A stretch of 64,000 nucleotides of DNA from Candidatus Bathyarchaeia archaeon (GTDB taxonomy: Archaea; Thermoproteota; Bathyarchaeia; Bathyarchaeales; Bathycorpusculaceae). The stretch's first letter is position 1; the number at the start of each line of letters is the position of its first letter. The notes under the pieces were generated by a model. The model had not been told where the DNA came from and did no database searches. It worked only from the letters and a program-made list of their open reading frames with translations. Positions 1 to 64,000 of the stretch are shown here, in pieces. The position numbers and the translations under genes are program-made. The DNA lies in the NCBI GenBank assembly GCA_049516875.1, contig JBEKSS010000004.1, positions 107,371 through 171,370 on the forward strand, read 5' to 3'.

Positions 1-686
1 CCATTCTTGAAAGCCCTGTACAAGCGACTGCACAAGGTGGGAAACGCGTTTCCAATCGCTATCACTGCGCCCCTTCCCCCTGACAGCAGCGTGGGTAGCG
101 TTACGTCGGCTGTTCCGGCCAAAACTGAAATTTTGGTGCCTGTTAACCTCACGGTTTCTATTATGGTGCCGATGTTTCCGCTGCTGTCTTTGACTCCGAT
201 TATCTTTTCGTTTTCTGCCGCAAGTTCGTGAATGAAGGTCGGTTCTAAGGAGACGCCGGTGAACTTGGGAACGTTGTAGACTACTATAGGAATGTCGACG
301 TTTTCTGAGAGGGTTCGGTAGTGCTCGTGGATTTCCTTGTTTGAGAGTTTGAAGTAGAATGGTGTCACGACAAGGGCGGCGTCGGCACCTAAGTCGGCAG
401 CGTCCCTGGTGAACGTGATGGTCTCTTGCGTGCTCATGCTACCTGTACCGGCTATCACGGGAACCTTTCCATTGGCTTCATCCATGACGGTTTCAATAAC
501 CTTCATCCTCTCCTGCCGAGAAAGGTAGGGGGCTTCGCCGTTGCTGCCGCAGGGCACCAGTCCTGAAACTCCGCCTTCTAACCAAAACCGCACACACGCC
601 CTAAGCGCCTTGACATCAAGTCGACCGTTACGTGTGAAGGGGGTGACGCCTGGCACGAACATTCCATTCAAAACAAGCATGGGCAT
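1..686 (-). CDS. dapA: 4-hydroxy-tetrahydrodipicolinate synthase (runs off the window's left edge)
   Basis: Manual minus-strand translation: MLVLNGMFVPGVTPFTRNGRLDVKALRACVRFWLEGGVSGLVPCGSNGEAPYLS...VIAGTGSMST...VTPFYFK...YNVPKFTG...IIGVKDSSG. These are DHDPS motifs, including the Schiff-base Lys. Absent from the ORF track because it has no stop in the window. Confidence 0.85.
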   Translation of the reverse strand, partial: MPMLVLNGMFVPGVTPFTRNGRLDVKALRACVRFWLEGGVSGLVPCGSNGEAPYLSRQERMKVIETVMDEANGKVPVIAGTGSMSTQETITFTRDAADLGADAALVVTPFYFKLSNKEIHEHYRTLSENVDIPIVVYNVPKFTGVSLEPTFIHELAAENEKIIGVKDSSGNIGTIIETVRLTGTKISVLAGTADVTLPTLLSGGRGAVIAIGNAFPTLCSRLYRAFKN

Positions 687-1023
687 ATTCTTTCCACTCG
701 GAACCTAACATGTGAAAATCGTTATATAAACCTACAATCATGGCGCGTATGCTTGTTCCTAAATTCCGTTGAAGAGGCAGGCATGGCGTTTTCCGATGGT
801 CGAGGGTTACTGTCACGGTTCGATTGCGTTCTTGCTTGCTCACACCCTCCCCCCCGGGTATGCTATATGATCCAAATATGGTTGAAGACCAAAATGAGTA
901 GCACAAGCCACTTCCCAAAAGAATTCAGGAGCACGCTAGCGCGCAAAATGCAACTAGACGTTCAGAGAAAACAGCTAAACAACTACGATTTTTGAGCGCG
1001 CTAACATACTCTCGAAAGGTTTA

Positions 1024-1086
1024 ATGTTGAAATTCTAATCCTTGTGTTTGAGTACTCGATCCGTGATTTTTTTTGGCCCTCAAAAT
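1024..1086. repeat. Dispersed ~60-bp repeat, related to the copies at 50010-50220
   Basis: The 19-mer TCCTTGTGTTTGAGTACTC is identical at 1039-1057 and 50027-50045, and both are followed by TCCGTGATTT. Confidence 0.7.
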
Positions 1087-1120
1087 GATGACTTTGCACA
1101 AAGATCAAATCATCAATGCA

Positions 1121-1309
1121 TTACGGTCTCGCAAGAAATATTTCACGTGCATACCTTCTGGCATCCTTCCAGACCAATCTAAACAAGCCAGACTTTGACC
1201 CGAACGATATGGGAACGGCTACGGCGTAGTCGACGTGAAGGGCATAGCCATAGTCGTCTGCTACTTCCACAAAAACGAATAAATCCGGCATCTCTGCTTT
1301 GTGAGACAT
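1121..1309 (-). CDS. small hypothetical protein (possibly a remnant)
   Basis: 62-aa ORF with ATG and an upstream GAGGGG, downstream of tRNA-Val. No recognisable motif. Confidence 0.3.
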   Translation of the reverse strand: MSHKAEMPDLFVFVEVADDYGYALHVDYAVAVPISFGSKSGLFRLVWKDARRYAREIFLARP

Positions 1310-1399
1310 GATTCCCCTCGTTTCGGTCAGTTTCTTCTCTTCTCAGCTTCGTCGGGGAGCTAGAGAAAGAAAACAGGTTATCATTCCGCAGGAGATAGG

Positions 1400-1474
1400 T
1401 GGGCCGGACCGGACTCGAACCGGCGACCTTTGGCTCGTAAAGCCAATGTCCTAACCAAGCTAGACGACCGGCCC
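1400..1474 (-). tRNA. tRNA-Val(TAC)
   Basis: Reverse complement GGGCCGG TC GTCT AGCTTGGTTA GGAC A TTGGC TT TAC GA GCCAA AGGTC GCCGG TTCGAGT CCGGT CCGGCCC A folds as a cloverleaf with anticodon TAC. Confidence 0.95.
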
Positions 1475-1523
1475 ATGTTTCATTAAAGAATGAGGGTTCG
1501 GCTTTAACATTTTTCCCGAGGTT

Positions 1524-2510
1524 CTAAGCGAACTGCTTTTCTGCGAGAATTCTTTCGATGACGTCGACAGGGTTCTGAAGGTCGGCGAGTTTGGCTTTTA
1601 CGTCGACCTTCTTTCCTAACTGTTGCCTTGCACACGCAAGGATTCTCGATGGGTTTACTATGAAGAGGGGGAATCCTTTCTTTGAGAGGTATTCGTTGAC
1701 TTGAAGGCGGCCAAATGCGGATATCACTATGCTTGGGGTTCCTTGCAATGCTGCTTCTCTCGCGATTGTGCCTCCCACGCCCACGACTAGGTCGGATTGT
1801 GCGGCGAGGCTCGCTGAATCTACGAATTCGTGTATAACTATGAACTTTCTGCTCTTCGGTTTGCTGTAGCGTGGAAGGAAAACAACGGTGCCAAGGGAGG
1901 AGAGCTTGTTTGCGACGTCAATTGTGACATCGGTTGTTCCAAGAGCGTACGTTGCTTTCATTTCTGACTGTCTTACCACGATCAAGGGTCTCTTGAATTC
2001 GAATTTTTTCTTTCGGTTAGGGTCTTTTGTCCAGGCAACTTCGTCAACGCCTTTGAACTGGACAATCTTCTGGGTCCCGTATTTTTTGAAGATGGTCTTG
2101 GGAATGGCTTCCGAGATGAGAAGAGTGCTTGCTAGCGGTATCGTCAATCTGTTGACCGCTACGGCGTAAGGCGTGTCAGCTGTCACGATTGTTGGGATTT
2201 TCAAACCAAAAGCTGACCGACATAGCTCGACTGACTGGTGCGAGACGGCCACCTCGGGTGGGTGGTCTTTGAACATCCTTGAAAACTGGAGCATGCGATT
2301 AGCGCTTTCTTCCAAGCGCGTGGAAAGGGATGTTGGATTGTATTTGCCAACGACGATTGGTTTTTCGCCGAGGGTTTTTGCCAAAGCCACAGTGTCAGGG
2401 TGCTCCCTGATTGTGAATATGACCTCGTGACCCAGCTTCCTCAGGCGCCTTGCAATCGCCGTGCCATACCTAACGTGTTTACCGGTACAAGCATCATACC
2501 AAACTTTCAT
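1524..2510 (-). CDS. DUF354-family putative glycosyltransferase (GT-B)
   Basis: N-terminal MKVWYDACTGKHVRY and the GVGGTIAREAALQGTPSI motif are typical of DUF354. Confidence 0.75.
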   Translation of the reverse strand: MKVWYDACTGKHVRYGTAIARRLRKLGHEVIFTIREHPDTVALAKTLGEKPIVVGKYNPTSLSTRLEESANRMLQFSRMFKDHPPEVAVSHQSVELCRSAFGLKIPTIVTADTPYAVAVNRLTIPLASTLLISEAIPKTIFKKYGTQKIVQFKGVDEVAWTKDPNRKKKFEFKRPLIVVRQSEMKATYALGTTDVTIDVANKLSSLGTVVFLPRYSKPKSRKFIVIHEFVDSASLAAQSDLVVGVGGTIAREAALQGTPSIVISAFGRLQVNEYLSKKGFPLFIVNPSRILACARQQLGKKVDVKAKLADLQNPVDVIERILAEKQFA

Positions 2511-2514
2511 CGTT

Positions 2515-3018
2515 TCACCGCAGCCTCTTCTCAACGAAGGCCTTCTTCTTGTCTTCGTACTCCTTCCTTGTCATCATCGGCTTTGATGGAACGTCCTTCA
2601 CCACCGTCGCCGGCGCGACGTTCTTGGTTACTACGCTTCCAGCTGCGACAACTGCGCCTTCGCCGACTGTTACGTTGGGCAGTATCACTGCGCACCCGCC
2701 TATCACAGCGTTGTCCTCTATGGTAGGCGGGGTTAAGCGTACGCTTACTGGAAACTTGTCGTTTAGAAGAGTGCTGTTGGGAGCTATGAACACGTTGTTG
2801 CCGATTTTGCAGCCGTTTGAAATCGTCACGTGGGTCTGTATGTTACAGTTCCTTCCTATTATGACGTTCTTGCCTATGTCACAGAAGCTGCCGATGCGAG
2901 TTTCATCACCGATTCGTGTGTTGTCGCCTATCACAACGTAGTTCCACACAACCACGCCATCGCCGAATCTGACGTTTTTTCCGAGTATTACTCCCTTGCC
3001 CATCGTTGGCTTCGGCAT
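2515..3018 (-). CDS. hexapeptide-repeat N-acetyltransferase (WbpD/WlbB-like)
   Basis: IGDNTRIGDETRIG left-handed beta-helix repeats; NDKFP motif; VVAAGSVVTKNV. Confidence 0.85.
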   Translation of the reverse strand: MPKPTMGKGVILGKNVRFGDGVVVWNYVVIGDNTRIGDETRIGSFCDIGKNVIIGRNCNIQTHVTISNGCKIGNNVFIAPNSTLLNDKFPVSVRLTPPTIEDNAVIGGCAVILPNVTVGEGAVVAAGSVVTKNVAPATVVKDVPSKPMMTRKEYEDKKKAFVEKRLR

Positions 3019-3096
3019 GCTTCCACTCTGCCTTTAGGGTTTTAGAGCGTATGAAGTTTAAATAGTTTGATGGTTCATTTTTTTGCTGCTGGTAGG

Positions 3097-3940
3097 ATGT
3101 GGAAAGAGTTGGTGGGAGAGAAAGTTTTAGTTGTGGGTCTGGGCGAGGTGGGTCGGCCGTTGTTTGATTTGCTGAAAGAAAACGGACGGTTTACCGTTTA
3201 TGGCCTTGATACAGACAGTGCCAAGATGCGCGAGGTTGGACAGAGTCAAAGTGAGCTACCCTCCGAAGTGGATGTAATGCACGTCTGCCTTCCATGCAAT
3301 GAACAAGACAAATTCGTCAGCATAGTCGTGGGCTACGCGAAAAAGTTCAGCCCCAGACTGTTAATCATCAACAGCACTGTTCCTCCCGGGACAACACTCG
3401 AAGTGAGCAAACACTGCAGATGCCTTGCTGCCCATTCTCCAGTTCGCGGAGTGCACAAGAGGCTTGGAGCACACGAAGTGGGAACTGAAACGTTGGACAA
3501 AATACGTCGGCGGCGTGGATGCAAAGTCAGCGAAAGCCGCCAGCAAGCATTTCCAGAGGCTGGGCTTGAAGATCAAGATCTTGAGAATCCCGTTGGAAAC
3601 AGAGTTGGCAAAACTGTTTGAGACCACTTATAGGGCCTGGATGATCACGTGTTTCCAGGAAATGCACAGAATCTCCAGGCATTTCGATGCACACTTTGAC
3701 GATGTGGCGGATTTCATCGAGGACACGCATCGTGTGAGATTCGACAGGCCCGTGATGTTTCCAGGAGTAATCGGCGGACACTGCATCATCCCCAACACCG
3801 AACTGCTGCTCGGAAGTTACGACTCTGAACTGTTGCGTTACATCTTAAAATCCAATGAAGAGCGAAAAAAGGAAATGAAGGACAAAACTGTTTGTGAAGA
3901 AGTGATAGAGGTAAAAAGAAGATTAGAGAAGGAAACCTGA
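3097..3940 (+). pseudogene. NDP-sugar (UDP-ManNAc/GDP-mannose type) dehydrogenase, frameshifted
   Basis: VVGLGEVG...IINSTVPPGTT...HSPVRGVHK in one frame continues as LEHTKWELKRWTKYVGG...ELAKLFETTYR...IGGHCIIPN in another. One extra G near 3461. Confidence 0.8.
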
Positions 3941-4157
3941 CATCACCAGTTGATTTTCAAGCCCACACATTAGTTGCTCCTCTCTCTTGTGCAGAGAGAA
4001 GAGTTTTCTGATTCTTGCTCTTGCGGCTTGTCTTCTTCTGCATCTGAGCTTGGTGCCTCTTGATTCCCTCTACCGTAGCTTCTACGTCGTGTGTCGCATC
4101 TACTACGCACAAAACGCCAAAACCGCGGCATGATTTATCTTCATTTATGGTGAGGAA

Positions 4158-4760
4158 TTGAGAGTTAAATATGGTTGGGACCTACAGTATCCTGACGCGG
4201 GGTATTGGGATTCCCGAACACCATTGCATATGGGTATGCCGAGATTTTTTCATTTCTACCAAGACCTAAATGATAAAAAGCTTAGAATATTCCTTACTAA
4301 AGAAAGAAAAAAGAAAGATAGAATTTTGGATGCAGGGTGTGGAGAAGGAAGATTCGTTGCTTATGCAGACGTAGGTGTGGATTTTAGCAAAGGTATGCTT
4401 CAAAGAGCCAAAAGACGCCATCAAGATGGAAGTTTTGTTCGCGCTTCGCTTTTGCATCTGCCTTTTGGAGACAAGGCATTTTCGACCGCCTTTACAGTAG
4501 ATGTTTTGCTGCATATCCCACCGGAAAAAAGGAAGGACGCCTCAAGAGAGCTGAATAGAGTTTCAGATAATTGTTACCATTTTTTGGCTGAACACAGAAC
4601 TGTCACCCCTTTTATATTTGAACTCTTCAAAACGTTACCTTCTAAGCTTTTCGGGCGGTTAATCCCGTACATAACTGTATTTTTTGCATTTCAATTCGAT
4701 AGACTCAGAAAGCTAGAAATTGATTCGGAGCCTGAAGTACTAAAAAAGTTGGCGAGTTGA
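4158..4760 (+). CDS. class I SAM-dependent methyltransferase
   Basis: ILDAGCGEG, GVDFSKGML, LPFGDKAFS and VLLHI motifs. Confidence 0.85.
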   Translation: MRVKYGWDLQYPDAGYWDSRTPLHMGMPRFFHFYQDLNDKKLRIFLTKERKKKDRILDAGCGEGRFVAYADVGVDFSKGMLQRAKRRHQDGSFVRASLLHLPFGDKAFSTAFTVDVLLHIPPEKRKDASRELNRVSDNCYHFLAEHRTVTPFIFELFKTLPSKLFGRLIPYITVFFAFQFDRLRKLEIDSEPEVLKKLAS

Positions 4761-4838
4761 TTCTCCTGCTAATCAGAATTTGTTGCGGAGAACACATGTG
4801 TCTGATACATTTTTAGTTCTTGTGCAAGTCTTCAGTTG

Positions 4839-5855
4839 TTACATTATTTTCGATATTTCTTCAGTAAGCCTCTTTTCTCTGATTTCTAGAGAAAAATATT
4901 CTTGAATTCTTTTTCTTGCCTTTTCCCCTAAATCAGAATTTAAAGCTTCTTTCACCGCACTTGCTGTCGCCTTGGGATTGTTATAAGGTACATAAAAACC
5001 AGTGTCAGCCACAATCTCAGGAAGAGAGTATAATCTCGTAACCACGGGAACGCATTGACAAGACATAGCCTCAGCCAATGCTACCCCGAAACTTTCTTGG
5101 GTTGAAAGCTGGCAATACACTTTAGCTCTTCCGTAATAATCTAGTAGCTGTTCATCAGAGACATATCCTCTAAAAACGACATTACGACCAGCTATTTGTT
5201 TAAGATGTTCAACAGAGTCATCGTATTTTCCAAGGAGTGCAAAAGTGGCTTCAGGCACATACTTAGAAGCTTCAACGAAAGTATCCAACCTTTTTTTGTT
5301 TATCGTAGATTCAGATATTGTACCGACTGTTATGACCAGGTTCTCTTTCTTTCCCGAAGGACTGAACTTTTCTGTGTCGACACAATTGTAAACCAAGCTG
5401 AGATTTTTAGGCTTAGCGAAAAACAAGATTTCTCTAATGCTAGACTTAGAAACAGCCAAGATTTTACTTGCATTCTCTAGTATGAACTTGACTTCAAAAC
5501 GACCATACGGGGACAACAAAAGTCCGTAGTTTATCTCTGGAACACAAGCCACTTCATATCCACCAATGACTATTATGCTCTTCTTTCGTAGAAGTTTACA
5601 GAAAAGTACGATAAAAAAGCCATCCAAGGTAGCCCACCAAGAAAAAGCTACATCGCACCACAAGATACCTTTAAGCAATTTAAGAAACGCAAGAGGGCTC
5701 CTACCTCTTTCAGGAACGAGAAACGTTGTAATCTTCAGCTTCTTAACATTGAAATGTCTTTCGATTATCTCCATATCTCTGAGAACAAACGAAGACAAAC
5801 TTGAATAAACGAAGAGAATCTTCGGTCTCTCTTTTACACTCAACACATGCATCAC
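4839..5855 (-). CDS. GT4 glycosyltransferase
   Basis: YNCVDTEKF and ESFGVALAEAMSC (EX7E) motifs. Confidence 0.9.
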   Translation of the reverse strand: MMHVLSVKERPKILFVYSSLSSFVLRDMEIIERHFNVKKLKITTFLVPERGRSPLAFLKLLKGILWCDVAFSWWATLDGFFIVLFCKLLRKKSIIVIGGYEVACVPEINYGLLLSPYGRFEVKFILENASKILAVSKSSIREILFFAKPKNLSLVYNCVDTEKFSPSGKKENLVITVGTISESTINKKRLDTFVEASKYVPEATFALLGKYDDSVEHLKQIAGRNVVFRGYVSDEQLLDYYGRAKVYCQLSTQESFGVALAEAMSCQCVPVVTRLYSLPEIVADTGFYVPYNNPKATASAVKEALNSDLGEKARKRIQEYFSLEIREKRLTEEISKIM

Positions 5856-6098
5856 TGTGTTCTCTCTTACATTATGGTAGCGTAAAATGTCTTAATTGTA
5901 TATTAATTGGTTCTTCATTCACTCACCCAAGCTATTGCCATTCTAGAACCTGTTTCAGTAGATTCATCTTAGTTTCTAAGTCAAACGAGCGATTGGTTGG
6001 AAGTAATAGCAGTGAGGTATTTAAGAAGGAGAGCATCTCAATTATGCTCTCCCACGGGCAAACATAAGTACTACTGGAAAACGCAAGGTAGGCCCTAA

Positions 6099-7211
6099 AT
6101 GCGGATATGCTATTTGGCAAATGCAGCAAGTGTTCACACACACAGATGGACACGGTACTTCGTTGAAAGGGGACACGAAGTCCATGTGATCTCCTTCGAA
6201 AACGCCCAAATCGCAGGGGCCATCGTCCACGTTTTGAAACTTCCACTGCTCGTTAGAAGCGCCACTTTCCCCCTCAAAATAGCATCTATCTACAGAATAA
6301 GAGCTCTAATCAAGAGAATAGAACCAGACATCCTGCACGCACATTACGTAACTAACTATGGACTTTTCGGCGCTCTGTGCAACTTCAGACCTTTCGTAAT
6401 CACAGCCTGGGGTTCAGATGTTTTAATCGTTCCCGAAGCGCGCCTTATATCAACCATAAAGGGGTTCATTGCGAAATACACGCTGAAAAAGGCGGATTCA
6501 ATAACGTGCGATGCTCGCCACATGAAGGACGCCATGGTGAGGCTTGGGGTTTCTCCAGACAATGTTAACATCATCTTCTTCGGGGTTGACACTAGAAAAT
6601 TCAGTCCCGGACAGAAAAGTGAAACACTTAGAGCCCAATTGGGCGTTTATGACTCGCCTGCCGTCATAAGCCTAAGAAATCTTGAATCTATATATGACAT
6701 CGAATCGTTGATCAAGTCCGCACCTTTAGTGCTGAAGGAAATTCCCAGAACAAAGTTCATAATCGCTGGAAAAGGTTCTGAAGAAAAAAAACTGAGAGAG
6801 CTAGCCAAATCTTTAGGCGTTTCAGAAAGCGTGAAGTTCATCGGTTTCATACAAAACGATAAACTCCCCGAGTATTTGAATTCCATGGACGTGTACGTTT
6901 CCACATCTCTCTCAGACGCTGGAATTGCAGCCAGCACGGCAGAAGCGATGGCTTGCGGACTGCCAGTGATTGTTACTGATGCTGCTGATAACAGAATGTG
7001 GGTAGAGGAAGGTGTGAACGGATTTGTTATTCCGGTAAGAGATCCGAAATTGTTGGCTGAAAGAATTATCCATTTATTGAAAAACGAAGACATAAGAAGG
7101 AGATTTGGAGATATTAACAGAAAAGTGATCGAGGAGAGAAACAATTATTATAAAGAGATGGCGAAGATGGAAGAGATTTACAAAAAACTAGTCGAGGAGT
7201 ATGAAAAATGA
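6099..7211 (+). CDS. GT4 glycosyltransferase
   Basis: PDILHAHY, WGSDV, GVDTRKF and EAMACGLPVIVTD motifs. Confidence 0.9.
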   Translation: MRICYLANAASVHTHRWTRYFVERGHEVHVISFENAQIAGAIVHVLKLPLLVRSATFPLKIASIYRIRALIKRIEPDILHAHYVTNYGLFGALCNFRPFVITAWGSDVLIVPEARLISTIKGFIAKYTLKKADSITCDARHMKDAMVRLGVSPDNVNIIFFGVDTRKFSPGQKSETLRAQLGVYDSPAVISLRNLESIYDIESLIKSAPLVLKEIPRTKFIIAGKGSEEKKLRELAKSLGVSESVKFIGFIQNDKLPEYLNSMDVYVSTSLSDAGIAASTAEAMACGLPVIVTDAADNRMWVEEGVNGFVIPVRDPKLLAERIIHLLKNEDIRRRFGDINRKVIEERNNYYKEMAKMEEIYKKLVEEYEK

Positions 7212-8167
7212 GAATCCTAATAACGGGCGGGGCAGGGTTCATAGGAAGTTACCTCTGCGAGAAATACACCAAAGAAGGACACACGGTCCTGTGCTTGGAC
7301 AATTTCCTGAGCGGGAACCTACTGAACGTGAGACACCTATTGATTCACCGAAATTTCAAGCTCATAGAAGGCGATATTCTAGATTTTAACCTTCTAGAAA
7401 GAATAAGCCGCGATGTAGACGCAATTTTCCATCTAGCAGCTCAGATCCACGTGGACAGGTCCTATGTTGAGCCTCGCCTTACTTACGAGATAAACGTGAT
7501 GGGAACACAGAACATCTTGGAAGTTGCAAGGATATACGACGTTAAGAAGGTCATTCACACTTCTACGAGTGAGGTATACGGTTCAGCCCAGTATGTGCCC
7601 ATAGACGAGAAGCATCCTCTAGACGCTCCACACCCCTACGGAGCCAGCAAAATAGCTGCGGACAGAATGTGCCATGCATACGTCACGACGTATGGTATGA
7701 ACATCTCTATACCGAGGTTTTTCAACATCTTCGGTCCTAGGCAAAGAGACATCGGATACGGTGGAGTGATATCCATATTTACCCGAAGAGTTCTGAATGA
7801 CATGCCACCGATCATTTATGGAGATGGCAAGCAAACAAGAGATTACACTTACGTGGAGGACTCCGTCAGAGCTTTCGATTTAATTCTTAACCACAATTCG
7901 AGAATCGATCCTATTAACATCGGTACTGGAAAGGAAGTAAGTATAATCGATTTAGCCAACCTGATCATTGGTTTATGTGGCAAAAAAGGGAAGATAAAAC
8001 CCGTCCATGTAGAGCCAAGAATCGGAGAAGTGAAAAAGCTAATCGCCGACAGAACTAGAGCCAAAGAAGTCTTGGGATGGGAACCTAAGTATAACTTGAA
8101 AGACGGCCTGAGCAATTTCATCCAATGGTACAAGAATTACGGACTAGAGGAGCGAATCAAGCTGTGA
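7208..8167 (+). CDS. NDP-sugar 4,6-dehydratase/epimerase (extended SDR)
   Basis: TGGAGFIG, HLAAQIHVDRS, STSEVYG, YGASK and QTRDYTYVED motifs. Confidence 0.9.
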   Translation: MRILITGGAGFIGSYLCEKYTKEGHTVLCLDNFLSGNLLNVRHLLIHRNFKLIEGDILDFNLLERISRDVDAIFHLAAQIHVDRSYVEPRLTYEINVMGTQNILEVARIYDVKKVIHTSTSEVYGSAQYVPIDEKHPLDAPHPYGASKIAADRMCHAYVTTYGMNISIPRFFNIFGPRQRDIGYGGVISIFTRRVLNDMPPIIYGDGKQTRDYTYVEDSVRAFDLILNHNSRIDPINIGTGKEVSIIDLANLIIGLCGKKGKIKPVHVEPRIGEVKKLIADRTRAKEVLGWEPKYNLKDGLSNFIQWYKNYGLEERIKL

Positions 8168-9168
8168 ATAAAAAGGAGCAAGACTTGCTCGCCTTAGATG
8201 TCCCCACAAAAATTTTGCATAAAATGTACGTGACCATGGTAAGGATTCGGAAATTCGAGGAGAGAATCGCAGAAATTCTTCTTTCCTCAAAAGAAATCAC
8301 CACGCCCTGCCATTTATACATCGGACAAGAAGCCGTGGCAACAGGAGTGTGTACGGCTCTCAGAAAGGACGACTATGTCCTTAGCACCCACCGCTCCCAC
8401 GGCCATTTTTTAGCCAAAGGCGGCGACCTAAAGGCGTTGATGGCAGAGATTTATTGCAAAAAAACAGGCTGTTCACGAGGTAAAGGCGGCTCGATGCATG
8501 TTGCATCACCCGACGTGGGATTACCGGGAAGCTCTGCCATTGTTGGCGGAACAATACCCATAGCCGCTGGAGCAGCATTGGCCTTCTCCATACAGAACAA
8601 GGACGCTGTATCTGTTGTCTTCTTTGGCGATGGAGCAGTCCATGAGGGAGTGTTCTACGAAACCCTCAACTTCGCTTCCCTCAACAAACTACCTGTTATC
8701 TTCGTCTGCGAGAACAATCTCTACTGCACGCATCTCCCCGTAGCAGCCTGTCTCGCAGACACCGACATTCACAAGAAAGCCAATGTTTTTGCGATGCCAA
8801 GCGTCAGAATCGATGGAAACAACGCGATGGAAGTTTACAAGACGGCAAAGAAGGCAATAGAAGATGCTCGAAGTGGGAAAGGACCCACCTTAATAGAGTG
8901 CATGACTTACAGATGGAAAGGTCACGTTGGACCCAGCGACGATTTAGACAAGGGCCTCAGAAGCAAAGAAGAGTTAGACTACTGGATGAACAGGGACCCG
9001 ATTAGAACAATGGAGAAATTTCTGCTGGAACACAGCATCATGTCCAAGCTGGAAATAAACCACACACACAAAGCTGCTTCAGAAGAGGTGGAGGAAGCCG
9101 TCAAATTCGCAAGAGAAAGCCCGTATCCAGACGAGAATGAGCTTCTCCACAGTGTGTTCAAAACCTAA
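8164..9168 (+). CDS. TPP-dependent dehydrogenase E1 alpha-like subunit
   Basis: HLYIGQEA, THRSHGH, GKGGSMH, the FFGDGA...ENN TPP motif, and TYRWKGH. Confidence 0.9.
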   Translation: MNKKEQDLLALDVPTKILHKMYVTMVRIRKFEERIAEILLSSKEITTPCHLYIGQEAVATGVCTALRKDDYVLSTHRSHGHFLAKGGDLKALMAEIYCKKTGCSRGKGGSMHVASPDVGLPGSSAIVGGTIPIAAGAALAFSIQNKDAVSVVFFGDGAVHEGVFYETLNFASLNKLPVIFVCENNLYCTHLPVAACLADTDIHKKANVFAMPSVRIDGNNAMEVYKTAKKAIEDARSGKGPTLIECMTYRWKGHVGPSDDLDKGLRSKEELDYWMNRDPIRTMEKFLLEHSIMSKLEINHTHKAASEEVEEAVKFARESPYPDENELLHSVFKT

Positions 9169-9208
9169 CATGTGAAAGGCGAGCTATGGAACCAAGGTGT
9201 GAATTACC

Positions 9209-10189
9209 CTGCCAAAAACCACCTACGCCGAAGCGATCAATGAGGCTTTGCACCAAATAATCGCAAGGGAACCACGGGCATTCTTGATTGGACAAGGAGT
9301 CACCAGTCCATGGTACGTCGGAAGCACCACCGTCGACCTCCTCACTCGATTTGGCCCCAAGAGAATAATAGATACGCCAACATCTGAAAATGGCATAACA
9401 GGTGTCGCACTGGGTGCAGCTTTGGCGGGAATGCACCCCATTTTATGCTTTCCAAGAATGGACTTCATGTATTACGCGATGGACCAGATAGCAAATCACA
9501 TCGCAAACTGGCACTACATGTTCGGAGGACAACTAAGCGCGCCAATAACACTCTGGGCAATCATCAACAGAGGAGGCGAACAGGCAGCACAGCACTCACA
9601 GGCAACGCAAGCCATTTTCATGCACATTCCAGGTCTCAAAGTTGTCATGCCGAGCACACCGTATGATGCTAAAGGGCTTCTCGTAGCTAGCATAAAAGAG
9701 GAGAATCCAGTAGTCTATATTGATGACCGCTGGTTGTATCAGCTTGTTGGGGAAGTTCCGGAAGAGCTGTACTCCGTGCCAATTGGGAAAGGCGTTGTTA
9801 GACGCAAAGGCAAAGATGTGACTGTGGTGGGAACTTCTTACATGGTTTACGAGGCAATCAAGGCTTCCGAGAGCCTTGAAAGCGAAGGCATCGGTGCGGA
9901 AGTGATAGACTTACGCTCGCTCAAACCGTTAGACGAGAATCTGCTGTTTAATTCGGTGAGAAAAACTGGAAGACTGGTCGTTGTGGATGGTGGATGGAGA
10001 ACTTCTGGCGTTGCTGCCGAAATCTCTGCTAGAGTTGCAGAAAATGACGCCTTCAAGTCGTTGAAAGCCCCCATTATTCGGGTTACATTACCAGATACTC
10101 CTGCACCTGCCAGCTCGGTGCTGGAAAAGATTTATTATCCCGGAGCAGAAAAAATCATGGCGGCTGTAAGAGAGGTCTTGGAGAAATAG
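9209..10189 (+). CDS. TPP-dependent dehydrogenase E1 beta-like subunit (probable CTG start)
   Basis: TYAEAINEAL, DTPTSENG, AQHSQ, PSTPYDAKGLL, IDLRSLKPLD. The only in-frame start upstream of TYAEAI is CTG 9209, which follows an AGGTGTGA RBS. Confidence 0.9.
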   Translation: MPKTTYAEAINEALHQIIAREPRAFLIGQGVTSPWYVGSTTVDLLTRFGPKRIIDTPTSENGITGVALGAALAGMHPILCFPRMDFMYYAMDQIANHIANWHYMFGGQLSAPITLWAIINRGGEQAAQHSQATQAIFMHIPGLKVVMPSTPYDAKGLLVASIKEENPVVYIDDRWLYQLVGEVPEELYSVPIGKGVVRRKGKDVTVVGTSYMVYEAIKASESLESEGIGAEVIDLRSLKPLDENLLFNSVRKTGRLVVVDGGWRTSGVAAEISARVAENDAFKSLKAPIIRVTLPDTPAPASSVLEKIYYPGAEKIMAAVREVLEK

Positions 10190-10191
10190 CC

Positions 10192-11307
10192 ATGGTGTAC
10201 AAAGTTCCCTTCGTGAATTATCCCGAGCATTACCGTCGCATGTGGGATGAAGTCATAGGCGCAATTTCAGAAGCGTTGTCTAAGGGCGACTTACTACTTC
10301 GTGGACAGTTAAGGCAGTTTGAAGAAGGGATCGCCTCATTCGTTGGAGTGAAATATGCAGTTGGACTTAACAGCGGGACCGACGCTATGCTTCTTTCACT
10401 GAAAGCTGCTGGAATAGGGCCCGGAGATGAGGTTATCACAGTGGCCCACACGTTCGTGGCTTCAATAGCGGTAATCGTCTTTTGCGGAGCCAAGCCGATA
10501 CTGGTGGATGTGGGAGAAGACATGAACATGGATGTAGAACAAGCGGAACAAAAAATCTCACCAAAAACGAAAGCAATCATGCCAGTTCATCTAAATGGTC
10601 GGCTGTGCAACATGAAGAAACTGATGAAAATTGCGAATGAACATGATCTAGTAGTGATTGAGGATGCTGCCCAAGCTTTAGGAGCCACCTTCGATGGCAA
10701 AAAAGCAGGTTCTTTTGGATTAACTGGTTGCTTCAGTCTTTATCCTGCAAAAGTGCTTGGAGCTGCTGGAGACGGAGGATTTTTGACCACAAGCGATGAT
10801 GAAACGAACAAGAATACGCGTCTTCTGAGAGACCATGGCCAAGACAGAAAAACTGGAGAAATTTTCTTTTACGGGTTTAACAGTAGATTAGATAACATTC
10901 AGGCAGCGATTCTTAACGTGAAACTCAAATACCTGCATAAATGGATTGAAAGACGCCGAGAAATTGCCAGAATCTATCACGAAGGGTTATCCGACCTAAC
11001 CAAAGTGAAATTGCCACAACCGCCTACTTCAAAAGGCCCATACTATGACGTGTACCAAAACTATGTTATTCGCATCAAAGACCGCGACGAACTTGTTGAA
11101 TTCCTTGAGCAGAATGGTGTGGAGACAATAGTTTCTTGGCGAATACCGAACCATTTCCATCCAGCATTGAACCTGAAGCACTTCAAGCTGCCAAATACAG
11201 AGGAATTATCCAACGAAGTCGTCTCACTGCCAATGTATCCAGAGTTGGCAGATGACCAAGTGCACTACGTCATAGATGTCATACACAATTTCTACGAGCA
11301 CAAATAG
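10192..11307 (+). CDS. DegT/DnrJ/EryC1/StrS sugar aminotransferase
   Basis: NSGTDA, IEDAAQALGA, FSLYPAKVLGAAGDGG (PLP Lys) and NSRLDNIQAA motifs. Confidence 0.92.
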   Translation: MVYKVPFVNYPEHYRRMWDEVIGAISEALSKGDLLLRGQLRQFEEGIASFVGVKYAVGLNSGTDAMLLSLKAAGIGPGDEVITVAHTFVASIAVIVFCGAKPILVDVGEDMNMDVEQAEQKISPKTKAIMPVHLNGRLCNMKKLMKIANEHDLVVIEDAAQALGATFDGKKAGSFGLTGCFSLYPAKVLGAAGDGGFLTTSDDETNKNTRLLRDHGQDRKTGEIFFYGFNSRLDNIQAAILNVKLKYLHKWIERRREIARIYHEGLSDLTKVKLPQPPTSKGPYYDVYQNYVIRIKDRDELVEFLEQNGVETIVSWRIPNHFHPALNLKHFKLPNTEELSNEVVSLPMYPELADDQVHYVIDVIHNFYEHK

Positions 11308-11373
11308 ATGAAGACAACAAACAAGGATGAGCAACGATTAACAGATAAAGAATGGACCATCAGAAATCGGTGA
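11308..11373 (+). pseudogene. N-terminal remnant of a paralogue of the 11539 methyltransferase
   Basis: MKTTNKDEQRLTDKEWTIRNR* versus MQSQSEHAPIIVTDEEWSNRH. Starts immediately after the degT stop. Confidence 0.45.
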
Positions 11374-11538
11374 TGGTCGAAAGGAAAGTTGTCCAGCATA
11401 TAATACGTGCAGTAGGAATATTCTCGAATTAGTGAAATATAGGTTTTGGATCCATATTTCGAATTCATAAGTTTTGTTAAATGCTTACGGTCCATTTCGT
11501 TGCACGAAGGCTTGTGAAAGGCCCTTGAGGCAACGTAG

Positions 11539-12327
11539 ATGCAGTCTCAAAGTGAACATGCGCCTATTATAGTAACGGACGAGGAATGGTCCAATAGACA
11601 TCTTCAAGATGAGAGTTGGATAGAGGGCTATTGGAAGTCACGGAACCATCCACATAGGTCCTTCATAACGGAGACAATCCAGAAATTTTCTCCAATACAC
11701 AGTGTTCTTGAGATTGGATGTGCCAGCGGTCCGAACCTGTATCGGATAGCCAGAAAGTTTCCTTGCGCAGACGTAAGAGGCATCGACATAAATCCAATGG
11801 CCGTTCAACTAGGCAATGAATGGTTTAGGCAAGAAGGGTTGTCCAACGTTGAACTGGAAGTCGGTAAGGCTCAGAACCTTAAGCGATTTCGAGATAAAAG
11901 TTTTGATGTTGTTTTGACAGACGCTGTCTTGATTTACGTACCCCCCGACGAAATCAGACAGGTCGCAAGAGAAATGCTTCGCATAGGTCGAGTACTAGTA
12001 CTAAATGAGTGGCACATTTTCAACAAGCGGTTGGCGTTATTCTGGAACACGTATTGTTGCCTCAAAATGAAAACTGAAATACAAGCAAAACAACGATTCA
12101 CAAACACCAACTTTTCACTCATACCCCAATCATCACTCGGATTCTTCGTGGGACACTGGGCCAGGGATTATAAGACTTTGTTTCAGAAGTTTGTTCAAAA
12201 GGAAAAAGTCCATATCACCAAGCTTCCCAAGAAACTGTATGACGATAAAGGCTGGCAAACATGGGGAGCAATAATTGAAGTAAAGGGACAAAACATTACT
12301 GATTCGAGGACGGTTGCGCACCCTTGA
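11539..12327 (+). CDS. class I SAM-dependent methyltransferase
   Basis: VLEIGCASG, GIDIN and DKSFDVVLTDAVLIY motifs. Confidence 0.85.
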   Translation: MQSQSEHAPIIVTDEEWSNRHLQDESWIEGYWKSRNHPHRSFITETIQKFSPIHSVLEIGCASGPNLYRIARKFPCADVRGIDINPMAVQLGNEWFRQEGLSNVELEVGKAQNLKRFRDKSFDVVLTDAVLIYVPPDEIRQVAREMLRIGRVLVLNEWHIFNKRLALFWNTYCCLKMKTEIQAKQRFTNTNFSLIPQSSLGFFVGHWARDYKTLFQKFVQKEKVHITKLPKKLYDDKGWQTWGAIIEVKGQNITDSRTVAHP

Positions 12328-12367
12328 TACAGTGTCTATTGCTTGCTATTGGTCTGGATAAATCGAC

Positions 12368-13123
12368 TCAATCTTTTCGCCAAGCGTACACGACACCATT
12401 ATCCTCGGCAAAATGAATTTCATAATCGTATTTGCCCAAGATTTCTAAGACTCTTGGATATGTTCTTTTTTCAATGTCGTATCTGCAATGAGTTTCCACT
12501 GCAAGCTTTCTGGTAGTTTGTAAGAATCTATTGCCACCTTCTAATACCTGAGCTTCAGCGCCTTGAACATCTATCTTTGCAAAGTCTATTTTTCTATCAC
12601 CAAACAAGTTATCAAGAGTATCTGATGGGACTTCTATTTGCCTTTTTCTTTCTACGTCTTCCATAATTGAATGTCCAGTGGGAGTGTCGTGAAGATGGAA
12701 GGTCACAGTTCCTTTTTTATCCCATAACGCTTTGCGAATTATTTCTACATTATTAAAACCAGAAAGATTATGTTCAAGATATGGGATGTTAAGCGGATAT
12801 GCTTCAACCGCAATAACCTTTCCCGTTGAACCAGTCTTTATTGCCATTGGAACGGTTGTGTCACCAATACAAGCTCCCACATCCAACACGGTGTCCCCCT
12901 CTTCAATTTTGAAGAACCTCTCACATTTATTTTCAAAATCCTTAAGTCCAAACCCTATGAATTTTGGCGTTGGACTCAGCAGTTCCATTCCACCCTTTTG
13001 AATCAGCCATCCATTTTCAGATTTCTTGATTTTCGCTTTTTCTTTGGACGAAAGTGCATAGTAGAAGTTTGAAATTGACGGGAACAGCCAATTAGGGCAT
13101 TTTTTTATAAACCACTCCTTCAT
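12368..13123 (-). CDS. FkbM-family methyltransferase
   Basis: VLDVGACIG, VIAVEAYP, TLDNL and KIDVQGAE motifs. Confidence 0.88.
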   Translation of the reverse strand: MKEWFIKKCPNWLFPSISNFYYALSSKEKAKIKKSENGWLIQKGGMELLSPTPKFIGFGLKDFENKCERFFKIEEGDTVLDVGACIGDTTVPMAIKTGSTGKVIAVEAYPLNIPYLEHNLSGFNNVEIIRKALWDKKGTVTFHLHDTPTGHSIMEDVERKRQIEVPSDTLDNLFGDRKIDFAKIDVQGAEAQVLEGGNRFLQTTRKLAVETHCRYDIEKRTYPRVLEILGKYDYEIHFAEDNGVVYAWRKD

Positions 13124-13474
13124 TCTTTCACCGTCCAGCGCGCGCGAACTGTTTTACATTAAAGAGTACTGATATAGAACATAAACATTTCCCAGTATTC
13201 TCCAGTCTCATCCTTGTCTACTGCTCTACCTCAATCTTCCATTTTTCTGCTGTGAAGTGAGTTAATATATTGAAAATAACTGTTCTTTTACCTAGGCGCC
13301 ATTTATTGGTTCATTTGGCGCATTTTGCGCCCTTCAATTAAGGGGGGCTGAAACGAAGCTTGGGTTTAGGATTACTATTGAATGCATATCATTGCCTCAA
13401 ACTGAAACGTGAAAAGATGCTGTCATGGCACCACCGGCAACTCTCAATTGTTCACTTGTACTCACCATTCCTCG

Positions 13475-13640
13475 CACTCTTCGTGAGGCACTAGGTGATT
13501 GATTATGAGGCTTGTTTGCAAGGTTTGCTTAGAAAGAAAAAGTTCATATTGTAAAACTTCCACAGAAACCCAAGAGTTGGCAAACATGGGGAGCTGTAAT
13601 TGAAGTATGAGTATAGAACATTAACTCTTCGAGGATGACG
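13475..13640 (+). pseudogene. decayed C-terminal copy of the 11539 methyltransferase
   Basis: Colinear nucleotide similarity with 12142-12310 (e.g. TGGCAAACATGGGGAGC..TAATTGAAGTA in both), with stops and indels. Confidence 0.7.
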
Positions 13641-13647
13641 ATAATTC

Positions 13648-14907
13648 GTGAAGAAAGTTCTGATCATAGCAAATCTATTCTATGCTTCCCCGCGGATACC
13701 AGGTTTGGTCAAATATCTCCCGGAATTCGGATGGCAACCTATCATTCTAACAACTTCTCTCGGTGAACGACCAGATGAACGGTTTGGACCTCCCAACGAC
13801 TTCAGAAAAAACTATAGAGTAATAGAAACACCCGGTCCAACTAAAGACGTTGGGACGCGGGTTAAAAAGCGAATGCGCTCCAAAAAATATCGCGTTGTCA
13901 GACCGTTACTTAAGTTCCTCTATAGACGATATTCAGAAATAGTTCATTACCCCGATGAAGAAAAAGGTTGGAAACCACTTGCCGTTGAAGCCGCTAACGA
14001 ATTATTGCAAAAGGAGGAGGTAGATGCGATAATCAGTAGTTCTTCGCCAGCAACTTGCCACTTGATCGCCGAAGAAATCAAAAACAAGTACAAGATACCA
14101 TGGGTGGCTGATTTCAGAGACCTCTGGACACAAAACCATAATTATCCCTACAGTATACTTAGAAAGATATTCGAAAAAAGACTTGAGGTAGAGACGCTGT
14201 CGACATCAGACGCCTTAGTAACTACCTCTCAGCCATTAGCAGAAGAATTGAGTATATTACATAAGAAAAAAGTCTATGCAATCACTAACGGTTTTGACCC
14301 AGATGAGGTGAGCAATGGAATGTCCGATTTGACATCAAAGTTCACAACTACCTACACTGGTCAGATCTACAAGAAACAAGACCCTTCAAAACTCCTTTCT
14401 GCCCTAAAAGATCTGATCTCTGATGGAACCATAAATCCCAACGAAGTGGAAGTTAGATTCTATGGTCCTGAAAATGAATCGCTGGTTGAAGAAACCAAGA
14501 AATACGGATTGGGGGCAATAGTTAAGCAGCATGGGGTAATCACTAGACATGACTCTTTTGAAAGACAGAGGGAATCGCAATTGTTGTTTCAGATAAACTG
14601 GGAAGACCCCGAGAAAAAGGGGCTGTATTCTGGAAAGATATTCGAATATTTGGCCGCCCAGAGACCCATACTTGCTACCGGTGACAATGACACAGTGAAG
14701 AAGCTAATTGAGGAAACTCGCTCTGGCATCTATTGTCCTAATACCGAAGACATCAAAAAAGCACTCAGCGAATCATATTTGGAATATAAATCAACAGGTG
14801 CAGTAACGTATCATGGTAGTATTGACAAAATCAATAAATATAGCTATCGAGAGATGGCGAGAGGTTTTGCAGATATTCTTGACACGATATCTGCAGCAGG
14901 GGGGTGA
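13648..14907 (+). CDS. GT4-like glycosyltransferase
   Basis: LPEFGWQPIILT, PWVADFRDLW, ITNGFD and SGKIFEYLAAQRPIL motifs. Confidence 0.85.
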   Translation: MKKVLIIANLFYASPRIPGLVKYLPEFGWQPIILTTSLGERPDERFGPPNDFRKNYRVIETPGPTKDVGTRVKKRMRSKKYRVVRPLLKFLYRRYSEIVHYPDEEKGWKPLAVEAANELLQKEEVDAIISSSSPATCHLIAEEIKNKYKIPWVADFRDLWTQNHNYPYSILRKIFEKRLEVETLSTSDALVTTSQPLAEELSILHKKKVYAITNGFDPDEVSNGMSDLTSKFTTTYTGQIYKKQDPSKLLSALKDLISDGTINPNEVEVRFYGPENESLVEETKKYGLGAIVKQHGVITRHDSFERQRESQLLFQINWEDPEKKGLYSGKIFEYLAAQRPILATGDNDTVKKLIEETRSGIYCPNTEDIKKALSESYLEYKSTGAVTYHGSIDKINKYSYREMARGFADILDTISAAGG

Positions 14908-15554
14908 ACGATTTGAAGGTTCTAAGCATATCACCACACACTGATGATGCAGTTGTGGCCTCGGGTGGCTCTATCTCAAGGATTCTGGAAGAGGGGGCTC
15001 AAGTTTTCTACTTGGGCTTAAGCATAGCCGAAGAATCAGTTCCAGCAGGTTTTCCGAAAAATGCAGTGGAGAGCGAAACCCGACTCGCTACCCAAGAGCT
15101 AGGGATAGACCCCAAAAAAGTCTATGTCCAACACTTCCCAGTTCGCAGGTTCAATGAGCACCGCCAAGAGATATTAGATCTTCTTGTGAGGCTCAGAAAC
15201 GAAATAAAGCCTGATATGGTTTTTGTTCCTACGACTGTGGACATACATCAAGATCACGAGGTAGTAACTCGGGAGTCTATCAGAGCTTTCAGAAACTGGT
15301 GTTCAATCTACGGTTACGACATTCCATGGAATGATCTGTACGGAACGAAAATGAACGTCTTCTACGAGTTGAATGAAAGACATATGGAAATGAAGTTGAA
15401 GGCAGTCAGTTGTCTGAAATCTCAAATCGCGAAAAAAGCGAGCTATTTAACAGCGCAGTATCTTAGGAGCATTGCAATTGAGAGAGGTGTCAGGATTAAG
15501 GCAGAATATGCTGAGGTGTATGAAGCCATCCGCGATATAAGGAGGATTCATTAG
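14904..15554 (+). CDS. PIG-L/LmbE-family deacetylase
   Basis: SPHTDD and DIHQDH metal-binding motifs. Confidence 0.85.
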   Translation: MNDLKVLSISPHTDDAVVASGGSISRILEEGAQVFYLGLSIAEESVPAGFPKNAVESETRLATQELGIDPKKVYVQHFPVRRFNEHRQEILDLLVRLRNEIKPDMVFVPTTVDIHQDHEVVTRESIRAFRNWCSIYGYDIPWNDLYGTKMNVFYELNERHMEMKLKAVSCLKSQIAKKASYLTAQYLRSIAIERGVRIKAEYAEVYEAIRDIRRIH

Positions 15555-16411
15555 TGAAGAGGTTCCAAGATGTTGAAGAACTCGTTCTAGGCAAAAACGT
15601 CAAGATAGAAGAAAATGTATCTCTGAAGGGAAGAAGGATCGTAATTGGAGAAGGAACTGTCTTAAGGAGCGGCGCTAAGATCGAGGTTTCAGAGTCTCTT
15701 GAGATCGGCAACAGATCCATTGTTGGTGAAAACACCCGAATAATGGGGAGGTCCATTCAGCTTGGCCGGGAGTTCTATAGCAACCATGATGTTGAAATAG
15801 GGGGAGGCAGCTGCTTCGAAAGAAAATCAAAACTAACAGTAGGCTATTGGTTCCATCTAGGATCATATGCCATCGTGAACACTGCAATGGAGGTCAAAAT
15901 TGGCAACGAAGTCGGCATGGGACGCCTCACAAACATATACACTCATGGAGCATACCAATCTGTGCTGAAGGGGTTTCCAGTTGATTTTGGGCCAATAACC
16001 ATTGGAAACAATGTCTGGATACCTGGAGCTACCGTCCTTCCGCATGTAACTATCGGAGACAATGTAGTGATTGGGGTGGGCTCATTGGTGTTAAAAGACC
16101 TTCCATCCAACTGTTTGGCGGCGGGCGTTCCCTGCAAGATCCTCAAGGAGAATTGCTATCCACGCAAACTATCTTTGGAAGAAAAACTCGAGATGATTAA
16201 AAGAATCAACAATGAATGGAACCTCGGCATGGAATATTTGAAAGGCGGGAAGTTTAAGATAAATAATGCCTGCATCGATTTTGAGGATATGCAGTTTACA
16301 GGCAAATCCTCTGAGAGAAGCGAGAGAGCAAGGAATGTTTTGCGTCGGCACGGAATACGTTTCAAGGTAGACATCGTAGAGGGGGAATATGCGGAATGGA
16401 AGGACAAATGA
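15554..16411 (+). CDS. hexapeptide-repeat acyltransferase
   Basis: ITIGNNVWI, IGDNVVIGVGSLV and AAGVPCKILK motifs. Confidence 0.85.
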   Translation: MKRFQDVEELVLGKNVKIEENVSLKGRRIVIGEGTVLRSGAKIEVSESLEIGNRSIVGENTRIMGRSIQLGREFYSNHDVEIGGGSCFERKSKLTVGYWFHLGSYAIVNTAMEVKIGNEVGMGRLTNIYTHGAYQSVLKGFPVDFGPITIGNNVWIPGATVLPHVTIGDNVVIGVGSLVLKDLPSNCLAAGVPCKILKENCYPRKLSLEEKLEMIKRINNEWNLGMEYLKGGKFKINNACIDFEDMQFTGKSSERSERARNVLRRHGIRFKVDIVEGEYAEWKDK

Positions 16412-16849
16412 CTTGATACTTCTGTCATTAAACCTGGAGGACTGACAAGTTCCGCTCAAATTCGGTTGGTGAGCGGATTCTGACATACATATGGAACAGA
16501 ACTGCACCTTTCGACTTTTCTCAGATTGATCTCCGCATTCTTAGAAAGTCCCCCGGCTGTATTCTTCCAAGAGGTATAACATCTTTGCTCGAGAATACAG
16601 AAGCTGCCAAATGTGTTCAGAGCGCGCGCTAGGTTGCGCATTTCTCTTGCTTTATGGGATCCTTAGGCTACAACTTCCTTCTCTGCCAGTTATCGCATTG
16701 TCTTTGCTGAGGCAACTCCATAACAACACAAATATATGCTCATACGAGATTATCCATGAACCACCAATCAACGTGAACATTTGGCTAAAGAAGAATTGAG
16801 GCTGCAGTATTCGCGCGCTATCATCGTAATACATACTGTCTATTAGTGA

Positions 16850-18355
16850 GTGTCGTGGTTGAGAGACGATAATACATTGATAAGAATTAGGATAGACGTT
16901 GACTATCCTTACCCTTCAAGATTCAGGAGCTTTCTCTACGCATCTCTAGGCATTAGAGCAAGCAAAGAATATCTGAAAAACCCCAAAATAGTTGCAAGAA
17001 TGATCAATGAATCTCCTCATAATGTCAAGGCATACTGGTTCTTCACACCGAAGACTATCCCTGACAAAGAACTGCTAGCATTGCTGGAAAATGAAAGGCA
17101 TGAAGTTGCACTTCACATAATCAATGATCCATATGGCGAATTGAAGAATTTGGAGGATTTGACGGGCAAAAAAATCGGATATTATACGATACATGGAACG
17201 GCAAGATTGTTTGCAAGAATCATGTGGAAGAGATGGAAAAGCTGGGCGCCAAGAATCCCAGAAGAATTTCCGCTACAGTCTTTTCACGAATTTCCCACAG
17301 TGGGTTTAGATAGCTTATGTTATTCTACCTCACTTGACCAAGCCCTAAAGGCAGCTGAAGGCCACATCAGAAAAGGCGACGTGGTATACTTCCATCCAAT
17401 ATGGCTTTTTCAGCGAGGAAAATTGAACCGCAGAGGGCCATTCTATGAAGCTCTCAAGAGGATTCTGGCAGTCGATAGCGAACTTGAGTCCATATCGATT
17501 AGTGAGAAATTCTCGATTAGAATAGCCAGAGATCAAAGAGAGTACGAAACAAATATCGTTCCAACTGGGGAACTTCTTCAGAAACTCGGAGAAAGAGGAG
17601 TAGACATATTCACGTTCCTCGAGAGGACTTGGTGCTACAAAATTCAAAACCCACAGAAGTCTTGGCTGAAGGCCAGTGACAACGTTGCACTCCTTAACTT
17701 GAACAGTTACGATGAATGGTGGGCAAGCATAGGCAAGAAAACACGCAATATGATTCGCAAAGCAGAAAAAAGTGGGATAATGACAGGCGTTGCCAAGCCA
17801 GATGAAAGACTGGCTGAAGGTATATGGAAGATATACAATGAAACGCCTATACGACAAGAAAGGGGTTTCCCATACTACGGAATCTCGTTGCGCCAAGTGA
17901 TAAAAGGAGACCTGCACTCAGCGCAAAATTGGACCTACATTGGAGCATACTTCCAAAATGAACTTGTAGGATTCATACGGCTCGTTAACGGCGACAATAT
18001 AACGATAATATCTCTAATACTTTCACTGCAGAAACATTGGAACAAGGCGGTGAACAACGCGCTAGTAGCCAAAGCGATTGAAGTCTGTGCAAGCAGGGGT
18101 GCGAAATGGATCATGTATGGCAGAATTGGAAACCATCCGTCGCTAGACAACTTCAAAAACAACAATGCATTCAAAAAGTTCACGTTAACGCGCTATTACG
18201 TTCCCTTAACGAGTAAAGGTAAGTTGGCGATGAAACTGGGTCTTCATAGGGAGATTAAGGATGCCCTCCCGCAGTCAGTGAAATACCCGCTCATCCCCAT
18301 CTATAACTGGATTAGCAGAACGAAAATGAGAATGAAGCTTTATTTGCAACGCTGA
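16850..18355 (+). CDS. fusion: polysaccharide-deacetylase-like N-domain plus FemAB/GNAT-like C-domain
   Basis: N-part RIDVD...HEVALH...TIHG...YFHP (NodB-like). C-part YDEWWASIGKKTRNMIRKAEKSG...LDNFKNNNAF (FemAB-type). Confidence 0.6.
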   Translation: MSWLRDDNTLIRIRIDVDYPYPSRFRSFLYASLGIRASKEYLKNPKIVARMINESPHNVKAYWFFTPKTIPDKELLALLENERHEVALHIINDPYGELKNLEDLTGKKIGYYTIHGTARLFARIMWKRWKSWAPRIPEEFPLQSFHEFPTVGLDSLCYSTSLDQALKAAEGHIRKGDVVYFHPIWLFQRGKLNRRGPFYEALKRILAVDSELESISISEKFSIRIARDQREYETNIVPTGELLQKLGERGVDIFTFLERTWCYKIQNPQKSWLKASDNVALLNLNSYDEWWASIGKKTRNMIRKAEKSGIMTGVAKPDERLAEGIWKIYNETPIRQERGFPYYGISLRQVIKGDLHSAQNWTYIGAYFQNELVGFIRLVNGDNITIISLILSLQKHWNKAVNNALVAKAIEVCASRGAKWIMYGRIGNHPSLDNFKNNNAFKKFTLTRYYVPLTSKGKLAMKLGLHREIKDALPQSVKYPLIPIYNWISRTKMRMKLYLQR

Positions 18356-18532
18356 GCAGTGTTCTTGATTCATCATTTTCTCTCATCGTTGTCAGGAGTG
18401 ATCAGTCTCCTTAAACCGAATTTGTCTCCACGTGTATCAAGTCAATGTTGTCAAAGATTAGACAGAAAACTTTCAGCAAAGCAAGATTAAATAATCTCAG
18501 CAATATGCATTGAGCAACAGTGGGACGAAGGG

Positions 18533-20020
18533 TTGACAGAAAAAGGCATCAGACTGGCATATTCGGGCTATGTGATTTTTGCAGCCAGAATAGTTAGTGT
18601 GGTCACTAGCCTAGTTTTTGCATTGATGTTGAGCCGTGAATTAATCACCGCTGTAAGTCAGAGACCCTACGATTTGTGGTATAATATCGGCGACGTGACG
18701 GCATGGTTTACTTTGATGACCGGCGTGTTGCCATTCTGGGCAATGCGATTCGCTATCAGGCAAAGGGAAGGGGCGATAAAAACTGGCATTTTCGCAAACT
18801 TGATAATCTCGGCATTAGCCTTTCTGATATATCTTCTGCTGGTTCCCTTGATAACCGCGTCACTCGGGATCAGCCAAACTTTTGTTCCAGCATACTTGGT
18901 CGCCGGATTCTGGATTATGGAAGTTTATTCTATTGGTATCTTGGAGACAAGCCTGCAAACAAAGACTCCGCAGGTGGTAGGTTACGGACTTATCTTGCAG
19001 CAAATCTCTGTAGTTGCTTTAGGCTACGTTCTTATTGTCTTGTTTCATCAATCGCTTTTGGGGGCAGTCCTTGCAAATGCCCTTTCATTTGTTCCCCAAA
19101 TAGTATACTATTTTGCCCTGCTTGCCCCTGAACTGAAACAGAGAATCAGATGGGAATACCTAGGAGAATGGCTGAAAGGATCATTGCTGAACATTTACAA
19201 TATAGCCGGATACCAGATAGCAACCGTAATTTTCATAATGTTACTCGCTTACGGCTCCGAAGGAGCCCGAGGCAGGCTTGGTGCAGCGGGGACAATCGTC
19301 AACATGATCGGGTATTCTTCCTACTTGGCCTTTGCCCTTTACCCGAAACTCTTGGCAGAGAAGAAAAGCGAAGACATAACCACTTCTCTGAAAATGGTTC
19401 TAATGTTTGCCATACCCTTAACAATCGGCGCAATTGCACTTTCAGATTCATACATAACAATTCTAACGGACAAATATATGGACGCAGCACCAGTGCTGGC
19501 CGTGCTAGCAATAGACTCTTTCGTGGCTGTAGTGTCCGGGCTTTTTTTGAACGTGCTTTACGGGGTTGAAACAGTTGATGAAGGAAAAAAGTTGTCTTTG
19601 AAGCAGCTGGCAAAAAGTCGACTTTTCCTAGCGTTTTCGCTACCATATTTTCAATCTCTCATAACCATTCCGGCAGCATTCTATTTTCTTACAAAATACG
19701 CTCTGAACCAACCACTTCAGGCAGCCCTCTATGTGGCCATAATAAACTCGGCAGCCCGTTTCGCGATGTTTTTGGTGCTGTACGTCATTGTGCGAAAGAT
19801 GATTAAAATACACATTCCATGGAAAACCATAGCAAAATATGTATTAGCTGCAGCCGTTATGGGAATCATTATCTACGTGATCCCTCACCCGACAAAAATC
19901 CTTCCCACTCTGGCCGAAACAGCGATAGGTGGAATCATCTACTTAGCATTGATAATGGCCATTGACAAAGAAGCAAGAGCTTTGCCTGGTCACATAATAG
20001 AAACATTGAGGGGCAGATGA
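18533..20020 (+). CDS. oligosaccharide flippase (MOP/Wzx-like)
   Basis: About 12-14 hydrophobic segments; located at the end of the glycan cluster. Confidence 0.7.
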   Translation: MTEKGIRLAYSGYVIFAARIVSVVTSLVFALMLSRELITAVSQRPYDLWYNIGDVTAWFTLMTGVLPFWAMRFAIRQREGAIKTGIFANLIISALAFLIYLLLVPLITASLGISQTFVPAYLVAGFWIMEVYSIGILETSLQTKTPQVVGYGLILQQISVVALGYVLIVLFHQSLLGAVLANALSFVPQIVYYFALLAPELKQRIRWEYLGEWLKGSLLNIYNIAGYQIATVIFIMLLAYGSEGARGRLGAAGTIVNMIGYSSYLAFALYPKLLAEKKSEDITTSLKMVLMFAIPLTIGAIALSDSYITILTDKYMDAAPVLAVLAIDSFVAVVSGLFLNVLYGVETVDEGKKLSLKQLAKSRLFLAFSLPYFQSLITIPAAFYFLTKYALNQPLQAALYVAIINSAARFAMFLVLYVIVRKMIKIHIPWKTIAKYVLAAAVMGIIIYVIPHPTKILPTLAETAIGGIIYLALIMAIDKEARALPGHIIETLRGR

Positions 20021-20137
20021 AGAAAGCCTGACATTACACACTTATTGGCTTAGTAGATTGCGCCGGTTTCGCGACATCATCGAACTGTAGCGACCGACAC
20101 AAACGCATTACTTTTTTTCAAGTCATTGTGAGAGGTG

Positions 20138-20407
20138 CTATGATAAGAGTTCAGACAAAAGAGCATTCAACTCGTCCTTGTCCTTCAAGTCTCGGAAAAT
20201 GGCTTTGCCACTTCCATACAGTCGAAAAGAAAATTTTCTGAAAGTCAATTCGAAAACTATCCCAGCAATAGATTTCTTAAGAGCAGCCTTTGCCAAAATC
20301 TTCTTGACTGCCTCATCTTTCTTGTCGAACTTGAACGTCACGATAACATCCTGTTCTTTTCCACATGTTCCCTCAGTTCTGGCCACGTAATCCTCTGTGG
20401 TGACCAT
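20138..20407 (-). CDS. small conserved protein coupled to sufS (resembles a MoeB/ThiF C-terminal module)
   Basis: Its start overlaps the sufS stop; ELTFRKFSFRLYGSGKAIF pattern. Confidence 0.55.
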   Translation of the reverse strand: MVTTEDYVARTEGTCGKEQDVIVTFKFDKKDEAVKKILAKAALKKSIAGIVFELTFRKFSFRLYGSGKAIFRDLKDKDELNALLSELLS

Positions 20408-21642
20408 TAGAACTGGCCAATCTCCTTCAAGACTTCGGTGAATCGATCAATCTCTTCACGAGTGTTATATATGTAGAAGCTAACTCTTGCGGTCGAGCTC
20501 AGCTTGAATATCTCATGTAACGGTTGAGCGCAGTGGAAGCCGCTCCTGACCATTATGCCGTAATTGTCAAGAAACAGCGCAACATCATGCGAACTAAGTC
20601 CATCGATTCCAAACGGTATTATCCCGCACTTGACAGACGTGTCTTGTGTTCCAAAGATTTTGGCTTTCTCACAATTTTTCATGCGGGGAAGAGCATATTT
20701 CGTCAGCATTTCTTCATGTCTCTTCACGTTTTCCATGCCTATTCGCTTGAGATACCGCACTGCCTCCATCAAACCCACCCCGCCGCAAACGTTGGGTGTT
20801 CCAGCCTCGAACTTCCAGGGCAGAACGTTCCAAGAGATTGAACAACGCTTTGTTTTCGGGTTGAAGGAGACTTCCCGTATCATCTCCCCTCCCCCCTGAA
20901 ACGGCTCCATGCTTTCAAGAATATCTTTTTTGCCATATAGCACGCCTATTCCAGTTGGACCCAGCATTTTATGGCCGGAAAAGGCAAGGAAATCTGCATC
21001 TAACTCCTTAACGTTTACAGGCATGTGTGGAGCGGACTGGGCTCCATCTACAAGTGCCAAAGCGCCATTCTCATGGGCAACTTTTATCACCCTCTTTACG
21101 TCATTCACGATTCCAGTGACGTTTGACACGTGAGACAGACAGACTATCTTGGTCTTTCTTGATATCAGGTTTTCAAAGGACTCATAATCAAGGGTTCCGT
21201 CGTCGTTCACTTTACCGTACTTCACTTTTGCCATGGTAATCTTGGAAATCATTTCCCATGGAACGATGTTGCTGTGGTGTTCCATCAAGGACACGATGAT
21301 TTCGTCGCCTTTCTTGAGATTGTGAAGCCCCCAAGCGTAAGCCACGAGGTTTATCGCTTCCGTTGTTCCTCTCACAAAAACCGTTTCTTCCATGCCCTCT
21401 GCATTTATGAATTTGGCGACTTCTTCATGTGCACTTTCGTAGAGTTCCGTAGCTTCCTGAGAAAGGGTGTGGACAGCTCTGTGAACGTTTGCGTTGTGGT
21501 TCTCGTAGAATTCTTTGATGGCGTTGATTACCTGTTTGGGTTTTTGCGAGGTTGATGCGTTGTCAAAGTAGATGAGCGGGTTGTCATTCACTTTTCGTTT
21601 GAGGATAGGAAAGTCTTCCCGAATCTTGTAGGGGTCCAGCAC
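20407..21642 (-). CDS. sufS: cysteine desulfurase, group II
   Basis: YFDNASTSQKP, EHHSNIVPW, FSGHKMLGPTG and RSGFHCA motifs. Confidence 0.92.
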   Translation of the reverse strand: MLDPYKIREDFPILKRKVNDNPLIYFDNASTSQKPKQVINAIKEFYENHNANVHRAVHTLSQEATELYESAHEEVAKFINAEGMEETVFVRGTTEAINLVAYAWGLHNLKKGDEIIVSLMEHHSNIVPWEMISKITMAKVKYGKVNDDGTLDYESFENLISRKTKIVCLSHVSNVTGIVNDVKRVIKVAHENGALALVDGAQSAPHMPVNVKELDADFLAFSGHKMLGPTGIGVLYGKKDILESMEPFQGGGEMIREVSFNPKTKRCSISWNVLPWKFEAGTPNVCGGVGLMEAVRYLKRIGMENVKRHEEMLTKYALPRMKNCEKAKIFGTQDTSVKCGIIPFGIDGLSSHDVALFLDNYGIMVRSGFHCAQPLHEIFKLSSTARVSFYIYNTREEIDRFTEVLKEIGQF

Positions 21643-22139
21643 TATTTTCCCTCTGCCGCCTTCATTCTCTTGGAGAGCATTCTTGCCAGTTCTTCCTCTT
21701 CCAATGCTTGCTTTTCTTCAAAGCTTGGTTCTGCCTGCAACCAGCTCGGAGAGATCTTTTTTTCGTAGTATTTTCTGATCGCTCTCTTAAGTGCTCCAAC
21801 AGCCAGTATCCCACAGTGAAACTTGACGCTGGGAAGCCCGCCAACTGCTTCCGACACGCTTTTGTAGGAGATTTTCCAAGCGTCTTCAAGCTTCATTCCT
21901 TTGATCATTTCCGTCACAATGCTCGACGTGGCTATGTTTGCTGCACAACCGTAACTTTCGAAGGACGCTTTTTCGATGATGCCCTGATCGTTGATTTTCA
22001 GATAGAAGGTTATCATGTCTCCGCACATGGGGTTTCCTGCAACTGAAACAACAGTGGCGTCTTCCATTTTTCCAAGGTTTTTAGGGTTCTTGAACAGTTC
22101 AAGTATTTTAGGGTTGTACGGCAACGGTGCGCGTGACAT
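21642..22139 (-). CDS. iscU: Fe-S scaffold IscU/NifU
   Basis: GNPMCGD, YGCAANIA and KFHCG provide the three conserved Cys. Confidence 0.9.
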   Translation of the reverse strand: MSRAPLPYNPKILELFKNPKNLGKMEDATVVSVAGNPMCGDMITFYLKINDQGIIEKASFESYGCAANIATSSIVTEMIKGMKLEDAWKISYKSVSEAVGGLPSVKFHCGILAVGALKRAIRKYYEKKISPSWLQAEPSFEEKQALEEEELARMLSKRMKAAEGK

Positions 22140-22140
22140 A

Positions 22141-23388
22141 TTATTCCGCTCCTGTAGAACCAGTTATCCCTCTTATCCTGTCAACAGCTCGGGGAATTAC
22201 ATCCAAGACGTAGTTTATGTCTTCTTCGGTGTGATATCTAGTGACTTTCATTAGTATGCTACCGTGAGCTTGATCAAATTTCCTGCCTATGGCCACAAGA
22301 ACGTGGCTAGGCTGCAACAGTCTTCTCGAACACGCGCTTCCACTTGAGACGTAGACGCCGCTTAGGCTTAACTCGATTGTTAACGCTTCTCCCTCGCATC
22401 TTAAGAAACTTATGTTAGCGTTGTCAGATACTCTTTTTGGTCCTTTCGGCCCGTTGAGCAGCACATCAGGCACTCTCCTGGTAATTCCTTCGGTCAATTT
22501 ATCCCGAAGCTTTCGCAGGCGATTCACGTTGTCTTCGAAGTTTTCGAAAACCAATTCAGAAGCCTTTGTGAAACCGACGATAAGTGGAGTGTTTTCAACG
22601 CCAGGCCAGAGCCTTTGTGTTCCTATTTGGCCTTCCAAGATTTTCTCAACGTTGACGCGTTCTTTCACGTACAAGGCGCCTATTCCCCGCGGTCCTGAGA
22701 TCTTGTAGCTACTCAATGTTGCCAAGTCTACGTTCAGGTCTTGCACGTTGAAGGGGATCTTTCCATATGCGTCTGAAGCATCCGTGTGGAAAACTGTCGC
22801 AGGGTTTTTATCCTTAACTATTTTCGACGCTTCTCTTATCGGCTGTATCGTTCCAATTTCGTGATTTGCCGTCGACAAGCTTACAAGAATTGTTTCCTTG
22901 TCTACCGTTTCCTTCAGTCTCTCAAGGTCTATGAAACCTTCGCTGTCGACGGGGATTTTTGTCAGCGTGAATCCGCTTTTCTGAAGCATTTCCGCAACGT
23001 TCAACACGTTTATCGGCTCGATTTCTGAAATCACGATCTTCTTGCCCTTATCCTTCATTGAAAGTGCTGTTCCCATGAGCGCCAAGTTGTTTGCTTCAGT
23101 TTCTCCGGGTGTAAAGGTGATTTCTTCGGGCGTTTTGCAGCCCAAGAAGGATGCGATTTTTTGTGCTGATTCCATTATCGTTTCGAAGGCTTCCCAGCCA
23201 GGTTTATGAGTTAGCGTCGGATTTCCGTATGCACGTTGATTATAATACGGAAGCATTGCCCTGACAACTTCATCAGGGACCCTGCTGGAGTTCTCATTGT
23301 CCAAGTAAACTTCATGCTCTAAGCCTTCATGCGCTTTCAACAGCTCTTTTACGTTCTCAATCATCATGGACTCAGGCCTTCTATGCAC
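22141..23388 (-). CDS. iscS: cysteine desulfurase, group I (divergent)
   Basis: SSYKISGPRG (PLP Lys), SSGSACS and PSHVLVAIG motifs. Confidence 0.8.
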   Translation of the reverse strand: MHRRPESMMIENVKELLKAHEGLEHEVYLDNENSSRVPDEVVRAMLPYYNQRAYGNPTLTHKPGWEAFETIMESAQKIASFLGCKTPEEITFTPGETEANNLALMGTALSMKDKGKKIVISEIEPINVLNVAEMLQKSGFTLTKIPVDSEGFIDLERLKETVDKETILVSLSTANHEIGTIQPIREASKIVKDKNPATVFHTDASDAYGKIPFNVQDLNVDLATLSSYKISGPRGIGALYVKERVNVEKILEGQIGTQRLWPGVENTPLIVGFTKASELVFENFEDNVNRLRKLRDKLTEGITRRVPDVLLNGPKGPKRVSDNANISFLRCEGEALTIELSLSGVYVSSGSACSRRLLQPSHVLVAIGRKFDQAHGSILMKVTRYHTEEDINYVLDVIPRAVDRIRGITGSTGAE

Positions 23389-23528
23389 AAAGCGTTTTCG
23401 TCACTCATACTATGCATGCTCTCTGATAGAAAAGTCTAACCTAGGAAAAAAGAAACTTCGAGCTTGCGCAACGCTTTAAATGGCCACGGTGTTAAAGCTT
23501 TTGTAACGGAAGAGATGGGCGCGGTCAA

Positions 23529-25760
23529 GTGAAAATAGCGGAACTGTCGATGCCAGAAGCCGTCAAAGAATTGATAATCAAATCTGGAATCGTTGAACTC
23601 TATCCGCCCCAAGAGGAGGCTATAAAGGCAGGCGCCCTTGAAGGAAAAAACCTTGTCTTGGCCAGTCCAACAGCTTCTGGAAAAACCTTGGTGGCCGAGT
23701 TCTGCGCCTTAAAACACATACTGGAAAGGAATGGAAAAGTTGTCTATCTGACGCCTTTGAGGGCTTTGGCAAGCGAGAAATTTGAGGAGTTCAAAAAGTA
23801 CACGGCAATGACAAAGAAGAGTGGAAGAAAGATAAGGGTCGGAATAAGTACAGGCGACTTTGACAGCACTGACCCCTGGCTGGAAAGATTTGACGTAATC
23901 ATAACCACAAACGAGAAAGCTGATTCACTTTTGAGGCACAGGGCCAAGTGGATGGACGAGATTTCCCTGGTAGTTGCGGATGAGGTTCACTTGTTAAACG
24001 AGGCTGAACGCGGACCGACGCTCGAAGTGGTGCTGGCGAGACTTATGCTGACCAACCCCGACGTGCAGATCTTGGCCTTGAGCGCAACAATAAACAACGT
24101 GGACGAGATAGCCCAGTGGCTTAAGGCAGGTTACGTTACAACCGAATGGCGGCCCGTTATTCTCAAGGAAGGGGTTCTGCTTCATGAAGAAATCCAATAC
24201 AGGGACGGAGGCGCCCGCAAGATAGAAAAGAAAACACACGATCCAACCCTGAACCTAGTTTTGAACACCGTCAAGACGGGAGGTCAAGCCCTAGTTTTCG
24301 CTTCGACAAGGAAAAACGCGGCCGTTCTAGCTAAGAAAATTGCTGGCGAAATTGAGTCAGTCTTATCCAAGCCTGCAAAGCGATCATTGGAGCACGATGC
24401 AAACCGCATCTTAGCGGCCGGGGAAAAAACGCGGCTCGGTGAGTCGCTTGCCGAACTGGTCAAGTGCGGGACCGCTTTCCATCATGCTGGCCTAGGCGGA
24501 GGACACCGCAAGCTGATAGAGGATTCCTTCAGACAGGGAAGAATCAAGGTTCTAACTGCAACGCCAACGTTGGCTTTCGGCGTAAATCTGCCGGCCAGAA
24601 CAGTCGTCATCCAAGACTACAGGCGATACGAAGCAGGCTACGGCTACTATCCAATCAGCGTCTTGGAGTACAAGCAGATGGCCGGGAGGGCTGGGAGACC
24701 AAAATACGACAAGACTGGCGAAGCCATACTTGTGGCCAAAACCAACGATGAAGCAGATTATCTGCTAGAAAGTTACATTCTCGCGAGGCCAGAACGCATC
24801 TGGTCACGACTTGCAGTTGAAAGGATAATGAGGACTCACGTGCTGGCCACCGTCGCAGCGGACTACGCTCACACAGAGCGCGGAATCTACGAGTTCTTCG
24901 GCAAGACTTTCTATGCCTTTCAGTACGATATCAACGCTATCAAGGGCATAGTAGCAAAGATTCTCAAGTATCTCTATGATGAGGACATGATCGAAGTTTT
25001 CGGCGAAGACATTAACGCCACAAGATTCGGAAAGCGAGTCAGCGAACTCTACGTCGATCCATTTTCAGCCGTCATAATACGCGATGCTCTAAGGCGAAAA
25101 CCTGCGCTTCTCACAGATTTCAGTTTACTACAGATGATCGCCCACACCCCTGACATGGGCCCCGTGCTGCGACCGTACACACGGGAGCAAGGCGAGATTG
25201 CAGTCTTTTTGGAGGAGCACAAAGAGGAGCTTCTGATAGCTCCACCGGACGAGTGGCAAGACAGTATTGCCTACGAAGAGTTTCTTGGAGAAGTCAAAAC
25301 AGCCATGACCTTGGAGGCGTGGATTGGAGAGATTAGCGAGGACCAATTGATCGAAAAGTTCAGAGTGCAACCAGGAGACCTTTACAGGACAATTGAAAAC
25401 GCCAAGTGGCTACTTCACGCCACGCATGAACTTGCACAGCTCTTCGGGAACAAGCAGATGCTTCCCCAGATTCTTGAAGTGAAGCAGAGGGTGGAGAAAG
25501 GAGTGAAGAAGGAGCTGTTATCGTTGGTGAAGCTAGAAGGAGTTGGCAGGGTCCGCGGTCGCATGATGTACAACGCTGGATACAAGACAGCAGAAGAGAT
25601 AAAACGGGCTTCCCTGAATGAACTTGCGAGCCTACCATTAATAGGACCCAGGCTTGGCAAGAAGATAAAGGAACAAGTCGGCGGCTTTGTCAAGAAGGAA
25701 ACTTTGGAAAAACTTGAAAAAGAAGCTGAATGGAAACAAAAAGCATTAACAGAATACTAA
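23529..25760 (+). CDS. hel308: Ski2-like DNA helicase Hel308/Hjm
   Basis: PTASGKT, DEVH, LSAT, FHHAGL, GVNLPAR and QMAGRAGRP motifs; C-terminal HhH. Confidence 0.93.
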   Translation: MKIAELSMPEAVKELIIKSGIVELYPPQEEAIKAGALEGKNLVLASPTASGKTLVAEFCALKHILERNGKVVYLTPLRALASEKFEEFKKYTAMTKKSGRKIRVGISTGDFDSTDPWLERFDVIITTNEKADSLLRHRAKWMDEISLVVADEVHLLNEAERGPTLEVVLARLMLTNPDVQILALSATINNVDEIAQWLKAGYVTTEWRPVILKEGVLLHEEIQYRDGGARKIEKKTHDPTLNLVLNTVKTGGQALVFASTRKNAAVLAKKIAGEIESVLSKPAKRSLEHDANRILAAGEKTRLGESLAELVKCGTAFHHAGLGGGHRKLIEDSFRQGRIKVLTATPTLAFGVNLPARTVVIQDYRRYEAGYGYYPISVLEYKQMAGRAGRPKYDKTGEAILVAKTNDEADYLLESYILARPERIWSRLAVERIMRTHVLATVAADYAHTERGIYEFFGKTFYAFQYDINAIKGIVAKILKYLYDEDMIEVFGEDINATRFGKRVSELYVDPFSAVIIRDALRRKPALLTDFSLLQMIAHTPDMGPVLRPYTREQGEIAVFLEEHKEELLIAPPDEWQDSIAYEEFLGEVKTAMTLEAWIGEISEDQLIEKFRVQPGDLYRTIENAKWLLHATHELAQLFGNKQMLPQILEVKQRVEKGVKKELLSLVKLEGVGRVRGRMMYNAGYKTAEEIKRASLNELASLPLIGPRLGKKIKEQVGGFVKKETLEKLEKEAEWKQKALTEY

Positions 25761-25855
25761 CCGGCATGAGCCTGCAGCTTATGGCTGCTTTTTAAGCACA
25801 AGCACCAAACAACCACTCACAGACTTTAAACTATCCTTATTTGCGTCAACAATGC

Positions 25856-27217
25856 TCATCTTCTGATTCTACGTTCCTCCATTGTTTTCTTGACCACAGA
25901 ATCAATCTGACTTGTAACAGTGCCCAAGTAGTTCCTGGGGTTCAATGTCTTGTCTATCTCTTTTTTGTCTAGCTTTTCACTCACAACCTTATCTTCCTGG
26001 AGTATCTCTTTAAATGGCCGCATTTCCTGTTCGCTTTTCAATGTCAGTCTTCTCATCAGTTCGTGAGCTTCCTGTCGGTTCATTCCCTTCTTTGCCAGCG
26101 CCATCATCACAGCTTCAGACATAAGGCGCCCTTGGGTTGATTCAATATTCTTCAGCATCTTCTGCTCGTCAACGCGCAGGTTATCGATTATGTTGTTCAT
26201 CAGAAAAAGCATGTAATCCGTCAGTATGTATATTTCTGGAAATATAAAACGTTCAGCGGACGATTGCGTCAAATCCCTCTCGTGCCAAGTTGTAACATCT
26301 TCTAATGCCGGAGCAACTAGGCTTCTGGCAATTCTGGCCAAGCCGCAAACCCTTTCGCAAGTCTCAGGGTTCCGTTTATGAGGCATCGTTGAACTGCCAA
26401 CCTGCTTTCCTGCTTCGAAATATTCGAAAAGCTCCCCGATTTCGGGCCTCTGCAGTTCGCGAATTTCAGTGGCAAAATTCTCCAACGTGGAAGCAATTCC
26501 CGCCAGCAAACACACCATTTCAGCATGACGGTCTCTTTGCACAATCTGCGTAGAGATGTCGGCAGGATCAATGCCCAACCGTTGCATAACGAGGTTTTGA
26601 ATTTTCCTAGCGTTTGTGCCAAAACCAGCCTGTGTGCCCACGGCACCGCTCATTTTTCCAACCACAACTCGCTGCTTGCATTGCCTCAGCCGCTCAACGT
26701 GTCTGGAAATTTCACGCATCCAAACGGCAAATTTGAAACCTAATGTTATTGGCAGCGCGTGCTGCCCGTGAGTCCTGCCTACCATTAACGTGTTCTTGTG
26801 CTTCAAGACTTTCTCCATTAAAACCTTTTCAAGGTCGCCCAATCTCGTGTCGATTAGTTCCAGCGCATCTTTCAGCTGGAGAGCAGTTGCCGTGTCCACG
26901 ATGTCATAGCTTGTCGCTCCCAAATGAACGTAAGCTCCGCTCGGCCCGCAAGCTTCTGCCAAGGCCCTGACCAAAGAGGCAACATCATGTTTTATTTCAC
27001 GCTCAATTTCCTTGATTCGACGCAACTTTACATGCTCCAGTAAACACGCGGAAGCAATCTTTTCCGCGTCCTTTCGGGGTATGTCCCCAACTTCAGCATA
27101 TGCCCAAACCAGTGCGGCCTCTACATCAAGCATTTTTTGGACTCGTGTCTCCTCTTCAAAAATCTTCTTCATTTCAGGTGTTCCATACCGGCCTGTGTCA
27201 ATGGGTAGAATCGGCAA
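25856..27217 (-). CDS. purB: adenylosuccinate lyase
   Basis: HLGATSYD, GRTHGQHA and GSSTMPHKRNP motifs. Confidence 0.95.
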   Translation of the reverse strand: MPILPIDTGRYGTPEMKKIFEEETRVQKMLDVEAALVWAYAEVGDIPRKDAEKIASACLLEHVKLRRIKEIEREIKHDVASLVRALAEACGPSGAYVHLGATSYDIVDTATALQLKDALELIDTRLGDLEKVLMEKVLKHKNTLMVGRTHGQHALPITLGFKFAVWMREISRHVERLRQCKQRVVVGKMSGAVGTQAGFGTNARKIQNLVMQRLGIDPADISTQIVQRDRHAEMVCLLAGIASTLENFATEIRELQRPEIGELFEYFEAGKQVGSSTMPHKRNPETCERVCGLARIARSLVAPALEDVTTWHERDLTQSSAERFIFPEIYILTDYMLFLMNNIIDNLRVDEQKMLKNIESTQGRLMSEAVMMALAKKGMNRQEAHELMRRLTLKSEQEMRPFKEILQEDKVVSEKLDKKEIDKTLNPRNYLGTVTSQIDSVVKKTMEERRIRR

Positions 27218-27306
27218 CTTTCATTCCCCTCATGCAAAGTAAGCTGGCTAAAGATTAATGCTTTGCCAAACAATACGTAAGAGACTAGGCTGAAGGGTTA
27301 TTTTAC

Positions 27307-28773
27307 ATGGGCACGCTAGTGGCAGTCTTGAGCAAGAAAGGCGAAAACGTGACAAGAGCAGCAGTTGCTATGATCGAAGTCTTGGAACCCAAGGTCTCGG
27401 AAGCTTATGGAATAGCTTCCCCCACAACGATAAAGACAGAAGAATCCCTCGAAACTCTCCAAAAACTTAACATTGGGTCACCGACCGCCGTTGGTTTCGC
27501 ATTTTCAAGGATTCTTCCCAAGGACAAGCCTCAACCTTGGAAACTGAAGGATGCGGCAATGGTTTTTGACGGAAGAATATATCCTGATGATGCAGAAAAA
27601 CCCGATGCAGAGATTGTAGCGAAGAAACTGAAGCAAAATCTCGAACAGGCAGCCACAATGTTCGTCAAGAAAACTGAGGGCGATTTTGCCTTTGCAATAG
27701 CCAAACCTGAAACGATTATCGCAGGCAGAGACACTGTGGGCGTTCGCCCGCTTTACTATGGCGAAAATGCAGATTTTGCAGCTCTAGCTTCTGAACGAAA
27801 GGCACTGTGGAGCATCGGAATAATGGAGGCACGCTCATTTCCGCCCGGATGCGTGTCACTGGTTGGAAGATACGGTTTCAAATTCACTGTTGCGAAAAGA
27901 ATCACTTATTCCGAACCAAAGCAAATTACAATGCAGACCGCGGCCCATAAGCTCCAAATACTCTTGGAACATTCAGTCGAAGAAAGAGTCTCAGGTTTGA
28001 AGGAAGTAGCAGTTGCTTTTTCTGGCGGCTTAGACAGTAGCATTATCGCCTCTTTGGCAAAGAAAACCGGGGCTAACGTGGTTCTGATTCACGTAAGCTT
28101 GGAGAACGACGCAGAAGGGGAATTTGCAAAGCAGGCAGCAGAAGAGCTGAAACTGCCACTACACTCTTACCTGTATGTTGAGCACGACGTGCCGAAGGCA
28201 ATCCAGAACGTTATCCGCGTTGTTGAGGAGCCAGATCCCGTCAAAGTGAGCATAGGCATCCCGATCTACTGGGCTGCTGAGAAAACCGCCGAAATGGGTT
28301 GCAAGGTGATGCTGGCTGGACAAGGCGCGGACGAGCTTTTCGGTGGCTACAGGCGGTACGTGGATGACTACTTGGAAGGCAGCAATGAGAAGGCGCAAAA
28401 AGCAATTTTCAACGATATTATTGGAATGTATGAGGCCAATCTAGAAAGAGACTTCAAAATCTGTAACCATTTCAACATTGAACTACGACTACCTTTTGCA
28501 ACGCACAGCATGGCAAAATTTGCGATAAATCTACCATTGGAGTTAAAGATAGAACGAACAAACAACACACTCAGGAAACTCATCCTAAGGCGGGTGGCTA
28601 GAGATCTTGGGCTTCCAGAACCCATTGTGGATAGACCGAAAAGAGCCATCCAGTACACAACAGGCATAAACAAGGCTATCAAGAAAATTGCCAAGCAAGA
28701 AAGAGTATCGATGACCGAGTACTTGCGAAAGGTGTTCCATTCAACTTTCAAGGATAGAGCTTTTCAGAAGTAG
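27307..28773 (+). CDS. asparagine synthetase B-like protein lacking the N-terminal catalytic Cys
   Basis: GRDTVGVRPLYY, FSGGLDSS, GQGADELFGGY, ELRLPF and RPKRAIQY motifs. N-terminus is MGTLVAV rather than MCGI. Confidence 0.8.
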   Translation: MGTLVAVLSKKGENVTRAAVAMIEVLEPKVSEAYGIASPTTIKTEESLETLQKLNIGSPTAVGFAFSRILPKDKPQPWKLKDAAMVFDGRIYPDDAEKPDAEIVAKKLKQNLEQAATMFVKKTEGDFAFAIAKPETIIAGRDTVGVRPLYYGENADFAALASERKALWSIGIMEARSFPPGCVSLVGRYGFKFTVAKRITYSEPKQITMQTAAHKLQILLEHSVEERVSGLKEVAVAFSGGLDSSIIASLAKKTGANVVLIHVSLENDAEGEFAKQAAEELKLPLHSYLYVEHDVPKAIQNVIRVVEEPDPVKVSIGIPIYWAAEKTAEMGCKVMLAGQGADELFGGYRRYVDDYLEGSNEKAQKAIFNDIIGMYEANLERDFKICNHFNIELRLPFATHSMAKFAINLPLELKIERTNNTLRKLILRRVARDLGLPEPIVDRPKRAIQYTTGINKAIKKIAKQERVSMTEYLRKVFHSTFKDRAFQK

Positions 28774-29028
28774 AGCGGCTTCAGTTTTTCACCCGAGTGC
28801 TGCGCTCGCCAAAAGGTAGCATAGAAAATGCTGAATTGGCCTAGGCGCCGATTACTCAGACACGTTGAAACATGCACACGACTATGAACGATAAAGCGCC
28901 AACTGCCAAAATGCACTTGAGAGCACAAGGAAAAATAACTGTGGAAGAAGCGAAAAAATTCACAGAAGCTACGAGAGGTATGTTAGTCGGGCTTCGTGTA
29001 TGCGATGCTCAGAATGAGAACTGCGATT

Positions 29029-29211
29029 TTACTCGACCACTTGGATTGCACTTTCTGGGCATTGGACTTCGCATGCTCTACACACTAGACACTCTTCAGA
29101 TTTAACCGGGACGGATTTCTTGTCCTTAACCTCGAAGACACCAACTGGGCATGTATCAGCACATGTGCCGCATCCAGTGCACTTAGCATTATCTATGACT
29201 ATTTTCACCAT
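29029..29211 (-). CDS. 2[4Fe-4S] ferredoxin
   Basis: CTGCGTCADTCP and CLVCRACEVQCP motifs. Confidence 0.92.
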   Translation of the reverse strand: MVKIVIDNAKCTGCGTCADTCPVGVFEVKDKKSVPVKSEECLVCRACEVQCPESAIQVVE

Positions 29212-29278
29212 GTTTCATTTCTCCTGAAACTGGAATTTCATTGAGAAATGACAGCAGAATAAAAGCGTTTAGGTTCAT

Positions 29279-31003
29279 TTAATGGATTTCTTCACGTAGT
29301 CTCAAGAGGATTCCGTTAGTCGTTGTTTTGGCTCTCTCTTTCCTGCGCTCGTAATCTCCCAGAAGTTTACGATAAGTCTCCAACGATATCTCTCCCCTGC
29401 TTTGGCGAGCTTCAATGCTCTTCATGTTAACCTCGACTTCGTCGATTTCGGTTTCTGCAACTTCAAGTTGCCGCATCAGGTCTGAGTAGTGACCGCCAGC
29501 TGAATGCATTTTACCCCCCGACTCTGCTAAAGCTCTGTCTAATGTGCTGAGGCGAATTTCCAAAGTCTTCTTCTGCACCTTATACCTCCGCCTTGGGATT
29601 TTTCCTTTCTGTACCCTAGCCTCAAGGACGTCAATCTCCGACTCTATCTTCATTTTCTCATCATATGCATCCACAAAAGACCTGACATCCTCTGGCCGAA
29701 GCCTCAAAGTTGTTGAAGGAACAGCGACTCCGCTTGGAACTCTTGGCCTTCTCCAAGCCAAGACAACCACAGATCCAACAATCGCCAAGGCCCAAACCCA
29801 CATTGTAGGACCAAAAGCCAGCCACAGCGAATTGTACTCGTAGCTAAGACTAACGGCGAAGCTGTCCAAGGAAATTATGTTCTGCTGGTTCACGGTCATG
29901 GTTTCCTGGAAAACACCGCGGTCCACATCGTAGGAATTGGCAGTTAAAGTGGTTCCGAAACTTGACAATCGTGCGCCTTTGGGCAAGACAAAGCTGACTG
30001 AAGCCTGATCAATGTAGCTATTCGTGTCCTGGAAAAAGGTCATGTTAAGGGCGAAGTTGTTAGCTCCTTCCTCCTTCATGACATAGACGTCGCTAGGCAG
30101 ATCGTAGCTCACGGTGAACTTTGCCAATGTGTTAGGTGCCACCGTCAACGTAAAGTTGATCTGGTAGCGAGTTGGATTAACATCAATGAGCACTGGTTGC
30201 ACCAAAGATTCTCTTCCAAGTTCGTCGCGCACAGCTAGATTCGAAGCGTTAGGAGGCACAACTATTTCGATGGAATCCATCGTCTGCGTCGAATTGTTCG
30301 CTATGTAATAGAAGTCGGAAACGCTTGTTTGACCAAACTCGTTTACATCCACCTCGCGAGTGAGCTGCTTTATTTCAAAAATCTGCACGTTCTCCGCTGA
30401 CAGCAAGAAGGTCACTTGAGACGCATTGTAGGTGAAGGCACTCAAATTCTCTGCGTTGTATGCGAAGTCACTAACCGTCCCATTAAGGTACTGAGTACTT
30501 GGCGGCACAACAACCGAACAATTACAGACGGGTGCTGTTTCTGTCAAACTTGGAAATGCCGGAAAAACAAGAGTGAATGTGCTTGCATTCGTAGAGTCTT
30601 GAAAGAGAATATTGTTTGAGAGCACGAATACAACGCTGAAGGTTTGCGGTGTTCCTTTTGAAAAATCGACTTTCACTCCGTAGAAACCAACACGATCTTC
30701 TAAGGGCACATTAAGCGCGACGGGAAACACACTGGACGTATCATTAGTGTTGTAGGCAAATGCGGTGATTACGCTCGGACCAAACACGTACGGAAAGCCT
30801 AGTGAAAAGCTGTCGGTTTGCCCTGATATAGCTATCGTATCATTTATGAGAACATAACCGTTGTACAGGACCCCCACCGTGTGGTTCACGCTTTCTATAC
30901 TGTAACTGGAGCTTGCTCTGGCAGATGCGATGTTGAAAGAGGCCAAAGCTAAAATTGTTAAAGTAACAGTCAATATAATGAATGTAGTGGCTGTTTTCTT
31001 CAC
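29279..31003 (-). CDS. type I membrane protein, ribophorin-I-like architecture
   Basis: Signal peptide, large beta-rich extracellular region (FVLPKGA, many N-x-S/T), one TM near aa 400, and a coiled-coil cytoplasmic tail. Confidence 0.5.
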   Translation of the reverse strand: MKKTATTFIILTVTLTILALASFNIASARASSSYSIESVNHTVGVLYNGYVLINDTIAISGQTDSFSLGFPYVFGPSVITAFAYNTNDTSSVFPVALNVPLEDRVGFYGVKVDFSKGTPQTFSVVFVLSNNILFQDSTNASTFTLVFPAFPSLTETAPVCNCSVVVPPSTQYLNGTVSDFAYNAENLSAFTYNASQVTFLLSAENVQIFEIKQLTREVDVNEFGQTSVSDFYYIANNSTQTMDSIEIVVPPNASNLAVRDELGRESLVQPVLIDVNPTRYQINFTLTVAPNTLAKFTVSYDLPSDVYVMKEEGANNFALNMTFFQDTNSYIDQASVSFVLPKGARLSSFGTTLTANSYDVDRGVFQETMTVNQQNIISLDSFAVSLSYEYNSLWLAFGPTMWVWALAIVGSVVVLAWRRPRVPSGVAVPSTTLRLRPEDVRSFVDAYDEKMKIESEIDVLEARVQKGKIPRRRYKVQKKTLEIRLSTLDRALAESGGKMHSAGGHYSDLMRQLEVAETEIDEVEVNMKSIEARQSRGEISLETYRKLLGDYERRKERAKTTTNGILLRLREEIH

Positions 31004-31289
31004 GCTGTTTCCTCCGAGTAGTCAACGATTTACTGAGGCTTGTATTTATTGATAAGCTCATCTGTATTAAGGTTCTGCTATAGATAAAGCCAGGTCATAA
31101 AAAAAGGTTATTGTCGATTAAACATGAAGTTTTCACACGTCCTCTACGAGCTTCACAAGTGCGCACTAGCGCTATAAGATGGAGGCTCTGAAATGTACCG
31201 TCTGTCAACAGGAAAGGTCAAAATCAGCTGCATGTTTATATTCGATTATTGGAAAACACTAGGATGCAAGAGGCACTGGTACGTACAAA

Positions 31290-32471
31290 ACCATTGAGGT
31301 TCTAGGCCCAGAACACGAGTTCTCCGTGGTTGACAATGATTTGAGAGCTCTACCAATCGTTGACAGGATACTGAAAGGTTTTCGCGGACGCGTCGTCAAC
31401 TCTGTGAAGCAGCCTGGCTTCACTTTTGGAAAAGAGCTGCAGATGCACGTGATAGAAATCAAACCTAACGCGCCTTTCAGATCGCCCGAAACCTTCGAGG
31501 AAACCATGCAAAAGGCGGTTTTGTTCATCTCGGATTTCCTGCATCGAAAACATGGAGCACGTCTACTTGGAACGGGAATGCATCCGTTCCTAAGGCTCGA
31601 AGAAACAGGCGTCTGGTCGCACCGTCACCGCAAGATTTACCAGGCCTACAGCAAACTGTTCAACCTCAACCAGCACGGATGGCTGAATATTCAGAGCTTC
31701 CAGCTTAACCTTCCATACTCGAACGACCAGAGCGGCGTCAAACTGTACAACCTGCTTGCCAACGTGTGCCCCTATTTACCCGCGTTTCTCGCCTCTTCTC
31801 CCATCTACGAAGGCAGACTCGGAGAGGACGTTGACAACAGGCTAAGCTTCTACAAACTGAACCAACGTGAAGTGTCCCCGGTCACCGGGGATGTGGTCCC
31901 AGAATACGTGTCTTCCTTCAACGAGTATCGCCAGAAAATCATCGAGAAATACTCGTCTGAGATGGCCTAGGCTGGCGCAGACGAACTCATCCTTCAAAAG
32001 GACTGGGTCAACTCTCGCGGCGTAATCTTAAGGTTTGACAGAAAGGCAGTTGAAATACGGGTGATGGATGAACAGGAATGCATCAAGTCGGACGTGGCGG
32101 CAAGCTGTTTCATCAGAGCACTGCTCAGAGGACTGCTCACCGAAGACGTGCAGCTCGTGCCTCATGAAATCCTGGTGAAGGACTTCAACTCCGTCGTGGC
32201 GAAGGGACTCAACGCGCAGACCGAACACCCGAACGGACGGACTGCACGGAAGGTCTGCCAATTTCTCTTCGGACTTGCTTGGAAGAACGCATCAGAAGAA
32301 GAGAGAAAACATCTTTCAATCGTGAATAAAAGGATAGACCGCGGAAGCCTGTCAGACGCGATACGTGAAAGAATTGAAAGAAAAGCCCAGAAAACAGATC
32401 TCAAAGAGGCAGTAGTCGGTGTCTATTCAAGACTTGCAGAAAGCCTTATGGACAATCAGCCCTACTTCTAG
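31290..32471 (+). pseudogene. glutamate-cysteine ligase (GCS2) family gene interrupted by an in-frame TAG at 31968
   Basis: GPEHEFSVVD...LGTGMHP...SFQLNLP...SSPIYEG...EMA*AGADEL...NSRGVILRFDRKAVEIRVMDEQE, all in one frame. No clean in-frame start codon. Confidence 0.75.
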
Positions 32472-32493
32472 TACGGAAAAGGGGAGCTAGACG

Positions 32494-33045
32494 TTGGGCA
32501 AACATGCGACTATGAGGCAGAGCAACTTCTTTGACGTATGCAGTGAGTGCAAGACAAGTTATTCCTGCTGCAACGATACAACACCGCCAGTAACGTCTGA
32601 GCGCAGAAAAATCATAGAAACTTATCTGAAAGAGAACGGAATATCCGTTGCCAACCCGTTCGAGCGGACAGAATATGTTTTTCCAAGGTTAAGGGCCGAC
32701 GGCTACTGCGTGTTTCATGACAGAAAGACGAAAAAGTGCCTGATACACCCAGTGAAACCAGAAACATGCGTCGCAGGACCAATCACCTTCGATATAAACA
32801 CAGAAAAAGGAAAGATTGAATTGTTCGTCAAGAAAGAAAGTATATGTCAACTCGCCGGAAACGTGCATAGAGACAAGCAGTTGCTGCAAAAGCATCTCGC
32901 TTCGGCCAAGAAAGAAGTGCTGCGGCTCGTGGCCCAGCTTTCAGGAGAGGAACTGAAGGCAATATTGTCGAAGGATGAGCCTGAAACCTTCAAGATAAAA
33001 GAAGACGAGCTAGATGAAGAACTGCTGCGCAAACTGATCGGCTAG
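32494..33045 (+). CDS. YkgJ-family Cys-cluster protein
   Basis: CSECKTSYSCC, GYCVF, CLIHPVKPETCVAGP motifs. Confidence 0.8.
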   Translation: MGKHATMRQSNFFDVCSECKTSYSCCNDTTPPVTSERRKIIETYLKENGISVANPFERTEYVFPRLRADGYCVFHDRKTKKCLIHPVKPETCVAGPITFDINTEKGKIELFVKKESICQLAGNVHRDKQLLQKHLASAKKEVLRLVAQLSGEELKAILSKDEPETFKIKEDELDEELLRKLIG

Positions 33046-33072
33046 CCGCTGCGTCCGTCGTTCAGAACTTTT

Positions 33073-34287
33073 CTACTGTTGGATTCTCAGTAGCAGGTCG
33101 TCGCGTCGTTTCAGTAGTTTCTCAAACTGTTCGTCGTTTATCTTGTCTTCCACAAGCATTCTGATAGTGGTTCGGGATATGTTGTCCATTTCCTGATGGA
33201 ATTTTAACAAGTCTTTAGAGTACATGTCATAGATGCTAACCATGCTCTTGTAAAGTCGGTGGTACAGCTTGTTTCGATTCCAGATTCGTCTCCCGCGGAG
33301 CCCTGTGAAGCTGAGAACCAGCAGCGAACCGATGGCCGCCCAGCCTCCTGGCGTAAGGAACCAGAGGCTAGCGTCTTCCGACATGATTTGGCCCAGCGAC
33401 TTGGAGATCGGCCCGCTCACTACCGTGAACGCTGCTGGATACGTGTCTTCAGGAGTCTTCACGAACGAGGCAGTGTTGCCCTTCTGGACGGCCATGCTCG
33501 AGGGGAAGGTTTCCTTCATCTCGGTGCCTGCAGGCATGTTCACGTCAATGACTTGGCTGGTGTTGAAAGCGTAGCCGCGGTAGAAACTTGAACAGCCGAT
33601 GCTGAACGTGTAGTTGTCCTCTTGTTGAGAGAGCAGGTGAGCTGGAGCTCTAAAGTACAGGTTGTATGCCCAGCCGTTCTGGTTCCAGTCCTCATGGAAC
33701 TCCCAAGCCGTCAGAGCGCCGGTTGAAACCGGTGTCAAATCAAACCCTGCTAGCCAACTCTGGAGACCGCCGTGACTGACGAAGTATTCGGGTATCCTTG
33801 TGATGTGGAACCACATTGAAAGCTCAATCGTGGACGTGGTGTCGTTGGAATAGACCATCACCTTGGACGTGTTGGCCGATATCCCCGACCAGTCAGGATC
33901 GATATTCCACACGTCGTTGAGCCACCACAACGGGTTAGCGGTCAGATTGTTGGCAAAATCGTCGATAGACGTGAAAGGCAGGCTGTAATAATCACGCACT
34001 GAAACCCAGTTGAAGCTCTCGTACCATGAAACGAAGATGTCGCCCGGGCTCACCAGACTCTGCTGAACTGAAACCGCATTCCACATGCCGTCAGATATCC
34101 AAGCGGGTGCCACCTGTATTCCCCCCTCTTCCGACCACTTCACCTCGTCAAGCGACGGTTCTATAACGTCATGTATGTAGCCGATTTTCTGATTCCCGGA
34201 CTGAGAATATGACCGTGCAACAGTCGGTCTCAACGCTAGGAGAAGGATGACAAAGATCTCAAGACAAAACAGCTTACCCACTTTCAC
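33073..34287 (-). CDS. membrane-anchored exported hypothetical protein
   Basis: Signal peptide, Trp-rich extracellular domain, one C-terminal TM, short helical tail. Confidence 0.7.
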   Translation of the reverse strand: MKVGKLFCLEIFVILLLALRPTVARSYSQSGNQKIGYIHDVIEPSLDEVKWSEEGGIQVAPAWISDGMWNAVSVQQSLVSPGDIFVSWYESFNWVSVRDYYSLPFTSIDDFANNLTANPLWWLNDVWNIDPDWSGISANTSKVMVYSNDTTSTIELSMWFHITRIPEYFVSHGGLQSWLAGFDLTPVSTGALTAWEFHEDWNQNGWAYNLYFRAPAHLLSQQEDNYTFSIGCSSFYRGYAFNTSQVIDVNMPAGTEMKETFPSSMAVQKGNTASFVKTPEDTYPAAFTVVSGPISKSLGQIMSEDASLWFLTPGGWAAIGSLLVLSFTGLRGRRIWNRNKLYHRLYKSMVSIYDMYSKDLLKFHQEMDNISRTTIRMLVEDKINDEQFEKLLKRRDDLLLRIQQ

Positions 34288-34450
34288 AGGTGCACCTTCC
34301 GTTGTGACGCGCCCTTTCTGCCAGTGCGCATATTTACAACCAGTTTTCTATATATCAGTTACTACCTACTCAAGTCAAGTATTCCAAAGGTTATAGGCAT
34401 GATGCGACGATTGGCGCACGCTAAAAAGAAAAAAAATGAGGAGTTGCCTG

Positions 34451-35056
34451 CTAGACGTATTTTTGTTCTTTGTCGCAGTACCATCTTTGGTATTGCTGAA
34501 TGTATCGGAGCGGACCGCCGCACGTGGGGCACGTCATTGCTGCGCCTGGAGGTGGCGGAGGTGCCGCAGGGCCTCTCAGGAATTGGAATTTTAGAAACGA
34601 TGGCATCGCCATCTTCGTTTCATGCATCATACCTGCAAGGAATCCCCCTATCGGGAAGAAAATCAAGGCGAACACCATAAGCACGATCCAAAGCTGCATC
34701 CCGATTCCAAAGTCTCCTCCCCATATGCCAGTCTGAGCAAGCGTCACTATCAGAGTGATTATCAGGTAGGCCAAGAAGGACATGAAACCGCCTGCAAAGC
34801 CTTCCATTTTTCCTTCGGTCTTAAGCAGTTTGTAGCATAGGTATCCGGCTACGAAGCCTGCGGGAAGGAACGCGAAAATACCTGTGATAACGTCGCTTCC
34901 TATTGTTCTGCCCCAATCGATACCTACGTACCTACCAAACAGACTTGAGAATAGGGTCTGGAATCCACCGATGCTTGTGATTGCTTGTCCGAGAGCAAAT
35001 CCTAAAACTCCAACAGTAATGTAGTCGACGAAATAGGCCTCAGTTTTTTCAGTCAT
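34451..35056 (-). CDS. 4-TM membrane protein with Pro linker and C-terminal CPTCG...YQRWYC module
   Basis: Hydrophobic segments followed by APPPPPG and CPTCGGPLRYIQQYQRWYCDKEQKYV. Confidence 0.75.
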   Translation of the reverse strand: MTEKTEAYFVDYITVGVLGFALGQAITSIGGFQTLFSSLFGRYVGIDWGRTIGSDVITGIFAFLPAGFVAGYLCYKLLKTEGKMEGFAGGFMSFLAYLIITLIVTLAQTGIWGGDFGIGMQLWIVLMVFALIFFPIGGFLAGMMHETKMAMPSFLKFQFLRGPAAPPPPPGAAMTCPTCGGPLRYIQQYQRWYCDKEQKYV

Positions 35057-35248
35057 ACTCACATCCTCAGTTTGCAAGCGTACGATATTTCGACTATCAG
35101 TATTTAACATTTTGAGTTTATCTCAAGGTCAGTGGCGTCTTTGCCAAAGTCTAAATGGCGAACGCGCTGCCCACGGCGACACATAAGATGCCCGCGCTAA
35201 CACTATCGGTTGTAAAAATATAGTACCACTGTTTCTTCTTGGCAGCTC

Positions 35249-35614
35249 TTAGGCATATTTCTTGTCCTTGTAGCAGTACCATCGTTGATATTGTTGAATG
35301 TAGGTTAGGGGTCCTCCACATGTTGGGCAGATTGGTGTTTGTGCTTGCTCTCCGATTGGTTGAGTGCCAAGAATTGGTGTCTGAATTGTTGCAGGCTTCA
35401 ATATAACGAAGTCTCCTGCCGCCTGAATGTCTTCCCATTGGATTTCTTTCGTCTCCCCCTTCTTTGTCTCAACAATTAATGTCATTCCGGCCTTTCCCAC
35501 GGTGAAGGCAATGTCTCGTACAGTCCCAGATACGTTTCCCTCGCTGTCAACTACCTGCATGCCTATGAGCCTATCTTTCGTCACGGCTTTCTTCTCTTTT
35601 TCCTGCCTCGACAT
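35249..35614 (-). CDS. PRC-barrel protein with the same C-terminal module
   Basis: LIGMQVVDSEGNVSGTVRDI...IQWEDIQAAGDFVIL, then CPTCGGPLTYIQQYQRWYCYKDKKYA. Confidence 0.8.
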   Translation of the reverse strand: MSRQEKEKKAVTKDRLIGMQVVDSEGNVSGTVRDIAFTVGKAGMTLIVETKKGETKEIQWEDIQAAGDFVILKPATIQTPILGTQPIGEQAQTPICPTCGGPLTYIQQYQRWYCYKDKKYA

Positions 35615-35903
35615 TCATACCGCTCCGTTGTTTGAATCTTTAGGTGGTTGATGTCTTATAAGTTTTGGCGCACACCACAATTTTTTGGGAGTCCGGAATT
35701 AGTCCTCTCAATTGATCATCCTGCAAAAGTCTGATTGCTGTGCACACGCGTATGGTCAAAGCCAGTACCGTTTCTATGTTAGCACGCGCCTTTCTAGCGC
35801 CAACAAGGCATGGAGTAAAAACCTTAGTTGAGACAACAAGGCAATGGAAAAGAGCGCAAGCGATAATAACGAGTTGCGCTGAAATAACGGGAGAGATGAA
35901 AAA

Positions 35904-36410
35904 ATGTCAACAGGAAGCAGTTCACAGTTAGATATGAACCATTGGCTCATACGCCTCGTCGCATTCATAATCGACAGCATAATAATCGGCATCGTAGCAA
36001 GCATAATTTGGTTCTTTGCAATTCTATCCCTCCTCGCGAGCGGCAGTTGGTTGCTTTTGTGGGGATCTTACCTGGTACTTCCTTTTCTCTTAGGAGTACT
36101 TGAACTCCTTTACTTCGTGTTTATGGAAGTTTCTTATGGTGCAACACTGGGAAAGAGAGTTTTGGGATTGCATGTGCAAATGGTAAACGGCAGCAAAGTA
36201 ACGTTTGACAAAGCATTCATCCGCAACATAAGCAAGATATTTTGGCTTTTCCTCCTAATAGACTGGATATTAGGAGTCGCTACCCCTGGACACGACCAAC
36301 GCCAGAAATACACTGATCGTATTGCAGGAACCACCGTGGTCTCAGTGAAACAAGCATTCTCATCTGTCTCAACGCCTCCACCGACTCCACCCCCTCCACC
36401 AGCGCCTTAA
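35904..36410 (+). CDS. RDD-family membrane protein
   Basis: IRLVAFIIDS, GATLGKRVLGL and QKYTDRIAGTTVV motifs. Confidence 0.88.
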   Translation: MSTGSSSQLDMNHWLIRLVAFIIDSIIIGIVASIIWFFAILSLLASGSWLLLWGSYLVLPFLLGVLELLYFVFMEVSYGATLGKRVLGLHVQMVNGSKVTFDKAFIRNISKIFWLFLLIDWILGVATPGHDQRQKYTDRIAGTTVVSVKQAFSSVSTPPPTPPPPPAP

Positions 36411-36613
36411 GTTGAGTTCCCATTATTAAGGTCAGGTCCAAAGGACTCGTGCGCATCACTGACCTCCACTTTTCTTCTATTTTTGTCTGCAGTGCGTGTA
36501 TTAAGCCAAGGCTACAATCTGCCTCCACATCAATACGTTAGCATGGGAGCAATCAAGTTATCCTATTCTCTGTCAATCATGTGTGTGCGGTTTGTCTAGT
36601 TGATTCAAGAAAC

Positions 36614-36729
36614 TGGCGGGCCCGAGGGGATTTGAACCCCTGTTCTCCGGCTTTCTTCCACTCTGGTGCCCGGAGGCTTACGCACCCGTTTGCGGTTCGA
36701 CGCCTTAATCCTGACTGGGCTACGGGCCC
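36614..36729 (-). tRNA. tRNA-Arg(CCG) with two introns (29/30 and 37/38), CCA encoded
   Basis: Reverse complement GGGCCCGTAGCCCAGTCAGGATTAAGGCGTCG|AACCGCAAACGGGTGCGTAA|GCCTCCGG|GCACCAGAGTGGAAGAA|AGCCGGAGAACAGGGGTTCAAATCCCCTCGGGCCCGCCA. Removing the 20- and 17-nt segments gives a cloverleaf. Confidence 0.85.
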
Positions 36730-36774
36730 AACCCAAACATAATCGTAACTGAAATTAATTGTTGCTGTGCCGCA

Positions 36775-37275
36775 CTATGTCTCAGCCAATTCTTCGTTCA
36801 TCCACCAAGCTTTTTTCTTGCCTGACCTTTCCCCGGGATAATATTCTATGATAGATTTTCCAAGCTGCTTCTTCGAATTCTTCTGCATTCTTCTCAACCT
36901 GTTAAGGATTAACCACCTGTTTGTTTTCAAGTAGTCCGCCAGCTCAGGTGTAGTTGCCCCTTTGTAGTGAATCAGATAATCGATCATCTTGTGGTCTGTT
37001 TCATCCATTCCGAAAGTGTGCGGGTTGGTTTTTCCCCGCTCGTACGTGAGCAGTTCCAGGTCTGCGAGGTATTTCTTGATTTCTGAAAGCTCCTTCTCCA
37101 TCTTGCCAAACCTGCCTTCCAACTCCAGGATCCTGTCAGGCTTAGGCGTTTTCTGCAGCTTCTCCGTGATAGCGTCACGAATGAAATTGCTGCGATCACC
37201 CTCAGGAATGCGTAAGACCATTTCCTTGTAAACTTCATCAGGAATCTTCGCGGATACTACTCTTAACTCGCCCAT
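36775..37275 (-). CDS. ribbon-helix-helix plus winged-HTH transcription regulator
   Basis: VVSAKIPDEVY...RSNFIRDAI (RHH), a coiled coil, then GATTPELADYL (wHTH). Confidence 0.7.
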   Translation of the reverse strand: MGELRVVSAKIPDEVYKEMVLRIPEGDRSNFIRDAITEKLQKTPKPDRILELEGRFGKMEKELSEIKKYLADLELLTYERGKTNPHTFGMDETDHKMIDYLIHYKGATTPELADYLKTNRWLILNRLRRMQKNSKKQLGKSIIEYYPGERSGKKKAWWMNEELAET

Positions 37276-37375
37276 TAGAACATCCTCGCAATTCAGTATA
37301 GTAGCTCTTATTATTTCATGGTTTCTTTGATTCGCGCGAGTTGCAGCAGGTTCTTAAAGAACCTTAAGGGGCGTT

Positions 37376-37963
37376 TCAAGGCAGCTTGACGCTTGTTGAA
37401 GTCTCTGGTTGTAACGGCGTGTTTCTTGTTCTGGCGAGCAAGTCGCATCGGTTTTTCACTATTTCGTAGAGCTTTTTACGCAGGTTCTCTCCGACCATCT
37501 TTTCTTCTCTAACAAGCAGCGTTTTTCTTGCGAGCTCAGCGTCGCCTAACCCGGCAAACCAAGCTTCAAAATCGCCGCGGTTAACGTGAAACTCTATCGA
37601 AGACAAGTCAACCTTCAGGATCTTGTCACAGAAATCACTCAAGCTCGCGGCATGAACGTTAAGAGGCTTGCCGATGTCCGCGTAGAAGTGGAACGATCTT
37701 TCCATAGGCAAGTACCCCAGGATCTCAGCTGCTTTTTCCTTGTTGACTTCGGGAAGGCCGAGCACTTTCTTGCCGCTTTCAGTTATGACGTAAATCCCTT
37801 TTTCAGGCATTCCAACGTGCCCCATCTTGGTGAGGCCTAGGATGTGCATCATAACCGGTGGAAACCCCAGTCCAGCCTCTCTTGCTATCTCCGTGGCCTT
37901 TGCAGGTCTGTCTAACAGCCACATGGTTTCGAGAATCAAACGTTTAACAGGCGATATGCTCAT
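37376..37963 (-). CDS. wHTH plus DUF5752-like domain protein
   Basis: ATEIAREAGL HTH; FHFY...SIEFHVNRGDFEAWF...LGDAELA. Confidence 0.7.
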   Translation of the reverse strand: MSISPVKRLILETMWLLDRPAKATEIAREAGLGFPPVMMHILGLTKMGHVGMPEKGIYVITESGKKVLGLPEVNKEKAAEILGYLPMERSFHFYADIGKPLNVHAASLSDFCDKILKVDLSSIEFHVNRGDFEAWFAGLGDAELARKTLLVREEKMVGENLRKKLYEIVKNRCDLLARTRNTPLQPETSTSVKLP

Positions 37964-38281
37964 ACTGTTGCACTGTTCTTAGTTTATCACATGTGCCTAA
38001 TAGGTTTTTCATAATTCCCTTTTCATCGAGCCAGGAAGCGAGAGACGAAGACGATGTAAAAAAAGACTAAAAAGTGCCGACCGCCTTGTGACCATCGACT
38101 TGAACGCGTGCGTACCGTGACTTCGCAATCGTTGACTTGAAGCTGGCTGAAAACATAGTTGAGGGGAAGTTTCGAAGCTCTTGGATAATGATTGGAAGTG
38201 CGCAAAGTCCATTAGGAAGGTAAATAAGCAATGGTCCAGTAACCAATAGACACCATTTGCAGGAAGGAAGGATGTCTAAAG

Positions 38282-39535
38282 ATGAAGTTGGCTGTGCTTG
38301 TTTGGGAGTATCCCCCGAGGATTGTTGGCGGTTTGGGAACGTACGTTGCTGAGATTACTAGAAAGTTTGTTCTAATGGACAATGATGTCACAGTGTTCAC
38401 GACGAATGATGATGCTGGGACTCTTCCAACACGTGAGATCTGGCGCGGAATTGAAATACACCGCCCGTTGCACATTGACATATCTGATTCTTTGCCAGAC
38501 GTGATTGCTGAAGACATCAGAAAATGGGCGCGCGGGGGTATCCATTTTTTCTCTAAAATCCTCATCTACAATTATCTGAGCGCTTCAAAACTCGTTAACG
38601 AACTCATCAGGAAAGATGGCATCAAATACGACCTTGTCGTTGCACACGATTGGCTGTCAGCCATCGGCGGCATCACCGTCAAGAAAGAAGTCGGACTGCC
38701 ATTCGCCTTTCACGTGCACTCAACCGAAAAGGGAAGAACACTTGGAAACGGTTCTGAAGTGATCAGCAACATTGAACTCCATGCTGCAAAAGCAGCCGAC
38801 ATAATCGTCACAGTTTCCTACGCGATGAAGGAAGAGCTCACGAAGCTCGGGTTTCCAAAAGACAGAATACAGGTGTGCTACAATGGCGTTGACGCACAGA
38901 AATACAATCCAAAAGATGTAACGGCTGAACAGATAAAGAAGATTAGAAGCCTGTACGGTGTCAAAGACGACGAGGTCATGATTCTCTTTGTCGGCAGGCT
39001 CGCCGGTGTCAAGGGAGTTGACAAGCTCATAATGGCCATGCCTCACATTCTGCAGAAGATACCTAAAGCCAAGCTTGTTGTTCTAGGCCTTGGCGATCTG
39101 CAGGACTACCTGTTAAACTTGGTCAATTACATGAGACTCAGCAACTGTGTGAAATTGCGCTTCGAGTTCCTCCCTGAAGAAGAACGCATTCTTCATTACG
39201 CAGCTTGCGACGTGGCCGTCTTTCCAAGTCACTATGAACCATTCGGAATAGTTGTTCTGGAGGCCATGAGCATGGAAAAGCCGGTTGTCGTCGGCGCGGC
39301 AGGAGTTAGCGGGATGCGGGAGATAGTCATCTGTTGCGGGGAAGACCAGTGCGGGTTCCACATAGACCCAAGCAACCCCACCGACATCGCTTGGGGAATA
39401 ACCAGCGCCCTGGAAAGTCCAGAGAAGATGAAATGGCTTGGAAAGAACGGCAGACGAAGAGTCTTGGAAGAGTTTACCTGGGACAAGATAGCTGAAAAAA
39501 CACTGGAACTTTACGAGCAGATGGTGAAACACTAG
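38282..39535 (+). CDS. GT4 glycosyltransferase (glycogen-synthase-like)
   Basis: WEYPPRIVGGLG, AHDWLS and YEPFGIVVLEAM motifs. Confidence 0.88.
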   Translation: MKLAVLVWEYPPRIVGGLGTYVAEITRKFVLMDNDVTVFTTNDDAGTLPTREIWRGIEIHRPLHIDISDSLPDVIAEDIRKWARGGIHFFSKILIYNYLSASKLVNELIRKDGIKYDLVVAHDWLSAIGGITVKKEVGLPFAFHVHSTEKGRTLGNGSEVISNIELHAAKAADIIVTVSYAMKEELTKLGFPKDRIQVCYNGVDAQKYNPKDVTAEQIKKIRSLYGVKDDEVMILFVGRLAGVKGVDKLIMAMPHILQKIPKAKLVVLGLGDLQDYLLNLVNYMRLSNCVKLRFEFLPEEERILHYAACDVAVFPSHYEPFGIVVLEAMSMEKPVVVGAAGVSGMREIVICCGEDQCGFHIDPSNPTDIAWGITSALESPEKMKWLGKNGRRRVLEEFTWDKIAEKTLELYEQMVKH

Positions 39536-39572
39536 ATTCTGTGGCAGACTCAGGTTTGATGGTGAGGTTTCT

Positions 39573-40190
39573 TTGAGAGCGGATTCTCTGGAGTCAAGGA
39601 GGAAGATCATCAGGGAAGCCGCTGTTCTCCTCTATTCTGGAGAGGAAAAAGAGTATAAACAGGCGAAGTTGAAGGCTGCCGAAACGTTCGGTGCCCATTT
39701 CCTTCCGTCAAACCTTGAAGTTGCGTTGGAACTTGACAGAATAGCGGAGGAGAACGAGGGTCCGGCCAGACTGGAGCGTTTGGTTCGGATGCGAAGGGAG
39801 GCTCTTAGGATTATGAGAATTGTAAGAGCGTACAACCCGCTTCTGTTAGGAAGCGTTTGGCGAGGCACGATTCACCGTGGAAGCGACATAGACATAGTAG
39901 TTCAACATGACGAACCGGCCATCATTCTGGAGATGCTGCGGGAGAGCAGACTGAGAGTGGTGCAGAGCGAATGGGTTGCGGTGACGAAAAAAGGGAAGAA
40001 GAAAGGATCCTTCCACGTACACGTTGAATCACCAATCGGCGAAGAAGTTGAAATCAAGGTCACCAGCCCAACAGAAGCGTGCCGAAGAATCAAATGCGAA
40101 ATCTACGGCGATGACATCACCGGGCTTGACATTCAACAGCTCGAAAAACTGCTGGAGGAAGACCCTCTGAAACGCTTCGTTCCTTCCTGA
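39573..40190 (+). CDS. nucleotidyltransferase-domain protein
   Basis: LLGSVWRG...SDIDI Pol-beta-type motif. Confidence 0.8.
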   Translation: MRADSLESRRKIIREAAVLLYSGEEKEYKQAKLKAAETFGAHFLPSNLEVALELDRIAEENEGPARLERLVRMRREALRIMRIVRAYNPLLLGSVWRGTIHRGSDIDIVVQHDEPAIILEMLRESRLRVVQSEWVAVTKKGKKKGSFHVHVESPIGEEVEIKVTSPTEACRRIKCEIYGDDITGLDIQQLEKLLEEDPLKRFVPS

Positions 40191-40302
40191 CTTAAACCTC
40201 TTCGTCCAAGTTTCTACTGGCGAGATGTTTAGACGAAAGTTAAATATTGGTTTTTGCACAAAACAATACGAGTAAACAGGCGTTGGACAGGAAGGTGCAA
40301 GT

Positions 40303-40650
40303 GTGGAGCCGGACAAAGAATCCTTAAAGAGGATGTTTCCAAACTTGGCCAAAGATCTGCAAACAAATGAGAACGAAGTTCAGGTGAACTCTGTGCGGAC
40401 GAGCCAAGAAGACGGGGAAAAGGCTGCAACCTCACAGAGTTTCGACAACTATCTGCCCGACGTGATAGACTTCATCAGGCGATGCGATTCTAAAGAACAG
40501 GCTGAAGAGATAATCGGTTACATGGAGAAACGGGGCGAAATCGACAATAAATACGCCCAGAAGCTCAGAAAACAGCTCGAAGAGAAGGGCGTCAGAAGCT
40601 TCGGCACCAAGAAAGAGCAAGATTACTACCTTAAGCGCAACAGACGATGA
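40303..40650 (+). CDS. DUF2095-family protein
   Basis: FPNLAK, PDVIDFIRRC and GVRSFG..K..DYY motifs. Confidence 0.75.
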   Translation: MEPDKESLKRMFPNLAKDLQTNENEVQVNSVRTSQEDGEKAATSQSFDNYLPDVIDFIRRCDSKEQAEEIIGYMEKRGEIDNKYAQKLRKQLEEKGVRSFGTKKEQDYYLKRNRR

Positions 40651-40953
40651 CAGAACTGCAAGCACACGCAGTTCCATTTCCCTGAAACACGCTTTTTGTT
40701 GCAGAGAAATTGAGAGATCGCGCATTACGTGAATTCAAATAGAATTATGTCCCGAGTTAGCTGATGTTCAAATTGATGTTGGCTCAGGGAAAAATGCGCG
40801 AGGCAGATGTTGAGGCGAGTAATGATGACTGTGCATAAACGTGGAAGGAGCCGAAAAGCGCGCGCCCAATTAGATAGAAATAACTAAATACTGAGGCATT
40901 TGAATGTTTGGTCGCGCGAACGCGAGTAGAGTAAGTTTACAAGATGAAGGGAG

Positions 40954-41622
40954 GTGAAAAAAGTGTTGAGATTGAAGTATCCTATTGAGTATGAATTGAA
41001 CCCTACAGAGATTGATAAAGGAAAGCAATGGTTAACATTAACACTGAAAAACACAGGAAATAAAACTCTTAAAAGACTTGACGTGGAATTGCACTCTCTA
41101 GATACCTTTTATCTTTTTCCTTTATTCTTTCCTTTTGGAATAGGACACTACATCGGAGAGCTTAAGCCAGACGAAGAGGCAGAAGTGGTTTTCCAAGTTA
41201 ACGCACAAGGATCAGCTGAGGTATACGCCACTATCCGTGCACGTAAGAATGGAGACTACTTCTTGTGGGAATCCGGTTGGACGCACATCTCTGTAGGCGA
41301 CGAAAAAGCAGAAATCGGTCGCTTAGTAGTGCTTTCACACCCGTATACGATAATTGGAAAGACCCTCGAAGCCGAGGCAACCATTAAGGGCTTGGAAAAA
41401 AGTACGGGACTGAAACTGGAATTCTGGGTGGAAACCCCCTCAGGAAAGTTTGAAGAGCAGGCCAAAATGAATATAAAGGAACTTTCAGTTGGAGAGGAAG
41501 CCCGTTACTCCGCTGAGTTCACACCCAAGGAAAAGGGGCACTACACCATATACGCGTATTTATACGATGGATGGAGAAAAATAGGTCACAAGACAGATTC
41601 CATCTATGCGCAGGAAGAATAG
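40954..41622 (+). CDS. hypothetical protein with two Ig-like beta-sandwich domains
   Basis: LTLTLKNTG, IGELKPDEE, FTPKEKGHYTIYAYLY patterns; GGAGG RBS. Confidence 0.65.
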   Translation: MKKVLRLKYPIEYELNPTEIDKGKQWLTLTLKNTGNKTLKRLDVELHSLDTFYLFPLFFPFGIGHYIGELKPDEEAEVVFQVNAQGSAEVYATIRARKNGDYFLWESGWTHISVGDEKAEIGRLVVLSHPYTIIGKTLEAEATIKGLEKSTGLKLEFWVETPSGKFEEQAKMNIKELSVGEEARYSAEFTPKEKGHYTIYAYLYDGWRKIGHKTDSIYAQEE

Positions 41623-42390
41623 CAATCACCAAGTCGACTTGGAAATTTCCAACTCCCCTTTTTTGTTCAACAAATGACTACCGACTACCGCGTGCGCGAG
41701 GCATGAAGTTTCCAGCCTCGTCGTTTCTATCAAAGATGAATTCAGTCCTAGCTGGATCATATCAAAGCTCATTCAACTCGTCAAACTAATAGCGCGCTTT
41801 GACCACGCTTTTTGTAACAATCTGTTTTAGAGGCTCCTTCAAGCAATGTTGAAAAGAACATCAATTGTTACAAATGATTTAGCGCGCGCTTCGAGGCCGA
41901 CACACAGGAAGGCGATGTTGCAGCCTGATTTTCTGTAATATAGTATGAGGAAGAGCAGAGGGGCAATATTCATTTTTAGCGCGCGGGTCACGCGAAATAT
42001 GTGGGAACGCAATCTTCACTTCAGTTTTTCTGTTACCTGTTGAATAAACGAAATTCTGGACAGACAGCATTCAAACGCTCAATGTAGGCTAGACGTGTGT
42101 GAAAAGCCAGGGTTCTTTGTTGTATGTTAAGGATTTCTCCATTTCTCTGCGTTTCTGTACTCTACTTTTGGGCCGTCCTGCATGATGACGTCCAATGTCT
42201 TTAGGAAATCCTCTCGTGACAGCCTTCTCCTTCTCTTCATCCTTAAGCCTCAAGAAAAGTTAGCCTAGGACGCGATATAAACGAAATTGCTACAATGCCA
42301 GTATATCCAAAACAGAAACATGCTCCGTGCTGCAGGTAGGAAGGCTAGGATCTTGAAGCTGAACTGGTCCAATTAGCGCGCAAGCGTGTA

Positions 42391-43023
42391 TCAAGTTCCC
42401 TTTCGAGTGTGATGGACTTGGGGCGCTCTTTCTGAACGATGCTTCCCGCATCTCAAGCACACAGTCACCCGTAGATGAAGCAAAACCAGAAGCACAAACT
42501 CCCTTGCAAACGAGTCTAGGAAAGGAGAGGACATGAGAGTTGTCCATTGAAGCTTCAGATAGTACAAGGTTCCAAAGTAGTTTTGGGCCACGAGGTCCCT
42601 CACGGTTTTCAAGGCGTTGTTGAACCTGAAAATGTGGCCCACCTGCAGAATTAGACCGTTGTGTTCTGCAAGTCCAACGAGTTCCCAAGCATGTTTGGCG
42701 CGCATTGCCATTGGTTTCTCCAATAGCACGTGTTTGCCTGCGAGTAATGCTTGTTTGCAGATTTCATGGTGTGTCTCGTTAGGCGTGCAAATGTGAACCG
42801 CGTCTACATTGTTAGAGCTAAGAACTTCTTCGTAGCTTGGCTTCAGCTTTTCTTCGGAGACGCCGAACTTGTCCCTGCAGTACGTCAGGTTTTCATCCTT
42901 CACATCGCAGACCATTGACAAGTCAACGTTGCCGTTTTCCTTGGCAAGCTGAAGATACTCGTTGATCACCTTTTTGCCCCAGTAGCCAGCGCCTATAACT
43001 GCAACATTGAAATTGTCTTTCAA
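42391..43023 (-). pseudogene. Gfo/Idh/MocA oxidoreductase, C-terminally truncated
   Basis: GAGYWG, ICTPNETH, HVLLEKP, VGHIFRFN motifs. Similarity is lost after LKLQWTTLMS (~aa 165), roughly half the usual length. Confidence 0.75.
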
Positions 43024-43107
43024 GGCATACCGCTCCTCTTATCTTCGCGACGCGTTAATATCAGCGCCGAATCTTTCCGCTTTTGGCGAGACATGTAGAC
43101 AGCCACT

Positions 43108-44217
43108 TTATCGGTTTTCGAAGAACTCGTGAATCTGGTCGCAGACAAACTGAATTTGCGTTTCAGAGAGGTCAGGATACATGGGGATGCTCAGACACGT
43201 TTTGCACAGTTCTTCAGCGCGTGGATAAGTCCCATCCTTGAACCCGAACATTTCAACGTAGATAGGCTGCAGATGGATTGGCAGGGGGTAGTGTACGCCG
43301 CATTCAATTCCTTTTGACTGAAGCCATTCGTTAAGTTCGTCGCGCATGCTTGTTCTTACAACGTAGAGATGGTAGACTGGACGAGTGGACTTGTCTCCGG
43401 CTGGAGGAAGACACAGCCCTTCAACGTCTGAAAGCAGTCGATTGTAGGTTTCTGCATTGCTTCTCCTTTTCTTGTTCCATTCGTCAAGATACTTGAGCTG
43501 AACCCTGCCAACAGCTGCATTCACAGTGTTTAAGCGTGCCGTGAAGCCCACTACGTCATGAACATACTTGCTCCTTCTCCCACAGTCCCTCAGTTTGGCA
43601 GCTTTTTGAGCAATCTTCGCGTCGTTCGTGACGAGCATGCCACCGTCGCCGGCAACAGTCATGTTTTTGGACGGATAGAAGCTGAAGCAAGCGACATCGC
43701 CCAAGCCTCCGACTTTTCGACCTTTGTATATGCTCCCGTGCGCTTGACACGCATCCTCAACAACAGCCAACCCCTTCCTCTCGGTTGCTTGCTTTATTGA
43801 ATCGACATCGGCTGGAAACCCGTAAAGATGAACGGGAATAACTGCTCGAGTGTGAGTTTCAACTGCAGCTTTCACCCTTTCAGGATCAATATTGTATGTT
43901 TGCATGTCTATGTCCGCAAACTTTGGCGTTCCGCCACAATGTAGGACGGCATTCGCAGTAGCGACGAACGAAGCGGGAGTGGTGATGACTGAAGCTCCGT
44001 TCTTTACGTCTAGGGCCGTCAAAGCAATTGACAGCGCAGCGGTTCCTGAACTTGTGGAAACGGCACAGTCAACTCCGCAGTACTCTGCAAATTCCTCTTC
44101 AAACTTTGCGACACTCTCTCCAGAGACAAAATGCTCATTCCATAGAGCGTCAACTGCAGCTTTCTCCATCTCTTTCGTAAACGAAGGCCTTGCTAAAGGA
44201 ATCTTCGAATCGTGCAT
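43108..44217 (-). CDS. DegT/DnrJ/EryC1/StrS sugar aminotransferase
   Basis: SSGTAAL, PVHLYG, EDACQAHG and FSFYPSKNMTVAGDGG motifs. Confidence 0.92.
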   Translation of the reverse strand: MHDSKIPLARPSFTKEMEKAAVDALWNEHFVSGESVAKFEEEFAEYCGVDCAVSTSSGTAALSIALTALDVKNGASVITTPASFVATANAVLHCGGTPKFADIDMQTYNIDPERVKAAVETHTRAVIPVHLYGFPADVDSIKQATERKGLAVVEDACQAHGSIYKGRKVGGLGDVACFSFYPSKNMTVAGDGGMLVTNDAKIAQKAAKLRDCGRRSKYVHDVVGFTARLNTVNAAVGRVQLKYLDEWNKKRRSNAETYNRLLSDVEGLCLPPAGDKSTRPVYHLYVVRTSMRDELNEWLQSKGIECGVHYPLPIHLQPIYVEMFGFKDGTYPRAEELCKTCLSIPMYPDLSETQIQFVCDQIHEFFENR

Positions 44218-44286
44218 ACGCTCGAACCATCCCACGACTCTTCTATTTGCGCAAGGATTTGTCCCCACACGCGTGTGACTAATCGC

Positions 44287-44670
44287 CTAACAAGATTCTG
44301 AACCGATACCAGGAGCTTGAACAAGTTGACCCTTGTTGGCCGAAGACTTAAATCCACACTTCCTGCCGTTCATACACATTCTCGTCAACTCTTCCTTCTC
44401 CAGCCTCAAACTCTGTAATTCTCTTACCACACCTGAGTATCTGTTCACGTACGCGACGTACTTTTTTAGAAAGACATCTCCGTCTTCGGTGACTCCATAC
44501 TCTTCCTGGCTGAGCGTCAGGTAGCCTAAGGCGACAGCTTCATCTAGGTATTTCTTCAGAAGTCCAAAACCCAGGTTTGCCGTGCACATTATCCTCGTCT
44601 TCCTCGCACCTTTTCCCGCGGCTTTCAACACGTCCGCAATGATTCCGATTCTGTCTCGATGTTTAGCCAT
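44287..44670 (-). CDS. archaeal winged-HTH regulator
   Basis: RDRIGIIADVL...GARKTRIMCTANL...YGVTEDG pattern. Confidence 0.8.
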   Translation of the reverse strand: MAKHRDRIGIIADVLKAAGKGARKTRIMCTANLGFGLLKKYLDEAVALGYLTLSQEEYGVTEDGDVFLKKYVAYVNRYSGVVRELQSLRLEKEELTRMCMNGRKCGFKSSANKGQLVQAPGIGSESC

Positions 44671-45650
44671 ATATGCCCCCCAAACTCAGACTTATCGCAG
44701 GTTGACTGGTGATCATCTGCTATGGAACAAAGGTGTACTGGGGCTGCTGCAAACACGCATGCTGCACCGCATCCGCTACCCAATCCCTTCCTACCGGAAG
44801 CGGACATAAAAAATTTAAGCAGCAGATGGCCTGGCAACTAGCCCCTTTTCGCCTTCCTCCTTTCTCACTTGAATCCCTGAATAAGCAGGGTAGAACAATG
44901 TATTGAGGAATACTGTATTAAAAACTAATGGAACTTAGTTCTATGACATCAACACTGTAGGCTGTGCCGATTCTACGAATCAAACGATTCAAACAGCCCA
45001 AGCAAACACGTCCTGTCAGGAAGAATTGGTGACAACAGTTTCCATCATCTGCTCAAAGGCTCTTAGCAAAAGATACAGATAGAGACACACATTGGCGCGC
45101 GCCAGGTAGACCGTTCATTATACTATTGGGAAATGGTTAGCCAATGTTTGTGTCCGAAAACCTGATGGCACTGTCAACCTAACCTATTGCATCTGTTTTA
45201 GGGCTTCTTTCATTACTTCTGGCAAGCTGAATCTGATGAATTCCCTAACGGTCTGGGGCGGGTTCTTTTCAACCAAGCCTTGCAAGTGGCAAATCATGCA
45301 ATCGCGAAATCGATTCAACAATTCATAAGATGTACCGCGGGGCCGCTTTCAACGACCCCATCTATGGAATGTTCAGTTCCTTCCTATGCCAAGCTTACGA
45401 AGATTCCAGGGAATTTGCTCGTCCGACAATTCAGATGCCGACAATCACAGACAGCTTGGTCCGTGGTGTGAAGATAACAAAATGTAAAAACTTTGATGAG
45501 GCATGTAGCCAGTGGAAAGAAATCGTGAAACAGGTGACAAGAACGTGCTGCCTCGTGTATTCGCAGAAATGCCGCCAAGACGTGAATCTTCATGAAGCTC
45601 GCGCTTGTTTGCAGTGTATCATGTGGTATAATCGCGTCGCGTGCACGGGC

Positions 45651-46890
45651 TTAGCGGCGAAACGGAAGGAACCGTGCAGCAACCGACTCTTCAACAGCAT
45701 AAAGCTTGAGGCTGTACCGCAACGCGTCAACCGCATGGTCATTCTCCTTCACGTCCTCTTTGTATTCTAGCACTTCACTGATAAGATTAACACATTTGGC
45801 ACTGATGAATATGCGCGGTTTGCCGTCGCCCGCCTTTGGAAAGCGGCCGCCCAGCTCTCTAAGGCCGTCTTCACGCTTGCCATGGTAGCCGCTCGCGTTC
45901 AAGTCTGCCCTGCGAAGCATGTCAATAGTTTCAGGAGCGCTGGGGTCGCATAATACTTCGCCTCGGCCATACGTCTTGGCGAATCCCTTCAAGGCGTTAA
46001 TCAGATCCTCAGTCTTGAGCTGCCTCTCATACAACTCGTCTAGGACGTAGACCCTGCCGTCACCATCATACCCTGTCACCAGGACAGCGGTCGGGTTTGT
46101 CCAGCCGAAGTCGACGCCATACCGAAATTCGCGCAGGTCCGCAAGGTTTGCTTCGGCAACGTTGACTGTAGCGTCAAACTGGAAGCTTCCCGTGCCAACG
46201 GTCGCGAAGCGCCCGAAGATGAAGCGCTCGGCAAGGGCACCCTTGTGGCTTCTCTCCACTTCCTCCAGAAACTGTTTCGGCAATCGAGGGTTATCGTAGA
46301 TGCTCCACCTGTACACCTTGCTCTCAGGATCCCTTGTCCTGGGATTCTCGAAGAAGTTGTAAAGCGGACTGTTAGGCTGATCAGGCGTCGTCGTCACCCA
46401 GGCACCTCGGGGATAAGGAACCGCAGAGTTCGAACCCCTAAGACGCCGAGTGATGACCTGCCAGCTGAGGCAAGTTTCTAACCAGGCGGGCCTCGTCGAC
46501 GTGGGCAAAGTCGATGTTAAGGTCCTCAGCACGTTCAGGATCCTCAAGACTTGCAAACCACAAGACTGAACCGTTCGCAAACTCAAGCTTCATAGTCCCC
46601 CTGTTGAAGCTTCTAATCAGCCCGTTAGCCTCAAGCGGCCTGCCCAGCAACAGGTCACTCTCAAGCGTCGGAATCAGAATACGCTCAACCATCCTAAAGG
46701 TAGGCTCGAAAACGTATCCCACGACCCCAGGCAGTTCAATGCACCAACGAACATCCTCAGCAAGCCCGCACAGCGTCTTGCCCGCCCCGGTGCCGCAGCT
46801 CACAAGCCTAAAAAACACCCTGTACGCATCATCATGGAACTCACACTGCTTCGCATGCCCACGGTACCTAGGATACCTGAGAGTCGTCAA
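45651..46890 (-). pseudogene. terL: terminase large subunit (PBSX-like), frameshifted near 46470
   Basis: Walker A CGTGAGKT, Walker B FAHVDEA, TTTP, SIYDNP, nuclease GVDFGWTNPTA and NDHAVDALRY motifs. Confidence 0.85.
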
Positions 46891-47338
46891 CCGGCGTTGC
46901 CTTACCATCCCGACCAACCCTACGAAACCTTCTTCCAACCATCATAACCCTCTCCTCAACCTTCATCGGCTCCGCCTGCAACAGGCCCAAGCCCTGGCGA
47001 AAACGCACGTCCTCCTTCACAGCGTCAAGATACAAACGCAGAGCCGCAACCCTAATCATACCCTCCTCACGCAGTTAAGTCCGATAAGCCTCCACCTTCG
47101 CCTCCTCAAGCTCAGCCAATCTGTCAAAAACAACAGTGTCCTTCCCTCCCTCCCCGGTCTTAAACAGTATCGCCAACCACTCCAAACGGATCTTCCAGTC
47201 CCGCCAGATCGTACGCTCACTGCAGCTGAACTCCTCACTCAGCATCTTGGCGGACTCTCGGATACTCAGCCCCGCGGTTGTCAGATGAATCAACCTCTTC
47301 CGCCGCTCCACTATCTTCGACAGTCCCCTAGAGCCCAA
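46868..47338 (-). pseudogene. terminase small subunit-like HTH gene with an in-frame TAA at 47075
   Basis: GLSIRESAKML...CSERTIWRDW HTH; the frame continues after AYRT* as LREEGMIRVAAL...QGLGLL; its end overlaps the terL start. Confidence 0.65.
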
Positions 47339-47478
47339 ATAAAAAACCCCAAAACGCTGACATTCCGTGTCAGATGCCTTGCCGACTCTAGTTTCTGCGA
47401 ACGCGCTGAAACGTTACAGGCGCGCACGCTGTTCCTAGATTTAGAAGCTAGCTCAGAATTCTTAGTAGATATAGGTGT

Positions 47479-47832
47479 TTATGAGTATTCTCTGAAGGTG
47501 TAGTTGCATTTTGTGCAGCGTAGAAATTGGGTTGAGGATTCGTCCGCGCCTCTTGTCTGCACTTGCCACACGAACGCCAGGTTGTTCCCGCATTTTGGGC
47601 ATTCCATTCTCACAGTGGGCAGGGTTCTCAGTTTCTGTTCTTCTTTGCCTATCACTGCCACGAGCTGTGTTGGCTTGTGCTGGAAAACCTTGGCGACTTT
47701 GGGTTCAACATTCTTGCTTGCGGCCGGTTTTTTGTAGCCGCATTTTGTGCAGGCCAGCACTAGCGATTTTTCTGTTCCAGTTTTTCCTTTCTTAGGTTCG
47801 AGTCGGGAACCGCATTTTGGGCAAAATTCCAT
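47479..47832 (-). CDS. tfs: transcription elongation factor TFS
   Basis: MEFCPKCGS...CTKCG and CPKCG...QTRGADESSTQFLRCTKC, with the acidic DE hairpin. Confidence 0.92.
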   Translation of the reverse strand: MEFCPKCGSRLEPKKGKTGTEKSLVLACTKCGYKKPAASKNVEPKVAKVFQHKPTQLVAVIGKEEQKLRTLPTVRMECPKCGNNLAFVWQVQTRGADESSTQFLRCTKCNYTFREYS

Positions 47833-47913
47833 GGGTTGTTTCCCCGTCTGTTCGTTTCTTTAGCCTTAGCAAAGTCTCTTTTAAACTTTTTTATGTTGAG
47901 CTAAGTATTCAGG

Positions 47914-48498
47914 CTAAGCCTGACTGGTGCCTGAGGCGATTAGATGCGCGACGCGGAGGGCTTCGGGAACGCTGCTCCGCGTGGATGTGAGCTCCAAAAT
48001 CTTCCGCGCGTCGCTTTCGCTGGCGCCGCAGACTTCCATGTAAACCTTCTCGTCCCTGTTTCTGGTCTGCACTTCGAAAACCTGTCCGGCGTTCTGAACG
48101 GCTTTCCAGCGTTTCGCGCTGTTCGGCAGATTCTTCACCGCCGCATGTATCTCTTTGAAGTTGGGTTTGTCTCGTGTGACCACGATGACGGGCAGGTTTG
48201 TGAGGGCGTAGAGTTTCTTGATGTCGACCACGTTGAAACCGCCGAACGTGACCCCGTCGAGCAGGATGACTCTCACCTGACGGTGGTGTGGGGAATCAAC
48301 TATCATGGAGGCTATCCTGTCTGTTGCGTCGAAACCGTCAACCTTGACCTTGGTGCTCAGCACACCGTCGAGCCAGTAGCCGCCGCGGAAGATGACGCCG
48401 ACAACCGAGGCGAAGCCATGATGAGGACTGAATGACCCATCGTCAACTCCTAGAACACGGATTTCAGGCTTGATGGTGCGAAACCTTTTCACGGACAA
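47914..48498 (-). CDS. DUF99-family (endonuclease V-like) protein
   Basis: RVLGVDDG, VDGFDAT, LDGVTFGGFNVVD and PEALRVAHLIA motifs. The ORF-track upstream extension is spurious. Confidence 0.85.
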   Translation of the reverse strand: MSVKRFRTIKPEIRVLGVDDGSFSPHHGFASVVGVIFRGGYWLDGVLSTKVKVDGFDATDRIASMIVDSPHHRQVRVILLDGVTFGGFNVVDIKKLYALTNLPVIVVTRDKPNFKEIHAAVKNLPNSAKRWKAVQNAGQVFEVQTRNRDEKVYMEVCGASESDARKILELTSTRSSVPEALRVAHLIASGTSQA

Positions 48499-48585
48499 GA
48501 CATTTCCTCGGTGACTGTCAACGTTACAGTGAGGGGCAGCGATTATAAGCTTGATGAACGGAAGCGGTGAACGGGGGTTTGAGGT

Positions 48586-48975
48586 TTGGGTAGGAGGGCA
48601 TTTTCCTTTCAGACGGTTCGCGGGAGCCTTGCCGAAGTCTTGGCGGACCGTGATCTGGCTTCGTTGGGAGACGCGTTCGTGAACTTTGCGTATTCGCTTG
48701 CGCTGTCGAACAGGAGGCGGAAGCCGTTGGGTGTGAGAGTTAAGGGAAGCGTGCTCGCCGAAGGCTTGAGGAGGGCTGGGCTGAGGGAGTGTTTGGGTGG
48801 GAGGATGACTAGGCACGCGCTTGCGGACGCGGCGGAAGCGTTGATTGCGTATGCTTGGCTCAACGGTTACGTCACTCTGGACGAGTGTGTGGCTGTGATG
48901 GGGAAGACTGTAGACGCGGTTGAGGGTTTGAGCGCGTTGTTGGCAACGGTGAAAAAGAAGGTTACTTTTCCTTGA
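48586..48975 (+). CDS. archaeal RNase III-like domain protein
   Basis: LASLGDAFVNF...LADAAEALIAYAW motifs. Confidence 0.75.
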   Translation: MGRRAFSFQTVRGSLAEVLADRDLASLGDAFVNFAYSLALSNRRRKPLGVRVKGSVLAEGLRRAGLRECLGGRMTRHALADAAEALIAYAWLNGYVTLDECVAVMGKTVDAVEGLSALLATVKKKVTFP

Positions 48976-49246
48976 GAGCCCTAGTGAATTCTTTGTTGAA
49001 TTCCTTGTTCATTTCGCGCGCGTTTCCCAAGGCGCTTCGCAAAACCTGTTCGGGCTTGACGGTGCCCTTCGTGCGGACGTAGATTACGGCGTTGGGAGTC
49101 ATGGGGTGGGGTATGTCGTAGCCGGCCAGGTCCACGTTTTTTTCTTCCAATATTTTCTTCTGCAGGAGGTTGCACACCGTGTGGCCGGCTCCTTCGATTT
49201 CAATCTTGAGTTCGTTTGAGGTTTTTTTGAGCACGTTAACTTTCAT
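48962..49246 (-). CDS. rpoL: RNA polymerase subunit L (Rpo11)
   Basis: IEGAGHTVCNLL...AGYDIPHP motifs. Confidence 0.92.
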   Translation of the reverse strand: MKVNVLKKTSNELKIEIEGAGHTVCNLLQKKILEEKNVDLAGYDIPHPMTPNAVIYVRTKGTVKPEQVLRSALGNAREMNKEFNKEFTRALKEK

Positions 49247-49874
49247 CCGGGCTCTCCTTCCTGTGGGGTATCAACCCTTTTCCATAATCAGAAGCTGTCT
49301 TGCGTTTTTCGATTCTTCCGCACTTTGGACAGTGCATGCCTTGGCGTTTGGGTTCGAGCAGTGCGCCGCAGTTTGAGCAGAAGGCGTAGACGACGCCGAG
49401 GTTCTTGTCTTTTGTGGACAGGTGGTAGCTTCTGTTCTTTTCGCTGACCACTTGCGCCCTTATGATGTCGCCGGCTTTGCAGACGTCGTACATCGAGTCC
49501 ACGTAACTCAGTGCCACGTCGGAAACGTGGAGGATGCCCGTGAAGACGCCGTTGATTTCTTCTTCGCCGATTTCGAAGATGCGTGCGCCAGCGGTGTCTG
49601 ACTGTGCGTTCGAAACCTGTGCGAGAACCGTGGTGCCCACGGTTGGAACCCTTGAGGGGCCTGTGAGCTGGTGGACTTGGACGCGTCTGTGAACTAGGTC
49701 GATGAGGACGCGGCCGATGACCTTGGAGTAGATTACGCCGTCTTTGACGTATGTTCCGGCGTCGGGGATGAACTCTTCAATCACGCCTAGGCGGTCTCCG
49801 GGCACGGCTAGCTTGCCGGTTTTCTGTTCGCCCTGTTTTGAACTCATCGTGTTTTTTTTCTCCTCGTCTTTCAC
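49236..49874 (-). CDS. csl4: exosome RNA-binding protein Csl4
   Basis: VPGDRLGVIEEF, S1 domain, LGVVYAFCSNCG...CPKCG..EKRK; lies upstream of rpoL as usual. Confidence 0.92.
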   Translation of the reverse strand: MKDEEKKNTMSSKQGEQKTGKLAVPGDRLGVIEEFIPDAGTYVKDGVIYSKVIGRVLIDLVHRRVQVHQLTGPSRVPTVGTTVLAQVSNAQSDTAGARIFEIGEEEINGVFTGILHVSDVALSYVDSMYDVCKAGDIIRAQVVSEKNRSYHLSTKDKNLGVVYAFCSNCGALLEPKRQGMHCPKCGRIEKRKTASDYGKGLIPHRKESPDES

Positions 49875-50009
49875 GTTCGCGTCTGATGCTTGTTGGACGC
49901 GGGCGTTGAGTGAGCGTTTATAACTGTACTTTATGTGCCTGTGAATAAACCTTTTGATGAGACACGTTGGTTTGTAGGCTCATCATCTGGGAAGAAACAT
50001 GGTGTGGCT

Positions 50010-50220
50010 TTGTGTTGTGTTTTGAGTCCTTGTGTTTGAGTACTCACTCCGTGATTTCTTTGAGTGTCAAAACATTGTTGAAGCATGTTGTTTCCGTGCT
50101 TTTTTTACTCAATTCTGCGAGGTTTTTGAGTGTCAAAACGTCGTTGTGGCGTGTTGGATGCGATGTTGAATTCGAGTTCCTGTGTTTGAGTGCTCAAACG
50201 GTGGTTTTTTTGTGGCTCAG
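50010..50220. repeat. ~3 degenerate tandem units with TTTGAGnnCTCAAA / TTTGAGTGTCAAAAC motifs
   Basis: TTTGAGTGTCAAAAC occurs twice, TGTGTTTGAGT(A/G)CTCA twice, and the repeat matches 1024-1086. Confidence 0.65.
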
Positions 50221-50349
50221 ATTGGAGTTAGCGGGTGCGTTTGATGGGTGACTCTGCCTTGTTCTGGTGGCCCTTGGGGCTGTCCTGTGTTTTTTTAGGC
50301 TTTTCCAAAAGTTTGTTGTCTCGTGTGTTTGCAGCTTTGTTGTTGCGTT

Positions 50350-51702
50350 TCAATTCATGAATCGTTCAACGACGTTGTAGAGGACGCTTGTTCCGAACAC
50401 GAGATTCTCTGTCGATATTCGTTCATCTATCCCGTGGATGGTCTGCTGCATTTCCGAGTATGACGTTTCTGGACGGATAGGGTGAAAGCCGTAGCACACG
50501 CTGCCCATTTTTCTGAAGAAGCGGGAATCCGTTCCGCCGGTAAGCATGACCGGGGCCAAGCCGCTTTGGGGTTCAAACTCTTTCAAAACGTGCGCGATCA
50601 GCTCATAGAGCGAGGTGTTTAACGGTGACTCGGAGGGCTCATACGCGCGGATTGTTTCAAGGCTCAGTTTGTCTAAGCCCGCGTGTTTTAAGAGTTGTTT
50701 GACTTGGCTCAAGGCTTTCGTCGGGGTTTGACCGGGGAGGACTCGACAGTCGAAGACTGCCTCACACTCTGATGGGATTATGTTTTCCTTTACTCCGCCA
50801 TGGATGATAGTGGGTGCAACTGTCATTCTGAGTCTAGCTCGAAGCTCTTCCGCTAGGTACTTGTCTTTCTGAGCCAGTTTGTCCAATATCTGGTCACTCT
50901 TGATTGGGTTTCTGAGCAGAGCTGACAAGTCTCGAAGCTCGCTGGACTTTGCGAGTTCACCTAGATACTGTTTAACGGTTGGAACAAGCGAGACTTCCGG
51001 GCGGTAACCACCAAGCTTCTCAACGACCTTGTTCATCCGCAAGATCGCATTATCAGCAGCACCGGGCACTGAGCCGTGACCAGGCGTTCCGCCTGCCTTG
51101 ACCTTGAACCACAGTATGCCCTTCTCCGCAGTGTTTATGGTGAACACGTTTTTTCCATCGACCTTCATCGCCATCCCTCCGCCCTCGTTCAAAACATAGT
51201 CCGCTCGGACTTTGTCCGGATGGTTTCGAACGAGCCAGCCTGCGCCTGCCTCGCCGCCTTTCTCCTCGTCGGCCGTTGCGGCCAGTATCACGTCGCCCTT
51301 GAGTTTCACGCGGTTTCTTTTCAGAAGCTTCAGAGCCATCACCTCGACCGCCGTCATCCCCTTCATGTCCAATGCGCCGCGGCCCCAAACGAAACCGTCT
51401 TTCACCATGCCGCTGAACGGATCAACACTCCATTCCTTCGCGTTTGCAGCCACAACATCCAAATGTGAAAGCAAAAGCAAACTCGGCTTACTGCCCACTC
51501 CTTTGAGCCGAGTCACCACGCTGCCTCTTCCAGCCTCGGACTCGAACAGTTCACATCTGAAACCATCATGCTTCAATGTTTCTGCAACGTACTTGGCGGC
51601 TGCAGTCTCGTTTCCCGGTGGATTGGTCGTGTTTATTCGAATGAGTTCGCTCAGAAAACTGGTGACTTCTTCTTCGACTTGTCGAAACAGTTTCGTACGC
51701 AT
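50350..51702 (-). CDS. M20 metallopeptidase (DapE/ArgE-like)
   Basis: NPPGNE, SHLDVV, GRGALDMKG, ADEE, GGTDSRF and HGIDER motifs. Confidence 0.9.
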   Translation of the reverse strand: MRTKLFRQVEEEVTSFLSELIRINTTNPPGNETAAAKYVAETLKHDGFRCELFESEAGRGSVVTRLKGVGSKPSLLLLSHLDVVAANAKEWSVDPFSGMVKDGFVWGRGALDMKGMTAVEVMALKLLKRNRVKLKGDVILAATADEEKGGEAGAGWLVRNHPDKVRADYVLNEGGGMAMKVDGKNVFTINTAEKGILWFKVKAGGTPGHGSVPGAADNAILRMNKVVEKLGGYRPEVSLVPTVKQYLGELAKSSELRDLSALLRNPIKSDQILDKLAQKDKYLAEELRARLRMTVAPTIIHGGVKENIIPSECEAVFDCRVLPGQTPTKALSQVKQLLKHAGLDKLSLETIRAYEPSESPLNTSLYELIAHVLKEFEPQSGLAPVMLTGGTDSRFFRKMGSVCYGFHPIRPETSYSEMQQTIHGIDERISTENLVFGTSVLYNVVERFMN

Positions 51703-52010
51703 CCTTCGTCGCCTGCTGTTCAGTTTGTGATGCTGATTGCTTAAGACTTTCTGCGTAGACCACGTGAACGGTTCAACACGCCAAAATCTTGCACGTGTGA
51801 TTCTGGGCTGCTTCACATATGGTTCAACTAATCACTATCAAGTAGCACGCACGAAGAGTGCGGGAATTGCGACAGAAAGGTGTAGCGAAACAGGCGTTTT
51901 CTTTTCGGAAGGACACGAGTGAACTGTTGTGGTAGCAGGCCACGACCCACTCAATTCACCAAAAGTCTTAAAACATGTCGTTTATGAATGATTTAGTCGG
52001 AGAAACGTCT

Positions 52011-52373
52011 ATGGTTTACTGCACAAAGTGTGGAGCTCAGAACCCTGACGACGCCAAGACGTGCACCCAATGCGGCGCTTCATTGTACGCGACGGGAGAA
52101 ACAGGTCGACAACGAGTCGAGGATGAGTGTGGGGGAAGCCGCCGTCGCGGCGAACCGTACAGACGAATGGAATATGAGTGCTTCGGTATCCCGAGAGGCG
52201 GCGCGGTTGTGGGTATCGCTATAGGCGTCATCATTTTGCTCGCAGGCATCATATACTTCATGCAGCAAGCGAACCTGATTTCGTCAAGCGTCAGTGTGTG
52301 GCCGTTTGTGATAATCATCTTTGGAATTCTACTTATCGTCGGCGCTCTGTACGGGCTGAGTCGAAGACGCTAA
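52011..52373 (+). CDS. zinc-ribbon membrane protein
   Basis: YCTKCGAQNPDDAKTCTQCG, ECFGIP and two TM segments. Confidence 0.8.
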   Translation: MVYCTKCGAQNPDDAKTCTQCGASLYATGETGRQRVEDECGGSRRRGEPYRRMEYECFGIPRGGAVVGIAIGVIILLAGIIYFMQQANLISSSVSVWPFVIIIFGILLIVGALYGLSRRR

Positions 52374-53093
52374 CACACCAACCTTTCTTTCAGTTCTGCA
52401 AGGGAAACTGCACCTGAGACAGATTCTGTGATGATCCCATTGCGAAATCATGACTCTGGTCAGAATCCACATCAGTACTAGGCCTGTTAGGTAAAGGTCA
52501 ACAAATATACTGCGCACAAGTTGATCGATTCCGATTAACATCAAAGAGCTTCCCAAAACAAACAGCATGTTTGCGACTAAACGCGTCCAGCTCTTGAACT
52601 TGAATTGTACGAGCCCCAATACGGGTCCGAATTGTCCGATGAGAACAGCTGGGAAACCTATGGCTTCGGCGTTGAGTCCGAGGAAGAAGTATAGAACAGT
52701 CACGTTCATGGCGACGATGCCTCCGATGAGCAGCCCAGTGCACGCAGCACAGTAAGAAGCGCCATTGAACCGTATCGTATGGGCTGAAAATCTTCCACAG
52801 TCAGGATGATGCCCCTCTGAGGAAACAGGAAAATCTGTTTTGACACTCGAGTCCTTTGACGTTTCGGCCATCTGCGTTTTGTGCGTGGCCGAGCACGTTC
52901 TGGGAGAGACAGCCACAAAGCTTCCCCCAGCACATATCAGGAAGAAGACTGAACCGGCCAACGGTTTTCGCCAGAGATAGTTCTGCGTCGTTGCAGGCGG
53001 GAAGATGATCATCAGTAGGATTATGAGCAATCCGAGCAGCGAGCAAGCAATCATGAATCTCAAGATGAGATTCGGTTCTGTGCGTGCTTTCAT
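52329..53093 (-). CDS. Cys/His-rich multi-TM membrane protein
   Basis: GHHPDC...H...YCAACTG and HHRICLRC motifs; six hydrophobic segments; coupled to the radical SAM gene. Confidence 0.65.
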   Translation of the reverse strand: MKARTEPNLILRFMIACSLLGLLIILLMIIFPPATTQNYLWRKPLAGSVFFLICAGGSFVAVSPRTCSATHKTQMAETSKDSSVKTDFPVSSEGHHPDCGRFSAHTIRFNGASYCAACTGLLIGGIVAMNVTVLYFFLGLNAEAIGFPAVLIGQFGPVLGLVQFKFKSWTRLVANMLFVLGSSLMLIGIDQLVRSIFVDLYLTGLVLMWILTRVMISQWDHHRICLRCSFPCRTERKVGVLASSTQPVQSADDK

Positions 53094-54574
53094 GCAGCGG
53101 CGCCCGTGAACAAACTCTTGAACTGCTCCAGCAGCGATCTACCGGCCATGTATCTGAAAACCCTTCTCTTCATCTTGTTGTCGGAGAAGACTCCCTGAAG
53201 CTTCCTTTTCCACGGCCCGTAGAAGCTTCTGTAGCATTCGTAGAGTTGCTCCTGAACTTCTTTTCTTGACAATGTTTCAGTAGGCATAATGGCGTGGACC
53301 ATGTCGTAGTGTGACCAGTTGAAGTCCTCGATCCACCCGTTTCGCTTTGCTTCTTCAAAGAGTTCTGTTCCAGGAAACGGTGTCAGGGTACTGAACATCA
53401 CAAAATCTGGGTCCAGATCGTTGGCGAACTCTGATTGGTTTCTTATGGATTTCGCGGTGTCTTTGCGTCCTCCTATTATGAACATTGCGTGTGCAAAGAT
53501 TCCGTTGTCCTTGAGGAGTTTCACGGCTGTTCTTGCTTGGTCCGGCGTTATGCCTTTCCTGAATCCTTCAAGAGTTGACGGCTCAGAGTTCTCAACTCCC
53601 AGAAGAACCCAAATGAGCCCGGACTTTCGCAGTTTCGGCAACACTTCTTTGTTCTTGATTATATCATCGCATCTGGCTTGGACAAACCAGGTTTTTTCGT
53701 CGGCTGCTCCATTCCTGATTATCTCGTCGGCCAAGTCGTTGGCACGATTGCCAGCGCCGAAGTTGTCGTCTGTCAACCACACGAATTTGCTTCCGAAGTT
53801 TCTGTGGCAAAACTCCATTTCATCTGCGATGCGCTTGGGAGTTTTCAGTCTCCATTTTCCCTGCCAGTGTCGCCACTGAGTGCAGAAAGAGCACTCATGC
53901 GAACATCCTCTCGAACCTTCAATCAAAGCGTATCTGCTGTCGCGTCCCGCCATCATGGCAAAATGGTACTTGTCAATCGTGTCCTTGACTAGATGATAAC
54001 CTGGGTATGGCAGTTGATCTAGGTTCTCAATCAACGGTCTGGGAGGGTTGTGCATGATTTGTCCGTTGTGTCTGAAAGAGATGCCTTTGATTCTTGGAAA
54101 GGCGCTTTTATCTTTTGGCTTGGTTGCGAGTTCTGCAAGAGTCTGTTCTCCTTCTCCGCGGATAATCACGTCTATTACAGGGTATTCCTTCAAGCTTTCT
54201 TGTGCTGTGGCTGTGAAATGCTGACCTCCTGTGATCGTGAGGATGTCCGGGTTTACGTTCTTGACCGTTTCAAGAGTCCTGGCGACTACGTAGGTGTTAC
54301 AGGTGGCCAAAGAACTTGAAGCGACGATGTCAGGACTTGACGATTCGATCCGTTTCTCCATTCGCTTCCAGTCTGCTTGTTCAGCGTTGCAGTCGAGGAT
54401 TTCAATATCGACGTTCTTGACCTCTTTTTCTAAATATGCAGCAAGCTGGATGATTCCATATGGCGGTGGCAGGTACTCGCCCATTACAAAGAAATAGTCT
54501 TTGGGTGGTTCGATGAACAGAATTTTCAAGTTGATCCTTCTCTGAAGAGTTTGCAAAGATGGTCTTTTAAGCAT
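53090..54574 (-). CDS. B12-binding radical SAM protein
   Basis: PPYGIIQLAAYL, GGQHFT, GEGEQT, SRGCSHECSFC (CxxxCxxC), TPFPGT motifs. Confidence 0.9.
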   Translation of the reverse strand: MLKRPSLQTLQRRINLKILFIEPPKDYFFVMGEYLPPPYGIIQLAAYLEKEVKNVDIEILDCNAEQADWKRMEKRIESSSPDIVASSSLATCNTYVVARTLETVKNVNPDILTITGGQHFTATAQESLKEYPVIDVIIRGEGEQTLAELATKPKDKSAFPRIKGISFRHNGQIMHNPPRPLIENLDQLPYPGYHLVKDTIDKYHFAMMAGRDSRYALIEGSRGCSHECSFCTQWRHWQGKWRLKTPKRIADEMEFCHRNFGSKFVWLTDDNFGAGNRANDLADEIIRNGAADEKTWFVQARCDDIIKNKEVLPKLRKSGLIWVLLGVENSEPSTLEGFRKGITPDQARTAVKLLKDNGIFAHAMFIIGGRKDTAKSIRNQSEFANDLDPDFVMFSTLTPFPGTELFEEAKRNGWIEDFNWSHYDMVHAIMPTETLSRKEVQEQLYECYRSFYGPWKRKLQGVFSDNKMKRRVFRYMAGRSLLEQFKSLFTGAAA

Positions 54575-55249
54575 GTTGATCCACCGAGCCAGTACTCAAA
54601 CTCAACAACCTAGAATCTGGGCGCACGAAATCCTTAGAACAGCGATTCGAAGACCTGTAAGTTATCGACGAGTTGAGCTGAATTGGAGTTTTCACAAAGG
54701 AAAGAATAAGGGTAATTACAGCTTGAACATGGCTGGGCATAGTAAGAGAAATTCTAAGGCTATTGGAGATGGAATAACCACAAAGAGATACGAGTTATGC
54801 GAAGGCGAAAATGGTTTTAAACTGCTGGATAAAGCATTGAATGCAGAATATAACTTTGTGGCGCGCACGCCCAGCTCTCACGTTTGGGTTTTGGGATAAA
54901 ACTTTACCCCTCAAGCCGCACCACGCCACGCGCTCTCTACTACTCTCTACAATTAACTAACACACACACTCTAACACACCTACCTACCTACCTACTCTCT
55001 CCATATCAGACACACACGCACAAGGAGACAAGGGGTAGGCAAGGGAAAGAGACTCCTGTTTTTTTTCCTTAGGATCCTTAGGGGAAAAAGAAAGGGGGAA
55101 AGACACACACGACGGGGGGAGAGGAGACACACACTACTAGGATGAATATCAGACGCTAAAAGGTAAGGCAGTTACATATCGTCAATAAGTTTAATGTTCC
55201 ACTATCCCATTTAAACTCACACTTTCGCATTGTGCCAAACGCGCCGTCT

Positions 55250-56074
55250 TCATTTTGGCCTTTGGAGCTTCAAGAGGACGTTAATTGAAGACAGAAAAGT
55301 GTAGAACATCCAATCGTACCATGCGTCTTTGTCATATTCCCCTTGTTGCTCACGGTTATGATGGCGTATGTCAAAGTTGTTTATTATGTTGAAAAGGTCA
55401 GAATCATCTTTGGCCGGAAGTGTAACGCCTTCTTTCCTCAAATATTCCAAGATATCAGCCAACGTTCTGACAGCATCTTTCTTGTCATCCAAAGTCGCAT
55501 TATGCCTTCTATACTTGATTATTGCCCCGCGTCTTCTATCATCTATGTTTTTCGGGTCACTTGTTATCATCACTTCTTCCGATATGGACTCCAAACCAGT
55601 TGGCGCGATTTTTAGAATTTCACCTGTTACAGACAGTTCATATCCTGACTCGTAGTTTCTTAGAATACTGTTCATCTCTTCACGATATCTCGCCTTTCCG
55701 CTTGCTTCATCATAATCTTCACCGTGCCATCCACAATCATTCCATTTATGATACCATTTTGTTTTGGGTTCTGACGCATAATCATAGAGAAATTCAATAA
55801 CAGAAAACAACTTTAGCTCGTCATAACCATTAATGTTCTGTTGAATGGGCCATAAGTTGTGTATTCTCAATTTCATAGAAAAGAATAATTCAGGGTCAGA
55901 TCCCCACGCTCCGGTTATGACTTCTTTATCTACGCACTTGAAACCTGTTGCTTCTCGAAAATACAAGTCCTTTTCAAGCTCTTCAAACTTGAACAGAAAG
56001 AATTTCTTTAGTGTTTCAAAATTCAACGGTTCGGGCTTCACTGCTCCTCTTCTTTCAGCATAGTACTTCCTCAT
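55250..56074 (-). CDS. AbiJ-like protein (N-terminal domain plus HEPN-like C-terminus)
   Basis: LFSVIEFLYD...N.ILRNYESGYEL (AbiJ-NTD-like); KKDAVRTLADILE...NNFDIRHH. Confidence 0.6.
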   Translation of the reverse strand: MRKYYAERRGAVKPEPLNFETLKKFFLFKFEELEKDLYFREATGFKCVDKEVITGAWGSDPELFFSMKLRIHNLWPIQQNINGYDELKLFSVIEFLYDYASEPKTKWYHKWNDCGWHGEDYDEASGKARYREEMNSILRNYESGYELSVTGEILKIAPTGLESISEEVMITSDPKNIDDRRRGAIIKYRRHNATLDDKKDAVRTLADILEYLRKEGVTLPAKDDSDLFNIINNFDIRHHNREQQGEYDKDAWYDWMFYTFLSSINVLLKLQRPK

Positions 56075-56165
56075 GGTATCGCCCCCTAAGAGAAATACCA
56101 GCTCAACAGATTATAGATTTTTGCTTAATTGTTACTGTGATGACATTTGACCTGAGAAAAGCGCA

Positions 56166-56490
56166 TTATTTCCAATGTAGTAATCTAAGAAATTCAGCCC
56201 ATATTTGATAATGAAAGGTTCGATAGTAATCATGCTTTTCTCCAACGAATATCATGTCATAGACTCTCTTCATTCTCTTGTTGAACTTTGCGTCATTTTC
56301 GCAAATTCCCTCCAATATTCGTTCCCATAACTGAGGTCGGTAGCGTGCGATATTGGAAGCTACAAATAGCAGCAGAACATGTGTGTCTGGGTATGCACCT
56401 TGTTCTGGGAACTTTGAATGAAACTCTTCCCCAAAATCCTTGGAGTCAAAATCCATCATCGAAAGCAAATTTGTTTTACCTGCTTCTATT
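56166..56490 (-). pseudogene. C-terminal fragment of a YaaC-like (HEPN-related) gene
   Basis: LLFVASNIARYRPQLWERIL motif. The fragment begins at a TTAGCGCGCGCG motif. Confidence 0.55.
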
Positions 56491-56600
56491 CGCGCGCGCT
56501 AAGACAGAAGAATGGAAAAAGGGAAAATGGGTTAGTGAGTGAAGACCACTAGGTAATCTTGAAATCAGACTTTTATACCTAAACATTAAACAAGTTAGAA

Positions 56601-56909
56601 GTGAGAAGGTTTCAAATGAGCAAAGAGTTTGACCCAATAGTGAAGAAACTGGACTTTTTGGCTGAGAGAATCAATGCCCTGACTCTAGTCATTGCTTGCA
56701 AGCCAAATAGTGAACAAATCAACAAACTCTTGAAGGGAGAAAGCCTAAAAGAACAGATTCGCATTCTCAAAGAATGGGATTTTTCCAATGAAATAATAGC
56801 GTCTATGATAGGCACTACTCCAGAAAGCGTGAGAGTCACGTCATTCAAAAAGAAGCCTATAGGAAAAAAAGAGAAACAACTCAAACCAGAACAGAAGGTT
56901 AGTCAATGA
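56601..56909 (+). CDS. small coiled-coil plus HTH protein (1)
   Basis: KEQIRILKEWDFSNEIIASMIGTTPESVRVT HTH; basic tail. Confidence 0.7.
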   Translation: MRRFQMSKEFDPIVKKLDFLAERINALTLVIACKPNSEQINKLLKGESLKEQIRILKEWDFSNEIIASMIGTTPESVRVTSFKKKPIGKKEKQLKPEQKVSQ

Positions 56910-57211
56910 GCAAAGACCAGAAAGACCTTCTGAAAAGACTTGATGTTTTGAACAATAACATTGAGTTACTTGGGAAAATCATTGCTGTCAATGTGGGAAA
57001 AGAAACATTCTTCAAGGAAAACAAGCAAAAAGAACAACAAATCGCTTTTCTAGCTGAATTGGGATTACCACGCAACATCATTGCATCAATGGTGGTCACA
57101 ACACCACTTACTGTTAGCGTCACGAAAAGCCAAAAGAAGCCAAAGAAAAAGCCCCTTCCAGATAAGGCAGAACCTAAAGAAGTAAGTGCGGAGAAGACTA
57201 GCGGAAATTGA
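56906..57211 (+). CDS. small coiled-coil plus HTH protein (2), paralogue of 56601
   Basis: EQQIAFLAELGLPRNIIASMVVTTPLTVSVT; ATGA overlap with the previous gene. Confidence 0.7.
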   Translation: MSKDQKDLLKRLDVLNNNIELLGKIIAVNVGKETFFKENKQKEQQIAFLAELGLPRNIIASMVVTTPLTVSVTKSQKKPKKKPLPDKAEPKEVSAEKTSGN

Positions 57212-57978
57212 ACAAGGTATTCCAAGCCATATGTAAGAAAACATGGAAAACTGAGCCGAAAACACCGCGAGACACAATCTATCACAGAATTGCGGCATTC
57301 AAAAGGAAATCAAACATAGCTTCGAAAAAACTTTCAGAAATTGTATATGCCTACGAAGTAATGCGGATTGCTGTTCAAAAACTCGACATAAGTAAAGAGG
57401 AACTTGAAGAACTACAAGAATGGTTGAGCAAAAAACCGCAACAACAGAAGGACATCAGACAAGAAAGAAAAATAATTGTGACTAACAAAATCCGAAAAAA
57501 GGTCGTTGACGCTTTCGGTCTTCCTTCCAATATCTGGAATGAAGCCAGCAGAATGGCTAAGGCATATCCAGACATGTATCTTTTTGAGAATCTGGTAAGA
57601 CATGCTGTAATGACTGTGCTTGAGAAAAAATACCAAAAAGATTGGTGGAACGTGCCTAATGTAGCCTCAAATGAAATCAAGAGAGACGTGGAGAAACGAA
57701 AAAGGCAAGAGAAAGAAAACAGATGGCATTCCAAGAGAGGAGTCCACGAGATTTTCTATACCAACTTTGGTGACCTTAGCCGCATAGTCGCTACTAACAT
57801 TAAGGAATTCAAGAAGGTATTCGGAGACCTTCAAATCGAAGCTGAGATGAAAAAGCTGGAACTTTCAAGAAACATCATTGCACACAACAACCCTTTACCG
57901 CCAAAAGAAACAAAGAGAATCGAAATCAGTCTGGATGACCTAAGAAAACAACTAGACGCATACGTTAAGAACAAGTGA
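57208..57978 (+). CDS. Swt1-family HEPN domain protein
   Basis: YLFENLVR...KYQKDWW...FYTNFGDL..I...SRNIIAHNN (R-x4-H); TTGA overlap with the previous gene. Confidence 0.8.
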   Translation: MNKVFQAICKKTWKTEPKTPRDTIYHRIAAFKRKSNIASKKLSEIVYAYEVMRIAVQKLDISKEELEELQEWLSKKPQQQKDIRQERKIIVTNKIRKKVVDAFGLPSNIWNEASRMAKAYPDMYLFENLVRHAVMTVLEKKYQKDWWNVPNVASNEIKRDVEKRKRQEKENRWHSKRGVHEIFYTNFGDLSRIVATNIKEFKKVFGDLQIEAEMKKLELSRNIIAHNNPLPPKETKRIEISLDDLRKQLDAYVKNK

Positions 57979-57984
57979 TGAGTC

Positions 57985-58018
57985 TTTGGTTTTGCGGAAG
58001 AGTTATAACTGAATCATG
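57985..58018 (+). repeat. cassette-junction repeat, copy F (opposite orientation)
   Basis: TTTGGTTTTGCGGAAGAGTTATAACTGAATCATG, 6 nt after the HEPN stop. Confidence 0.8.
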
Positions 58019-58056
58019 AACACATCTGACTGTTTAATTCTTGGGGAGGTGATAGG

Positions 58057-58521
58057 TTGAAGTTTAGTAACGTGATTATAGCTACGGTTTCTTTGGTTCT
58101 GTTGGGTCTAATCCTTAATGCTTTCTTGATGGTTGGATTAATATCAATGAATAATGACAGGCTGGCTGACATGCTTTCTTTCATTATTGCCGTTCTGGTG
58201 TCTTCACTTGTTGTTGGTTACGTGTTCGCTCTAAGGATTCAAGAGGACTCCAGAATCAAAGCAATAGGAGTTATTGACGTTCTCTCTACCTTCACGGTCC
58301 TCGTATTCGATTCAATCTGGATATCCAACACCTACGGAGGCGAGTGGTTCACGGAAGACCTAAACAATGCGTTCAACACGAGTGGATGGACACCTTATGA
58401 ATATGCTGCCCATACGGCACTCTTAGTAAGCATTGTTACTATCATTGGATTCGTGGTTATTTTCATCGGGCTCTATGTTGGCTCAATGCTCAGAAAATCT
58501 TCTGCAAAGACCAAAGAATAG
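58057..58521 (+). CDS. 4-TM hypothetical membrane protein
   Basis: GGAGGTGA RBS, TTG start, four hydrophobic segments, C-terminal GLYVGSMLRK. Confidence 0.75.
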   Translation: MKFSNVIIATVSLVLLGLILNAFLMVGLISMNNDRLADMLSFIIAVLVSSLVVGYVFALRIQEDSRIKAIGVIDVLSTFTVLVFDSIWISNTYGGEWFTEDLNNAFNTSGWTPYEYAAHTALLVSIVTIIGFVVIFIGLYVGSMLRKSSAKTKE

Positions 58522-58683
58522 CAAAACCATCATAACCTAGCGCGCGCTCGCGCTTACGAAGGCATTCAAAAAGAGTAATCCGAAATGGGCTGAGTTTTTC
58601 AAAATCAAAGACGAGTGGGTATCTCTATTCGTTCCGCTTAAGGAAGAGAATTATAAAGTTGGGGGTTAAATGTATGCCTAGGG

Positions 58684-59298
58684 GTGAAAGAAAACGTGAA
58701 GAACAAGATTGATTTGGGAGCTGGAGTGGCGTCATATCCGATGCCTGTCGTTCTGGTGGGGGCGATTGTAAAGGGGAAACCAAATTTCCTGGCAAATGGT
58801 TTCTTTGTTAACGCTGGCTACAAACCGCCGAAAGTAGCAGCGGTGCTGAACAAAGCGCACTACACAAACCAGGGAATAAGGGAGAATAAGACGTTCAGCG
58901 TATGCATTCCGTCGGAGAGTATGGTGGAAGCCACAGACTATTGTGGACTCGTCTCTGGCTCTAGGGTGGATAAGTCAAGGGTTTTTGACGTGTTTTACGG
59001 CAAGTTGAAGACCGCGCCTATGATAGCAGAGTGTCCCGTGAACCTCGAGTGCAAACTAGACAGGATTGTAGATACTGGCCAGCAGCATGAGATGTTCATC
59101 GGAGAAGTTGTATCCACTTACACGGAGGAAAATTATCTGACGGATGGAACAGTGGATCTCCGAAAGACTAAACCATTCGTGCTAGCACCGATTCTACTAG
59201 CGCGCGCGCTGCTACACAAAGACTTAATGTATTACACTTTGGGCAAACCTAAAGGTAAAGCCTTCAGTGTGGGCAAAAACTTCAAGACTAATAAATGA
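58684..59298 (+). CDS. flavin reductase-family (flavoredoxin-like) protein
   Basis: YPMPVVLVG, DYCGLVSG...DKS, APMIAECPVNLEC and HEMFIGEV motifs. Confidence 0.88.
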   Translation: MKENVKNKIDLGAGVASYPMPVVLVGAIVKGKPNFLANGFFVNAGYKPPKVAAVLNKAHYTNQGIRENKTFSVCIPSESMVEATDYCGLVSGSRVDKSRVFDVFYGKLKTAPMIAECPVNLECKLDRIVDTGQQHEMFIGEVVSTYTEENYLTDGTVDLRKTKPFVLAPILLARALLHKDLMYYTLGKPKGKAFSVGKNFKTNK

Positions 59299-59947
59299 AA
59301 CCTCATGACTGTATTGAATAGGCCAGAAACTCCAAACTCACTCACTGGCGATGTCTTCATAGAAAAACCAGAACTACGCATAGCCTAAAGAGCAGAGCCT
59401 CTTCTTAGACCCGTTTTTCTGTTTTACACTTTCGACATATTCTTTATTAGCTACGAGAACTAAGCTATTGATGGTATATCAACGCTTATGACGGTTTGCT
59501 CCCGTAGACCCAATGTTTTTTTGGCTTTAGGCTAATTCTGATATACCAATCAAGAATATCCGTAATCTCATACTTAAACATAGTAGACGACAACACAAAC
59601 TTAGGGGCTGCAAAAAAGCGCGCGCGCCCCGAGCGCCAAACAGCCTATTTGTTCTTTGCGATTCTGTGAGTTCTATGTAGCCGCAGTTTTCGCAGTAGCG
59701 CGCTAGACCAAAGGAAGATATAAAATAATAAAAATGAAGATGGGCAGGAAAGAAGAAACTAATACAGTGAGAATTTTCCCCCATTCTGAGATGGGCAGCC
59801 AGCGTTTGAACGCATCGAATTTGCGCGCGCGCATAAAGCGTATAAGCAAACTGCAAAAAAATAGCAATCTTGATTTCTCCAGATTAGAGGAGAGAAGCGC
59901 GCGCTAAGCCAGTTTGACCAATTGATCCTCAAAAAAAGGTAGCACTG

Positions 59948-61225
59948 ATGAACAAGAACAAGTCAAGGGATGAGCTGGACCCCAAACGAAGATCTCATTG
60001 GTTTTCAAGTATTCCTTTGAAGGCGGGGTTCTCAAACTTGTCCTCCCAAGTATATGCTGTCGTGTTTTTGGGTTTTCTCCTGTCGCTTGGAGGTAACATT
60101 GCCTACTCGTATCTTGCCATGTTCTTGGCTGGAAAAACGCAGACAGGTGGATTAGAGTTTGATCCCTCGATCGTTGGTCTGATGCTGACAATTGGTGGGC
60201 TAGCAAGTACTTTCACAATGCCCTTGGCCGGACACCTCTGTGACAGGTTCGGGAGAAGAAAGTTGATGTTGTCATCACTGATTACGCAGATTGTGCTGAC
60301 CCTTGGCTTTGCGTACGCTCACAGTTACGCAGAATTTCTACTGCTCTACGTGGCACTTGCGATCATGGGTGCTTTTTACTCCCCCGCGTACAGTGCGATG
60401 ATCGCGGACCTCGTTGAACCCGAAAAACGAGAGCAAGTCTACGGTCTAAGCTACATGATCGGCAACGTGGGCTGGATGGTTGGATATCCAATCGGCGGTT
60501 TGATCGCAAGCGTGAGCGGGTATTCTCCTCTGTTCATTTATTGCGCAGCTTTCACATCTGCAGCGGCAGGTGGTTTCGCCTTGTTAATCAAGGAGTCGAA
60601 GCCTGGTATTTACACGAAATCTTCACACATTGTTGCTTCGATATTCAAGGACAGAACCTTTCTCCTCTTCTGCCTAATGTTCTTCTTGACAAACTTTGTC
60701 TACGCACAGTTTTACAACCTGTTATCTGTCTACACCGAGCATCTAGGCTTTGAGCCATACGTTTTTGGCACTTTGGCATCTATGGCCGGTGCCATCGTGG
60801 TGACGCTGCAGATACCGATCCGGCAAGGCACTGTGCGAATAGGCCCGACGAAAGCCTTCATAGTCGCTCAGACGTTATTTGCGTTGGGATTTGTTTTCTT
60901 CATGTTTGCTTCGAACTTTGCCCAATTTGCAGTTGCGATTGCCGTTCTGACTCTGGGGGAAATAATGTTCTATCCGGCGGCTTCCGCTTTTGCGGTAAAT
61001 CTTGCACCTGTAGAAATGCGGGGAAAATATATTGCTCTGACGGCACTTTTCTCCGGAATAGGAGGTTCAACAGCATCGCTGACGATCTTCAGTATTTATG
61101 GATTGTTGGGTAACAAAAGCTTGATCTGGGGGATTTGGGGAACCCTTGGGTTCGCGATTCTCCCTGGCTATTTGATACTATTCAAGATGGCTAAGAGAAA
61201 CAGATCAATTCCGACGGGGCAATGA
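59948..61225 (+). CDS. MFS transporter
   Basis: GHLCDRFGRRK motif A; about 12 TMs; APVEMRGKY. Confidence 0.9.
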   Translation: MNKNKSRDELDPKRRSHWFSSIPLKAGFSNLSSQVYAVVFLGFLLSLGGNIAYSYLAMFLAGKTQTGGLEFDPSIVGLMLTIGGLASTFTMPLAGHLCDRFGRRKLMLSSLITQIVLTLGFAYAHSYAEFLLLYVALAIMGAFYSPAYSAMIADLVEPEKREQVYGLSYMIGNVGWMVGYPIGGLIASVSGYSPLFIYCAAFTSAAAGGFALLIKESKPGIYTKSSHIVASIFKDRTFLLFCLMFFLTNFVYAQFYNLLSVYTEHLGFEPYVFGTLASMAGAIVVTLQIPIRQGTVRIGPTKAFIVAQTLFALGFVFFMFASNFAQFAVAIAVLTLGEIMFYPAASAFAVNLAPVEMRGKYIALTALFSGIGGSTASLTIFSIYGLLGNKSLIWGIWGTLGFAILPGYLILFKMAKRNRSIPTGQ

Positions 61226-61315
61226 GTCGGGGCTTGTTAGTAAGGACGCGCAATGACTATTTTGTTTGTTTTGCATGTATGGATGTAAAGAGAGAGAAGG
61301 AAGGCGCGTGCGCTA

Positions 61316-61413
61316 ATCCTCGCCTGATGCCTCAGATCCAACATATAATAGACAACACCAACCAACACGCCTGCAGCAGCAACAACAGCTGAGATCTCTG
61401 TAATGTCAACCAT
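61316..61413 (-). pseudogene. N-terminal fragment of a DUF4760-like membrane-anchored protein
   Basis: MVDITEISAVVAAAGVLVGVVYYMLDLRHQAR, then a break at TTAGCGCACGCGCC. Family assignment is from recall only. Confidence 0.55.
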
Positions 61414-61444
61414 TCATAACACCAAATCATGCAGTTTGTTTCGT

Positions 61445-61478
61445 TTCGGTTAGGCTATAACTTTTCCGCAAAACCAAA
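61445..61478 (-). repeat. cassette-junction repeat, copy E
   Basis: Reverse complement TTTGGTTTTGCGGAAAAGTTATAGCCTAACCGAA. Confidence 0.9.
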
Positions 61479-61490
61479 AACTGGCTCTGT

Positions 61491-62049
61491 TCATGCGGTT
61501 TTGGTTAGTATTTTTGGTTCTTTCCATTCCTCTCTGAGGATGCTGAGGAGATAGAAATCATTCCATACTCCTCTCCACAAGCTGGTTTTTTCGCATAGTT
61601 CCTTCTATTTGGAAACCTACTTTCTTCAAAGTCTTCTGTGCCGCCTTGTTTCTTACATTTGTGGCTGTTTGTATACGGACGATGTCTTTGCTGAGAAACA
61701 GGTAATCAACCATTAGTTGAGTCGCTTCTGCTCCGTAATCTTTTCCTCTCTCGCTGGGAACCAAGAAACAGCCGAATTCCAGAGTCCCGTATGGCTGATT
61801 GGTAAATTGCCACATAAGCCCTATTTTAGTTCCGTCCTTCTTCTGAATTATGAACGGGTTGTCCATCACCGCTTTTTGAAAGTCGTTGGGATAATTATCA
61901 ATCAATTGCGTCAAAACCCATTTTGGAATCTGCTCAAAAACAGGATGCGTGTATTCCCCCCAGAAATCTAAGTCATTAGCACACGCAAATTGAAAATCAA
62001 CGTCCTCTTTCTCTACCTTTCTCAAATTCACAAGTTTACCTTCAAGCAA
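61491..62049 (-). pseudogene. RimJ/RimL-type GNAT, frameshift near the C-terminus
   Basis: MLEGKLVNLR...ERGKDYG...NKAAQKTLKKVGF. An extra G near 61576; the shifted frame ends RGVWNDFYLLSILREEWKEPKILTKTA*. Confidence 0.8.
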
Positions 62050-62079
62050 CTTAATTCACCAGTCCACGCAGTTACTAGG

Positions 62080-62095
62080 GGTTCACCTATAACTC
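62080..62095 (-). repeat. cassette-junction repeat, half copy D
   Basis: Reverse complement GAGTTATAGGTGAACC is fused directly to the stop codon of 62096..62656. Confidence 0.6.
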
Positions 62096-62656
62096 TCAAT
62101 GTTTGAATAGGTATTCCATCAATATCTGATCGGTGTACGTTCCGTCTGAGAACTTGATGCCTCTTGTCAGTCTCCCAGCCTGTTTGAAACCACATTTCTC
62201 ATATACGTGAAAGGCTCTCTTGTTGCTTGCGTAGACTCCGAGCTGGAGGATTTCAACTCCATGCTGCTTGGCAATCTTGACAAACTCTTTCGTCAATATC
62301 GTTCCAAGTCCCAGATTACGAAAGTTCTTGCTGATGAATATGTTGTAATGGGCAACGTGCGCATATACGTGACCCTCTGGGTCAGGTACAACGTTGGCGC
62401 CTCCAACAACTTTGCCATCAACTCTTGCAATCAGAAAAAAGTCCTGTTTTAGTATTCCTGTTTTAGTATTCTGTTCAAACCACGCGAGTTGACCTTTCGA
62501 GGTATACGGCTCATAAGATCCGTATATTCCCTCTCTGATTACGTCGTTCGCTACCTCCAGAATCTCTGGAAGGTCTTTCTTCCTCGCCCAATCAAGTACA
62601 GCTTCACGACCGTCAACCAAGTTAACAATCTTGTAGACCATTGCAACGAACACCAC
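62096..62656 (-). CDS. GNAT acetyltransferase
   Basis: FRNLGLG and NKRAFHVYEKCGF motifs. Confidence 0.88.
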   Translation of the reverse strand: MVFVAMVYKIVNLVDGREAVLDWARKKDLPEILEVANDVIREGIYGSYEPYTSKGQLAWFEQNTKTGILKQDFFLIARVDGKVVGGANVVPDPEGHVYAHVAHYNIFISKNFRNLGLGTILTKEFVKIAKQHGVEILQLGVYASNKRAFHVYEKCGFKQAGRLTRGIKFSDGTYTDQILMEYLFKH

Positions 62657-62727
62657 TTTTGGATATCGAAATAGCGCAAATCAATTTTAAGGTTTTTGCA
62701 GAGGGGAGAAAGATAAAACTTTACCTT

Positions 62728-62761
62728 TTGGGTTCAGCTATAACTTTTCCGCAAAACCAGA
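62728..62761 (-). repeat. cassette-junction repeat, copy C
   Basis: Reverse complement TCTGGTTTTGCGGAAAAGTTATAGCTGAACCCAA. Confidence 0.9.
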
Positions 62762-62773
62762 AACTGACTATCT

Positions 62774-63301
62774 TCAAGCGGTTTTTGTCAGTATTTTTGG
62801 TTCTTTCCATTCCTCTCTGAGAATGCCATAGACACAACTGTCTACCCATTCTCCTCTGATGAAAGCACTCTTGCGAATTATCCCTTCTTTTGTGAACCCT
62901 GATTTCTCTAACACTCTTTGAGAAGCTTTGTTTCTAATGCTGGTATTGGCTTGAACTCGAACTATGTTTCTTGACATAAAGAGATAATCAACCATAATCT
63001 GAACAGCTTCTGTGCAGTAACCTTTGCCTCTTTCGTCTGGAAAGATCGAATATCCTATTTCAAGCATACTGTCCCTAGGATAGTGACCTATAGAGCCAAT
63101 TCTGCTTCCATCCTTTTTCTCAATCAAGAAGGATTTCTCATCTGGACCACGTTTGTCATATCTGTCTTCAAATTCCTTCTTCGAACGTTGAGGATCAAGA
63201 GGTTCAAATTCGTCAGTTTGTGGGTTATTGACCCATTCAATAAGTGACAGTAAATCCTCTTTCTCTATCACTCTCAAATTCACGGTCTTACCTTCAAGCA
63301 A
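62774..63301 (-). CDS. RimJ/RimL-type GNAT
   Basis: EIGYSI...ERGKGYCTEA, NKASQRVLEKSGF; ends REEWKEPKILTKTA. Confidence 0.9.
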   Translation of the reverse strand: MLEGKTVNLRVIEKEDLLSLIEWVNNPQTDEFEPLDPQRSKKEFEDRYDKRGPDEKSFLIEKKDGSRIGSIGHYPRDSMLEIGYSIFPDERGKGYCTEAVQIMVDYLFMSRNIVRVQANTSIRNKASQRVLEKSGFTKEGIIRKSAFIRGEWVDSCVYGILREEWKEPKILTKTA

Positions 63302-63325
63302 CTCAGCTCACCAAACCACGATTAG

Positions 63326-63359
63326 TTCGGTTCAGCTATAACTTTTCCGCAAAACCAAA
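63326..63359 (-). repeat. cassette-junction repeat, copy B
   Basis: Reverse complement TTTGGTTTTGCGGAAAAGTTATAGCTGAACCGAA. Confidence 0.9.
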
Positions 63360-63419
63360 AGGCAACTTGTGGGGTGAAGGTAAAGTCATATAAGAACCTG
63401 AGTGGAAATGTAGGTTTGG

Positions 63420-63824
63420 GTGATTCTTGTGGATGCCCTGAGCTATTTTACCTTTGTGAGGGATATCCGTTTCAGGCTACCTCTGTCTGATGAGCCTGCC
63501 CCCTACTGTGTCGATAAACATGTTGTTCTAAAAACTCTACTATCTTCCCTTGGTTTCAACGTTAGATATGCCCTTTGCCGATGGTCATGGAGCAGTCTTG
63601 ACTTGCCAGAATCTCTAAAGCAAATTCCGCACGAAGACCGTGCAGTTCACGTATATCTCGAAGTCTATAACAAGGAACAAGCGAGATGGATGACCGTAGA
63701 CGCCACATGGGACAAAGGATTAGCTTCTAAGCTACCAGTGTCTGAATGGGATGGAAGAAGCGACACAACACTTGCAGTCAAGCCGACGGAAAGCCTCCAA
63801 CCCATAGAAAGCCAAGAAGATTAG
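63420..63824 (+). CDS. transglutaminase-like protein
   Basis: YCVDKH, HVYLEV and VDATWD supply a Cys-His-Asp triad. Confidence 0.75.
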   Translation: MILVDALSYFTFVRDIRFRLPLSDEPAPYCVDKHVVLKTLLSSLGFNVRYALCRWSWSSLDLPESLKQIPHEDRAVHVYLEVYNKEQARWMTVDATWDKGLASKLPVSEWDGRSDTTLAVKPTESLQPIESQED

Positions 63825-63849
63825 GCAGTCGGCAGAAAGCGTAGTCTGT

Positions 63850-63883
63850 TTCGGTTCGGCTATAACTTTTCCGCAAGACCAAA
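63850..63883 (-). repeat. cassette-junction repeat, copy A
   Basis: Reverse complement TTTGGTCTTGCGGAAAAGTTATAGCCGAACCGAA. Confidence 0.9.
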
Positions 63884-63895
63884 AACTGTCTCTGT

Positions 63896-64000
63896 TCAGG
63901 CAATCTTTGTCAGTATCTTTGGCTCTTTCCATTCTTCTCTTAGGATGCTGTATAAAATTATGTCTGTCCATTCTCCTCGAATAAAGCTACGTTTCCGCAT
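63896..64000 (-). CDS. C-terminus of a third RimJ-type GNAT (starts beyond the window)
   Basis: MRKRSFIRGEWTDIILYSILREEWKEPKILTKIA*. Confidence 0.8.
   Translation of the reverse strand: MRKRSFIRGEWTDIILYSILREEWKEPKILTKIA

Follow-up and report, generated by a model that had tools for sequence, protein, structure and literature searches.

A near-identical promoter-like motif precedes many unrelated single genes in peat Bathyarchaeia

Results

Gene Content of the Window

The window is a stretch of 64,000 nucleotides from the genome of a Candidatus Bathyarchaeia archaeon (G000). Between position 57208 and its right end, we found the following genes and copies of a short repeated motif.

57208..57978, plus strand: HEPN (Swt1-like) protein of 256 aa, an ORF upstream of the plus-strand copy (PF18731 HEPN_Swt1, E 9.3e-8)
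57985..58019, plus strand: variant motif copy, 18-mer with two mismatches at 57992-58009, 47 nt upstream of the 4-TM gene start
58057..58521, plus strand: unit gene, an ORF for a 4-TM membrane protein of 154 aa with motif-headed paralogues
61237..61413, minus strand: truncated DUF4760-type gene of 58 aa (paralogues about 155 aa), preceded by the 61445 copy (PF15956 in the full-length paralogue, E 5.3e-12)
61445..61479, minus strand: motif copy, 18-mer exact at 61454-61471, separating the DUF4760 stump from the RimJ' stop
61558..62049, minus strand: RimJ', a RimJ-like GNAT (Acetyltransf_3) of 163 aa (PF13302, E 9.8e-13)
62080..62095, minus strand: half copy GAGTTATAGGTGAACC, reduced to the TATA side and right arm and directly abutting the GNAT stop codon (62096-62098)
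62096..62656, minus strand: GNAT (Acetyltransf_1) of 181-186 aa (PF00583, E 1.1e-18), with other neighbours in relatives (contexts L160-L167)
62728..62762, minus strand: motif copy, 18-mer exact at 62737-62754
62774..63301, minus strand: RimJ-2, a RimJ-like GNAT (Acetyltransf_3) of 175 aa (PF13302, E 8e-26)
63326..63360, minus strand: motif copy, 18-mer exact at 63335-63352, divergent from the transglutaminase-like gene
63376..63394, plus strand: a second, different BRE/TATA-like element, GAAGGTAAAGTCATATAAG, about 27 nt 5' of the transglutaminase-like ORF; putative promoter
63420..63824, plus strand: inverted unit, transglutaminase-core-like gene of 134 aa (165 aa in L160; PF01841 Transglut_core, E 6.6e-4, weak and below the Pfam cut-off)
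63850..63884, minus strand: motif copy, 18-mer exact at 63859-63876, no co-oriented gene behind
63896..64000, minus strand: 3' end of RimJ-b, from alignment with the G001 and G003 copies; the gene continues at G000:C7:1-146

The five full copies reported by the first-pass annotation are all present, four of them as exact 18-mers on the minus strand, and the half copy is real. That each pair of copies brackets a single gene holds if the half copy is counted; otherwise two genes lie between the 61445 and 62728 copies. The flanking genes do belong to unrelated families, with RimJ-like, Acetyltransf_1 and HEPN_Swt1 assigned by Pfam and DUF4760 through the full-length paralogue, the transglutaminase match being weak and sub-threshold. 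No Pfam family was matched for the 4-TM protein or for one of its paralogues, and a homologous unit of variant motif and 4-TM gene occurs three times within one array of another genome.

The inverted transglutaminase-like gene has a TATA-like element of its own, as had been noted, and strings resembling this putative promoter (GGTAAAGTnnTAT) were seen at further junctions. The unit matches L100, which belongs to a different assembly, with 97.9% identity along 474 bp. At 63820/63821 the window lacks 93 nt that are present in L160 (otherwise 100% identical) and in L100 (another species); run contigs part from the window at the same point, consistent with the same 93 nt. In the right flank of the minus-strand 63850 copy come about 25 nt resembling a DUF4760 5'UTR and then the 3' end of the inverted gene, an adjacency backed by L160 as far as L160 extends. 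The 63326 copy retains its left arm without a co-oriented gene upstream.

A Discrete Motif Family

The 18-mer TTGCGGAAAAGTTATAGC has five matches in the window at up to three mismatches, against 0.13 expected, and none of 100 shuffles reached five. Scanning beyond the window, we found 27 copies in G000 at up to two mismatches, 18 of them exact, and further copies in several Bathyarchaeia genera, among which the motif is patchy. Because copies with 0, 1, 2 and 3 mismatches number 18, 5, 4 and 3 in G000, versus 0, 0, 2 and 7 for a reversed-pattern control, the motif is a discrete family and not the upper end of a promoter continuum. The site had been described as 34 bp long with imperfect arms. 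Strong conservation covers about 22 nt of it (GGTTTT plus the 16-mer GCGGAAAAGTTATAGC), and these 22 nt, GGTTTTGCGGAAAAGTTATAGC, are present at every junction; the outer arms are weaker. The consensus is partly dyad-symmetric, with palindromy confined to the outer parts of the arms and a centre of 12 nt between them.

Arrays reach about 15 co-oriented units with occasional inverted genes, the main ones of G000 lying on contigs C4, C15 and C7. The unit at G000:C1:240055 has the motif on one side only, with none at up to three mismatches within 7 kb downstream. Only one viral contig carries the 18-mer.

Promoter-like Placement and Cargo

Archaeal promoters have a purine-rich BRE directly 5' of an 8-bp TATA box, and archaeal terminators are oligo-T. 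We collected 245 unique motif copies, 207 of which have a co-oriented ORF within 130 nt. The start codon falls 30-49 nt after the 16-mer in 127 of these 207, usually preceded by a GGTGA ribosome site; 5' of the motif there is often a T-run. To judge by its sequence, the motif is placed where an archaeal BRE/TATA promoter would be expected, and the T-run and BRE/TATA-like elements that had been read within the site are borne out as putative terminator and promoter. Similar strings occur at tRNA genes of G000, for example ccGAAAgcTCTAAAT, and GGGAAAAATGTTAAAGCCGAACC at tRNA-Val(TAC). In motif-less genomes the regions upstream of RimJ genes differ, the G025 copy having a diverged look-alike, AAGTCATAAGAGCTGAAG. 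Eighteen invariant bases across genera exceed the usual need of a basal promoter, leaving room for a sequence-specific protein, either a regulator or a recombinase.

The 245 copies head at least 93 protein clusters (RimJ 59, DUF4760 21, about 73 singletons). Pfam families in this cargo include GNATs, DinB, SnoaL, methyltransferase, LigT, NIPSNAP, creatininase, cupin, DUF4037, alpha/beta hydrolase, PNPOx, cytidine deaminase and HD.

Neighbour Assortment and Gene-Sized Exchange

The earlier observation that each flank follows the gene on its own side, left with upstream and right with downstream, is confirmed across the 245 copies: positions at or before -7 track the upstream gene class only, those from about +5 the downstream class only, and the central 22 nt neither. 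Tabulated against each other, upstream and downstream classes look independent by eye. The motif bounds single-gene units, and among relatives (85-96% identity) these units come in different orders. Upstream of the GNAT-186 unit (96% identity), the window, L162 and L163 each have a different neighbour, and RimJ-2 (87.9% nucleotide identity) lies upstream of the GNAT in the window and downstream of it in L163. The 96%-identity tract common to the window and L162 starts 2 nt before the 18-mer of the 62728 copy.

Single-gene tracts of 94-99% identity link species whose background identity is 74-83% (G000 versus G001-G003), in otherwise unrelated contexts. Between different assemblies there are 42 unique HSP pairs (at least 94% identity, at least 150 bp), the longest of at most 999 bp. 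For 14 events we examined 3 kb on either side and found mostly RimJ-type matches only, at 65-86%, the exceptions being one adjoining unit at 90% and one extension at 78%. Tract ends fall at -25 to +45 of the 18-mer start in 26 of 61 informative cases, against 4.8% for random positions; the 61 ends are not independent, many coming from the same few units, and of about 21 distinct units about 11 reach the motif with one or both ends. Inspected by eye, the RimJ-b copies of G000, G001 and G003 are nearly identical, and megablast gives 94-96% (95.3% for G001 versus G003, 94.4% for the 5' piece of G000 versus G003), the 3' piece of G000 showing 90.7-91.6%; between G001 and G003 the tract ends at the motif on both sides. 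The cassette-like shuffling proposed in the first-pass annotation is borne out as regards units common to several species with ends heaped at the motif, and not supported as regards an integron-like mechanism.

Breakpoints are not always at the motif. Some lie just 5' of the Shine-Dalgarno sequence in the 5'UTR, at gene ends or in conserved RimJ coding sequence, and unit indels are imprecise relative to the motif. We read these features as signs of homologous or illegitimate recombination, not of a fixed site. The half copy in the window had been taken to mark a crossover at G|TT. At the matching place, L163 has a GNAT, a full motif, a 140-aa gene, a second full motif and RimJ' (84.9% nucleotide identity between the window's RimJ' and this full-motif-headed RimJ), so the half copy is, on this comparison, a deletion scar and no evidence for a defined crossover at G|TT. 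Three right-half copies, including that of the window, all break immediately 5' of GTTATAG, and four left-half copies break 2-5 nt into GTTATA. These breaks hint at a preferred point, in numbers too small to place a crossover. Crossovers within the invariant core cannot be placed, so there may still be a single fixed point.

Search for a Recombinase

The absence of a recombinase gene, noted earlier for the window, extends to the whole 171-kb contig. The integron integrase model scored at best 39 bits against a cut-off of 265, and no IntI was found; serine recombinases were absent from G000-G004 and Y1 transposases (REP/RAYT type) from G000. Tyrosine recombinases are present in 37 of 41 genomes and are not consistently beside arrays. 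No integrase matches were found on the array contigs C4, C15 and C7 of G000, within 5 kb of any listed motif copy in G042 and G043, or within about 4.8 kb in G045. Integrase genes or fragments do lie 0.5-2 kb from some copies in G041 (three places), G044 (two), G004:C11, G021:C5 and G001:C9, and at G041:C5:119358 a divergent fragment is 7 bp from the first copy of the array; at E<=1e-20, neither G000 nor G002 gave a match to the integrase family that adjoins motif copies. The arms showed no compensatory pairing or hairpin covariation, and no target duplications or terminal repeats were seen apart from the weak arms themselves.

Discussion

In this work, we describe a short repeat with a regular placement and orientation relative to genes, whose neighbours assort independently and at which tracts of 94-99% identity between species end. 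Several known systems resemble it in part. Integron cassettes are mostly promoterless, whereas the Bathyarchaeia site lies 5' of each gene and is promoter-like; it is also about 22-35 nt long and not a folded attC, lacks arm covariation and an IntI, and does not always coincide with the unit boundaries. As far as integron cassette arrays and CALINs, including archaeal integrons, are described in part of Ghaly et al. (2022; PMC9668308), the likeness lies in tandem, mostly co-oriented single-ORF units parted by a repeated site, sites more alike within a lineage, arrays without an adjoining integrase, diverse accessory cargo and units common to several taxa. Sites of the dif type are 28 bp long, their centre being 6 bp and their inner arms palindromic, unlike the motif with its 12-nt centre and palindromy in the outer arm parts only. 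In the pdif/Xer modules of Acinetobacter plasmids, according to part of the account in PMC7399989, small gene modules likewise lie between short non-attC recombination sites, and a housekeeping recombinase is thought to act in trans.

The element order, start-codon distance and T-run after the upstream gene are those of an archaeal BRE/TATA promoter and oligo-T terminator; atypically for basal promoters, 18 nt are exact in most copies across genera, with an all-or-none mismatch spectrum. Minimal mobile elements and Correia- or REP-type repeats exchange small gene blocks via conserved flanks, and such repeats carry promoters or terminators. These are bacterial; here the flank is the promoter itself, of about 22 nt, G000 has no REP/RAYT transposase, and the hosts are archaea. 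Putative mobile promoters (Nijveen, Matus-Garcia and van Passel 2012; PMC3575422), in a study that also names Correia, ERIC and REPIN repeats, are highly similar sequences before unrelated genes across genera, their spread likewise unexplained. They were defined by at least 80% identity over at least 50 nt at -150 to -50, with no archaeal-bacterial sharing reported, whereas our motif is conserved over 22-32 nt only, at the core promoter, its genes travel with it and its copies form arrays.

A true integron analogue, in which a tyrosine recombinase acting in trans (XerA or an integrase) recognises the arms, crosses in the core and moves cassettes of gene plus motif, would account for the long co-oriented arrays with occasional inverted genes, the tract ends concentrated at the motif, the free assortment of neighbours, half sites breaking near A|GTTAT, the widespread tyrosine recombinases and the integrase genes or fragments adjoining some copies. 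The cargo also resembles reported integron cassette contents. We nevertheless regard it as unlikely, given the integrase-model score, the lack of integrases near arrays in G000, G042, G043 and G045 and of the motif-adjacent family in G000 and G002, the arms without covariation, the off-site position of some breakpoints and indels, and some units flanked by the motif on one side only. Tyrosine recombinase sites usually have a 6-8 bp centre, which the 12 nt of the motif exceed. Distinctly unlikely, too, is a promoter or operator and nothing more, bound by a regulator or special basal factor with the arms as operator, the genes moving by other means and retaining their promoters. Promoter placement, partial dyad symmetry, a cargo resembling small detoxification or stress enzymes, and an ArsR-type HTH gene next to the array of G002 (in G000, a homologue lies about 6 kb from the C15 array) fit such a regulon. 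Random breakpoints would not cluster at the motif as the tract ends do, however, and operator sets are graded, unlike the all-or-none mismatch spectrum of the motif; the 63850 copy has nothing to drive, since what it faces is the 3' end of a convergent gene; and TFB number is unlinked to the motif, the motif-rich G002 and G003 having four TFIIB-repeat matches (about two genes) like most motif-less genomes.

We consider it improbable that a self-propagating miniature element (MITE/REP-like, or a mobile promoter) copies itself before genes. Near-identical copies before non-homologous genes, the patchy distribution and the bacterial precedent (PMC3575422) speak for it; the high-identity tracts include genes and not the motif alone, and the missing Y1 transposase, target duplications and terminal repeats, as well as the single viral contig, speak against it. 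An assembly artefact, by which metagenome assemblers would join strains or paralogues at a 20-35-nt repeat and imitate shuffling, is very improbable. Logan contigs do break at the motif, where depth is 38-6900 versus 5-10 elsewhere, and several G000 contigs start or stop inside arrays. Yet two independent metagenome contigs agree with the window at 100% identity, one along 2.75 kb with three motif copies and the other along 7.7 kb with four; two run contigs span two copies with no differences; the contigs that carry the RimJ-b tracts measure 1.4 and 2.0 Mb; and tract partners come from different assemblies, whether of the same or of different samples.

The explanation that we favour, and to which we give about an even chance, is that the motif forms a terminator-promoter junction and that its invariant 22 nt provide portable homology through which gene-sized pieces recombine. 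The oligo-T run would terminate the upstream transcript and GCGGAAAAG-TTATAGC would be the BRE/TATA core promoter, with transcription predicted to start 22-27 nt beyond the TATA, so that the leader would be short and include the GGTGA ribosome site; each unit would thus consist of a single gene and a promoter of its own. For homologous recombination, 18-22 nt is a short anchor. Copies may recombine within the genome or with incoming DNA of related species, probably by general homologous and partly illegitimate recombination and not through a dedicated recombinase, so as to delete, duplicate, reorder or replace single-gene units. Frequent exchange would keep the motif copies identical, and a newly arrived gene would be expressed wherever it was inserted.

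Motif Copies and Their Predicted Promoter Role

The first-pass annotation had described a repeated junction site. We found its 18-nt core search string, TTGCGGAAAAGTTATAGC, five times in the window, where 0.13 copies are expected by chance, and none of 100 shuffled sequences reached that number. The copies and the genes of the array, for which Pfam searches recovered the same families that had been named before, are as follows.

61454-71, 62737-54, 63335-52 and 63859-76, minus strand: exact copies of the 18-mer
57992-58009, plus strand: copy with two mismatches
62080-95: half copy, GAGTTATAGGTGAACC, directly next to the GNAT stop codon
62096-62656: Acetyltransf_1 GNAT gene (GNAT-186)
63350-63822: inverted unit with a weak transglutaminase-core match
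61237-61413: DUF4760-type stump of 58 aa
Same array: two RimJ-like Acetyltransf_3 genes (RimJ' and RimJ-2) and the 3' end of a third (RimJ-b), an HEPN_Swt1 gene and a membrane protein without assigned family

Throughout the source assembly (G000, 2.43 Mb), in which the window corresponds to C4:107371-171370, the 18-mer occurs 18 times exactly and 5, 4 and 3 times with one, two and three mismatches, against 0, 0, 2 and 7 matches at 0, 1, 2 and 3 mismatches for the reversed pattern; from four mismatches upward, real and control counts are similar (36 vs. 28). The motif copies, nearly identical to one another, form a discrete family and not the upper end of a graded promoter population. In this genome, AAAAGTTATA is preceded by GCGG in 22 of its 26 occurrences, and motif copies are grouped at C15:27.9-37 kb, at both ends of contig C4, at the start of C7 and on C14, the remaining copies being solitary.

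Across 245 unique copies taken from the source genome and the fetched loci, conservation extends from about -10 to +6 around GCGGAAAAGTTATAGC, roughly 32 nt with the consensus ttttnGGTTTTGCGGAAAAGTTATAGCtGAAcc, beyond which the flanks follow the neighbouring genes. A co-oriented ORF lies within 130 nt of 207 copies, with a start codon 30-49 nt past the 16-mer core string in 127 of these, and a GGTGA-type SD precedes many of the starts in the first 83-copy set. Where the upstream gene is co-oriented, GCCAG and TTTTTGGTTTT often come after its stop codon; where it is divergent, the copy usually retains TTGCGG onward and the T-rich arm is gone. Strings like ccGAAAgcTCTAAAT occupy the equivalent upstream place at tRNA genes of the source genome. 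In Archaea, a BRE/TATA element after an oligo-T run represents a promoter preceded by a terminator, and the motif has the placement of an archaeal core promoter, co-oriented and shortly before the gene. By such textbook criteria it is a predicted BRE/TATA promoter with an oligo-T terminator ahead, and the T-run and BRE/TATA-like elements read into the site earlier are borne out.

The tRNA-Val(TAC) gene at about 1398-1530 of the window (minus strand; G000:C4:108768) has upstream a diverged look-alike of the motif, GGGAAAAATGTTAAAGCCGAACC, which extends to the GCCGAACC part following TATA.

The dyad symmetry of the consensus is partial. For 18 candidate pairs over the 245 copies, observed minus expected arm pairing was only -0.026 to +0.032, not above that of independent columns, which led us to reject a hairpin or attC-like fold. 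An Rfam scan of window 57000-64000 returned no match at E<=1.

Two other kinds of repeat were noticed. Alternating (GC)n occurs far more often than chance would give, with GCGCGCGC present 388 times in the source genome vs. about 23 expected from base composition; runs of at least 6 nt number 29 in the window (e.g., at 58540, 59200, 59618, 59698, 59823 and 59897), occur within ORFs too, and have flanks with just a weak a...t preference. A second repeat, ttttctgttctaC(G/A)CTTTCGACATATTCTT, lies at window 59417-59450 (G000:C4:166797). Its 18-nt pattern has 15 matches at up to three mismatches in the source genome, about 10 of them convincing, and in other genomes it often stands directly ahead of the motif. 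Metagenome contig depth is very high over the region of this repeat (window 59204-59470).

Genes Headed by the Motif

The 207 proteins encoded downstream of motif copies form at least 93 clusters, 59 of the proteins being RimJ-like GNATs, 21 DUF4760 proteins and the rest members of small or singleton clusters. Pfam assignments among the cargo include other GNATs, DinB, SnoaL, SAM methyltransferase, 2'-5' RNA ligase/LigT, NIPSNAP, creatininase, cupin, DUF1059, DUF4037/nucleotidyltransferase, alpha/beta hydrolase, PNPOx-like, cytidine deaminase, HD and DsrE-like families, many clusters being small modifying or detoxifying enzymes. In the largest arrays, about 15 copies share one orientation, and now and then a gene is inverted.

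The DUF4760-type stump of the window compares with about 155 aa in its paralogues; only 12 nt separate its end from the stop codon of an MFS transporter gene that runs towards it (window 59948-61225). Just upstream of the plus-strand copy, window 55250-57978 encodes AbiJ_NTD4-like (E 2.4e-6, below the cut-off) and HEPN_Swt1 proteins, a neighbourhood that looks defence-like. The ten ORFs examined at the borders of two arrays or inside them encode peptidases, ArsR-type HTH, ferredoxin, AHSA1, MBL-fold and LigT proteins, with two family-less products and no recombinase among them. An ArsR/HTH_20-DUF7347 gene adjoins the array of the G002 assembly (locus L013:2550-3479), and a stretch 74-78% identical to it lies about 6 kb from the C15 array of the source genome (~G000:C15:21847-22146); its product is a possible regulator.

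Distribution among Relatives

At least one match to the motif with up to two mismatches was found in 19 of 41 related genomes. All five genomes of the same genus have 9-27 copies each, five further genera of the family have 4-13, and one genome from another family has five, with A replacing the initial T in four; most of the remaining genomes have none or one. An exact 18-mer scan with one genome per species gave at least 114 stretches. Among the matches listed, 102 of 114 belong to Bathyarchaeota/Bathyarchaeia MAGs by title and the other 12 to bacterial or other bins, one of them with two copies a RimJ length apart. Only one viral contig (IMG/VR) has the 18-mer, and a virus origin was set aside on this ground.

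RimJ-like genes are present in 13 of the 41 relatives, almost the same genomes as those that carry the motif. In three motif-less genomes the RimJ upstream regions differ, the version of one of them (G025) resembling a diverged motif. This co-distribution and the diverged look-alike fit a RimJ-type promoter that was homogenised and then spread in some genera. The numbers of TFB genes and TFIIB repeats across genomes did not follow the motif, and a dedicated basal transcription factor was rejected for this reason.

Gene Order in Close Relatives

GNAT-186 was used to scan metagenomes. Two contigs with unchanged order match the window at 100% identity, one for 2.75 kb and the other for 7.7 kb, and two more distant relatives were recovered. 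In locus L162 (96% over the GNAT-186 unit, i.e., the gene with the motif copy that heads it), a glycosyltransferase-like gene replaces RimJ-2 upstream, and the shared tract begins 2 nt ahead of the 18-mer and stops 28 nt inside the next RimJ. Locus L163 (96%) has the order divergent gene, motif, GNAT, motif, 140-aa gene, motif, RimJ' (85%), RimJ, RimJ-2 (88%), so that RimJ-2 lies on the opposite side of the GNAT from that in the window. The order of units is stable within the strain and fluid between related species.

At the site of the window half copy, L163 has a full motif plus an additional unit, which is why we read the half copy as a deletion scar and not as a marker of the crossover point, the use to which it had first been put. 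A census meant to place a crossover yielded only two extra true right halves and four left halves, too few for that purpose; the breaks in the half sites lie near A|GTTAT.

Several features of the assembly itself bear mention. The transglutaminase-like gene lacks 31 codons (93 nt) at window 63820/63821 that are present in L160 (otherwise 100% identical) and L100, and run contigs depart from the window at this point with unaligned letters or a zero-length joint (X2, X5 and X8); the gap is due to a deletion variant or to an error of assembly. Contigs of the source genome break inside array genes (C7:1-146 with C4:171250-171370; C3:238471-238758 with C4:1-184). Judged by homology with other genomes, the end of C4 is taken to join the start of C7 through RimJ-b, and the end of C3 probably joins the start of C4 through the zinc-ribbon unit. 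In four DNA runs (Logan contigs), contigs terminate at the motif. Joints between motif copies in these data have sides of 19-37 nt and very high depth; we took them as repeats from many organisms and rejected them as evidence of rearrangements or circles.

Exchange of Units between Species

A comparison of all loci and the source genome at >=94% identity revealed 42 unique segment pairs joining different assemblies, each of 150-999 bp, while the background identity of the source genome to three congeners is 74-83%. In 14 events, the 3 kb on each side mostly gave only RimJ-type matches (65-86%), the exceptions being one neighbouring unit at 90% and one extension at 78%. Informative tract ends fell at -25 to +45 of the 18-mer start in 26 of 61 cases, a range that takes in 4.8% of positions drawn at random from these sequences. 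Several ends can belong to one unit and so do not count independently; by our tally, about 11 of some 21 distinct units have at least one end at the motif. Since upstream (5') ends lie mostly at -4 to +4 and downstream (3') ends mostly at +17 to +27, inside or edging the invariant core, we infer that tracts run from core to core, with the crossover somewhere within the invariant stretch. The remaining ends lie at +36 to +54 or -28 to -48.

Individual units show the same exchange. RimJ-b, which is in two pieces in the source genome (G000:C7:1-146 and the final 105 nt of the window), is near-identical by eye in G000 and two other assemblies (G001 and G003), with megablast values of 94-96% for the tracts; between the latter two, the sequences 5' of GGAAAAG and 3' of TTATAG are unrelated. 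A contig from a different assembly matches the inverted transglutaminase-like unit at 97.9% identity, and the start of C4 (motif and zinc-ribbon gene) shares 97% identity with a genome from another genus.

The claim that each flank tracks its own neighbour held over the 245 copies: positions at or before -7 are informative on the class of the upstream gene only and those from about +5 on that of the downstream gene only, the 22 nt between these flanks carrying no information on either. By eye, upstream and downstream classes look independent.

A further small shared element, a 900-bp segment 99% identical between two species (G000:C7:234327-235226 and L121:6257-7156), has no motif nearby and no other homology within 3 kb.

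Recombinase Search and Known Systems

The proposed integron-like system was not borne out. The integron integrase is a tyrosine recombinase with an insert specific to IntI; its profile TIGR02249 gave at best 39.3 bits in the source genome vs. a cut-off of 265, and none of the ten tyrosine-recombinase matches (PF00589) lies on C4, C15 or C7. Serine recombinases (PF00239) were not found in G000-G004 and were found in one of the 41 related genomes (G007, motif-less); no Y1 (HUH) transposase (PF01797) was found in the source genome, which is 97% complete. Five more assemblies, some having contigs as long as 0.9-2.3 Mb, were compared. G041 has three places, and G044 two, where an integrase gene or fragment is within 2 kb of a motif copy; no such gene or fragment lies within about 4.8 kb of motif copies in G042, G043 and G045. 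Integrases adjoin motif copies in G004 and G021, and G000 and G002 have no homologue of them at E<=1e-20. Searches with these four profiles and the G004:C11 integrase revealed no consistent partner of the motif.

In G041, a divergent C-terminal tyrosine-recombinase fragment (G041:C5:119358-119543) lies 7 bp from the first motif of a 15-copy array, with comparable fragments near two other copies.

An attC site is an imperfect inverted repeat with R''/L''-L'/R' boxes; it folds when single-stranded, and keeps its structure while its sequence varies. In the motif, it is the sequence that is conserved; GTTATAG does not match the box consensus GTTRRRY, and the inverse core is absent. The dif site has 28 bp, with two 11-bp arms that are palindromic beside a 6-bp centre. 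The centre of the motif is 12 nt and asymmetric, and its pairs nearest the centre are G-C and C-G followed by T-T or T-C mismatches, so that Xer/dif modules differ from it in site architecture. REP/RAYT or IS200/IS605 mobilisation finds neither its transposase (in G000) nor hairpin covariation here, and serine-recombinase invertible or resolvase sites lack their enzyme in G000-G004. The layout of the arrays is similar to that of integron CALINs as described in PMC9668308, although the attC and IntI tests failed; the text of that article on archaeal integrons has no occurrence of 'Bathyarch'. Putative mobile promoters, for which non-paralogous genes must share 80% identity or more across 50 nt or more of upstream sequence (Matus-Garcia et al. 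2012; PMC3575422), are similar in concept, but motif copies share only about 32 nt and in Bathyarchaeia the genes move as well. Our literature searches found no description of the motif or of promoter-bounded units in Bathyarchaeia, and no article on promoters of this group stood among the ten best matches. The cassette-like pattern of single-gene units in the original interpretation stands, unlike its integron-like mechanism, and the arrays may be regarded as a variation on cassette-like arrays and promoter reuse, with a putative mechanism.

Mechanism

Several breakpoints lie off the motif: just 5' of the SD (RimJ-b in G000 vs. G001; locus L094 vs. L024), in conserved RimJ coding sequence (L162) or at the stop codon (transglutaminase unit). 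Insertions and deletions of units are also imprecise relative to it. Both features are expected from homologous, partly illegitimate recombination, which would use short conserved stretches as anchors, the 22-nt core being simply the commonest of them. Given these features and the negative recombinase searches, we rank promoter-anchored recombination first; we see about an even chance that the combined explanation is right, namely that the terminator-promoter junction serves as portable homology for gene-sized recombination.

A recombinase in trans, XerA-like or another tyrosine recombinase, comes second. It would move cassettes of gene and promoter, within and between Bathyarchaeia, through a fixed crossover inside the core. 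The core would then act as promoter and as crossover site alike in a cassette system so far undescribed in Archaea, an integron analogue whose every cassette carries its own expression signal. The half sites that break near A|GTTAT agree with a fixed crossover, but off-motif breakpoints and imprecise indels do not, and the lack of IntI (G000), of serine recombinases (G000-G004), of a Y1 transposase (G000) and of consistent integrase linkage speaks against a dedicated system, which leads us to consider it unlikely.

Significance

The samples met here are from peat, wetland and sediment, and Bathyarchaeia are abundant in them; these archaea are uncultured, and little is known of how they gain and shuffle accessory genes. 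A short junction, predicted to bear a promoter, marks the edges of gene-sized DNA common to species and even genera. The motif is also a candidate for a strong promoter on which genetic tools for this lineage could draw, and a dedicated recombinase, if one exists, would make the arrays a second, non-attC cassette system. If recombination truly passes through the promoter, it would offer a simple route by which an incoming gene becomes both insertable and expressed, and the motif would be a sequence tag by which the mobile genes of these archaea could be mined.
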